Shown here: positions 1 to 64,000 of the stretch, in pieces
How positions within the stretch are numbered: the first letter of the stretch is position 1
How the letters are laid out: each line of letters begins with the position of its first letter
Assembly: GCA_051294905.1 (NCBI GenBank)
Contig: CM119372.1
Span: 40,302,001 to 40,366,000 of the forward strand
DNA: 64,000 nucleotides
Direction: 5' to 3'
Source: Botryllus schlosseri
Lineage: Eukaryota
Notes under the pieces: generated by a model
The model's database searches: none
Told to the model about the DNA's origin: nothing
The model's input: only the letters and a program-made list of their open reading frames with translations
Made by a program: the position numbers and the translations under genes

Positions 1-165
1 TGGCTTTGTTCGAGTCCTGCACAATGACTCGAGTCCAAGTCGAGTCAATACCCAGATTATCTCGAGTCGAGTCGAGTCGTTTCCGTATTTTGAGAAAATG
101 ACTCGAGTCAAGTCGAGTCATCAGAAAATGGTGAATCGAGTCTGACTCGAGTCTGGTCAACCCTG
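1..165. mobile_element. Right end of GACTCGAGTC-array hAT MITE (sibling of 1625-2209)
   Basis: Closely matches 2050-2209 and ends in CAACCCTG. Confidence 0.75.
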
Positions 166-623
166 CTATATATGAAAGTACCAATATTATTGGCCAAATG
201 CAAACGCAAACTTGAGAAAAAAAAAATCGCGAGACCAGTAAATTTATGGATACCGATTTTTCAGAGCAGTTATATTAGCGATTGGTGCATGTTAAGCCGA
301 AAGTACAAATGGAAGTGAGGGGGTCTGTTGAGTCAAGCCTTCCAGAATTTGTTTGATTGGAACCAAGGCCATTATTTTTGGAGGTCTACGAAGTGTTATT
401 ACAGCACTGCTAGAAACAAACACTCGGAACCGCCCGGCTTATTCTCTCAGTCAACAGGTGTTTGCGCGGTAAAAATGACCTTTTTTAATCACCGGGGAGA
501 TTTATCCTAAGGGGGGAATTTTGGCTTAAATTTCGGCCAAGGGAGGCACGAGATGAAAAAGGCTGGGAACCACTGCCATAGAGCGTCCGATGCATGGTTG
601 CCATACGTCCAAATATCCTATGA

Positions 624-1347
624 CAGAGGTTCTCAACCGGGGGTCTGCGAAACCGCGAGGCAGTTTCGCTTCATAACTGCTAAAACTTCATATCTCACAT
701 AAACAGAATGGCCGTCGGGGATGAAATATTCTACTGTGCAAACTCATCTTAATTGCCGAATTGCCAATAGCCTACTGATACAAACGTATGGCGGTTCAGA
801 GATGTTTTGCTGGTGTGTTCGAAAATAATTGCTTGCAAAAATCCATTTTGTCCCGCGATACGCATAACCGCTATTCCAGAATAGCTTCGAGATGGGCTGC
901 TAGATAGAAATGACAATGCTGGACGTTATATTATTTTAGTGTCATATTTGTTGCGATCATACCCAAAGGTGGTGTCGAAAGCGTTGCGCGCTATTATTAC
1001 ATTCGCCACCGCATACGTTTGTGGAAATGGATTTTCGACATTCGTTCATATCGACTTGACTGCGCGGATTTTCAAGACCTGCCGCGTATTTCAAAGACAT
1101 TTGGCTACAGAATTCGCTTTGAAATCATAAAATTCAACCAATTTTTACATATAGAGTTGGCTAGGATATTATTTTCAAGAATGGTCATTCTGTTGCTCTT
1201 TATCACTAGCCTACAGTTGATATTTGCACAGGACAGATGACGGTTGTTCGATAATAGAGCTAAATTTCAACTAAAACTTTATGGGTCCGTGGGGGTCAGT
1301 GACGGTCCAAAAGAGGTCCGCGAAGACGAAAAGGTTTAGAACCAGTG
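624..1347 (+). mobile_element. hAT Charlie/Buster-type deletion derivative with transposase C-terminal remnant
   Basis: TIRs CAGAGGTTCTCAACC / GGTTTAGAACCAGTG, TSD TCCTATGA/TCCTAAGA. Internal SYPKVVSKALRAIITFATAYVCGNGFSTFVHI resembles the hATC dimerisation motif YPxLxxxALxxLxPFATTYLCExGFS. Sibling copy at ~32323-32766. Confidence 0.8.
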
Positions 1348-1586
1348 TCCTAAGACATGTCCGGTATTATCAAAATATTCTGCGGCTGAGATGGACACAA
1401 GGTTGCGATTCTCAAAATTGATTTCATACTCGATACTTTTTTACTAGGTAGTTCTATAAGTTGCCATTTTATCGTACTTTGTTAGATGTAGCTAAATTCC
1501 GTAGACAAAATTATCAGTTTTTCATCATCTGGATTGATTTTCAAGAAATGCACCAATTTGTAGTATCATCTGTAATTTGGCATTAG

Positions 1587-2538
1587 TAGGGTTACCACAT
1601 TTTGCGATCCGAAAAGTAGGACACCAGGGTTGTAACCAAGTCACAAGGCTCCGAGTCACAAGTCAATCTCACTTTTATAGTTTTGACTCGAGTCAAGTCG
1701 AGTCATTTCAATTCACCACCGAGTCAAGTCCGAGTCCAAGTCAGCGAGCAGAGGGTCGAGTCCGAGTCATGGAATTATGACTCGAGTCCGAGTCCAAGTC
1801 ATTGTATAGACTGCTCAGTTTCCAGTTAAAGTATTGGTAAACCCACTTTTTATAACTCTGTTTGGTGATATCGAATGTTTCGCATTCATAATATACCAAT
1901 TTTCCTCACTTTTAGCAGTTTCTGGTCGCATATTCAAGTACCAGTACCCACAGACGAAATCCCAATAGTGTGTTGGCTTCGGAATTACAATGAAATGTCG
2001 GTCTTGGCCGTCTGAGTCTCGAGTCAATGACTTGGATCGAGTCATGCGCAATGACTCGAGTCCAAGTCGAGTCAATACACAGATTGACTCGAGTCGAGTC
2101 GAGTCATTTCCGTATTTTGAAAAAATGACTCGAGTCAAGTCGAGTCATCAGAAAATCGTGACTCGAGTCGGACTCGAGTCGAGTCATGACTCGAGTCATT
2201 ACAACCCTGTAGGACACTCTTTACAAGTTGCAAAATATATAAAAGCGGTAGATAAATATGCTGATTTAAAAATCTTTGCGTGAAATCCCATTGGTTTAAC
2301 TAAAAAAGAGGTCATATTTCCAACCCGACTACCGAAAGACCCGCCCCCACGTCAAATCGGTTGGGGTTGAACTTTTTTTTAAATCGTCACTGCCGTCATT
2401 TTTGTTTTCCGTGTACGTACACTCGGCTGGTTTTCAAAGCTGTAATGAATGACGAATTCCCAAAACAATGAAGGACATTCGGTCGTCATCGGATGAAATT
2501 TTCGAGTTATTGAAAAAGGAGGACGTATGGTAACCCTA
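1587..2538. mobile_element. hAT (Blackjack-like) MITE hosting a nested MITE
   Basis: TIRs TAGGGTTACCA / TGGTAACCCTA. TSD not clear. Confidence 0.6.
1625..2209. mobile_element. hAT MITE with GACTCGAGTC/GAGTC arrays
   Basis: TIR CAGGGTTGTAA / TTACAACCCTG, perfect 8-bp TSD TAGGACAC. Confidence 0.9.
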
Positions 2539-4643
2539 GGCCCGTGGTTCTCAAAGGGTGGACCACAGACGCAATTTGATGTGGGTCACAGATCTATTTG
2601 GAAAATTGTAGAATTAGTGAAAGTTTCGTTATATTTGTTATGTTGTGTATGAGATGTATTGACGTCTGGATTCACAATGTACGAGTCGAAAATAGGAGGG
2701 GAAACGGCGGCTTTTGTCCCCGGCTATGACAGCCTACATCCAATAGCAACGGAAATAATTTCGATTATATATTAACTGGAAGTTAATACTAAAGTGACCA
2801 AATATTCCGGCAATGTCCTACGTCGTATGTTGTCCTTAAAATGGGTGTGTGCATTAATCTAGGACTGAAGAGCATTTGATGTAGATTAATGGTAGGCCTA
2901 CTTCGGCAGGTCGCATTATTGAAATAGCCACAGTTGCAATTTATTATCAATTATCGCCTTCCTGTGGAGGCATACGGCACCCTCGCAACGAATCGTAATG
3001 AATTGGGGATTTAGCGCAACACATTAATCTTTGGTTTCGGTCTAAACAGGGGTGTCAAACTCAACTTGCATCGCGGGCCGGATCGAAACCTTGAGATTGC
3101 TCGTGGGCCGCAGTAGTCAAATGATTCCAGAATATTACCTCAAAATTACTACCCTTGATTTTCAATTTAATAATTTGTTATCAAGCCTATACGCATAATA
3201 GTATACGGTATTACATAATATATCGGATTATACGGGCTCTATTCTAGCTATACCGTTATTCGCAAACAGTGGAATTATGGCAATGATACGATGAATGGGC
3301 GGTTGAATACCGTAATAAACGGCTATAACAGAGGCTCTCACGTTGATACAAGTTGTCGTATTTCTGTGCACCCTTTGATTCGGTCGTGCACTGGCATCAG
3401 GCGAACTCTGTAGGCCTATCCCTCTTTTGCATTCTCGAAATTGTGCGTCAATGTGAACGACTCGTTCGTAATGGCGAATACGGTTATGGCCTATAAACAT
3501 AATCTACACTTGCTGTCGTGAGGGATTATTTAATGGAAGTATTTATTGCTAAAAATCCAACATTTGCTGTTAGAAATATGCTCGATAATACCCACATTGC
3601 CCGGCCATGAAGTCATTGTACATAAGAGTAACATGAATTGATTGCATCATTGGATTTAATGTTCTGGCATCGCAACTTCAATAGGTACACGACATACTAT
3701 GTGCATTGTACCTGCAGCATATTAAATAATTCTTTCTCCACTTTTCTGTAATATCCCATTCACCAAAGAATTGTTTGGACTGGGCCCAGTATGATGATGT
3801 TATTCCCCACCATAGAACTAAAACCCCAATCACACAGTGTATGTGGGGATTGGATCATTGGTTTTCGCGACATGAGTGAAACAGCAGGAGTACAGACGAG
3901 ATATACGATCTTCGAGGCCGTAGCTGTCACACCCCAAACTCCTGATCGGGGGGAGCTCTAAAGGGCCCAAAATTATTCCGTTGGTATATGTTGGCGGAGA
4001 ACTACTGGACTTCAAACTTTTTGTCGCGCTAGGCGCGATCTCATGTACTTACAGGCCTACCTTTATATAATAATAGTAGGCTAAGAGAAAAATGTGCATA
4101 TTTTAGAAAAATTGGCATATCGGTGACGGCGATTACCACACATTGGAACAGGACTATGATTCTAGGATAAGAGGTGGGTCACAGAACATTTTCAAACCCG
4201 AAAATGGACAACGGCCAAAAGAAGGCTGAGAACCCCTGATCTAGGCTATCAACAGTCACGAATATGCATCTTGCCATTTCGAAAGTAGTCAATTTCGATA
4301 GACTACTAAAAGTATGCTACACCTCGACCACATCTACTTTTAAAAACTACTTACTTGTTGAGCCTTTAATGTTTTACTTCAGCTTGAAATAGTTTTGACA
4401 TTCACTGGAAATTACCACTTTTACGTGCTATTTACGAGAAATGTAAGGAGTAATTTATACATGTACTAAAGTAGCAACTCTGATTAATTTGACCAGCACC
4501 GCGTAGCATGAGTAGCACTGTACTAAGTAACATCCAGAATTGGTTCGAGACTTTTCATATCATACCCATAAATATTAAATGTGTTAAGTTGAAGGTTGAC
4601 TTTTAAAATTCCAGATAAGGTGTTTCTGGCACGAAACTCTCAC

Positions 4644-4745
4644 CTTGTTTACGTCGAAAAGTCTGCTGACGAGAAAATTCTTTCCTTCTTTTTCTCGAAT
4701 CAGAAATAACGAGCACCGATCTGCGTCTAAGAGTATGCTCACGTT
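4644..4745 (-). CDS. PDE5A: PDE5-type phosphodiesterase exon (102 nt, phase 0/0), GAF-A domain
   Basis: Acceptor GCTTTCAG|AAC, donor AACAAG|GTGAGA. Encodes NVSILLDADRCSLFLIREKEGKNFLVSRLFDVNK (ADRxSLFL...LVSRLFDV GAF-A signature). Downstream exons were not found and probably lie beyond position 1. Confidence 0.93.
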
Positions 4746-5580
4746 CTGAAAGCAATCCCGTAACTTACAAAAACGAAGCACGACGGATAGTTTTAAAAAA
4801 ATTATACTTCATTCTTATATATATTCTATAACATTTATGTTTTTAGGAAATATTGGCGGTGCTCGACGTATTGATGATGCTCTCACGTCGTACTATTATG
4901 TAGGGCAAGGCGAAATGATTTGACTCGAATCCGAATCGCGTTGTAATTCCAATGATTCGAGTCAAGTATAGTGACTGTTTTCCAGAGTACTGACATTATA
5001 AACTCCTCGCTACTACGAGTTAAATTATCAATGACAATTATAGTTTGGATATCATTTTCCACGTGGAAGCCTTTAAACTTCGACTCGTCATATCACATCA
5101 TACGAAACATGTAGTAGGCCCAAACACTACCCACGTTACTGGAAATGACGGATCTGTAAAGTTGTTATCAGCCCACGGAGTTATCACAAATGGCATGAAA
5201 TAGGTACGATCGAGAAATACGAAATGATCATTAAGTGATGTAGAACTGGCATTATATTCTTTGTAATACAGTAAATAGTACATATTTGAACCATACACAT
5301 ATTTCCTGCGGTTATGACGTCATCGCGAGTGATAATCGAATACCCGGCTCGAAGTCTAGCACTCGATTCAGAATCGTATCACTCAGATATTACTCGATTT
5401 TGGCCAGCCATATTATTATCCTTTAAAATGGTTGAAATTACTTCGATTTTATAGGTAGTGATTCAGAATTGCTCAGTGATAGCAGCAATCAGCAACATAT
5501 TAAGGTAATCAGTTAATTGGACTATTGAAATTAGGAAAGATATTTTTGTAGAGTTCTAATGTAGAACGATGTAAAGTTAC

Positions 5581-5794
5581 CTGCAATATCCTGTGACTGA
5601 CAGATGTGATGTCGAGATCCATGGCGATATCTTTCACGAGCTCCATGATCATATCTCGCTCGTCAATCACGGAGCTCTCTGATTTCGGAACCGGCCCGTC
5701 CGGCAGATCCGGAGCAATATTCGGTTTCATGTGATAGTGCGACAATCGGCGCGTTCGGATTTTCTGCTCTTGAACTTTCTGCACTGATGATCCT
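5581..5794 (-). CDS. PDE5A: PDE5-type phosphodiesterase exon (214 nt, phase 2/0), entry into GAF-A
   Basis: Acceptor CCTTCAG|A, donor TTGCAG|GTAACT. Encodes ...DMIMELVKDIAMDLDITSVSHRILQ, like the ELVKDI..LDVT..CHKI helix that starts GAF-A in PDE5/6/11. Confidence 0.9.
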
Positions 5795-6936
5795 CTGAAG
5801 GTTAAGACTGACATTCAGTTTCATCAACTCAGATCGAATTCAGCAAAAATACTAGAATCCATAAGGGGTCAAAGTATTCACCGTCGGTACTCAAGTAGGA
5901 GTAGCGATTTATAAGTGAGCATAAAGTAAGTATTCTAGGAATACTTTTTCCAAAAAACTGTAAACTGCCAAGTGGAAGTAGAAGTAGTTTAACATAATGA
6001 CCACCTGAGGAAGTAGTGCGAATAGGAAAAATCTACTTGAAGTACTTCGTTAATTCCCACCTGTTCTAGAATCCCATCAACGAAGTAGCCTACTGCTACT
6101 TTTCCGGAATAATTAAGTAGGTATGGCTTTCCACTGCTTACCCGAGTGAATATGTCTTTCAACTACTTCTACTTCAACTCTAGTTTTTTGGAAAAACTAT
6201 TTTGTTTTAAAATTCCAATTTTAGAAATTGGAACTATTTTATGGGTATTTTTGCATCAGCTTTATATGTTCAATTGTGATAACATCTGGGCGGAGTATCC
6301 GCTTGATCTCTCAAGCAAAACTACTTTTTTGAAACAATATTCGAGTACCTTCCCGACCTTCATTTTCTACTTACACTTCAAGTAGATTCGCCATGTCCTG
6401 GAGACCACTACTTGTACTTGTACTTGATTAGAAATGTACCAGGATACTTCTAAATCCCCGTAACGAACTCCTACGTTTCACATTACTCAAATATTGGCAT
6501 ACTTTTGGCATACTTTCACTACTTACTCAAGTGTCAGGACTTTAGACTACTTCCACATCTACTTCACGTTTTGAGAAGCAAAACTACCTACTTCTTCCCA
6601 CTTTTGAGTTAGAAAAGTGGCAAGTAGTTTTAGCACTGGATTTGTATCACTTTGAATAGTCAATCGGTCGGACGTTATCTTGTGTTAAGCGCGACATCTT
6701 TTATATTTCGAATAGCAACTGCTAAATCATGCCTCCACCAAAGCTACGCTTTGAAAGTACTCAGATACTTTTGAGACCTGCTACTTCTCGCGTCCAGTTC
6801 AAGTAGCTGTGGCTCCTGGTAGTCGCTAAAAATACTTTCAATCCAGTGGAAATAGACGATATTACTTCTAGTTGAGTAGCAAGGATTACTACTTTGATCT
6901 TCAGTCGTTTTGTGGCGAAACCAAACGAGGTCTCAC

Positions 6937-7117
6937 CTTCTAGGGGTGACAGGCGAGGCATTATCGGCCGGGGTATAAAAACTGGGCGTTCCCAATTCGT
7001 CTTTCAAAACCATCGGCTTCAGAGGCAGATGTCTTGAGTTGATTTGGTCTGACGACACCTTTCGAATCGGGGTGTGTCGGCCTCGCTCGAGCATCGGGGA
7101 TCCACCCTCTCGTTTCG
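6937..7117 (-). CDS. PDE5A: PDE5-type phosphodiesterase exon (181 nt, phase 1/2) with the RKxS phosphorylation region
   Basis: Acceptor TTATATGTAG|CG, donor AGAAG|GTGAGA. The open frame KREGGSPMLERGRHTPIRKVSSDQINSRHLPLKPMVLKDELGTPSFYTPADNASPVTPR resembles PDE5A [29 protein letters not shown]. Phases match both neighbouring exons. This frame is not in the ORF track. Confidence 0.88.
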
Positions 7118-7445
7118 CTACATATAAGATAACGATAAGTCATCACAAGATGTTAAACTTGAGGACCTTCGAAATGAAAAGCTGGTCAGACTTGTACAAA
7201 TTACCAATTTCTTTAATTGGCGGTCATTTAACTACTGTTTTATTGAGTCATTCTAGTTCTAGTTGCTCCTTTTGAAAAGCAAAAGCAAGCAGTTATACTT
7301 CTAATTGACGATTTCGAATGAAGGATAGTTCTAGTTTTAGTTCTATAGTTGTGCATTTTTAAAAGAGAGTAACAGTTCTAGTTGTAGCTATCGCATTGGA
7401 AAATTAGGTAGTTCTAGTTCTAGTTGTGCATTCAAAAGTGAGTTA

Positions 7446-7645
7446 CAATGTTCCCTCTAATATACTAACGTGTGCAATTGCGCAGTGCTGACACGGCCTC
7501 TGCGCACAGAAAATCTAAGCTACGCACGAAAAATCCGAAGTAATGACCTTTGTTTAATGTTTAGTCGTTACGCACTGTCTTTCAAGGGACCGCGCAGCAA
7601 GTTGGAGAGAGCGTGCAGACTCGTGAATAATTAAAAGGAACAGTG
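7446..7645. mobile_element. ~200-bp hAT MITE (CAATGTTCCCTCTAA family, TGCGCA motifs)
   Basis: Same family as 33477-33667 and 47925-48110; TSD GTGAGTTA/GTGAGTAG. Confidence 0.7.
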
Positions 7646-10600
7646 GTGAGTAGTTCTAATTCTAGTTCTAGTTCTAGTTGCGTATTTTGAAAAGTGAATC
7701 GGGAATGATAAAAAACAATGGTATAAGACAATTGGACAACACGTGTCGTCGTTTGGCGTTAACGGTGATACCGGTGTTTTGATGCGTGATGTTCTTGCAG
7801 GCATCACTATCTCAGAGTCATCGCTTCTTACAGTGGCGTAGTCAGGGGGTAAGTTTCGGGGCGAGACACCTCCCGTTTTATGTTTGCGTTCAGTTCGTGT
7901 GGAATACGATCCGATTCCGATAACATAAATGTTTTTGTGCTGCTCCAGAACTGAGTCTATAGTTAGTTGTGTTTTAGTTCATTGGATACTGATTTTTGAA
8001 GGTCGTTATTTCTAGTTCTAGTCCCACCAGTTTGTACAAGAGTCCGAATGGCAAGCTGATACGTCAGTTCTAAAACTTGCAAGCAAACAAGAGTACGTGA
8101 CGGCTACAAATCTCGATAACGACGTCGAGAAATTTAACACGCTCGTAAACTATCGTTCGTTGACCGACATCTGTTCGGCTGGGTCATAACTAACTGATCA
8201 ATCGATTGGATGCGCGGCAGGCCAGGTGTTGTTGCTACCCGGACACGCTTATATGTTACAGACATCGTTTGAAAATTTAAAAAAATTCAGATTTTCCAAC
8301 TCCGATTACATTGATTTACAAATTAAATTAGAATTACTGATTGCAAAAAAATCTTGGAAATTGAATTCAATCTAGAATTAGCAATAAATATAACAAAAAT
8401 CTAGCTCAGTTTATATGAAATCAGACTTCAGTCTCATAAACACGAGAATAACAAATCTCTCTCTATATATAATTGGCTCATTTCGCACGATACAGTTCTT
8501 ATGTAGCATTTTCAGAAGAAAAAAAAACAGAAATTATATTACAATTAGTGAGCATGGAAACATTTCACAAATTAGATTAGAATTGGATTACCGGCACTTC
8601 GCTCTAATTCAGTGTTTCCTAACCTTTTTAGCGCTAGTACCCCTTGAGCTGTCAATAAAGATTTCTCCCATGCAGTGTACATGTACTGTGCTTTTTTAAC
8701 ACAGCCTATGATGGTACCTGTATTAAAATTACAAAGACCATGCACATGAAATCGCGCACAGCGGGAAGAAATGGTATGAGTTGTATAATTTGATCCCGAA
8801 AATAACCCACTTTATATAGGTTTGCAAAATAATTTTGAGCTCTAGACATCGTATAGGCCTAATTTCACAATGCATCTCGTACCCCTGGATGGTAACCCCT
8901 GCAGCGGTTAGTCTATTTTGACAACCAGAATTATCGCCACGGCTGGTCTCGGACCCTTCCATTCTCGCATGGAGATACCGTGCTGTCGGTGGAATGCTCA
9001 TTATCATTGGTCAAGCCTGCGAAAAATCTGTGTAGGTAAAAGAGATTTTATGGCCGTCATGATCAGCACGTGGATTATGAAATGATTTATAAAATATCTA
9101 CAAAACATCCTATTTATGACGCTTCACTTCACGTCACCCTATATCCCCGCCGATTAAAAATATAAACATCGTTACAACATATAGAGGTCGATACGATGGC
9201 AGATGCTACCCAAAGATATGAAATGATACAATTTTTATATAAATCTGCAGCATTTCTTTTGTAGATTGTTAGCACAAATGTACCGTCAATTTACAACAAT
9301 TTTATGAACACTCAAAATCATCATTTCGTTTATGTTCGAACGTTTTTCGCGACAATTAGCATTCAAAAAAATATTTCATTCTCAGTTTGGCGCGGTATCA
9401 GGCGCAGTAATTTCTCAGAATAACTGACGATGTGTAAGTCATTTGACATGCTTCCAGCTGATACCGGCGGCTTTGACGGGAAAGTACTCAAAACCAGCCC
9501 GGAATTACCGACGGTTGGTCCCCTATAAATGTAGATTACGGCTAAACTGAATTTGGCTACGAAACTCACGGATTATACAATATACACCGACTGGCTGTAC
9601 CTAACAACTTAGTAACCAAGAAATATTGTAATGTATAACGTGTATATCCACATCCTCCATCCCCTAGTAGAGACCCTCACGGTAATGATAGCTAGCCTAT
9701 GCACCTCGTATGTGGCTGAGGGGTCTTCAAAAATAACTTTTTTCTCAAATCGTACTGGCTACTTGATAAAATTGTCAGGTTACCTGATTTCCGGCTACAC
9801 ATTGTGGCTATCATTTAATATGAACAATCAAGCCGGAATTACAGATATCATTATCTCGACTTGCATAATATATGCCGCGAACAGCGTACATCCACTTTGT
9901 TGACAAATTCAACACAAGAAATTTATTGCTTACACAGCTAGCGATTGATATGCGTCACCATGGAAAGTTCAAGATGTATGCCAAAGTTGTATCTTAATGC
10001 AATTTTCGAGTTTTATTAGAACTTGTTTAACTTCTACAATGCTTCTTTGAACGGCTATAGGCATAACGCATCTTAAGGGAATGTTCACTTGGATAGATAG
10101 CCTATAAGAAATATCGTTTGATATAAGTGTACTAGATGATCACCAGCATTTTCCAATTACATTTGGCAAGCCCGAATTATGTCACACCTTTATTTCCATG
10201 CTCCATGAATACCGTAAAATCCTAACATTTACTTTTGAGCCTACCCCACTTATATATTACGAAGTAATCAGAGCCTGCGGTATTCTTGACGTACCGTTAA
10301 TATGATGCGGATAAAATTTCCAAGTTGCGAAGTACGATCGATCGTAAAGTACTGCACCGCTACCGAAAATAGCGAGCAGCACATCTTGTGTTATCAATCA
10401 AGATGGTCTATTGACCTCGAATGTTTTGGCTCAAGCTTACAGCAAAAAATGTTTTTTGATGGAAGTTAATAATATTGAAATCGATTCATGGCGGGGATCA
10501 TTGTGGACCACCGCGAAACATATCCATAACTGTACGTCATTCGATTACAGATGCCTCGAAGTTTGTGAATAATATCAGGCGCCACAGTTTCTGAATTTGT

Positions 10601-10973
10601 GAACGTACGCTAGTCAGTAATCTTGTTAGCAGCAGGCTAGGACAAATAGATGATTCTAGTCGTATAATTGGTCTACTTTCAGCAATGTGCCGGTGACCTA
10701 ATTCTTTCCGGTTTTCCTGAAAATGCCACGGGAGAATTAAGCCTGGTGTAGAGACCTTTATCATTCGCATGCTTAAAAGAATTAACTCTGATTTGATGAC
10801 TTGAACTTGATTTTTGTTGTATTTCATTCTACGTGAGGATTGAATCGAATTAATGCGAATTCAGTCATTCTAATTATAAGCTAATTTGGAAAAGCACTAC
10901 GTAGTTATGATTTTAATTGTAATAAAATCTGGAAAAGCTGAAAATTTTCCAATTATTCAACTCTGGTCGCGAG

Positions 10974-12474
10974 TAGGGTTGGGACTTCGGGATCAAATTT
11001 GAAATCCCGGGATCGGGATTTTCGCTTCTCATGCCCGGAATTTCCCGTGATTAGCAAAATAATAAAATACACATACATAAAGCTACACAAACAACATTTA
11101 TCCCATGTAATATTGACGCACAACATGAGAGCATCAAGGGCAGTGATTCCAAGAGCTGCATGCGGCTCCAAGGTAGCCTTTTTGCGGCTCTGAATGACCT
11201 CTCACAAAGATATGATAGACGATAGTTGTTGTTTGTTTCTATGAATAGTTATGGTCAATTTCTGTATATTAATGCTAAAATGAGGGATATTAGTTATGTC
11301 TAATGCCGTCCAAGTCCGCTTCTGAAAACAGGGAAAGAGAATTCTTGCAGACTAGCGTCAAACGCATGGATGAATACCCGTCAGACAACGATATATCTCG
11401 AGTTCTGCTATTCATAGACCTTTATATATAGTCTTTGTGAAGAGTAAATTTCGACACAATTTTACCAACATCAAAATAACGGATCATAGTCAAGTATAAA
11501 TTGCAATAAGTCCAATATTATTCAACGGATGGTCCCCGCAAACTTGTGCATCAAGTGCTGGAATGTATGAAGAGCTATCACATAATGACAAAATAGTATG
11601 CAGTAGTTATAATATGCATTTTCAGTTTATTCCAATGTATATAACACTCGTCGACCAATGCTAAAATAACCGATATAGAGTCTATATAAGTCTATGTGCA
11701 TACGCATGCTTTTGACTTAGCTAGATAGTGAGATCCAGAGGTAGGTTATTGGTTACCTCTCAATTTTCGTTATAGGTATATTGCCTAATGCCTACTCGAG
11801 TGTCTTAATGCGGCTCTCTACGCATACTCCGAAGTTTAAAATGCGGCTCCGACATCCAAAATGGTTAGGAGTATCATCGTTTAGACCAGTGGTTCTCAAC
11901 CTGGGGGGCGTGAGAGCTTCTGAAGGGGGGCGCAAAGAAGCGGTCAACTACAAACATTTTTCGCGCTCTGCGCGATGTACCCCCAATTCACGCGTGTTTC
12001 TCTATATATAGACCGATTTTCATATTTTTGAATACTCTCATCAACAGTCATAATCTTCCATGCCATCAAACAATCTGTTGCGGTTGCTAGCATCCCCGTT
12101 GGATTTTGTGATACGACGATAAGGTGGGCGCGAAATTTTTCAATATCATGAGGGGGCGTGACTGAATAAAGGTTGAGAACCAATGGTTTAGACGGTTTAG
12201 TAATTTGTTGGCGAAATATCCCTAAAATATGGGTGGGGCAGACCTAGGCAATTTTCGAAAAGGGCAATGCAGGGAGAAAGGTTAAGAAACAATGTTTTAG
12301 ACAATGAACCGAGTTTGTGACACTGCTTTATCACCAAAATAACAGATATGGCGCTACGTAAGCCTTGGTAGATGCTGTTTACAAATCCCGGGATTTCATT
12401 GTGATTAATCCCGGGATTGGGATTGCTTCAAATCCCGGGATCCCGGGATCGGGATTTCCAGTGGCCCCACGCTA
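10974..12474. mobile_element. hAT MITE with CCCGGGAT arrays, hosting nested MITEs
   Basis: Ends TAGGGTTGGG / CCCCACGCTA, ATCCCGGGA arrays at both ends, TSD GTCGCGAG/GTTGCCAG (6/8). Confidence 0.7.
11887..12185. mobile_element. hAT Charlie/Buster-type MITE, 299 bp
   Basis: TIR CAGTGGTTCTCAACCT / AGGTTGAGAACCAATG, perfect TSD GTTTAGAC. Relatives at ~32180-32322, 43302-43586 and 62230-62501. Confidence 0.9.
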
Positions 12475-13030
12475 GTTGCCAGGCAGGACAGTTTGATCTG
12501 TAATGCCTTGTTGCGCACCACTTTACTGATACCCATAGGATTAAGTCGGTCGTCGACTGGTTGCGTCACAATGCATTTAAACATAATACTCTGTGGAAGG
12601 TCATTTGGATGGGCGGCGGACATGAGCACGCGATGATTGGGCATGTGGGTTAAATGTCAGGATAGGGGTATATTTAAGGTTACTTTAAGGGTAGAGTTTG
12701 GATATATTACAGGGTTAATTTCAGGATTAGGACTGGGTTTCAGGTTCATTCTGGGGTTCTAAAGTCTCATGCTAACGTATGGCCTTCTGGTCTGTCGATT
12801 TTCATTCTGTCGTGTGCTAAATTGTCCTGCATCCAATTTGGAGGTGACGACAATCAAAGTGTTGAGTGCCACAAAGTTTACTCTCATTTCGTACATTGAC
12901 GTCGTTGCATAACCGTTTACTAATACGGTATTTGAATAAAGGTTTCAGAAGTACGTTCATAACAGCGTTATTGACCTCATTCGCTACTGTGACATCGAAT
13001 ACAATTTCGTGGCAGAACCCCCGCACTAAC

Positions 13031-13168
13031 CGTCATCATCCGTAACCCGGAAATCCGAAACAGATAATTTGACGACTCGTTCGACGAGCCAGCTGTTGAT
13101 CATCGTTCTCGTGGCTTTGCGGAGGAAATATTCCTGACTGAACTCCGGGTGGTCGTCGAGCCACGACT
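13031..13168 (-). CDS. PDE5A: PDE5-type cGMP phosphodiesterase, N-terminal coding exon (138 nt, phase 1/1)
   Basis: Acceptor TTTCCATTTTCAG|AG, donor GACG|GTTAGT. Translates xSWLDDHPEFSQEYFLRKATRTMINSWLVERV..., which matches the recalled vertebrate PDE5A N-terminal motif [32 protein letters not shown]. Confidence 0.9.
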
Positions 13169-14316
13169 CTGAAAATGGAAATGAAGCCGTTGGGTGACGC
13201 CATAGCCACAGCACAGCGTACGTTTCCAGGAGAAAATGTTGGCTACTAAACGGTGCACCCACCAGCATGATATGCATACGGGGTCCAAACTCTCAACGCA
13301 GATAATCTGGGACCAACTTGATGGTGAGTAGTGAGTATTGAGTACTAGTCCGCATCAGATTTATACAAACCATTGGATCTTTAAAATGTTTAACTAGAAC
13401 CGCAAATACTCCCTTCTAAAAATGGTAGCTAGATAGCAATGGGTCTAAGAACATCACAAAACACTGAACACCGGTATCACGATTCACAGCAGACAACGAC
13501 ACGTGTTTTCTAGTTGTCTGGCAACTACATTTTTCAATACAGAACTAGACCTAGTTCATGAACTACTCACATTTCGAAAACCGCAATTAGACTGACAGAT
13601 AGACAGACAGAAAGACAGACAGACAGGAACTAGAACTAGAGCCAGAACGACTCAAAAAGCAGCAGTTAGGTGACCACCAACTAACCAGATTGGTAGTTTG
13701 TTCAAATCCGGTCCTCACACACCCTTTATAAAAGCAATAATACAGTCATTCATTCATTTACGTAGGCAATTACAAACGTCTATTTCGCAAACAATATTGT
13801 TTATCTGTTTGTCGCAAAATCGCTCTTCCTCGCATGATGATTCATAATTTCAAACCCATTGGCATCCAAAAAGAAGGTTCATATGAGGTCACTGAAATAG
13901 AAGCTAATTTGAGATTCGGGGGTCCATCCGTATAATGAGTCCACTGACTCCTTTGTGAAAGCAATAATCATAATTTTATAGTCATTCATTCATTTACCTA
14001 AGCAAATACAAATGAGAATGTCGCAAACAATATTGCTTATCTGTTTATTCGCAAAACCACCCACCCATGCACGTTTAATGAACGCTCATTTCAAACATAG
14101 GCCTATTTGCGTTCAAATCTATCAGGTCACCTAAACTGAAGCTATAAACCAAAATTCGCGGCAACACGATGCACTTATCATGATGTTGTCATTGTAGGCT
14201 ATGGAGAGACCTTGTCTATGCACATTACACATTTCGTGCAACAAAGTTACAGCATCAGTCAATGTTGTGAAGCACGAATGAATTGAAGGTCGTTCTGTGC
14301 TGTTATTCATTTGTAG

Positions 14317-15444
14317 CAGAGGTCTCAAACTCAAATGTGCTCCCGGGCCAATTTCCTGGTAGTTGATGGCGCCACGGGCCGCAGCACAAATAATAGGGGT
14401 ATTGAATGTATTTCCAAGTAGGCATTATTGGGCGGAACCTTGCAGATTGGCATTCCACACACATCGTGAAAATGTGATTTACTATTGCGAATTCACGCCT
14501 GGCAGGAAAAAAATATTTTTAAATATTTGAATAAAATTGTTGTTGTATACTTGGTATAGTTTGTGAAAATGAATAGTTAGGCACCATGCGATCATACAAA
14601 TGACATCGTAAAAGCTTATTATTTTGCGTTATAATTTTGCAGCTAGCGGAAATTTGACGTGTCACAATTATAGGTAGAATATTTTAGAATTTAACAAAGA
14701 TTGATCTGATATCAGACCATTCCAGCAGCACAGCCTAATTCAGGTTTTCGAGTATACTCCTGATAACTAGGCTATTGATCATGTCATTATCAAAGTCAAA
14801 TTAAATCAGCGTTAGATTTTCCTCCGAACATTGGAACAGACCAATAACAACTTATATATATTGAATAATGTGCCATAGTAATAGACATGTGGAGTTACCA
14901 CTACCTGACTCGCCACTTTTAATTGGTGATATTAATATGTATAAAGAGAGAAGACAAGACCCTAGATGACGCAGGATGAAGCCTAACTAACAATACATCA
15001 AGGGGAAAACAGAATGCCAATCGATTCCATTCCCATAGCGAACTGATTAGCTAAATGCGCTATACGCAACGCAAGCTACGACCTTTTTATATATTATTTT
15101 TATTGCCCACAACAGTTTGATATTGTGTTGCGTCCTTGTTGTATCAAGTAAAATCGGTCGGAGTCACAAGTAACGTTTGATCTGACTCAACTCGAATCAT
15201 TTTTATTTTATTACCCATTCAGTCCGAATTCGAGTAATTCCACGAAAGGTTGGCCCCAAGTACAAATCACAATGTTCAGTTATAAATCAGCAACGGGTCA
15301 TGTTTTTGGAGTAGTTTGGGGGCGAATTGTAAGTTCTTATATCCGAAAAAATAATGTGGCATATAAATATGAATACTTCAAAATCCAAAATGCCGACGCG
15401 GGCCGCACAAAATGATCTCGCGGGCCGCGTGTTTGAGACCTCTG
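14317..15444. mobile_element. hAT Charlie/Buster-type MITE (GCGGGCCGC subterminal motifs)
   Basis: Perfect 14-bp TIR CAGAGGTCTCAAAC, TSD ATTTGTAG/ATCTATAG. Confidence 0.85.
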
Positions 15445-16003
15445 ATCTATAGGAATGCGAATATTCGAAAGCGAGCTACATACTTGACTCTTGCAATGAC
15501 ATGATCAGTAGCAGAGCACACATACAATTACGTTGAGTCCCTACAAAATGTTGACCATCGGATTTTACAGATGTGAAGTTTTCCGGGCTTCGCTCGATTT
15601 AGGCTATTACAGCTGTCTATGTATTTGCATAGACACTTCGAGATACAGAACCACGGAATTATAGTCACATAAAACCAAATATTTCCGTTTAACACTCGTC
15701 AGCTGAAAAGGATGATTATTTTCCCAGGAATATGATCCGCTATTACATTTGAATTTGAGACCCTGCATTAAATGGATGAGACAGCGACAAGATTTCAATT
15801 TTCTGAGATTTTTCAAAAAATTTCAAAGAAAACTCACCAACTTCCCGTTCACTGAGATTCACCATCTTCTTTTATTATTATTTTTTTCCTATCATCCAAA
15901 CAAAGCCTATCCCGGAAAATTCATAGCTTATAACGAGTTCTGTGACGTAGTAGAAGCATGAATGTTCGTGATAAATAAAGGAACAACGAGTTTATCTCGT
16001 ACA

Positions 16004-17133
16004 TAGGGCTTGACAAAATCGAGTACCTGAGTGATTCGATTCTGAGTATCGAGTATTACGCTGCGAGTGAAGTATCGTTGATCATGACGTCGGAACCGTA
16101 TGAGATATGTGGAAAGTTTAAATAGGTATATTTTATGCGATCACAAATACTCTTAATGGAAATTCTACATCACAAAAAAGATGATTTGGTATTTTTCGAC
16201 GATGCCATTGAACGATGTATCAATGTCGTCGGTTGATCACGGCTTCACAGAAATGTCATTTCCAATAACGCGCGTACTGCGTAGCTTTGTACTACATGTT
16301 TCGTGTGGTAGGATACGATCAATCGAGATTGAAAAAGAATCGAAATGACCATTTTCGATGATCAATTTGCTCTTACTGGCAAGGAGAGTATCATTTCATT
16401 CCGGTAAAGATTCATATTTGCGTATCCGAATCATTGTGCCCCACCGACTCTGAATCTCTGATACATAACAAATAAAGCTGAATGGCATCTGGAATATTGA
16501 TGCCTTCTGTTCGTGCATCGTACTTACTGCCATGCTAACTCATATCGATCCAAACCGTACCGTTAAAAAGTTGAAGTAGCGTAGACCGCATCGAATGGAT
16601 TTGAAACGAAATGCGGTCGGCCAAAGAAATGATTTTCAGTTGTAGAACATTGTGAATTCTGCACGAAATCTTGAAATCAGATCGTAGTTATAGCGAAGTA
16701 AGCTGTTGTATAAAGGCGGGGATCATAAAGTTAGCTTAGCCGGATGTATGCTAATCGTATGTGGATCGAAATCTACTTTGTTGGATCAAAAGTTTCATTC
16801 ATTTACATAGCACTTTGTGACAATGTTTTAATTCGATCACACATTCACAGATGTCTCAATTGTACTAACGCTAGTATATAGCCTTATGCTACACGTTTCC
16901 TATGCTGCGATACGACCAATCGAAGCTTCAAGGCTTCCACAGTGGAAAATAGTATCGAAACCCTAACCCAAACCATAACCCAAACCCCATAAATCTAGTT
17001 GAAAAATTAACTCTTGGTGGCCATGAGCGTGTCATTTTATTACTTGAAAAGATCATCTCTCACTGCTCGACTCGAAGCATTAGAATGAATTGTCGATTCA
17101 GATTTGAGTACTCGAACCCTTGTGCCTAGCTCT
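16004..17133. repeat. Representative copy of an abundant older TAGGGCT-ended repeat family (ACTCGA/TCGAGT-rich)
   Basis: Shared internal blocks (GATCACGGCTTCACAGAAATGTCATTTCC, AGGCTTCCACAGTGGAAAATAG) recur at ~4900-5410, 27130-27670, 28202-30110, 58900-59862, 60411-60870 and 63190-63640. Boundaries are approximate. Confidence 0.65.
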
Positions 17134-18394
17134 ACCAAGCACTCGATACGAAGCAACGAACAAATACCAAACAACCTCAGTGCAGAGCCAAGCATCGCCA
17201 TTTTCGCAAAACGCTCTTACTAGATTTGTCGGAAAACTGGTCGATAATTTTCATCCTAACATCGTGTTCGCTTTAATTTAAATGTCTACACTCATCTTTC
17301 TAAACTGGCACAACGGCTCTCATCCTGAGAACAAACGCCGAATCTTGCAGCAAATAATCGCGAATTCCGCTTCGAATGTTGTTTTCCGCTTGCGGCTACG
17401 AAAGAATTCACGGAACGGCTGTTCGCGCGGAAAAGTTTCCATTATGGTGTTCTGTTACAGAAATCGCAGCGTTATCGCGATATGAAAATCTCAGAAGCAT
17501 GAGTGAGCAAACACGGGATTAGTCCGTGTCAACAATAGCGATGCAGAGACGCAAAAGTAGCGGCATTAAATACGCAGTCTCTGATCTACACGAAACAGAT
17601 TCAATCTACAACCGTACAATCTGCAGCTTTCGTTAGTTTACACTCGGCTAGTTCGCCGGGATAAAGCATGGTATAGCCGCTAAATCACTAGTATTTTTGC
17701 GGGGCTGTCCAATTCTTCTGATGTCGATTTTTATGCCACACGCCTGTCTTTTCCAAAGTATGTAATGGAATTTCTATGTTACCAATCAAAGAGACATCAA
17801 CAATTTTAACATCGAACCAACGCACTTCGGTAAGAACGTACGAAACAGCGTAAGATTTACAATTAATGATACGTCGTCGTAAAGGACCAACGATTGATTT
17901 GTTTGTGGACGCTTTAGATAAAGATATACATTACCTATCTAATACAAAGTTCGGTGTTCAGCTTTTCCATCTAAGATTGGAATTAGAATTATATCTACCC
18001 AGTTCTATTCAAATTAGATAAAAACTAGGAATATAGCTACACAGTTGAAACATACAACTAAATTAGAATTACTGATTTCGCGAAAACATGGAAATTGAAT
18101 TCCATTCCTAATTAGCATAAATACAACAAATATCAAGTTCACTTTATGTCAAACCACAGTTGATTTTCATTAGCTCGTGAATGGTAAATCTATGCACAGT
18201 TCGTACACCAGGCTTGGCTCGTCGTTTCACACTACTCAGCTCTATAGCAACTCGGGAAATTGATTAGAATTTCGCTCTGATTAATCTCTCTAGACAACTA
18301 GGAATATATAGTTGTCCAAGTCTGGTATGAAAAGCCCTAATTGCAAATGATTCTTTCATTACGGACGCAACTCAAAGTAAAGACCTGCAATATA

Positions 18395-18565
18395 CAATTG
18401 AATAGTATATAGTATATTCATATTGAAATGAACCCGAATATTTGCGGCTGTGATACGATTGTTCATATACTATGTTCTTTCCAATTCTCTACTGGTTGGT
18501 GACGACTGACGAGTGTCAGGCGAAAATATTCGGGTTCATTTCAATATGATTATACTATTCAATTG
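18395..18565. repeat. Short foldback element (~45-bp inverted arms)
   Basis: CAATTGAATAGTATA..TCATATTGAAATGAACCCGAATATT versus AATATTCGGGTTCATTTCAATATGATTATACTATTCAATTG. A related copy lies at ~39385-39510. Confidence 0.75.
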
Positions 18566-18708
18566 CAAATAAAGGTGATGAAATCACATGGGCAATCGCC
18601 AACAAACAAATAACCTAAGAATGAAGGAAATGGGACAAATTCGAAATATTGACCGACCAAGCTCATTCGATTTTGCCATCCTACGATTGCCGACTGCAGA
18701 CTAACTAC

Positions 18709-19695
18709 AAGGGATGGTGTGAACCCGAGGTTCACGTTCGCGTTCTGTGTGTGAACCTCGGGAATTTGGAGGTTCGCGTTCACAACAGAACCTTGGTAGG
18801 TTCTGCACTGTGAACCTTTCTCATACATAACAATTTTCACTTCATAATGACATCTTTGGTTCGAATTTATTGCATTTCAACTGCGGGCAACTCTATGAAT
18901 GACGCCGGCAGCATAAAAAAAACTCAAAACGAGCATGCACTTTGACAATCTCAAAGATTTTACTTGCTTTGTTACAAAAATTCTGCTCTACATATCCAAC
19001 TTTCCGTTTGTGAATATATAGTGACTCTCTGCTGTGAGCTGACCCGCAATCACATAACATCACGAGCGACATATATAACATGTAGAGAGCGATTCAACCA
19101 ATCAATGAGATTGATATCGTTTTTTGATGTAACAAATCTAGCTAGCGTACGGGGTCTATCTTCACTTCATATGTTTACTGTGTCAATAAAACCAAATCCG
19201 TGCGATTGAGGTGTTGGTCACAGCAGTATAACTTTTGGGGTAGCCTAATATCGGTAGCAAGTATAAAAACCTGTACTACACTCTGCCCAATACCAATGTA
19301 GCAATACTCATACACCGAATACATTGCCCGGTCTGGTCAAGATCGTTAAGGCGTAAGCTTATATTCCCTGGCAACACCTCTTCGAAATTATTGGCAAAAC
19401 GACGGATGATATTGATTTTATGGGAGTAATATATCATATGATTGCCCCAGTTGATACATTTAGTGACGTTTAAATCGCCAAAATGTACTTCAGCATTATG
19501 GCATTATGTGGCCCTAGTCGTTGCTAGGTATCGTGTACATTAATATAGGCTATCACTTCATTGAAAGATAGGGTTGGAATTAGCAATATGACGTCACGTG
19601 ACGTCACGAGGTTCACGTTCGTGTTCACACAGAACCTTTCAAAAAGGTTCGTGTTCACACGAACCTGAACCTTTCAGAGGTTCACACCATCCCTA
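18709..19695. mobile_element. hAT MITE with GTGAACC/GGTTCAC arrays
   Basis: TIR AGGGATGGTGTGAACC, perfect TSD CTAACTAC. A solo inverted end of the same family lies at 30391-30545. Confidence 0.9.
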
Positions 19696-22600
19696 CTAAC
19701 TACCTCTGAATAACTCGAAGTAAGAATTAATTTAATCCCGAAAAGCTTTTCCACTGATCCCCTCGTCATTAGCTAACGTCTGTAGCACGGCCATGAGAAT
19801 CAAATGAAAAGATCCTGGACAGAGTAAATGGGTACTGCGCTATAAAAAGGATATAATCCCAAATGAATATACGAAACCACCGTGGCTCCTAAGACAAATT
19901 CCTTCCTAATGTCAGCTGACTACTATCTCAAACTACCTGCCAGCCTTGACAAACTAGAGAATTTTAGTTGCCCAATTAGACTAAAAAGCGAAATTCCAGT
20001 AATCTAATACGAATCTAATTAGTTAAATGAATATTTCCTCTAATTATGATTGTGATCGAATGCGTGAAATGTTTATATGCTCTCATTTTAATTCTAATAT
20101 AATTTCTGTTTTTTTTTATACTACAGGATAATATATAGTGCGAAGCGAGCGAAGTTCGGTGTGCAGACATTTGTCATTCTCATGCTCACGAGAATGAACT
20201 CTGATTTGATATGAACTGAACTTGAACAATGTCCAAGTGTTTGAGAACAGTAATTCTAATCCTAATCTATTTTGAAAAACAACTGTATTGCTATCATTCC
20301 AATTTTAATCAATTTTCGAAAAGACTGTGTAGCTGTCATTCTAATTCCAATCTAATTTATAAAAGCTGAAAATATTCTAGTTGTCCAAGTCCATCCTCTG
20401 CTTGATCGCATCGAGAAAGTGACGCGTGACAAACATTTGGCGAATGGTTATGAAGTCACAGAAATAAGCTAGATCGCAAAGTAACAATCGTGAAAATCGT
20501 CTATCTGCAGTTTGAATACAGCGGAGTTTTGAAGAAGATGGCTTCTGTCACAATTATTTACAGCGCACCTTAACAACGTTTTGTTTCGAGCCTGGCTGAA
20601 TTTCTCTACCTCGCGTCGTTTGAATACTTGCCTCCACAGCGGTATGACTCGCTAATTGTTTAGATTCATACGCTCTGGAAATAATTTCCTTCAAACCGAA
20701 TTATTGCAACGTGGCTGTGCCGATCATCGCTGTTCGTAAAACAACACAGCAGCGATATTGAATCGTGACGCAAATGAACCATATAGTATTACTGGGTTTA
20801 CGTCACCAGTATCGATCTCCCGGTGTTTATTAAGCGACCGCTCTCGGGAAGGGTGTCTTTATTAAATCCAGCCTGATGGTTCCATAATAATACCACGACT
20901 GACGATATACGTACCGTACGTAGTTCTGTCGTGACCCGTCTAGGAAAACCTACCTACAGATACGAGGCTTTCTAAACGATAAAATCAGAAAAACACATGC
21001 TACTGTAGTAACGCTAAATGAAGGACAGACGGAAGCAATAATTACGAGTGTACAAGCGTAATGGATTTCCGCTGATACTTAATTCGAAGAAAATCAAAAC
21101 CACCTCATTTTATTTCAAACACCCGCCCCTCCTTATATTTCGGCTGGCTACGCGCCTGATCACTTGAATTTCTCACGGAGGAATTAGATCGAGATATTAT
21201 GTCGGCATCAATTTCAGTATCAGCTACTCGTCCATCCAGTACTGCAAACCAGTACTCCGGTCCCGGCTACAGGATGCCACAAATGACGCATAGGGCTTTA
21301 TAAGGAGGGTGTTGCAGAAGCAGTGAACACAAAATTTGCGTGATTTTTCTCGTGTTCGCTCGTACTGCGCGTGTACGTATAGGTCTACAATAACACCGTG
21401 TAATGATTTTGCGATTCGTTTGTCATGCAGACCTCGTGAAATCGATTGTCTCACTCAGCAGTTATTATCCGGTTAACCGGTTAGATAAATTCCAAATATA
21501 CGGATATATCAGTTATCCGGATAGTGAAATTATTGATATCTAAACTAACCCTAGCGTACATATAGCAAACGTAGGCACCTAACGGATACATGTAACATCA
21601 CATTCATTGCTGGACGATCATCACTAAAGATCTCAACCATAAGTTAAAAGGACGCTTCTTCAATATTAGATGTCAGCAACCGATGAATTGCAATACGTAG
21701 CTGACGCGGAATTGCGAACAGCTTTACCTAAAGAACATGTCCACTCACTTATTGATGTTCACCTACTGATATTTCAAACAGCGAAGACAAATTGAGGATT
21801 ACAAACGAATCTGCGATCGATGAAACATTTTTCGATCGATACCCACGAGCAGGATATGATCGTTGACGTATTCTGTCTAACTCTAAAGCAACTTACAAAT
21901 CTATGATCGATGCAACAATGATCGTGCGTGTCAATGCCAAAAGTGACATGTATATCACTACTTGACCGGTCTTTGTATTGGTAAGGTCACCAGTGAGTTA
22001 ACAGCACTTGGCCTCCCCTAATCGTAATCCGAACATGCGACTATGCTAATGCTTACTTCTAACCCTACCCGAACCCATACCGGTAACTCTAAGTCATAAC
22101 CCGAATACATTAATAAACATAATAACAAGTGCCGAATATCATAATTCACGTTCACATTCAGTGAAAAATGTACGTCCGAAAAACAATATTTATGCATTGC
22201 TTTCATGTTTCATCTAAAGGTAAATTCACCAAGTGCCGACTTGAACATGCTGAATTCACTTGCAACTATTGGTAAAACCCTCCAAGCTCGTAAACAGCGC
22301 TACTCATGGATAACAAACTCTTCTCCGCACTAAAAAGGTTCAGCGTGTCAGCGACACGCATAAAACAAAGACGCCCGTACTTCAAAATCTCGCAGTAAAC
22401 CGTTATTTACACCGATACCAGGCACCACATTCCTATCATACGACAAACAAGCGTCCGTCGTTAGCTTACGTGCCCGACGAAGTTGACACAAAGATGCCAC
22501 AGTCTTGTGACTCTGCGAAACGCAAACTTTTCAACTGATCCGACATGCATTACTGGCACTGATCGTCAACGCAAATGCAATCTACCTGTCTGGAAGACTT

Positions 22601-23426
22601 TCCGCTAAACGACTGAAATGGCGACATATCTCTGGAGGAGTCCACCTTTTCGCCAACGGAATATTTGCGAGCCGGTTAAACATTGACGTAATGAGCTACA
22701 AGAGTTTCCATGAAAGACTTCAGGGTTCGAAATGAAAATAATCATTTCATCATCACCGTCGGCATTACAGGGTGATTGCTAGTTGGTAGCCTCTCATTTT
22801 CGAAGAATGACGTCACAGTCTCTGTACAAGAAATGTCGCCAGTATTATAGCGAGTGTCACCTTTGACCAGAGGCTGTACCTGAGTAGAAGTAGAAGTAAC
22901 GTCGAAAATTTCTACTACAAGTCCAAGTAGAATTATATTTTAAGTACAAAAGTGACTATTCTAGGCATAATCGTGCCCCTCAAAAAACTGTAAACTGCTT
23001 AGCAACAGAGGAAGTCGTTTGAATACATATCCACCTGAGTCGGTAGTACAAGTAGGCAAATGCTAGCTGAAGTTGAAGATTCCGAAAAAGTACAAGTTCG
23101 TCATTTCTGACCGTATCTCTGCTCTGACTTGTATAAACTACTAGATTTTCAGAAGGCACAACTAGAACCAGAACCAATCACTTTTCAAATCTTGTAAGTG
23201 GGGAACAAACAACCTTGTAAAATCCGCAACCGACGAACTAAAACACAGCTAACTAGATTCAATCCCGCAACAAATCGTTTTTATTTAATCGGACCGGCCT
23301 TCCACGTGGACATCAGTCGAGTCTTAAAATGGAAGGGATCTCGACCCCACAAGCCCACCCCATCATTTCATTACGCGATCATCTTCTCAATGACCGCATA
23401 TGAAAGCAGGATATCACGTCGCTGAG

Positions 23427-24976
23427 CAGTGACGTGCGGTCCAATGAGGCAGGTGAGGCAGTGCCTCACCTGTTGTTAGGGTGGGTAAGTGAAAATTGTG
23501 AAAACCCTCCATGAGTCGAAGATTATTGATATTTTACATCGATACTCATAAATAACTAAATTTGAACATTTTTTTACCCAACATCATCAATTTTCAATAA
23601 TTCCTATTCAAAATACAACGCGAAAGGAGAGGTGAGGCACAGGTGGGGCACGGGCGGGTCGTGACTCACCTGAGACAATGCAATTCATCATAAATAGCTC
23701 GGAATTCATAATAACTGGTATCAATCAAATGTTATCGTCACACTGATTCCGAAAATCCAAATATTAACAGTGTCAGAGCACCATAACCCCCCAAAAATCG
23801 CCAAGGAAGGTGACATTCAGCTTTATTACAGACAATGCGATCGCAGAGAAACAATGGCCAGGTGAGGCACAAACGAATCTGCTTCATGCACTATTCGCTA
23901 ACAATTGGACAATCGCAGCACAGTGAAACGCGCTGCCGATTTCGGAATACAACAGTCTTGTAGGAATTGTATAGTAGCGACGTCCAATACATAATGCGCA
24001 GCAACTACGTTCCCTTACTTGACCGACAAGATAGCGTAATGGTTAAGCGTCCGGCTTCTTGATCGGTAGGTCGTGGGTTCGATTCCCGGCCGGGTCAGAC
24101 CAAAGACCTGATTAGTAACACTGGTATCCATGGCTTCTCTGCTTGGCGCTCATGCATTACTGGGATGGCATGGAGGGGTGGTGCATGACTTAGAAAGCCG
24201 TAAAGGCTATATCTGCACTTCCTTGTCCAGCGGCATATGCACATCATGCACTCATGGTATGCATATGCGCAAATCGTACGTATGTGTATCATGAGTCGGT
24301 GTATATGCCGCAAAAACATCAAGGACAAAAATAAACTACGTCCTCCTACTTATGTGGCTGTAATGTATTTTCCATCCATAGCTATGTTGAATTGTGGTAT
24401 GTGATAGCTACTTTCATAGACTGCATTGTCGTTGTTTGTGGCCTTAATGCTGTATTCAACTGCAATATCTATAACCCTTAGCTGTGGAATGTGATAGCTA
24501 TACTTACATAGCCTGCGTTGTCGATATTTGTGGTCAGTGTTGCCACTACTCCCAGTAGTATTTTTACACTAGATCTAGTGTATTTTGACTTCACCTAGTT
24601 GTGTCCTAGTGCATTTTCATTCGAAATTCGGCAAACCTGATGTTTTTTTACTGAAAAGTATCTGTAAAATGAGGATGCTATTTTCATGCTCTTCGAATAA
24701 TTTATGCCAGTACTTGAAGAGATTGTAATTATTATCCGACAAAACTTACCCATTCAGCGCAATAGCGACCAGCCCTACATGTGTTTTAGAATGTCCAATT
24801 GCAAAGTCTATCAGTGTGCAAAGAAAATGTCGCTGCTGTTATTCATATTTTGGGTCTCTTTATCAAGTACTTTACGTGCGTGAGTGTTTGTTTGTTTGTG
24901 TGTGTGTGTGTGTCTTTTTTTTTGGGGGGGGGGGGGTCCGTGCCTCACCAGCCATGAACCTCACCGCACGTAACTG
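23427..24976. mobile_element. hAT (Tip100-like) MITE with TGAGGCA/TGCCTCA motifs, hosting the SINE
   Basis: TIR CAGTGACGTGCGGT (13/14), perfect TSD TCGCTGAG. Confidence 0.9.
24021..24333 (+). mobile_element. tRNA-derived SINE, probably Meta-domain type
   Basis: A box TAGCGTAATGG and B box GGTTCGATTCC, followed by GGGTCAGACCAAAGAC...TGGTATCCATGGCTTCTCTGCTTGGCGCTCA, which resembles the recalled MetaSINE core. Short A-rich tail and an 18-bp TSD (24003-24020 / 24334-24351, 15/18). Confidence 0.85.
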
Positions 24977-25808
24977 TCGCTGAGTATGCGTTACCTGAGG
25001 TGGTCAGTAACGAAGTACGTGTACTTTTCCGGAGTAGCCTAGTGCCTACTTGCCATGCTTGCTCAAGTGATTATGCTTCCACACCACTTCCACTTAAACT
25101 TAAACAGTTGGGGCAAAAGTACTTTCTGTTTTACACTTTCGAACTGTAATGTAGAAAGTAGATTCGGGAAAAGTTTACACCCCTTTTACGAGTGAAATTT
25201 CCATGACAGCCGACAAAATCAGTGCATGTAACTAGCAACATGGTAATGGAAACTGTTTCCGAAATGTACACCAGTATTTATATTGTCATACATCATTACG
25301 TCATACGATTACGCATCTTAAAATAGGATTTAATGTTACAAGCATGACCAAAATCGCCTACGGAGACAATCCTCACTTGAGTACTTTGGGAGGTGTACCT
25401 TTGCAGATGCAGTGCGTGGTCGAATCGAATATCTGCCGTAGATTTTAGATGGCATGGTTATGGTCATCAGTCGCTTGTTGAACGTATTGTTCGAGAGAAA
25501 ATCGACACAAGATCGATCGGCTCGTCCTTCAGAGGTTGTGACGCATTTGCTTTCGCAAACATTGATCGTAATAGTTATTGATAGCTCGCCGTGCGCTTTA
25601 CTCGAGAGTGAATCAATAATTCAGGGCAGAAAATATAATTAGCGGCAAGACGGTTCAGGCTGTCTCTTGACTTTTGTCGTTTAAGAACATTCTTGCTGCT
25701 GCATATTAATACCGTCTCTGATAATATTACTCTAGATCTAAATACAACTGTATTTCTCTGTCACTCAAAATATAATCGTGAACTCATTGCAGACTCTACA
25801 GTCTACAT

Positions 25809-26453
25809 CAGTGGTTCTTATACTTTTTAGACCGCGACCCAAATCTGACTTTTAGTGGTATATCGCGACCCAAGCAACACGCACCAAAATGAATGCATTC
25901 ATTTTGGTGCCGACCAATTATATCAATAACGAAGGGTTTGGCCACCCAGCGACGGTGAATTATCGCCACCGAACTTTTTGGCACCGCACTTTGCCCAGCC
26001 GTATGTTGGCCCAACGTCATATATTCATGTATCCAAGCGTGGGCGGGTTTTGGCCTCATAAACCGGCAACCGCTCGTTATACAACTCTACACTAGAGCGT
26101 CCCAGGTCTTCGACGGTAGTGTTTCTCAGAGAAACCAATGTTGAAAAATCTTATCATGAATTCAAACCAATTTGTTTAATACAAAGGTCGGCACATTTTC
26201 ATGATCAAGTCATGTTGTGGTGGCGACTTCTCCGCGTGTCTCGCTTATTGGCCGCGGTACCAAACTCAGTGACCTCTGATATGCTCAAACCAACTACAGT
26301 AAATCGCGCGAAAAGCGAAGATATTTTTGTTGTTGCAATGACCTCAAATAATATTACATACATATTAAAATACCGCTCTGGCACCTTCGCGACCCAAAAT
26401 TATACCCTTCGCGACCTATGTTTGGGTCGCGACCCATACTTTAAGAACCACTG
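25809..26453. mobile_element. hAT Charlie/Buster-type MITE with CGCGACCC motifs
   Basis: TIR CAGTGGTTCTTA, perfect TSD GTCTACAT. Confidence 0.9.
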
Positions 26454-26750
26454 GTCTACATGGTCACCTTTGATGAATTGTTACGTCATATACCCGCCCT
26501 TTTAACAACACACGTAACTCAGCCTAACCTTGCATCGTCTGTATCAAGATGAGTATAATTACGATATTTTTCTCAACCAACCAAGTTTCTAAATATTGCA
26601 TGTAATTGTTGACTGGAAATTGTGATCAGACCAGTTAACACAAAGTCATACCGATCGCACCCTGTCGTACACCGATAAATATAGTTGTTATTATTTTCAT
26701 GCGTCCATTGGCCCATATGATTTTATTTCCGTTTCGACAAATAAAAATGA

Positions 26751-26820
26751 CTCTCTCTCTCTCTCTCTCCCTCTCACTCCCCCTCTTTCTTTCTCTCTCT
26801 CTGTCTCTCCCTTCTCTCTC
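26751..26820. repeat. (CT)n microsatellite, imperfect
   Basis: ctctctctct... run. Confidence 0.9.
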
Positions 26821-28514
26821 ATGCGACCTCTATCCGAGTTTTGGTTCCCCGAAAGCAAAAAAAAAACACATCCTTGTTTCTGCATTGATATTGTTTCTCG
26901 CCACCTGCAGTCAATCGTTTTCGATAGTTTCTAAAATTGCAAGATGCATCTCAAATACTTACGTTGGGTGATTGAAATGCCGTCACAAATAGCTTCGGTT
27001 CGAAAGTATTACAGTGACGCAACAGCCATGTCGCCTAGTCGTTAGAGCGATTTCACTGTGGAAAAGGAGGCGCAAATACTACTTCCCGGTGACAAATATA
27101 TAATATCATTAATAGGTCCCTCGTGAATAGGACTGAGTAAAATAATTCGAGCACTCGAATCTGTAACGACTATCAAATTTTAATGTTCAAGTCGAGTGAG
27201 GAGAGATGATTTTTGCGGATACTGAAATGATACCCTCCTTGCCAATAATTAATTTAGCAACGAGAATTGTACGTTCGACACTATGGAAAGTCGTAAACCT
27301 CGATTGGCGTATCGCGGCATACGAAACGTGTAGTACTGTAGTACAAAGCTACGCATGTTACTGGAAATGACATATTTGAGCACAATGAGAAGTCTTCATC
27401 AACCCGCAGCATTGTCACAAAGTGCAATGAAGCATGCATGCTCGAATAAATACCGTCTCATCTCTCATTTGATGTAGAACTGTCATGATATTCTCTGTCG
27501 TCGCATAAAAGGTGCGGATTTGAATTTTCCACGTCGTTTCATTTTGTTGTGACGTCATCATGAGTGATGCTCGAATGCTGGAATTATAGAGTATGGCTCT
27601 ATACCGGAATCGAGTCTAATAGTTGATTCAGAATCGATTCACTCATGCGAGCGATTTAGCCCAGCCGTATTAGTCGTGGTGCAGAATTTGAATACCGCAA
27701 GGATCAACACAGTCATATTAGCATATATTTTCGATGGACTATCATCGGGATCTAGTGTCAGTAAATTCTGAGATAGCCTTTCAAAATGTGAAGGTGCCAT
27801 TGCAATTTATTGCATTCTGAAAATCATGTAGTTTTACTTCATAATCTGTTCAAGTATAAGTTCAAGTAGTCACTCAGGTACGTATACGAAACCTACTTGA
27901 GTACTCCCACGAATTACTTCGTTACCTATTCAGTTCAGTCACTTCCGTCAAGCGCGCCGAGATGGCGCCGATTTTGACGGTTTGTTTGTTTCCAGGGAAC
28001 GAGGAAAATGATTTGATCCATCGTTGAACTGTAGAGCCATCTTTATCATGATGGATGGCACGGATAATGCTGATTAATGTTCGGACGATGTACATCCTAA
28101 TACCGAGATCACTCTCATTTCTTGGGTTGTGAACGGGAATAGATCACCGTAGGTGACGAGTCTTTCGGAGGTATTTTGTTGACGCCACGTCTGCTCATAA
28201 GTAGGGCTGGGCAAAATCGATTAGCTATGAGCGATTCGATTCCGAATTGAGCATGAGGCGTCGAATATGGCATTCGAGTAGCACTCATTTGACTTCAAAA
28301 CGGTACGGATAATGCGCAAAATTCAAATATGTACCTTTCAAGCTAGCGCAAAAAGATAATCCCAGTTCTACATCACATTCATGATTTGGTATTTTGCGAT
28401 AATGCCCGTTTCATTGCAACTTGTGACAATGCTGAAAGTTGATCACAGATATGTCATTTTCACTAAACTAAGGCGGTAGCTTTGTACTGGATGTTGCGTA
28501 CTATGCGACATGAC

Positions 28515-29979
28515 TAGGGTTGCTTTTGAAACAATAGACAAACATGTTTAAAATAAAGCCCTTGTATAAAACATGTTTTTTATTGTTTTTGTTGTTGTTG
28601 TTTTTAAAGCCATGAAGTCAGGAATATTCAATTGTGACGTCATAGTGCAGGGGCGGGCAACATACGGCCCGCGAAGGGATTTTGTCCGGCCCGCGGAGAG
28701 TTTTCCGTCTTACATGATAATGTGGCCCGCGGCACATGTAAGTGCACTGCGCAGCGAGCGAGGGTGAAGCTTACGCGTAAGTTCGTCGAAGCGAGAAGAC
28801 TTATTGCATTAACGCCCTTTACGATGTAGTCAACCCTAATGTCATTTGTTGTAATCATGGTGTTTGTAGACAACAATGGTCTTTTACACCAGGCCGATAT
28901 TTTTTTATTTTTCATTCCGTAACCGTCGACTTGTAGCACGGCACACTTCTAGGCTTCTGTAAGACATCACTTATGCACGGGGTTGTCAACTCTAAACGGG
29001 TCGGGGTCACTTTCAAATTTCGTAGCGGCCGCGGGCCGCATGAATTCAATATCGAAATAGAATAGGCCACATAACTGAACATTGAACAACCACGCTATCT
29101 CGTCACCTACTAACTAAACCCTTTTGAATTGGTATCTTGATAAATTTGGGGTACCGTACCTGGCTTATCAAACGCCTTGAAATCCTTATTAAGAATTGCA
29201 ACGTGTGTTGATTGATCAGAGAGAAGCAGACACGGTGGTGCCTGTATGCCAATGCTGTTATCAAATCCACATTGTCTTCGTCATTAATGGCGAGAAATGG
29301 CTATGAAGTTACATTGCTGTCGTTGAAATATATTCATTAAATAGGCTACGATTTATCCTTGTATGTATGGATAAATGGGCGAATAATGTAGGCCTATCGA
29401 TTCAGCAATCCGGCCCATCAAGTTCTTAATTTTCCTATATTCTACCCGCCGACTGGAAAAGTTGCCCGCCCCTGGTATAATATATATATTCTGTAATCCG
29501 GCCCGCCAAGTGCTTCATTTTCCCATATCCGGCCCGCCGACCGGAGAAGTTGCCCGCCCCTGTCATAGTGTAATGGCATCGACAATTAAAAATACACGGT
29601 AAATATAGCTCCTTTGACCAAATAGGCTTCGAACCCCAGGTCATATAGATCCCTAAAATATCTTTAGCCAGGACTACATCGTCATACAGCGTTGTTACTG
29701 TCGGGACCATCATCACCAGAACATTCAGTCCGTACCAATGATCTAAAACTACGTACTATAGCTATTAGGCCCACTATTTCGAGGTTTCCTACCATTCCAT
29801 ATTAAATACGTCGGTTACACCGGGTGTAAATCGACTGCAGGCTCATTCTACATGTTTTTTGAAAAAGTATTTACACAATTTGGGCACCATTTTTTGAAGA
29901 GGCCTTCGTTTAAAACACTATTCAATGCATGTTTTAAACAAAGTGTTTTAAACAATCATTTGTTTTAAATGCAAACCTA
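28515..29979. mobile_element. hAT MITE with TTTAAAACA motifs, hosting 28648-29562
   Basis: Ends TAGGGTTGCTTTTGAAACAA / TTGTTTTAAATGCAAACCTA, TSD GACATGAC/GACACGAC. A sibling starts at 63801. Confidence 0.8.
28648..29562. mobile_element. hAT Charlie/Buster-type MITE with duplicated right end
   Basis: Perfect 14-bp TIR CAGGGGCGGGCAAC, perfect TSD TCATAGTG, extra internal right TIR ending ~29474. Inverted partial sibling at ~56530-57090. Confidence 0.9.
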
Positions 29980-32900
29980 GACACGACCCATCGAGCTTTC
30001 ACGGGTTCCGCAGTGGAAAATAGACCGAAACCTCGTTGATAAATGAACTCTCTTAGAAGCAAAGTTGCGCAAAGGTGTAGTACTCGAAAGATTCACTTCA
30101 ATACTTGACCCGGAAAACTAGAACTAAGATAAAGAGGAAGGAGAAGTAATCTTGTGAAAGTTCTCTTGGATATTTCTACCAGCGCTCACCCAAATAACAT
30201 CCAGCAACATAGAATTGACTATGGACAGGCTCCTCTTCACGTTATAAGATACGTTTTCCAATGTCTGACGATCAATCGATGTCGGAGAAAACTATAAACA
30301 TGGTGACTCTTTAGTCGCTCCGAAAAGTCTCCAAATTGAACATAATTATTCCATGATACAAATTTCGACTGTCAATTCAACGCTGATTACTAGGGATGGT
30401 GTGAACCTCTGAAAGGTTCAGGCTCCTGTAAACGCGAACCTTTTTGAAAAGTTCTGTGTGAACGCGAACGTGAACCTCATGGCGTGACGTGACGTCATAT
30501 TGCTAATTTCAACCCTGCATTTGAGTGAAGTCATTGCCTATATTACTGTATACAATATACTTACATACATACATACATATATCATACATGTATTGTATAC
30601 ATTGTACATGCACAATAGGGCTGTTCAAAAATAACTTTTTGTTCTGGATTCGAGCTATTCAGTCATTAAATTGTCAGGTTACCCTAAAAATGCTGGACAC
30701 CAAATTTGGTTCAATTCTAACAAGTATAGGGTTCCGAAGATCTAATTAAAATTTTTAATTTAAATAGGAAAATTAAAAAAAAATCAAATTTTTCTGTCAA
30801 CCCCATGAAATTGTTGAGCTGTCTTCAGAGACGATGCAAAACAAATTTGACTCAGTTCCAACCAGTAGAAACAGAGGTATTGGAGTTTTTCGTTGATAAT
30901 CCTCTATGTAGCCCAGTGGTTCTCAACGTTTTTGAGCCGCGGACTATTCTCAAGCTCACCTATATATCCGCGGACTCGAGCTTTATATTAACGAAAAGGA
31001 GGTTTTTCAATATCGATCCAAGAGAGTGTAATACGGTATCAACAAAACAGGCAAGCACTGTTTTTCACTCCACCCACATTTAATGAGAGCCTTGTCCTTG
31101 ATCTTGCTTGACAAGTTTGTTTATCGAATTCCGGAATTATGGTTGTCAATGTAGGCCTACATCTGATGTCACCTTACGGTTGAAGTCTATTGCTATAGCC
31201 TACTTCCTTTGTTCACCGTCAGAGATTCACACAGGTAGGCAATGTGGCCGGAAATAGCAAAAGAGCTGTTGCAGCTTGCTAGCAAATATCTGAAAGACTA
31301 TGCTCCATCGACTGCACATTTGGCCAAAATTGAGTCAAGGAAGCTTTTGTAAACATGTCTTTCCACATCTATCGGCTTGTAATTCAAGCAACTGTTCAGT
31401 AATGCAGTCCATATCTCGAGTTCTACTTATAATAGACAACCATAGATTGTTACTGTGATTAGCACATGTCCCTACGATTTATCAATATCCAAATAACGTC
31501 TGCAAGGGAACGAGTCGCAATAATCAATCAACAATACTCAGCGTATATCGCGCCGGAAACGTATGCAAGGTGCCTACGTGCAGTACCGTAACACCACATC
31601 GTCAGCCCCCCCCAAAAAAAAACGTTTGTCTTGGGCCCCCACAGGGTTATAAATCTAACTTCTGTGGTGCTTCGCCCCCAAACCCCCCTCTTCCGAAACC
31701 TTTTTACCGCTACTTCTCAGCGAAATATTTGTACCGTTTAGTTAGCCGGCTTGTTTCGAATGAACCGCGCGAGGCGCGAAAATATTCCCTATTTCATGAT
31801 TGAATCGGTCAATATGATCGGGAATTGCATATATATTGATGCAAACTTTTTATCATGTCTCTGCTCGTGTAGCCAGATTTACCGGTAAAGCTGAGTGAGG
31901 CGTTTGGGAAAAAGATATTAGTCATGCGTCTTTTCTTCTTAGGGGAAGGGTACCCAATAATCAAGAAAGTCGACACCAATAAATCGCGCGTAACGCGAAA
32001 AATCTAGAAAGTTGCAAAATGTTGCAAAAAGTTGCATGAAAAAAATGGACAAAAGTTGCAAAAAGTTGCACTATAAGATTCCTTCAAACAGCTTAAAACA
32101 GCATTCTACATATCTTACGAGTATTTAGGGAGCTGCCGAAAGCTGTAAAAAAAGTTGCCAAAATTGCAAAAAACTTGCCCTAGTCATAACCTTCCATGCC
32201 AAAAAACAATCTATTGAGGTTGCTAGCATCCCGATTAGATTTTGTGATATGACGGTAAGGGGGGCACGAAAATTTTCACTATCACAAAGGGCGGCGTGTC
32301 TAAAAAAGGTTGGGAACCACTGTGCTAGATAGAAATGACTATTGACCAGGCTTAGCATCATATGTTCATTAAAAAAATTGCTTGTCAATTTTGGTGAAAT
32401 ATTGTTGCGATCATGCCCAAACGTGTCGTCGGAAGCGTTACACGTTATTAATAAATTCGCTACAACCTATATTCGTTGATATCAAATCGAAGACAGGGAT
32501 TCTGAAGACACGACCAGGTATTTCAAGAAATGCACTTGCAGAATTCGCATTGAAATAGTCAAAATCAACCCAATTTCCACATACATATATGATGCTATTT
32601 TCAAGAAAAGTCATTTTTTAGATGTTTATCACTATAGCCAACAGATATCATTTTCACAATACAGATGATGATTGTATGATAATTCAACCAAATTTGGACT
32701 AAAACTTCAAGGGGTCCGCGGCGGTCCGAAAGGGGTCCGCGAGGACAAAAAGGTTGAGAACCACTGGCCTACGGGCTCGTATCATTTGGTTCGAGATCGA
32801 TATATACATCCAGAATTCTCCTCTGCGATTGGCAATACGGGGAAGTCACTTGTGCTGGGTTCTGTTTCATTGCTTCGTGACAATATTAAATCAACTGAGA

Positions 32901-33476
32901 ATTTGGTAGAGATTTGGTCACATTAAATTTAGTCCTGCATCAAGCTCTTAACTACCATGAATGGGGGTAACGACTCTAATCAGTTCCATCCTTTATGATA
33001 CGATGAAGAAATATTCTGACGATTTAATTTGTAGCTTTGTACTAGAAGTATATTTAGTTAATTATTTTGGCCAAAAAGCTTCAAAACATCTTTATTGGAT
33101 ACTACTTTGTATGAGTATTGCTTTCACAACTATACATTCATTGCAGTGAAGAATTTATTAACTCGAAGACTCGAAGTTGTACAGTGGCGTACAGTGCCTT
33201 TTCGATTTCGACACGCAGTTCGCTGCAATATTTTCATCATTTCAAAACAGCACAAAACTGTAATACAATGGCAAGATAGGAATTAGGACGGTGTCAAAAC
33301 GACTTGGAGTAGCTAGCGTGTCGTGAGTGTGATAACAGGGAATTGACAATCCAAAACTACGCCGAATTAATTTTACATGAATTAAAATAAACCACCGCAT
33401 CCATGAAAACATGGTTGGTGGATATTTCGCGATGAGCGTAGCGAAAACGTTGTGATTTGACTTATAGTTTGTCGAG

Positions 33477-33667
33477 CAATGTTCCCTCTAAGCTGCGCAC
33501 GTTTGCCAATGCTCAGTGCTGGCATGGTCTCTGCGCACAAAAATTTAAGTTGCGCACAAAAGATCCGAAGTTATGACCTTTATTTAGTCGTTACGCACTG
33601 TTGTACAAGGATCTGCGCAGCGAGTTGGTGAGCGTGCGCAGACTAGTCGAAATTAGAGGGAACATTG
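33477..33667. mobile_element. 191-bp hAT MITE (CAATGTTCCCTCTAA family)
   Basis: Perfect 15-bp TIR, TSD TTGTCGAG/TTGTCGAA. Confidence 0.9.
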
Positions 33668-34656
33668 TTGTCGAAAGTTAGTTTTCAATGAGTACTCAGG
33701 GATATTTAGAGCTATCGTTTTACTGTATAATCATATGTCCTTACTACAACATCTACTGCGAGGCCATTTTTCTTCAGTGCCCCCATACCATACCCCTGAG
33801 TCCAGCGCCCCCCATTTCGCCCCCTGAGCGTTTCCGCCCCCTTCAAAATCCAAATGGTCCCCTGGGGGCGCTGGACACAAGGTTAAGAACCACTGTTTTA
33901 CATCATCCAGTGGTTGACCAGAAAATAGACTGAGAAAAAAAATGTCAACTTTCTGGCCCAGCTTCCGAAATAGCCGCCGGGGTGTTACTTCACTGCAAAT
34001 TCGATGTATCTCAGTCGAATTTTGCCCTATATAAAACCATAAGTCTCAAAAAAGAAAACATTTGGGCGTCCTCCGAGGACACTTTCAAAAAAGTCAAAAA
34101 AGAGGACAAATCCTCTTAAAAGAGAACGTATGTTATTCCGAAACCAGTGGTTCTTGACCTTTCCCCCAGCGCCCCCGAGTGGGAGATTTCGATTTTGAAG
34201 GGGCCGGAAACGCTCAGGGGGCGAAATAGGGGGATCTGCGCTCAGGGGGCCGGTATGAGGGACGCTGAAGAAAAATGGCCTCGAAGTAGATGGTGTACTA
34301 AGGACATATGATTATATAGTAGAACAATAGTTCTATATATCCCCGAGTTCTCATTGCAAACTAACATTCGCCAAAGACTACTCCAAGTCGTTTCGACACC
34401 TTACTATCTCTTCATTGTATCGCACTCTTGTGGTGTTTTGAAATGATGACATTCCGATACAGTACTTAACATTTTTCTGAATTCACTGTAATTACGTCTT
34501 ACGTAGCCTATGCATCTTCATTGTATCATTCGCAGTAAGCTAACAATTTAATGACCATTCTTATTATCCTGCTATTGTGTAATCATTCCCGGTTCCAACA
34601 GCTGCCGATTGACTATATCCGGATACTCCGGGATTACCTATCGTGATGCTGTAAGA

Positions 34657-35863
34657 CTGGGGTAGGCAAACTTTTTAACTCGCGGGCCGCATTCAACATT
34701 TGAAACCTTTCGCGGGTCGCACCATTAAAAATTAGGATACTATACGCCAAAATGCAATATTGTTATTTCATGATATAGTGACCGACGACATGGTAATAAT
34801 ATAGATGTATATTTGAAACAAGCCAAACATTGATTTGATGATAACATACACTCTTCAGGAGCATTGACGAGAATTTATAAGCTGGTCGTCCTCATTGTTA
34901 AAATTAGGCATGAAAGTCGGTTGTCCCGATTCGTACAACAGGACGCGAATTTGAGTCTGTGAGCAGCGATCTGTTCATAGATTTGCTGATTGTACTTTTT
35001 TCCAACTCCAGGACTCACAATGCTGACAGCATCATAACCACATTAACTTTAAATACGCTTCTACGATATCTATATATGATAAAGATAAACGTCTCTACAC
35101 ATACAAAGAACGAATCTATCTAACACACTAGGTAATTGGTTTTTTCAAGTACAGCACTAAAAGGAAAAAAACTTCCTAAAATTACACTCGTGGTCCGAAT
35201 TGAGTCATTTACGTCTCACTTTCTGTGATGCTTAGCAATTGAAACATTTAAAAATGCCAGGCCTCAAGGTCATGCTATCGCGACATCAATGAAATAAAAA
35301 AAATACTATGGTAAGAATATAGCTAATGATTACCATGTTGAAATATATTAAGAAAAATTTTAATCAAATACTCACACTAGTGCGGAGCGGATCGAAAAAT
35401 TCTCTGGTCCGACTCCGATCCGGCTTGCCCATTCTCTGGTCCGACTCCGGCCGTATCAGGAAACCTGATCGGGCTCCAATCCGCTTCGGCCCAAAATGAA
35501 AAAGTCCTGCCGGAAATCCGGCCCAACACGGTACGGTGGTTCCGTGAATTTCAAAATATGGCTCGTTTCTTTTCGCACTGGCTTGACGGTTACTTGCGCG
35601 TGGTTGGTGGGTGGCTATTTAGTTACAAACGTCATGCTTATCTATAAAGATTCTGGCATTATCAAAAAAGTACTGATCCGGCTCCGATCCGGCCGGATAT
35701 CCAATCTGACTCCGGTCCATGCTCCGCACTAACTCGCACCGACAGTAATTTGAATTTATTGCGCATTTATCAATATTTTTACGTTTCTTTAGGCTTTCGC
35801 GGGCCGCACTAAACGGCGTTGCGAGCCGGGTGCGGCCCGCGGGCCGTAGTTTGCCCACCCATG
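34657..35863. mobile_element. hAT Charlie/Buster-type MITE, inverted sibling of 62050-63182
   Basis: Ends CTGGGGTAGGCAAACT / AGTTTGCCCACCCATG, and the internal sequence matches the reverse complement of 62800-63180. TSD is degenerate. Confidence 0.75.
35378..35731. mobile_element. hAT MITE with TCCGA/TCCGG arrays
   Basis: TIR TAGTGCGGAGC, TSD ACTCACAC/ACTCGCAC. Confidence 0.85.
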
Positions 35864-38800
35864 CTCGAACACATCACAACAATCAACAATTGTCAACGAA
35901 AGCTGCATCACAAAATTGCGACCATGCGCTGGCAGCAATATGAATTGGAACTGCAACAAAACAGAACAGAACAGAAATACACTGTAAATCCGCAAGGTCG
36001 TATTGAACACTTCATGACACTTTTTTCTGCGTACAGACACACTTTTTGGGCATATAAACGCATTGGGCCATTATCGTCGCAACGCTTCTGCGTATTTCTC
36101 CGTTTACTTGTAACACTTCGTCACTGCGGCTTATTTTCAAGAAAATTTATACTTGGTAATTTATCATCAATTTTGCATTCATAAACCATCGCTACATTTG
36201 GAGATCACATTAAATCACGGTATATGTAAAATAATATTACTCACTTGACCCAACACTAAGTTTAAGGGTAATATTTCAATGAAATATACATATTTCCCTG
36301 TGACGCAGAGGGGTCACAACCTTCGTCGCGGTAGAGCGCGCTCGATTTCAGTTTGGATTTGAATTGGTGGTTCGTCAGGCTTCAGGCAGAGAGTAAGGTA
36401 CACGAAAAAACTTGGCGAAATGGATATATTGAAGCAGTTTCTGCTACCTGATGGCGTAAAGGATCATAAATTCCATGTACTGTAAGGTATGGAGATGCGG
36501 TAAATGTTATTGAATGTATGTAATGTGAGAATAGTCATAAAATTAACTCTTTTTGACATTGCAGTAACGTCGTTTGTTTTAGATGTTGTAGCAGGCTACT
36601 CATATCCCTTATTCATATGAATGTTCTTTAGATGTTTTGTAGTATATGATTCGTCTGATATTATTGCTGGATGATCGAGCTTCGAATCTGATAATATACC
36701 AGGCTGCGACCAGGTCCAGTAACGGTACTGATGGGAAGCTGCTATAAAATTAACTTTTTTGACATATGGATAAAGGGATGTTCTCTCTATCCACACTGAA
36801 ATATCACTATGTAGGCGATATTGTGGTCCATTGTAGACAAGTACTGCAATGTCAGCAATTGAATGCCGGTATGACAGTCATGCAACGGTTTTGATTGTTT
36901 TTCAACTGCAACACGTTTTACACTGTAGGCCTACTGTTTATTCCAAGTGGTAAGGTGTTAACTAAAGCGATTTTTGAAATGTCAAAATAGGTCAGAATTT
37001 TGTCAAAATTGTACCGTTAGGTCAAAAATTGCCAAAATTCTTCACAAAATCAAAATTTTGTTGGCAACTTGCATTTCGTTTGTATCATAGATGATTGCAC
37101 TGTCGGTGAACTTATCATTTTACAATTTACATCTTGTAGCCTACTTTATAGTCCTACCGTTGTAGACGGACCATCGTCTGCTCATTGTGAATCATAAACT
37201 GTCAAATGAAACAAATACTCAACGTAGCCTATTGCACTATCCTAACTGAAGCGAGACTGCGTGGGCATTGGTTCTTCGATTAAAAACCGTATGATGAATA
37301 CTTGCAATGTAGACAACTTTGTCATAATGAGAGAGAGAGTGCAGTGTACGCACAACTTCAGTGTTGCCGGCCAACAACTGCAGCTGGTGAACGTTCTTTC
37401 TTCATTCTTGCCAAGCTACTTAGTTAGGACAGACACTTTCTACCCGAAAATGTAGGAAAGTATCTTTCGTTGTACTACAACAAATTTTTAATTATTTCTA
37501 CCATAATACGAGATGTAACTAATACTAGAATTATTCATGGGTCCAGATTTCGATAAAATAAGTTCTTTTTCATGTAAAAATTTGTCAATTTTCATGCTAA
37601 AAGATTTTTTCAGATCAAATTACTTCGGAAGAACAGAGAGCTCCAGCCAGAAATAAAGATAAGTTCTGGTAATACAATTCTAACACTATGTGAGAAAAAC
37701 CTAATTTAAGTACATGGGGTCAAAATTAAGTTTTTCATCATCAAAATATGTGTGAAGTTGAATTTTTTAGTCAAAATCTTACCTTTTTAGGTCCAAAAAA
37801 TCGCCCCAATAATAGCACAGCCAAACAAACAATCTTTTCAACAAACCATGGATCACAAGGGGTAGTATTTGTTTTGCCCAATCCCCAAATTTGACTTTTC
37901 TGAGTTTATTGTGATACGGTAACTGAACTAAACTCTATTTTGCAGGTAGTATGTATTGAACTTGGCACCTTTTTGAAATGCATTTGCTGTATGGAATACT
38001 GGTAAGCATCACGTTGTTTTGTAAGTGAACTGGTATATCCTTAGAGAATGAATTTGATTCTGTTGCAATCGGTTATCTTTGTGATAAAGATTTTTATGAA
38101 AGTTTACTGGTGAAATTTCACAAAAATTGTTAACAATCCAGGAAGTATACTAACTGTGCCAGAGTAAAATTGGTGGTAACGTCATGTGCAACTTTCCATT
38201 CCATTACTCAATTATTCTATGAAATACACCCTTCTGTCACGCACAACTTATTGCAGAAAAAAAAACTGTATCCAGTATGATATCTGCGTGATTACTGAGC
38301 AGTTCAATTGAATTGCGAAATTTTGCAACAAATATTTTCTTTTCAATAGTCTTGGATTGATCCTCAAATTCGTTCAACTGATGTCCACTCTTTAAAAAGA
38401 GCCCCCTGGGTCTACCGTGCCTGCGCTATCAGACAATGTTGACAGTGACGTGAGGAGTCGTTCGTAACGGGTTTTGTGCCGGCACAGTCATCTTATGTGA
38501 TACAGACCTTTGTCTCAAGAGCACATGGATACATGTGATTATGTAAGCCTATTTTCTCATTTTATATATCACCATTGATTATGTAATTTGCTGGTTTTTG
38601 CAGTCCTACTTTTCTCACGAACTATCTCGCAGAGTAGCTTACGGGCTATTCGATATGAGCTGAAAAAGGCTTCATCTGTGTACACTGCACAGTAAAGTGT
38701 ATCCTGAACTGTTTACACTGAACAGAGATGTAGTTAAACGTAATGAGCTCGTGTAACTTGTACTTTAACTATTGCTTACTGAACTATAATGGGCTAGGTC

Positions 38801-39929
38801 AGTGGTTCTCAACCTGGGGGGCTGAGCACCTCTCCTGCGCTTCTGTAACCTATCTGTGTGAAATATTTATATTTACTTCTGCATCAAATTTACAATTTTC
38901 CTTTGTAATGTTTCGTATTTTCTAGGAGCAGCATTTGGATTTGACCAGTAAAAAAAAGATCCGCCATGGCACGCCACGAATCAGGGACTCATCAAGCCTG
39001 GGTTGCGGCTGATGGAAAGAATATGAAAAATACCCTAATGTGCAGGTAGTATGTATTGCAATTGGCACCTTCTTGAAATGCATTTGTTGTTTTAAATACT
39101 GGTAAGCATCGCGGTATTTCGTAAGTAAACTGGTATATCCTTAGATAATGAATTTGATTCTGCTGCATTTGGTTATTTTTATGAATGTTTGCTGGTAAAA
39201 TTCCACTAAAATGATTAACAATCCAGGAAAGTATGCTACTCGTGCTGTAGTAAAATTGGTGGTACGGTCACATGCAACTTTCCATTACAATAATTATTTG
39301 TTCTATGAAAGACACCCTTTTGTCACATACAAATGTATCCAGTGTGATATCTGCGTAATACTGAATGCCGGTGACGTGATATTTTGTGATACGATTGTTG
39401 ATGTACAACGTTCTTTCGAGTTCTCTACTAGTTACTGACGATTACCCCTGACGAGTCTCAGCCGAAAATATTCGGGCTCATTTCAATATGCATATACTAT
39501 TCAATTTTATATTGAAGTTTGGCACCTCGGAGAAGCTGTTCGAATATTGAATAGTTCCCTTGTATTGCAAATTTTTGAAACAAGTATTTTCTTTTCAACA
39601 GTCTTGGATTGATCTTCAAATTCATCCAACTGGTGTCGACTCTTCGAAGAGACCCCCTGGTTCTACCGTGCGTGTGCTAACAGACAATGTTGATAGTGAC
39701 GTGAGGAGTCATCTGAACGGATTTTGTGCCGGTGCAGTCATCTTTTGCGATAATACTTTTGCCTCAAGAACCCATGGAAACATGTGATCATGTAAGTCTA
39801 TTTACTCATTTCATATATCACCATTGATCATGTAATGTGCTGGTTTTTGCAGTCCTAATTTTCTTAATAACTATCTATATATGCGATATGAGCTGAAGAG
39901 AGGCTTGATCTGTGTACATTGAACAGAGG

Positions 39930-41531
39930 CAGGGCTGTGGAGTCGGTGGAGTCGGAGTCGGGGTAATTTTCGCTTGATAGAGTCGGAGTCGTGAAAACTA
40001 TAATAGCTGGAGTCGGAGTCGGTGGGAAAATACTGACTGGAGTCGGAGTCGGAGTTTGTGAGAATGACTATGACTTCGACTCCGACTCCAACTTCTCTAT
40101 CATGAAAACATTTGCTTTCAAAGAATTTTCAATATAATTTTTATGTACCACCAACCACTGTTATTATTAACCATACATGCAGATCAGGTGCGGCCAGCCC
40201 GTGGCACGAAGGCCAAATTTGGCACACGAGAAGGTTAGGTGTGGCCTGCGAGGTAATTCTCGAAATTATTTATGACATCAGGTACAATCGCAAGGCCAAC
40301 CAAAATTTGATTAGCATGACCGCGAAATTTGATGATGACTAAAACAACAGTTCTGACGCATTGACGTATCCAGGGGCCAGCTACATTTATCCCAGATCTT
40401 CGTATATGACCATGAAGTAGAATATTTCATAGCAGATTTATTGGACTTGAAATTTTTCTCGGTACTTCGCATGATTCATTGTCACTAGATTTCTTGCATT
40501 CAGTATTTGAGCCCACTTCTGAAAATTATAAATACGTATTATTCACAGAATTGAGTCTAACTGTATTCGCAATTAGGAGATACGGCTTCGCTTGTGCACT
40601 CGCAGCGAGATCGTCGACAAAACATTTGCACAAAATGATAGAGGCATGTTCACTGATAATATCGATTTTGCTATGTCTAAAAGTCGAATAATCCTGTCCT
40701 TGCCAAATGAGCCCAGTGATATACAGATGCGACCCCCAATGTATGATAGCGACATATTTCTTGATATAGCTATAGCCTAATTCAGTCGTTATCTTGCAAA
40801 AAATTTTCGCGCGAGTGCTCCCCACTTGACAAAATTAAAAATATTTGTAGTGTAGCTTAGCTGTTTGGGTCGAACAAATGATTAAGAAAGACTGCAAGTC
40901 CCAATCCTTGAATACTTGATTAAGTACATGCAGACTAGACATAGGCTATGGTCTTTGACTACTTAACTAAATTCCATTTCTGACCAATGTCTATTGTTAG
41001 CAGTAAGACTGTATGTGCTTGTAATCAGGATAGTGTGCAATGACAAAATTAGTAAGTTCAATTTCTTTATTAGTTGCTGAGTCATACGTAAGAGCTACAC
41101 TTGGATTTTTTATCTACATTTTTATTAAACAGGATTAGATATCTGCCATATTTGAATGATTCATACATTTCAGGATATTAGAGAGTCCATGTTATAAAAA
41201 CTTGAATAAGGAAGGATATTTAGCAAATCTTTATTTCATGTTAATTGCAAGTGGATAATTCGAGTTGTGCCACAATGAAACAATTTAGCATGCCACAGTT
41301 AATCATATGTTTGCATATGTTTAATGGTTGTATGATAGTCATTCAACCGACAATGTGGCATATGATTTTCGAAGTAAATTGGTAATAATGCTGGAGTCGG
41401 AGTCGGTACGTTTAAAGACCCAGGAGTCGGAGTCGGTACGTTTAAGAACTCAGGAGTCGGAGTCGGTATATTGAAAATGTGTGGAGTCGGAGCCGGAGCC
41501 GGTGGTAAAATTTACCGACTCCACAGCCCTG
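39930..41531. mobile_element. hAT MITE with GGAGTC arrays
   Basis: Perfect 18-bp TIR CAGGGCTGTGGAGTCGGT, perfect TSD AACAGAGG, empty paralogous site at ~38721. Confidence 0.95.
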
Positions 41532-41634
41532 AACAGAGGTGTTGTTGAATGTAAAGAGCTGGGGTAACTTGTATTTAAACTACTGCTTACTGATCTATAC
41601 TTGGAACATCAAATTGAGATCATTTCCCATTTCG

Positions 41635-43160
41635 TGCTAATTCCAAATAATTTTGTTAATTAAATTTAATCTGGAAGGAAGTATTTTGAAAGATTGAGAA
41701 CAATTACAATTACTGCAATGAAGGAAAAGTATTCAACACCTTCGATAAGATGTCACAAAGTCTTTACTAAAGACAATCAATGTGTCCTTTGTCTGGTCAA
41801 TTATTGTAATGGAAATCCAAACCCATAGGAATAACGATTCTACTATATTTATTTTCGGATCTTGTTTGCAATCAATTACATTTTCAGCAAAACGAGGTTG
41901 ATGAAGTCAACTGTCTTCTTCTCCAAGCCAAATTGAGAGACAAGCAAATACAATCCAAGACCCAAGCGCATGTCTTATTGAAACAGGTATCGTAATCTTT
42001 CTGTTTTGTGGACCATACAAATATACATAGACCGTTCGTAGACGTACATAGACGTTGTGCTATAAATTTCATCCTGAGTTACAGTTCTGCATTCTCACTG
42101 TGGCCTGTGCGTCTGAATGTCAATGTAAATGTCAAAATGGCCGAATTGAAAAAAGCCCGGACCTAATTCAAGATATTTTTATTAGTCGTTATGCGAATTT
42201 TAGTCCTTCTCAGTGATAGGATTTCACATGTACCCGAGCGCCTTTCCTGCGCTTGTGCAACCTGCATGTGTAAAATATTTATATTTATTTCTGCATAAAA
42301 TTTAGAATTTTCATTGACATATTCAAAACTTTGGAATTTAATCACATTTTCAAGGAGCACAACTTGGAGTCGACCAGTAGAAAAGAAGCAAACACCATGC
42401 TAATTCCAAATAATTTCGTTAATTAAATTTAATCAGGAAGGAAGTATTTTGAAAGATTGAGAACAATTACAATTACTGCAATGAAGGAAAAGTATTCAAC
42501 ACCTTCGATAAGATGTCACAAAGTCTTTACTAAAGACAATCAATGTGTCCTTTGTCTGGTCAATTATTGTAATGGAAATCCAAATCCATAGGAATAACGA
42601 TTCTACTATATTTATTTTCGGATCTTGTTTGCAATCAATTACATTTTCAGCAAAACGAGGTTGATGAAGTCAACTGTCTTCTTCTCCAAGCCAAATTGAG
42701 AGACAAGCAAATACAATCCAAGACCCAAGCGCATGTCTTATTGAAACAGGTATCGTAATCTTTCTGTTTTGTGGACCATACAAATATACATAGACCGTTC
42801 GTAGACGTACATAGACGTTCTGCTATAAATTTCATCCTGAGTTACAGTTCTGCATTCTCACTGTGGCCTGTGCGTCTGAATGTCAATGTAAATGTCAAAA
42901 TGGCCGAATTGAAAAAAGCGCGGACCTAATTCAAGATATTTTTATTAGTCGTTATGCGAATTTTAGTTCTTCTCAGTGATAGCATTTCACATGTACTTGA
43001 GCGCCTTTCCTGCGCTTGTGTAACCTGCATGTGTGAAATATTTATATTTATTTCTGCATAAAATTTAGAATTTTCATTGACATATTCAAAACTTTGGAAT
43101 TTAATCACATTTTCAGGGAGCACAACTTGGAGTCGACCAGTAGAAAAGAAGCAAACATCA
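41635..43160 (+). repeat. Recent 763-bp head-to-tail tandem duplication
   Basis: 41635-42397 versus 42398-43160, about a dozen substitutions by eye. ORF-track twins at 41884 and 42647 are offset by 763. Confidence 0.95.
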
Positions 43161-44474
43161 TGGCACGCCACGAATCAGAGATTGACCGATCCTGGATTGT
43201 AGCTGATGCCAAGAATATAAAACTGCTTCAGTGAAAATGAAGTATTCAGAAACATTGTTGACGTTTTGAGCTACTATGCATTGGATTGTCATACCCTGAA
43301 GGAGTGGTTCTCAAACAGGAGAAAGCATTTGAAGGGGCGTGAACCCGCTGTCAACTAAAATCTTGTTCGCACATGGCAGCTTCTACTTATTTCTCTGTGT
43401 ATGGTCAGAATTTAATATTTGAATATTCTCTCATCAACAACTATTACCGTCACTGCCATCCAACTATCAGTTGGGATTTTTAGCGTTCTGGTTGCTTTTT
43501 TTAATTTCATGATACGACGATAAGGGGTGTGTGAATTTTTTTTGCTATCATAACGGGGCGTGTCCAAATATGTTCATGAACCAGTGCCCTAATGACTTCC
43601 AGATTTCATATTTTGCAGCAGACTGGCAAATAACAACAAAATCTTTTCTGTAAATCTGCAAAATTTGTATGGACTGAAAGAAACGATTTCTTTGTTATTT
43701 AAACAAAAGTGATTGGCATTAACCTGATATAAATCCTTGTAATGCAAGCCCAAGAATATTTTTGATGCATGGTTAGCAGGCCCAATTTCATTAAGAGTAA
43801 AAAAATACTTTGTTACTTGTTTATCGTGGTAGTGGTAGTGAAACTGATATATTCATTGTTTGTTTTTTTACAATAAAATTAGAAATTTACAAGCCATAAT
43901 TTGATCAATTATAAATATGTTTTAATGATTTGTGTTGATCATGTTTTCCGTTAACGGATGTAACCAATGAATTTGAATCCATGCCATTGTCACGAAAGTT
44001 GAAGATACTAAATGATATTTTGTTATCACTATCCCTAATTCCCTATGCATTCATTTTCATGATTGAACGAGTTGCATGATATTTGTAGTGAGTTTGCTCT
44101 TGATCATTTGTGATGTTCGTGATTTCATGGACTATTCCGGAAACGGTTTCAACTGCTGATCTGAATTTATGAAACCCTGTCACAGCAGCTATTGGAAATT
44201 TCAATGTTTGCACGTATTTAATCACCCAGGTTGGGTATTATAAGCGTCATCTATTCATGAATCAATAAAATCTGATTTTATTTTGAGCCCTGCGTTCCGG
44301 TGACTAGTCAACCAGCCACTTTGAGGCTGAACACTTTTTAGGTAAACACTTTTAATTTAAACACTTCGCAACACTTCTAGGCGTTCAATTTTTGGATCAC
44401 GTTTCGTGTTCAATTTTCCGTGTTGAGCAACACTTCAGAATTTACAGTGTAGGCCTATATTTGGTGGTATGACG

Positions 44475-45303
44475 CAGGGTTGGGATGACTAGAGTTACCT
44501 TTTTCGAATGATTTGACTTGACTCGAGTCACTTCGCAAAAATGGCTTGACTCGAATTGACTCGACTCTTCAAAAATTCAGATTGACTCGGGAGTCGAAGA
44601 AAAATTGACGAGTCAATTTCAAGTCATCAAGTAGGCTAATCGATATCGACGAAATTGCTGTATCTTGTATAGTTTCGGATTGCTAACCAATTACCCAATG
44701 ATTGTGCGTTTTACGGAGCCTCCATTGGTAATCACAAAAAATTGATCGCAAACGCAGTAACCGGAGCTTACAGTTTACATTGTCGTAATCTTGATCACCT
44801 TAACTAGGCCTTTTGTAGAATTTTAATCGAACGAATATTGCTCATACGTTTATATAATTGCATATCATTGATATGTACGCTGGTATTATGGTATTGCACC
44901 ATAACATTTTTTTTACTTTCTAAGGCTTCGCACGTTATCCTGTATTTTGGCTGATAAATTATAGACTGAGGGTATATACCGCTATACTCGCGTAGTATAG
45001 CCGTCCTACGTATGCGTGAGTGATACAGCACTTTTTTGCGTGAATAATCAACTCTTCATTCGTTCCACGATTCAGAATAAATGGGGACTTCATCAGTATT
45101 TAAAACAGTTAGCAAAATGCAATGACTTTGAATCATGCCTCGTACTGTGAGAACTCAACTTGAATAGATAGTGACTTGACTCGCGACTTGACTTGACACG
45201 AGTCAACTCCAAAAATCGAGTTACTTGACTTGACTCGAGTCAAAGTATGCATTGTGTAGACATTAACTTGTGACTCGACGGTAGTGACTTGATCCCAATA
45301 CTG
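44475..45303. mobile_element. hAT MITE with GACTTGACTC/GAGTC arrays
   Basis: TIR CAGGGTTGGGAT / ATCCCAATACTG (10/12), TSD GTATGACG/GTATGATG. Confidence 0.8.
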
Positions 45304-45550
45304 GTATGATGGGTTCTCCTTCAAACTACTTCACTACTCTGAGATGAAGTTTCGGTGATGGTTGTGCAAAGACTGAAAAATTCAATGCAATGGACCGAAG
45401 CACCGGACGTCGAATTATTGGATAAGTCAGAGTTACCTTTTACGATCCGTGACTGTTGACATGAGTCGCAGCCCCTTTCAATCAACTAGGCCAAGGCTGT
45501 CAGACTCAAATTGGGTCGCGGGCCGGATTCAAAAGTTTTGATTGTTTTGA

Positions 45551-46500
45551 TTGATGATTTGTAGTAAAGTCAAACTTGATTCTGAATTGGAGAACATTCG
45601 GTCAATCTTTCAGTCAAATGGTTATCCTGATCATATCATTAAAATAACCATGGATCGTAAACTCAAAGATTTCAGAAAACTTAAACCGTTTGGACCTAGA
45701 AAATGTCTTGTTTATTTGCATCTTCCTTGGATTGGGAAAGTGTCCAACAGGTTTGAAAAACAATTTAAATCGTCAGTGAGGCATTGTTTTTCACAAGTAG
45801 AACCTCAGATAATCTTCATGACGAAATCTCTGATGCCTGCAACACAAAAGGATGTGCTACCTGCGACAAATCAAAGCAACATAATATATGAATACACGTG
45901 CCGATGTGACAGTCGGTATGTAGGTCGCACGTCTCAGCGCTTGCAGCAAAGAATTCGCCAGCATGTCCCACGGCAAATTAGAATAACTAATGTTTCTCCT
46001 ACTCCTTCATCGCAGTCTGTTGACACAATGCGTGATTATGATCAAGTTACTGCTTGTAATTCGGCTATTGGACAGCATTTCTTATCCCATCCAGAACGTG
46101 CTGATCATTAGAATGACAGCCAATTTTCTAAACTTGCTCGTGGCCGTTCTCTTTTTCATTTAAAGGTCCTGGAATCTACGATCATAAAGCTACGAAAGCC
46201 GATTCTCTGTCGCCAGAAGGAACGCCTCTACACTCTTGGAATATTTCATTAATGTTATGTGTTGTGTTTTCGGTTATTTGTAACCGAATATGTACTCGTT
46301 AACGTTTGTTTTGTACCGTTGGCGTTACTGCCGTATCTTGCTCGACTACTAGTTGTTTGTTTTTGTTATTATTACGTCATACAAACAAAATAGTTCTTAC
46401 ATTTCGAATTTGATTCACCCTATCACTGACGTTTCGCTACTGATGAGGGTCAGTCGAAAAGCTTTTAGCGAATAAATTAACAATATGAAGTTATTGTTTC
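45551..46500 (+). mobile_element. 5'-truncated Penelope-like retroelement (RT C-terminal region plus GIY-YIG endonuclease plus 3' tail)
   Basis: ELENIRSIFQSNGYP...LPWIG...IIYEYTCRCDSRYVGRTSQRLQQRIRQH...SAIGQH. One premature TAG at 46109-46111, then the frame continues to ...LESTIIKLRKPILCRQKE...* at ~46251. Hammerhead and AATAAA lie downstream. Ends are approximate. Confidence 0.9.
46433..46472 (+). ncRNA. Minimal type I hammerhead ribozyme
   Basis: Stem I TTCGCTA/TAGCGAA (7 bp), core CTGATGA, short stem II G-GGTCAGT-C, GAAA, palindromic stem III AAGCTT and a UUU cleavage triplet. It lies in the tail of a Penelope-like element, where such minimal hammerheads are known. Confidence 0.8.
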
Positions 46501-46628
46501 GCGTTATTAACGCTATGCAGAATGAAATATATCACGGATCATGTGGTCTCTGTTCGAGTAACACCGTTATTCTAAACAATGGAATTGGCAAAAACACCGT
46601 GGTTGGCCGATTGAATGCAGTCAACCAC

Positions 46629-48110
46629 CAATGTTCCCTTTAATTTTTCACGAGTCTGCGCAAATACGCCAACTCACTGCGCAGGCCCCTGAACAACAGT
46701 GCGCAACCAGGCCCCCCATGGGATAATAAACCTAACTTCTGGGGGGCTTCGCCCCCCGGACCCCCCTTAGGCTACGCGCTTTTTACCGCTACTAGTCATC
46801 TATGTCCGGTATTTGTTTAGTGGTGTTACGACTAAACGCGCGCAGCGCGAAAATTTTCTATTATTCATGATCAAATCGGTAAATATCATCGGGAATTGCA
46901 TATATTGCTGTCAATTTTAATCCTGTCTTTGCTCACGTAATCACATTTACAGGTAAAGCTGATCGAGTGAGAAAAGGTAAGACCCCTAAATATAATTAAA
47001 CATCTTCGGGCGTACCCGTTGGTATGACTTCCTTACATCATGCTATTTCGTGACCTCCTATCTGCTATGCCAAAAGATATTTAAATCTGGACATAAGTCA
47101 CTTTGATTCCACTGCGACGATATGGTGACATACTACGGATTACTAGAAGACAGACATACACGCACGAGAATGCACTTGAAATCAATACATGCGATCGATG
47201 TAGGCCTATCGCGTTAAAACACTGATGTGACGTCTTAATACCGGCAATGCACTCATTACTATCAAGATATAATATACGAATATATAATGATACGATATAT
47301 AATGACACGAATATTCAAGTCTGATTGAAGCAAGAACAAGATCAGCGTATGACCTTATCGACAGAAGATACCCGTTCAAACGAATCGAATAAAATCACAA
47401 ATTTGTGCTGCTGAGAAGCTGAAGGCACGAAGTGCACAGTGCATATAATTGCTGCATTTCCGATCAACGTTTGCCAAGGGATGGATTTTTTCAACAATAT
47501 TGGTGCTTGTACTTGCATATTCTGCATATTATCCTATATCACCATACGTGATCAGATTCGCCTGAAGGAAGTGATGACTTCGAAAATTCGCAGCATGTAA
47601 TTGTACAGTAAATCTTACACAATATTCATGCCACGCGGAGAAGACTATTCGTTAGTATCTCGCAGTTAATTTCGAGCTAGCCCATTGTTATTTATAACTT
47701 TGTTAAACCATGTTACTTCGCCATTCCCACAAAGGATTGCGCTATTGATATGATATCAGTATCGCTCACACATACGATACCATAATAAAAGAAAAATCTC
47801 TTTCTTGAGTCGCACTCGATTGCAAATTCTCATTGCTTCGCGGAACGCAATATTTGCCTTTTCGGGCCGCACTTGTAGGCCTACCTCGGTTTCAGACTTC
47901 AGCGATAGCACTATTCACCCCTGGCAATGTTCCCTCTCATTTTTCTCGAGTCTGAGCGCCTGCGCAGTGCTTTGGACAAGAGTGCGTATGCGCAACGATT
48001 AAGAAAAAATCATCACTTCGGATTTTTTGTGCGCAGCCTGGATTTTCTGTGCGCAGAGACCGTTTCAGCACTGCGCATTTGCGAACGTGCGCAGCTTAGA
48101 GGGAATATTG
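46629..48110. mobile_element. Composite CAATGTTCCC-family hAT element
   Basis: TIRs CAATGTTCCCTTTAA / TTAGAGGGAATATTG, perfect TSD TCAACCAC, second internal left end at 47925. Confidence 0.85.
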
Positions 48111-48922
48111 TCAACCACCGAATCTGTGGCTCTGGAGCCGATATAAGTTGAAGCACCCTTGTTTCAGTCGTGATGTGTTGTTCGCCCGGAGCATTAGTGC
48201 TGAGGAATACAAGATATTGTAAATGCTGACGTTGGAATTTTGTTCAATATTTTTATATCGCCAATTCAACATTCGAGTTTCTCTGCAGACCGAGGTGTGC
48301 TGGGCTGCAGTGCGACTAAGGATATTGCAATTATATTATTCGTGTAGCTAACAAATTCCACACGTATTTAACATATACAGCGGTTGGGCATTGGCGATTT
48401 CGCCTCCGTTTATAATTATTATTTAGTCCATTTTTTCACAAAACTCTCAGGTGTGAATTTTTTCGCCTTCTCAGAATGTAGCGACAATGTCACCGACATG
48501 TAGTTGATGGGTATTTGAGTAAGAACACAACACCGTCGACAGGTGGTCATAATTTGGCCTATGAAAATGTTCGATATGTGCGGTCTTGACAAAGTAGAAA
48601 TGTGCTGGATAATACATAAATTTTCAATTTACTCAAAATTGGCATGCGGGCTGGAAGAAACTGTCTGGCAAGCCGTATGTTTGATACTCCTCAACTAGGC
48701 GATTCAGGTATTATTCTATAGCGCCGTCCTGCGGTGTTGGTAATAGGAAGCCTTTACATATTATTAATTTCCAGCAATAAAGGCTGAGAAAGAGTTTCCT
48801 AGCCAAACAGATTGTTAAATTTTTGAATTCGAATTAATAGACTTAAATTTACGAAGCTCCTGTCTTAGTTAGTGGTAGTGACTAGTAGCCTACCAGATAC
48901 TCTCATGCAACAGTTTGCATAG

Positions 48923-49082
48923 TGTAGAGGCCATTGCTCAGATAGGAGGTTTATTCACTCAGTCGTACTCAACAAACCAACAGCGACGAGACCAAACAAG
49001 AAGAGACACGCCTAGCATGAAATCACTAGAGCATCACAAGGGCGCCAACCCAGATAGGGGGCGCACGAGGGCTGCCACATCA
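48923..49082 (-). repeat. 3' LTR of Gypsy element
   Basis: Direct repeat of 54465-54625, preceded on the minus strand by the purine-rich TGGGAGGG (49083-49090, putative PPT). Confidence 0.93.
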
Positions 49083-49191
49083 CCCTCCCATCAATTTTGA
49101 GAGGTGCTACTCAAGTAGACTCTCACAACAAAATACAAGCAATAACCATGCAACAAGCATTAACTGAAAAAAAAAACAAAAAAAAAAACTT

Positions 49192-52100
49192 TCACATAAC
49201 ATAGTCATTAAACCGTGAGGGCATTTGTCTGCTACGGCCGGGCAGGACGCTCGGTATCTCTTCCGACACAGCGATGACGGTCTCACCGACTGAATCGTCC
49301 TCCAGAGCTGGAAGTGATTCAACATCATCCACGTAAGGATGTAAATTATCCATATGCACAATGCGATATCGTTCGGAGTCCACTTGTTTTATCCGATAGA
49401 GGAATTGTTCAATTCGCTCTGACACAACCCATGGGCCGGTCCTCAATTTTGACTTCGCGGGTGGATGGAAATACCAGCACAAGGTACCAGTTTCCAGAAT
49501 CAAGGGTTTAACAGATGGATCGAAGTTTCTAGACTGGCGGATAGCAGACTTACTCAGTGGCTCACGGGCATACGCAAAAGCATCTGTACTAGCAATGTCA
49601 AACCACTTGACAAACTCAGTATAACAACGATAGGCAGTGTTGCATGGCAGTTTACCGAACATGATATCAACAGGAAGGGATATCTCTCTTCCTAAAAACA
49701 AACGATTAGGGGTATAACCAGTAGATGCATGCACTGATGACCTGTAAGCCATGGATAAATAAGGTAAATGTTCATCCCAGTTGTCTTGGGCACTGTTCAC
49801 AAAACTTTTGAGCATTTGCAGATAAACCCGATTGTTCCTTTCTGTGAGCCCGTCTGATCTAGGGTGATAGGGAGTAGTGCGAGTTTTATCAATATCAAAT
49901 AGCATACACATTTGCTTAAAAAGGTCAGATTCAAATTGTACACCCTGGTCCGTATGGATTATAGACGGCGCACCAAATCTGGTGAAAATTTCAGTCACAA
50001 GTACATCTGCAGCAGAAGCAGCCAACAAGTTTTTCAACGGGATTGCTTCTACCCATTTTGAGAAGTAGTCAGTACATACCATAATGTACTTATAACCCGA
50101 TTCCGTCTCATTCAAGGGACCCATGAAATCAATAGAAATTCTGTCAAATGGCTCAGCACATAACATTTTCTGCAAATTAGCCTTGTGACCTCCATGAGGA
50201 GTTTTCGATTTGGTACACACAGAACAGTATTTAATCCAACTTTCAGCGTCACGTTTCATTCCAGGCCAATACACCCTATCTCTCAATTTCTTATAAGTAC
50301 GATCACGGCCCAAATGACCTGCTATTCGCAATGCATGAAACTGGTGAAAAATATCCTTACGAACCGAAAGAGGCAGGACTAATTGAAATATTGGTTTACC
50401 CCCAGGATTAGAATGCACAAATTCACGATAAAGTACCCCATTTCGCAGACTGATGAGTCGCCATTGCGAACACAAGTCCCGGACCTGTTTTTGCTGAAAC
50501 AGAAGTTCAGTCCCAGAAGGTCTACAATCTCTTGTTTCCTTCATTGAAATGACTGTTTTCAAGTCCTTGTCTTTCATCTGCAGCTCCTTCAAATTTTCTT
50601 CAGTGTATGACCGCAACCAGTTTGACAAATCAGGTCTTGTAGATGCAGATTCGGCAGCAACCTGCTCCAAACTTCCTACGATGACCGCAGCACATCTTGT
50701 TGCTGGAGGTTCCGCCAAGTCACAACAGTCCGAGCATTCCTCTCGCTCACAGCGTCTACGGTACTTCCTGGAAAGACCATCAGCATTCCCATGCAACACG
50801 CCCGGACGATGTTCTACTGTATAATCATAGCTGCTCAGAAACGCAATCCATCTTGCCACCAAGGGACCATGGGGTTCGCTCGAAGTGAGAAGCCAACGCA
50901 ATGAAGAATGATCAGTCCTCAGAATAAATGGTCTCCCCCAAAGGTAATGCCGGAAATGCTCAATTGCCCATCTTGCAGCATAAAGCTCTCGATATGTAGC
51001 ACAGTAATTCCTCTGTGATTTGTTGAGAGTAGTACTTGCATAAGCGATTACCCTCTCAAGACCCTCTTGCTTCTGTGAGAGAACCGCACCCACACCAAAA
51101 GCTCTGCAATCAGTGTCAAGAATGAACACTTCACCATCTTCACGTGGGTAAGACAGTATCGGAGATTTTGTCAATAACTCCTTCAAGGTGTCAAACGCAT
51201 TTTAGCATTGATCGTCCCAGTTAAAAGGCACATTCTTCATTGTCAGATGTGTCAGTGGGTAAGCGATGGACGCGAATGACTTCACATACTGCCGATAATA
51301 GTTTGCGGTGCCCAGGAAAGCCTGGAGATCTTTCAACTTCCCAGGAACCGGCCAGTCACGAATCGACGATATCTTTGTCTCACTGCAGCTAACCCCTTTG
51401 TCTGAAATTTCATGGCCAAGATATTGTACACGTCTTTGGAACAACCTGCATTTAGTTGGTTTGAACTTTAGTCCCGCCGAGCGTATCCTGGAGAAAACGT
51501 GTCGAAGGTTCTCCATTTCGTGCTCAAACATTTTTCCGAAAACCATAACATCATCCAGGAAAACCAGAGCTCGCGACCATAATACATCAGCAAGAACTTT
51601 CTCCATCAATCTCTGAAACAGAGCTGGCGAATTTGCCAATCCCATGGGAAGTACTGTAAATTGGTAATGGTTATGACCTGGAACACTGAAGGCTGTTTTG
51701 GAGCGATCCTTAGGATCAATTGTGACTTGGAAAAAACCGCTTGCCAAGTCCAGACATGAAAACCACGAGGCTCCTCCCAACGAATCCAAAATATCTTCAA
51801 TTCGAGGTAATGAGTACGCATCTTTGACCGTTACGCTATTCAGTTTTCTGTAATCCAGAACAATTCTCCAGGAATTATCTTTTTTAGGAACCAGCATAAT
51901 TGATGCATTGAAAGGTGAATCAGACTCCTCTATCACGTTCTGTGCTCTCAGCTTTTCCACTTCTTGAATAGCCAACTTGCGTTTCTCCCAGCCTATGCGC
52001 CGAGGACGTACTTTGACAGGCTGCTTTGTGGTGAGAGTGATTCTATGCTGCAAAACTTGCGTCTGTCCGAGTTTCCCATCCGGCCCAATGAAAACATCCT

Positions 52101-53072
52101 GGAATTCAGTCAAGAGATCCCGCACTGCAGACTACTGCTCCTCCGTTAAGTTCTGAACCCCATCTAACATGGAACTCAGATGACCTGGAAATTCTCCCGT
52201 TTGCAATTTCGATTCTTCACCTAAATAGTACTTCGCTTCACCCGGGGGCACCTCTTCATCTTCACTCTTCCTTATACTGGCAATGCCGGAAACTCTTCCA
52301 TGTACATCCTGGAAGTTGTCTGCAGGGCAAATCATGCCAACAAAAGTGCCAGAGGGTATCTCAACCACACAATCTGAATCATTTACAACCAGAACTGGCA
52401 CCGAACATTCTGATGCGGTAACGAAAGCAGGACACACATACACTCCCGACTTATTCTGTGCCCACGAAAAATCCCTGACTGGCTCAACTACAGCCGTAAC
52501 TCCCTTAACATCCACTGGCCAAGGGTGGTTATTCTCTCCAGTCACACATAATTGACTGTGAGCGGGGACCAAAATTGATTCCCTAATGTTTATACGGCTG
52601 CACGTGACATTATTGGAACTCATTAATTGAACCGAGTCATCACCCACTTGCAGTACTCTACGTCTGGCATACAAGGTGACATCAACTCCTTCAGAGCATC
52701 CATACCCAAAATACCAATTTTCGCTCCGAGCTCAGCCACAAACACTCGCATCCTCACACAAACTTTATTTATACACAACTTGAGTGTGCAACTTCCATGC
52801 ACTACTAGGGGTCTGCCATTAGCCACTTTAAATCGATTGTCATCCGGACTCGATTCTAGCTCACCGACATCAATAAACTCCCGTAACCCAGAATCTATGA
52901 ATGTTACCGGACTACCGGTATCTACCAAAAATTTATAATCTGCCCTGGCAATACTAACAAGTGTGTACCAGTTGGTTGAAACATTGAGGGAGCAAATCAA
53001 GTTATCCAGATCATCATCAACTGTATTACAAGCGGGGTTACTGGTTTCGCACCCCGCTACTGCGAGTTTAAA
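49192..53072 (-). pseudogene. pol: Gypsy pol (protease, RT, RNase H, integrase), disrupted
   Basis: Protease FLVDTGS; RT LDLASGFFQ, PMGLANSPA, FLDD; RNase H LDTD, RELYA, TDH; integrase H-H-C-C and D,D,E (IDF, TDQG, TERNN). Frameshift near 52670 and in-frame stops at 52132-52134 and 51202-51204. Confidence 0.95.
53031..53072 (-). promoter_or_regulatory. -1 programmed ribosomal frameshift signal at gag/pol overlap
   Basis: U UUA AAC in the gag frame (53072-53066), a 7-nt spacer, then an 8-bp stem AGCGGGGT/ACCCCGCT with a 12-nt loop. A -1 shift enters the protease frame (FKLAVAG). Confidence 0.85.
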
Positions 53073-54441
53073 CGACCGTTCCAATTTCCATTATTATCCA
53101 TAGTTGGCTGAGGTTGAGGGAAATATTGTGTTTGCGCATTGGGCCCATGCTGCCATGAACTATTCTGATTGGAATATTGACATTGATAATCATATTGCCC
53201 TGCATTTCGACAAAGTGGACAAAAGGGTGCCCTACAGAAACGTGCAGAATGACCAGACTTGCCACACCTGAAGCATTTACCAAAGAATTTTGACTTGGGA
53301 CTTTCACGGTTTCTAATTGGTGAATTCGGACGACTCGCATTATTGTCTGGGACATGATTTTTATTAAATAACTCGGTCAGCTCAGTTCTCAATCACTTAA
53401 TCTGGTTTTGCAATTCACCAATACATTCATCACATTCTGATTTTGAGTTCAAGTCAGCCTTGTGGGTAGGGTTGTTAACGACTGCCACATAAGGTTTTAT
53501 TGTACCTGCATTGGCCCCATGAGTAGCAGCCATTGACTCATAGTTTTCGGCAGCACGAACTAACTCCTCTAAACTGTCACTCTCACGCACAGCAAGCATA
53601 CCACACAGTGTGACATCAGAGAACCCCTGACAAAATTGTTGACGTACCAGTAACTCTGCAGCATTACCGTTTATCATCTTGTAGCCTTTACGTACCAATT
53701 CTCGGAGAGCAGCAGCAAATGCAGCAGGGGTCTCATTCGGCTTTTTCCTTCGGCAGTTGAACTTAGTTCTGTAGTTTTGTCCTGATTGCTCCTTCCCAAA
53801 ACGTTTTCTGAGGTGCTCCACTATTATGTCGAAGTTTTGGGAATCCTCGGCAGAAACCTCCTTGGCGTACTTTAGCGCGGGACCTTCCAGGCTCCAGCCT
53901 AAATATGAAAGAATTTCACGTACACCCCAAGATGGGTTGCAGCCAACAACATACTCAAAGTGGCTTAGATGGTCTTCAACGTAACGTCCGTTGTTCCACT
54001 GAACTTATTATTAGGTAGAACATTTGGCGTTTTCGATTCCAGATAAATAGGCTTACCAGGCACTGGTATTTCAGTTGATTTCTTGCTGCTCGAAAATATG
54101 GTATCGTTGGAATTTATGCCATCCGGAACAGAAACACATGGACGATCAACACTGCCCTTGTCGTCAGAACTAGTCTGTCCCGGTACAGTACGTTGCATTT
54201 CTCTAATTAGCGAAAGAATCCTGGTCTCCCACGCCTGCATTTTTCGGTCGATCATCTCTTCGACAGCAAGTAGAATTTTTTATGAGATGCGCTCAATCTG
54301 TCCCGATACTCTACTTTCGGTGTTGGTCATTCTCAGTTCGAGGTATTCAATTTTCGTTCGCAGCACTTCTAGTTGATGCGACTCGATCTCTTCTTCGATC
54401 TGTCTGGCCTCGGAAATTAACGACTGAGGTGAACTATCCAT
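53057..54441 (-). pseudogene. gag: Gypsy gag, disrupted
   Basis: ATG at 54441 just after the PBS. In-frame stops at 54280-54282 and 53393-53395. A 5-bp duplication AACGT (53978-53987) shifts the frame; removing it restores KFSGTTDVEDHLSHFEYV...SLEGPA...HLRKRFG. CCHC knuckle CFRCGKSGHSARFC plus a degenerate second knuckle. Confidence 0.9.
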
Positions 54442-54446
54442 TCTGG

Positions 54447-54463
54447 TCCTGGCGTGCTCGCCA
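54447..54463 (-). promoter_or_regulatory. Primer-binding site, probably tRNA-Arg
   Basis: TGGCGAGCACGCCAGGA, 1 nt after the 5' LTR. The plus strand TCCTGGCGTGCTCGCCA resembles the 3' end of eukaryotic tRNA-Arg(ACG) (TCCTGGCTGGCTCGCCA). Confidence 0.75.
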
Positions 54464-54464
54464 A

Positions 54465-54625
54465 TGTAGAGGCCTTTGCTCAGATAGGAGGTTTATTCAC
54501 TCAGTCGTACTCAAACAAACCAACAGCGACGAGACCAAACAAGAAGAGACACGCCTAGCATGAAATCACTAGAGCATCACAAGGGCACCAACCCAGATAG
54601 GGGGCGCACGAGGGCTGCCACATCA
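54465..54625 (-). repeat. 5' LTR of Gypsy element
   Basis: Direct repeat of 48923-49082, TG...CA ends, AATAAA on the minus strand, directly followed by the PBS. Confidence 0.93.
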
Positions 54626-55704
54626 GCATCATTCGTTCATGTTCGACCCGTTGAATGGCGATATCTGGATATCATAACCAATACACACAAACGACGGATA
54701 TAAAGTATCGTTTGGTTGACACCATCCTGAGATGTGATTTCATTCAAGGTGAGGATTTCATCTCCTAATACACACAGGCTGAATAGTGGCAGCAAATACA
54801 GCGCTTCTAGAAATATCGTTATAAGAAGAATCTATCGTCTCTCGGCGACGGAACATTAGTCACCAGCGACGGTGAGATGTCTGAGATCGAAATGATTGAG
54901 AATTACAAAATCAGAAAGTGTAGACTGGCTATAATATGTCAATAATTACTATAGGCTACACAGTCCAAGTAAGTTCTCAAATGAGAATGCCTGCATTATT
55001 TATAATTCTGCTGTACTAAATCAGATTACTACGTGTTTAGTTTTAAAGAGTATGATACTCCTTGTCGCTTCGACATCTTCCTGTCTTTTCATTGTATCGC
55101 ATTTTGTGGTGTATTGAACTGATAAAATTGCTAATAAACCAATGATGATGATGATGAATACCTTGTCGTCGAAAGATCAATCAGCAATTGTGAGCTTTGA
55201 ATATTTTGACTTTCCATTACAAAGGTCGCGCAATATAGGCTACATTCGAAAATGTCAAAGAGTTTCAAAGCATATGCTTTACGACCGATTCGTCCAGCGG
55301 CTTTAGCCCAGCAAAGACTATTTTTGCATAATTGATTATAAAATCTCCTCTGATCGCTTGGTATCGCGTAGACGTGGCTACTTCGCTGAACGTCTTGAGG
55401 ATATTATAAGACTGTATAAAACCGCTTCGACTGACCTGGGGACCAAAAAAATTTCTCTCTAATCTATTTGACTGTGATCTAGCAAGAAACGCCAGATATT
55501 TGTCTGTTCCGAAATGCTTCGGTATGGTAACTGAGATAATCGTGATACGGTTTGCTTTTTAACCATTTTCTGACTATTACCTCTGGTGAGTGAGCAGAAA
55601 ATACTCGGGGTTATTTCAATATGCTCATGTTGTTCAATTGTGTATTGAACTTCTGTACCTCCCAGAATCTCATCTTCATATGCTTTTTCTATCTAGGAAA
55701 TAAC

Positions 55705-58597
55705 CAGGGCATGGTATGGTATGGTATGGTATGGAATGGTATGGATCGATATTTTGGTATGGAATATGGAACAATGCAAGTATGGTATGGAATGGAAGAT
55801 TTTAATCTATGGTATGGAACGACATTTCCATACTTCCATACTTTGGTGTTTTATCGTGATCTGTGCAAGCTTCTTGAAACGTACGTTGTTCGCTGTTCAC
55901 GGAATATGGTCGCTTTTGTTATGTGCGAACGTGAACTATTGAACGCTGTGTAGGATCAAATACACGCTTGTGCAACGGTTTTAGGAGCACTTGGATTGGC
56001 ATGATTTTGTGATGTAATAATGACAACAGTACTGTTGTTCCGATATTCTATCGAGTCTAGACACGACGTCTCCGAGCATAGTCTATCATGTGACGCAATA
56101 ATTGGCAATGTTGGCTACTCCAACTACCTCATTCCTTGAGTGACGAGAACTTACAAGCAATCATGATGCAACGTACTTTATGCGCAATGTGATTGATAAT
56201 TACATTTCTTCTGAAATATTATCTGCACATTTATACTATTTACATGCCGAGATATCTTATTGGTCATATTTCAAACGCTCTCGCATTAGGATTATAGATC
56301 AGGGAGTGGGGTAGATTTAGTTTGAAATTCTCGCCACTAATCCCAACCAAATACTGTACTAATAATCACGCAGATCGCTGCAGTATTGATCGCCTGCAGC
56401 TGCGATATTTATGGGTGCGCCTATATTATAAATTATTTTGCGAGTATTTACTTCAAACTTGCATGTGTCTCATGCCAATGTACCGGAAATGCGATGATAT
56501 TCGGAGCATGGGCGTGCAACTTCTCTAGTAGGTGGGCGGGATATAGGAAAATTAAGTAGGCTTACTTGGCAGGCCGGATTGCTGAATGGATAAATTATTC
56601 GCCCATATATACAAGGAATAAATCGTATTTATTGAATGTATTTTATCGACAGCAATGTCACTTCAAAGCCATTTCTCGCCGATAATGAAAATACAATGTG
56701 GATCTGAGAACAGCATTGTCATACAGGCGCCGCCATGTCTGCTTCTCTCCGATCAACTAACTCACAGTGCAATCCTTAATTAAGATTGCAAAGCGTTTGA
56801 TAAGCCCCTTTCCCCAAAATTTACCAAGATATCAATTCATTAGGGTTGGGTACATCGTAAATGCCGATAATGCAAGTCTTCTCGCTTCGAAGAACTTACC
56901 CTTGGGCTCCACTCTCGCACGCTGCGCAGTGCGCAGACCTATATAATAACATGCGGTGACTAAAATTTGACGTTGAGGCAAGTAGTGGGGAATCTCGGCA
57001 GACTGGGCCGCGGGCCACATTATCATGTAAAATGACGGGAAACTGTCCGCGGGCCGGACAAAATCTCGTTGCGGGCCGTATGTTGCCAGCAGCACCGTAA
57101 CTGCCGCACCCCAAACCCCCCAATTGGGGGGGGGGCGAGATCGAAGGAGGCCCAAAATTATTTCGTGAATTAGCATAAATCATTGAGTATTTTTTGAAAA
57201 TTTATGCAATTTTTTCAAAATTTTTTCACGTAGCGCGCGAATTCAAGTTGCCATTTATCTGCATTATTGGGTATTAGGCCATTACCGAGCCACGACTAAC
57301 CAAGAAACACAATCAAGTTTTAGGCCATATAACTTGCGACTCCAAGAAGTGTGCCAGAACTATCGGCAGCGAGAAAACCTTGGCCGAAAAGGTCTATGCC
57401 CTTATGCTGACCGAAGACTTCGTTATATATACATAATAGCCTACATATAGGTTTAATTGTCCATAGGCGACTAAATGACTGGCGCCGAATGTTCCTGTCT
57501 TTGCAATCTGAACCTCACAAGACAAATACCATCCCTCTGGGAAAAATTTTATGCCAGTGAAGAAATACCAATTTGAAATCGTGTGCGTCTCTTAGTTTAG
57601 AAGCCTACGTTTGGGCGATTCTATATTTTTTGATATAGCAGACTGGAAGTCACGAAATAACATCATGTAACGAAGTCATATTTACGGGTCACCCCGGCCG
57701 AAGATGTTTAATTATTATTTACGGGCCGTCCCGTTTTCAAGACACTTCACTCAGCTCTACCGGTAAATCTAATTACGTGAGTAGAGAGGACAATAAATTG
57801 ATAGCATAATATATATGCAATCGCCGATCTGATTTGACCGATTTTATCATAAATTATCGAAAATTTTCGCGCTTTTCGCTGGCTCACAATACAGTACAGA
57901 TGATTTCGTGACAAACGCGAACAACGTGATGGGGGGGGGGTCGTTTCATCACCCTATGGTAGCCCAAGACCCACGTTTGTTGGGGCCTGACGAGGTGCTG
58001 TTTCGTTCCTGCCAAGAGGTATACGCCCGAAGATGTTCAATTTTTATTGAGTGGTCCTACCTTTTCAAACACACCTCACTCAGCTCTACCGGCAAATCTG
58101 ATTACATGAGCAGAGCGAGAAGATAAAAAGTTCGGTCTATAACCCAATGGGGGGCCCAAGAACAAAGTTTATTTGGGGGGCTGACGAAGTGCTGTTACGG
58201 CCCTGGTTTCCAGTCCCTTTTATGGACGGTCCTAGATAACAATCTGCTGACTATCTCAATTTGCTCGCGGAAGCTGTAGAGTAAAGGTACACGGCACCTC
58301 ATCAATGTGAACTAAACCTCACCAAAACAGACTCTGTGAAACTATTACCAGGACTTAGATTTGCATCATGGCTAGTTTAAGCAATATTGTCATCCGAAAT
58401 ATCAATAATATAGGTGCTAGAAAAGGTACTATACTTATGATATTGAAGAATTTGAAAGTATGGAATATGTATCAAGTATGGTATGGAACAATGTTGGTAT
58501 GGTATGGTAAATTGCAAGTATGGTATGGAGAGAGTAAGGCAAGTATGGAGCATGGAAAATTCTCGTTCCATACCATACCATACCATGCCATGCCCTG
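55705..58597. mobile_element. hAT MITE with TATGG/CCATA arrays, hosting nested elements
   Basis: TIR CAGGGCATGG(T/C)ATGGTATGG, perfect TSD GAAATAAC. Confidence 0.92.
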
Positions 58598-59068
58598 GAA
58601 ATAACAGTCGGATGACCTTTGAACTGTACGTGTGATTGTGACCTCATTAGCACGGATGATGAGTTCAACGCCAGGTCACTTGCGAGCCGTGAGATGCTCT
58701 GATGTTGCCGCAAGAATATCACGCGAAACGCATTCCTTGGTTTCTAGCTTTGCAATGCTCTGACACCGCAATGGCTATTTGTATTTTGTAAGCTTCTTCA
58801 TTCTATCCAATATGGAACCAGAAGCTAGGGATAGCGTCTTGAACGGTAAGTCATGGAGTTGACCGTTGATTTACCAGCAGCCCATGGCTCCCCGCTAGTA
58901 CGGCCTGTCAAAATGATTCGAAACTAGAATCTGAATCGAGTAGTGTGAAACGATTTTTCCAGTACTGGAATTAGAGTTAATTTACCAAGAGAAATTATAG
59001 TTCTGATACTCTTTACCCCACCATGGAAGGCTTTAAACCTCGATTGGTAGGATACGTAACATCCAATA

Positions 59069-59726
59069 CAGGGGTCACCAACACGCGGGGTGCATGCGCA
59101 TGTGGCCCGCGCTCTGATTTGAGATTTCGGAAGAACGATAGCTAAAGCATTTACAAATGCTAAAATTTATTCGAGTTTCAAAATGTTGTTGTTGCTTCAA
59201 AATAAAATATTAGCCTGTGCCCAGCATCACTGTTCCCCACTAGCTGAAATGGCTTGGACGCTGCCAACAGCATGCCATCGAGGGAGAATCAGCCGATATG
59301 CATGGGCGTATTGCGTTCAATAATCCAGACACTGCCAAGACCAAGACGCTTGAAAACGGCTCAAGATCAAGATTTAGGAGGAGGCAGTCTTTCAGCTATA
59401 GTAACGTGTCTCGACAGCTTAGTCGATCAAAATGCGTTGCCAGGTATAGTGCGGAGCTCATCCATACTTCAAAATAAAATGAAATTGATTATCATGTTAT
59501 TTCTCGTTCTATTTCTACTACTTATATAAAGTAACCTATTGCCTCTTGTAAGGTAACTATGACAGTCGGCAACGTTAGGGAGCACTTTGTTGTACTTGCG
59601 TAAAGTTTTTAAAACGTGCTTGCTAAACTGTGTGGCATTTCTGTCTTAATATTGCATTCCTGCGGCCCGCAGCCTCTACGAAATTTCAAAAGTGGTCCGC
59701 GACCAGTTTTGAGTTGGCGACCCCTG
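59069..59726. mobile_element. hAT Charlie/Buster-type MITE
   Basis: TIR CAGGGGTC(A/G)CCAAC, GGCCCGC subterminal motifs. TSD not preserved. Confidence 0.7.
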
Positions 59727-62049
59727 ATAGTACAAAGCTACTTACGTAGGTAGAAATGACATGTCTGTGAAGTCGAGATCAACCCACAGCATTGCACAAA
59801 GTAACGCTTACTACTCGATTCGGGATCGAATCACTTAGCTACTCGATTGTATCCAGCCCCTAGACTAGTAGGAAATCAAAACAAATCAATAAAAAAGTAT
59901 TACGTATGGAACGACATTTTTATTTGATTTCAGTCACATGTAATGTGAATGATATCCTTACGATGAAGTGGATGATTCGCGAGGTCTTACAAAAGGATAC
60001 AGGATTTTGTTGGTACTGAAATACATTATGCTGAAAGATATGGCCTCTCTATTATAACAGATTGATGTAATCCGTAGAAATCACTCGCGACTGGCGAAGG
60101 TCGCAGCTTGATACCGGGCTGGAATTTGATTACGATCGAGCCGTTGGCATTTGCGCCCACTTCCATCGGAACAGACAAGATTCGCATTTGTAGATGTAGT
60201 GCAGAAATTTACAGGAAACGAAAGGTTTTGATGATTACATATCGATTTAAATTGAAGTTTTGAATTTCATTTCTCGCGGACTGACGGGAGATGATCAAGT
60301 TGCATGTCCATGGGGATTCGAAATCGAAAGAGACCAATTTTGTAATGTGAGATTCTGTATGAAGCCTCTGCTCAGGTCATGTTTTCAGATAGTTCTCAGG
60401 CAGGGCTAACGAATCCGCGTAACTGTCCGATTCGATTCTAAATCGAGTATGCAGCTTCGAGTTTATTTGTGTGTTTGAGCATCACTCGTTATGATGCCAT
60501 AAGAATATATTAGGCTTGGTATTTTCTAATATGTACCTTCAATGCGACCAAATAATGGTGTATGTTGCGATGGTCTGTCGGTTGATCACAACTTCACAGG
60601 TATGTCACTTGCGCTGACGTGCGTAGAATTGTCCTACATGTTTCGTATGCTGGGATAGATTAATCGTGATTTCGTGATAGACGAATCGATCATTAGGGAA
60701 GAGAGTATCGAAACTATAATCCCCGTTGATAAATATAGTCTTAACTGAAAGGCACTCATTCTTTCAGTAGGCCTACTCGACAGAATCATATCTGACTACT
60801 CGACTAGAATTGTGGCAATTCATATTCGAGTAAGATTCGAGTATTCAAATCATTGTCCCCAGTCATATTCTTAGACGGTGCCGGCATTCAATACACACTA
60901 AGCAGTGCGTCGAGCCTGTGATGTAAATTGGTAAATTCAATTTCACAGCCAGCAGTCTGCTCAGTATTTTCAAACCATGTGTTCTCTCATCTACTGAGGG
61001 CCTTTCCCAGGTTTGGTACATTCTCGTTGTTAACTGGTAACCGGAACGTATAATTCACCTTGAACAGTCAGGAAAACAGGATGAAAACTAGTGCCAATGA
61101 CATGCACAAGATTGAATCAAATCTGCTCATAAAACGATGTCCTAACTGTATTTGTAATCATGGTATGCATAAATTGACAAAATTACGGCTTAAAGATTGC
61201 TTTCATTCAGATAATTTCATAATTCATATATTATTTTTCCTGGCTCACGAATCCTGGATACTTATTTCTGGATAGTTCGTGCGTCTGAAATGTCGGGGTT
61301 TTGGAATTTTGGCAATGTGGTTTAAACTTGAGCTTGAGTTCTGACAGGGGTTTGGAGAGATATTCAATTGTTCATGCCCGAGCTGGTATGGAAACCTCTT
61401 TAAGGAAACACCAAACCAAATTGCGTTAATAGGAAGAGTTGAGATGACGATGCAGCTTCATTGATCGTATTTGTTTGGAATTATATCACATTTTCACAGT
61501 AGTACTCTTTCGGATTATATAACAGAAGAATATATTTTGTTGTCGGCAAGACTGGAGCTTCACGTTAGTTCAATGAAATAGGTATTGGAAATTGGGAAAC
61601 AGCTTTTTGTGTAAGATGTTTATTGTAAGCCATCTCGCTAGTGCCGGGTGAAAACGCCGAAGAGTTATCGATTAACTCGAGTCCGTTGCTAGCGATGAAA
61701 AGCCTGACGTCGATGATGTGGCGACTTACAGGCAAAATATTGATCGCGAATTTATGGTAATTTGTAGCTGTCAATGGCAGGTGGAAACGTGAAGATGTCC
61801 GAGATTTCGAAGTTCATTGTTCACCAGAGGCGCGGAGTGTTGTTTTGGACCAAGATTTTGTTATACTTAAGTATTCAGGTAGACGAAATCGATGATATTT
61901 GCATCACTTTATCTCTCATCATCTGCTGCAGCATTTTCTAAAAACAATTGTTTAGTTCGCCCACTTTCACTATATAATCCAGCTTTGAAATCCAATTATC
62001 TCTGGGCTAGAAAAGATGAAGAACCTGGATGACACGTTTCTAATTAGAG

Positions 62050-63182
62050 CAGGGGTGGGCAAACTACGGCCCGCGGGCCGCATGCGGCCCGCAACACCGT
62101 TCTGTGCGGCCCGCGAGAGTCTAAAGGAACTTTTTTAAAAATATTGATAAAATATATACTAAATATCGAATTAATGTAGGGACTTGATTAAAGTTTTTCT
62201 TAGTATATTTCACCATTATAATTTTACGACAATGGTTACCAAACTGGGGTGCACCCCCTCCTTGGGGGTGTGAAGGCATCTGAAGGGGGCGCGAAGCTGA
62301 GCTCGAATGAAAAAATTTTCGCGCTTCGCGCGATTGTAATCCAATTCATAATCATTGCTCTGTATTTAGTATGAATTTCATAGTTAAAAATCTCTCCTCC
62401 ACAGTCGTAACCTTCCATGCCATCAAACTATCCGTTAGGTTTGCGTTTCACCATCATAAAGGGGGGGGGGGGGGGAGGCTTAACAAGTTTGAGAGCCACT
62501 GTTCTAAGGTAAATACTTCCTATTATAACTTTTATGTTTAATTTCTTGCGCGACAGCTCGATCTCAAGGCCCACACAGTTTGATAGGTTTCAACTGCTAA
62601 ACATCACAGAAATCCTAAACGAGATTGACATAATTCGGATCACGAGTGGGATTTCAGATTGGCCACTACAGTTTTAATTATCTCAGTGATGTGCTTATAA
62701 AAACGATTTGCGCGTGTCTTAGGTAGATTCGTTCTCGGTATGCGTAGAATTGAGGAATCTATATTTTATCTACACATAGTAGAAGTGTGTTTGAAGCTAA
62801 CATGGTTATGATGCTGTCAGCATTGTGAGTCCTGGAACTGAGCCAAAAGTGGAATCAGTAAATCTATGAACAGATCGCTGCTCACAGACTTAAATTTCAA
62901 TCCGGTTCTAACAGACTTTCATCTCTATAGTTTTGACAAATTGGTTATTGAGGTCGACTAGCCGATGAAATCTCGCCACTATGTTTCTGACGCGAGTACG
63001 ATATCATCAAAGCAATGTTTCGTTTGTTTTAAATAACCACATATATTATCTCCATGTCCTCACTATATTATCAAATACCAATATTGCGTTTTGGTTTATA
63101 ATCCCAATTTTATATAGTGCGGCCCGCGAATGGATTTAGATGTTGAATGCGGCCCGCGAGCTCAAAAGTTTGCCCACCCCTG
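62050..63182. mobile_element. hAT Charlie/Buster-type MITE hosting a nested ~270-bp MITE (62230-62501)
   Basis: Perfect 16-bp TIR CAGGGGTGGGCAAACT, perfect TSD AATTAGAG. Confidence 0.93.
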
Positions 63183-63800
63183 AATTAGAGTATTAGGCTT
63201 CGAGTCGAGTGTAGTATTCGTGTATCACTCATTATGGCGTCACTACAGTACGAATGATCGAATGGTTAAACTATCGACTTCTCGTGTGACCACATGAATA
63301 AAAAATAATGTTAAAGATTATTTGGTATTTTTGGAACATGCTTATTTCACTGAACTTTGTGACAATGCCGGGGGTCGATCACGACTTCACAGATATGTGA
63401 TTTCAACTGACATAGGTAGCTTTGTACGACACGTTTCGTATGCTGCTTTACGACTAATCGAGATTTCAAGGCTTCCACCGTGGAAAATAGTATCAAAACC
63501 CTAATGATCATTGATAAATTAATAACTCTTAGTGACAAGGATCGTATCATTTCAGTAGGCGAAAAATATATATATCTCACTACTCGATTCCAACTGTAAT
63601 AAGAATTAATGCCCGATTCAGATTCGAGCAACCCAATCATTGTGTGTATCCTAATTATCATCGGCCAGAACCCGGCAATCCTACTCACTGCTTCATCAAC
63701 GTTGCGATGTCCCGTGTTAGCAACATTGACGCCACTTGTCTGTTGTTCCTTTCATTTCATGCTTGCCTTTAAAATACGGTTTGCGAACATTACTTAGCAC

Positions 63801-64000
63801 TAGGTTTGCATTTAAAACAAAAAATCAATTTAAAATTAACATGTTTAAAACGAGGCCTTTGTTTACAACATGTTTTTTTACTGTTTTTTCATAAAGTCCT
63901 GACGTCACGAATATTCAATTGTGACGTCATAGTGTATTGATATCGGTTATTGAAATTATAGGGTAAATATAGCTCTTTTGACGAAATATCTGTACTATTG
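63801..64000. mobile_element. Left part of TTTAAAACA-family hAT MITE, truncated by the window end
   Basis: Starts TAGGTTTGCATTTAAAACAA and matches 28515-28647 joined directly to 29571-29625. Confidence 0.8.

Follow-up and report, generated by a model that had tools for sequence, protein, structure and literature searches.

The region at positions 35980-44449 of the 64-kb window (the whole stretch of DNA that was analysed, 64,000 nucleotides) is best explained, with a probability of roughly 0.8, as a non-autonomous cut-and-paste DNA transposon whose ends are of the CMC/EnSpm (CACTA) type, this copy being a recent insertion and its family high in copy number. The original prediction of one non-autonomous element without a recognisable transposase is supported by its ends, the motif clusters next to them, the contig depth and the null results of Pfam searches.

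Termini and subterminal motifs

The element and its boundary features are as follows.

35980-44449, no strand assigned: whole element, 8470 bp, non-autonomous, of a high-copy family (from the ends and the flat, high contig depth)
35978-35979, no strand assigned: left target site duplication (TSD), TA (from sequence; same letters at 44450-44451)
35980-35996, + strand: left terminal inverted repeat, beginning CACTGTAAAT (10 nt perfect, 14/17 matching over the first 17)
35997-36130, + strand: left subterminal region, with RACACTT at 36006, 36016 and 36112
44300-44432, + strand: right subterminal region, with RACACTT at 44330, 44345, 44360, 44370 and 44429, and two inverted RACAC at 44410 and 44424
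44433-44449, - strand: right terminal inverted repeat (from sequence)
44450-44451, no strand assigned: right TSD, TA (from sequence)

Investigation of the boundaries revealed TA followed by CACTGTAAAT at the left terminus (35978-35989) and ATTTACAGTG followed by TA at the right (44440-44451), and both the termini and the TSD were borne out exactly where they had been predicted. The sequence CACTGTAAAT occurs a single time per strand across the window, starting at 35980 and ending at 44449. The CACTG ends by themselves are weak evidence, because dinucleotide shuffling of the window produced a CACT[AG]-headed inverted pair of 10 nt flanked by a 2-bp TSD in 19 of 200 trials. The strong part of the end evidence is the clustering of RACACTT at both ends, a motif picked post hoc after inspection of the sequence: 8 of its 19 occurrences in the window fall within the outermost 150 bp at either end (3 on the left, 5 on the right), for an expectation of 0.045 per 150 bp, and the 8.2-kb interior holds one. 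The count of five to seven ACACT/GTGTT motifs originally given for each end is valid for the right end only (five ACACT, two GTGTT), since the left carries four ACACT and no + strand GTGTT.

Regarding the target site, the single copy examined has TA to its left and its right, which is compatible with a random 2-bp TSD as well as with TA specificity. Movement of a single non-autonomous element by a TA-specific transposase, either Tc1/mariner-like or of a CMCT lineage such as ESTA and not EnSpm proper, is quite improbable; TA is the sole TSD seen and certain fish Tc1-like elements begin with TA followed by CACT, but the 10-17-bp inverted repeat, the subterminal arrays and the 8.5-kb length suit CACTA/EnSpm anatomy, Tc1/mariner elements usually being far shorter than 8.5 kb and having longer inverted repeats. 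EnSpm-like, TA-specific lineages are also described from fungi (PMC12730594).

Contig depth and related copies

Depth was taken from public contigs aligned to the region (contig sets X1, X4 and others), where the single-copy baseline is two contigs and summed contig depth does not equal copy number. Backbone depth was flat over 13 bins, with medians of 23,067 (X1) and 25,156 (X4) and a range of 16,536-50,795, and the terminal bins reached 0.95-1.63 times the interior median in three runs. Contig depth in the flanks was 42.2 (X4, 35665-35977) and 10.2 (X1, 44698-44891), with 0-1 mismatches each; the bins flanking the element are themselves high because of MITEs nearby. As the interior depth is flat and far above that of the flanks, with similar terminal bins, the ends and the interior have been multiplied together, roughly hundreds of times.

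Among the matches listed for X8, eight pieces spanning 36472-44409 differ from the window at 36 of 2478 letters, and the family therefore has close relatives along the whole length of the element; one of these pieces (38737-39071) crosses the junction of the duplication units A and B listed below. The protein P0001 is identical to the translation of 39365-39832 at 149 of 156 residues and derives from a second copy or allele of the element. Variants of the family with shortened interiors are represented by the joints 39919>41530, 38788>41604 and 42383>38961. The aligned contigs showed no other full-length copy carrying both ends between different flanks, and none of them bridges the entire element. 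Record 10 of X4 (389 nt) matches the window up to 35977, its remaining 77 letters not aligning there; 35977 is the expected end of a TA-sharing empty allele under the leftmost-cut convention of the aligner, deduced from joint 39919>41530. The empty-site joint was absent among the 15 joints listed (1064 further).

These depths also bear on the possibility that the CACTG ends are separate short elements or chance occurrences, with an independent repeat or segmental duplication between them. Comparable pairs arise in shuffled sequence at the frequency given above, the other such pair in the window (46675-47969) was rejected because it is just a repeat inside a larger hAT-like element, and no other copy directly showed its ends linked to the interior; however, one motif clusters at both ends and is almost missing inside, terminal depth about equals interior depth and is not much higher, and a low-depth contig departs from the window exactly at the left boundary, which makes this explanation very improbable.

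For the transposon reading, mobilization would involve a transposase that is made by an autonomous relative at another site of the genome and attaches to the CACTG ends, while the RACACTT arrays may serve as binding sites for the transposase or a helper protein; the transposase would then excise the whole block and reinsert it, cutting the target with a 2-nt stagger and carrying the interior along as passive ballast. The element grew in several ways: through the old 1.1-kb duplication, through the nested insertion of several transposons and, recently, through the duplication of 763 bp.

Duplications and nested elements of the interior

37916-39024, + strand: duplication unit A, containing Cys-rich pieces that look like exons (83% identity with unit B)
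39016-43222, + strand: duplication unit B, extended by the insertions nested in it as well as by the tandem pair of 763 bp (from alignment to A, which runs over 39016-43218)
41635-43160, + strand: recent duplication in tandem, each copy 763 bp long (13 mismatches in 763, 98.3% identity)
37002-37735, no strand assigned: nested high-copy repeat(s), at 5-20 times the backbone depth in X1 and X4 (bounds are those of depth bins)
39365-39540, no strand assigned: nested repeat, short and of very high copy number, resembling a SINE or MITE (highest depth bin)
39930-41531, no strand assigned: nested 1.6-kb hAT-like non-autonomous element, with 18-bp perfect inverted repeats and the 8-bp TSD AACAGAGG
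43302-43586, no strand assigned: older nested hAT-MITE-like insertion, with a degenerate 8-bp TSD (6/8)

Both duplications lie within the element, as had been proposed. The description of the block as AT-rich holds in that its GC content is lower than that of the rest of the window (36.9% vs 41.0%), but the contrast is mild. Units A and B, the old duplication of about 1.1 kb, are identical at 874 of 1053 aligned bases. Each 763-bp copy has an exon-like stretch (41888-41989 and 42651-42752), for which no protein match was found.

Nested repeats account for about 33% of the interior. The repeat at 39365-39540 is missing from unit A, has matches at 18449 and 55567, and is shared by the copy from which P0001 derives. 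The 1.6-kb insertion, hAT-like by its features, is skipped by joint 39919>41530 in X1, X4 and X24. The insertion at 43302-43586 has a 70% match at 11997-12168, and a homeodomain-like WFSNRR near 43300 proved to be spurious, being the translated left end of this MITE.

Possible gene remnants and origin of the interior

36420-36481, + strand: putative exon 1 of a possible decayed gene (ATG, 21 codons, GTAAGG donor-like site)
44264-44269, + strand: possible poly(A) signal of a putative + strand transcript (sole AATAAA in the last 550 bp)

None of the 126 stop-free frames of the element gave a Pfam match over the cut-off (6 of 126 were sub-threshold, E 0.0075-0.048), nor did any of 18 read-through frames (2 of 18 sub-threshold), and neither set contained a match to Transposase_21 (DDE). 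No Tc1/mariner DD(34)E/D remnant was found in these frames, the only trace being HTH_48 at a sub-threshold E of 0.014 over a nested MITE end. Pfam, PDB and protein searches of the interior, which are weak for short decayed exons, detected no homologue of a host gene or transposase, including for the Cys-rich pieces of unit A, and P0001 had no related locus among 78 candidate stretches. The putative exon at 36420-36481 may resemble SAM domains; it had no Pfam match and its PDB matches were at chance level (E 0.74 or worse). Similarly, a putative SAMD3-like helper remnant in the 3' candidate stretch gave no matches in 1.84 billion proteins, and the best Atlas match to 42085-42213 (0.85, unnamed, low recognition) was taken as noise.

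The exact 35-nt subterminal pattern had no matches in viral or in metagenome contigs, Rfam gave no matches over 34000-48500 and ARAGORN no genes. Upstream, none of 130 frames of at least 62 aa matched Pfam at E 0.001 (downstream, only 45551 was scanned), and no host gene context was therefore found. The RNA run X24 (about 6% read) had a backbone depth of 0-8 and is uninformative on expression either way; 97% of its aligned reads run on into unlike sequence, 61 of 3368 align at 99% identity or more, and no splice joint was present among the 15 joints listed.

The original prediction regarded the element as a Pack-CACTA-like cargo carrier. This part is not supported, because the interior contains nested transposons and duplications of its own sequence and yielded no host-gene homologue. 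A multicopy Pack-CACTA, in which part of a multi-exon host gene was long ago captured between CACTG ends, became duplicated internally, decayed and then spread within the composite to hundreds of copies, is unlikely. It would account for the exon-like + strand stretches (37946-38001, 38350-38542 and 41888-41989), for Cys/His-rich frames that by eye resemble PHD-finger fragments, and for donor-like motifs numbering 29 on the + strand vs 8 on the - strand, motifs that were chosen post hoc in partly duplicated DNA. However, the Pfam, protein and PDB results lack any homologue (the PHD-like piece had no PDB matches), P0001 represents just another copy of the block, and A and B diverge evenly (about 81-91% over longer blocks) with no conserved-exon signal. 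Multicopy Pack-TIRs of animals are, moreover, reported as rare (4/370) and their captured pieces as small (PMC8277862). That the backbone consists of a segment captured from a multi-exon host gene, carried by the CACTG ends to hundreds of sites and still polymorphic for insertion, is likewise distinctly doubtful.

For the remainder of the interior, the preferred and most likely origin, at about even odds, is a decayed, intron-containing gene of the element itself; non-genic debris is a possible origin, and old captured host DNA a rather unlikely one. The protein null of the 3' stretch, acceptor-like motifs without strand bias (13 vs 12) and the post hoc choice of donor motifs are observations against an own decayed gene.

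Implications for annotation

This 8.5-kb repeat family is best masked as a single unit, as its exon-like pieces and nested elements can fool gene callers, P0001 being one such spurious call. Should the copy estimate be right in order of magnitude, the family fills megabases and probably gives rise to insertion polymorphism. Greater importance would follow only if a host parental locus emerged, because TIR transposons of animals seldom carry captured genes to multiple copies; the element would then be a multi-kb, high-copy animal Pack-CACTA, well past the small, almost always single-copy Pack-TIRs described from 100 animal genomes (PMC8277862).

Comparison with known elements

No published description of this element family was found among the papers searched. 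CMC-EnSpm (CACTA) elements are described as having short terminal inverted repeats that start with CAC or CACT (PMC12730594), and animal CACTA elements with 2-bp TSDs are known (PMC1636069, PMC13189230). TSDs of 2-3 bp and a short subterminal repeat clustered at either end are further traits of the group; the present element has a CACT-headed short inverted repeat, a 2-bp TSD and subterminal clusters at both ends.

Pack elements are by definition those with host-derived interiors (PMC6379663). Pack-CACTA elements of Arabidopsis are, like this one, non-autonomous, with CACTA-type ends and a transposase-free interior, but their interiors trace to host genes, none of which was identified here, and their TSD is 3 bp vs 2 bp (PMC6379663). 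Animal Pack-TIRs are also TIR transposons with non-transposase interiors; the 370 reported cases, 87% of them hAT or Tc1/mariner, have a median captured size of 224 bp, include four multicopy cases and each have an identified parental locus, unlike the present multi-kb, high-copy element, for which no parental locus was identified (PMC8277862).

The zebrafish elements EnSpm-N49/N49B share the CACT-headed short inverted repeat (theirs 15 bp), the 2-bp TSD and non-autonomy, and are reported to be strain-polymorphic and mobilised in trans, but differ in their length of 2.5 kb, 72 copies and known autonomous partner (PMC13189230). Spongebob_HMa (EnSpm-4N1_HM) of Hydra, described with 5,836 bp, 441 copies and no readable transposase, is likewise a multi-kb, high-copy animal member of the CACTA superfamily with a 2-bp TSD; the likeness is one of description and not of sequence, and its ends are of the CCC type vs CACTG here (PMC4298943). 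Set against Spongebob_HMa as described there, nested elements and internal duplications are a feature of the present element.

Element boundaries and subterminal motifs

The segment 35980-44449 (8470 bp) most probably represents one non-autonomous, high-copy element of the CMC/EnSpm (CACTA) type, a reading given a probability of roughly 0.8. The sequence reads TA plus CACTGTAAAT at the left boundary (35978-35989) and ATTTACAGTG plus TA at the right (44440-44451), in agreement with the TA-flanked CACTG termini of the original prediction; a CACTG terminus is used by animal EnSpm elements. The terminal 10-mer occurs once per strand across the whole window and extends into an imperfect inverted repeat (14/17 matching), and since 19 of 200 dinucleotide shuffles also gave such an inverted pair with a 2-bp duplication, the ends by themselves are weak proof. 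More telling is the clustering of RACACTT, a motif picked post hoc after inspection of the sequence, with eight of its 19 occurrences in the window falling in the outermost 150 bp at either end (expectation 0.045 per 150 bp) and one in the interior. The predicted five to seven ACACT/GTGTT motifs per end were present on the right (five ACACT, two GTGTT), while the left end has four ACACT. The GC content is 36.9% in the element and 41.0% in the remainder of the window.

Abundance and related copies

Of 24 public sequencing runs, 20 carried part of the stretch, and contigs of four of these runs were aligned to 34800-45800. Summed contig depth in 13 bins free of nested repeats had a median of 23,067 in run X1 and 25,156 in run X4 (range 16,536-50,795), with the two terminal bins of X1, X4 and X8 at 0.95-1.63 times the median; in X4, depth was 11,889-19,880 even at single interior positions with just four to five contigs. 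The two flank contigs with 0-1 mismatches, which serve as single-copy baseline, had depths of 42.2 (X4) and 10.2 (X1), and the copy number of the family is put only at the order of hundreds, as summed contig depth does not equal copy number and the baseline consists of two contigs. The equal abundance of ends and interior speaks against two short elements around single-copy DNA and supports the claim that the block is a single element.

Compared with the window, the eight listed X8 pieces show 36 differences in 2478 letters. They are taken for a family consensus or for close copies, and in either case the element has relatives of about 98.5% identity over its full length. P0001, which was called as a gene on a public contig, agrees with 39365-39832 at 149 of 156 residues and is therefore a second copy or allele carrying the same nested insertion. 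Neither an element-spanning contig nor a second full copy was seen among the contigs aligned to 34800-45800.

Regarding a possible empty site, one X4 contig (record 10; 389 nt, depth 42.2) aligned to 35665-35977 with 77 further letters beyond, where a contig of a filled allele is expected to continue past 35977 into the element. An empty allele would have only TA in common with both sides, and the aligner cuts leftmost, as seen at the joint 39919>41530 (a contig jump between these positions, with 10 shared letters), so that a contig end at 35977 is predicted; this contig thus fits a probable polymorphic insertion. The empty-site joint was absent among the 15 joints listed, a further 1064 being unlisted.

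Internal structure

Nested repeats account for approximately 2,800 of 8,470 bp (33%), their bounds being approximate.

Nested repeats within the element
~37.0-37.7 kb: high-depth block, from contig depth
39365-39540: short, very abundant repeat, further copies within the window
39930-41531: 1.6-kb element, 18-bp inverted repeats and 8-bp target-site duplication (TSD)
43302-43586: older MITE-like piece

We take the elements at 39930-41531 and 43302-43586 to be hAT-like; X1, X4 and the RNA run X24 each have a joint that bypasses the former. Units A (37916-39024) and B (39016-43222) of an old duplication are identical at 874 of 1053 aligned bases, with their junction spanned by one X8 piece, and a recent 763-bp tandem pair has 13 mismatches between copies. 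Joints 38788>41604 and 42383>38961 show that family members vary in internal structure. Where unit A lacks about 630 bp present in unit B (41605-42235; cf. joint 38788>41604), a hAT-like MITE is represented at 38800-38830 by a single CAGTGGTTCTC end, which suggests insertion followed by one-sided deletion.

Coding content and origin of the interior

No Pfam match above cut-off was obtained in 126 stop-free and 18 read-through frames of the element, consistent with the predicted lack of a recognisable transposase; protein searches with interior pieces returned P0001 only or no match, and PDB and Atlas searches gave noise only. The element is without recognisable transposase and without recognisable host gene. 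Capture of a host gene, as in the proposed Pack-CACTA cargo carrier, is accordingly unlikely, as Pack-CACTA elements require a host-derived interior (PMC6379663).

Exon-like stretches on the + strand at 36420 (with ATG), 37946, 38350 and 41888, donor-like motifs numbering 29 on the + and 8 on the - strand, a T-over-A skew and a lone AATAAA at 44264 suggest a decayed spliced + strand gene. Against this, acceptor-like motifs show no strand bias (13 vs 12) and units A and B diverge evenly; the splice motifs were chosen post hoc and counted in partly duplicated DNA. A decayed helper gene would be the most economical origin of the interior, for which a direct search, a weak test, gave no match.

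RNA run X24 had depth 4-8 in both mate orientations over 43608-44341, with reads at 43676 and 43959 carrying family-consensus letters; some element copy may be transcribed, or the signal may be read-through from host introns.

Judging from this anatomy and from what is known of CMC/EnSpm elements, a transposase acting in trans would recognise the CACTG ends, assisted by binding to the subterminal arrays, and mobilise the block through cut-and-paste transposition with cuts staggered by 2 nt. As the ends alone would be needed for movement, the interior would be free to gather insertions and duplications.

Neighbourhood of the element

A hAT-like MITE (44475-45303, TSD 7/8), its interior mostly bypassed by many contigs (joints 44531>45211-45214), lies 25 bp from the right end. 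It is followed by a Penelope-like retroelement fragment (45551-46450) of high depth in X1 and X4, whose 186-aa frame has a weak GIY-YIG match just under cut-off (E=0.00056), and by a presumably hAT-like 1.5-kb element (46629-48110) whose inverted ends are imperfect and whose TSD measures 8 bp (TCAACCAC). The CT-flanked CACTGCGCAG inverted pair at 46675-47969 is internal to the latter and was rejected as a CACTA mimic. A Gypsy-like LTR retrotransposon on the - strand (49192-54004) has gag-/pol-like frames broken by single stops, labels read off the translation alone. The left flank (35370-35870) likewise consists of MITE-like repeats, 35766-35869 matching 62044-62151, so that the unique sequence next to the element is limited to some 110 bp. 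No upstream host gene was found by Pfam in 130 frames of at least 62 aa in 1-35979.

Comparison with known systems

Animal CACTA-superfamily elements with TSDs of 2 bp have been described (PMC1636069, PMC13189230), CA..TG ends with 2-5-bp TSDs are common to CMCT lineages (PMC12730594), and a catalogue of animal Pack-TIRs already comprises 370 cases, of which 4 are multicopy (PMC8277862). A separate helper binding the subterminal arrays would be an analogy only, since TnpA-like proteins are reported as confined to flowering plants in a 2026 preprint (10.64898/2026.08.24.746577). A close precedent in kind is a Hydra element of 5.8 kb, described in PMC4298943 as having 441 copies and no readable transposase.
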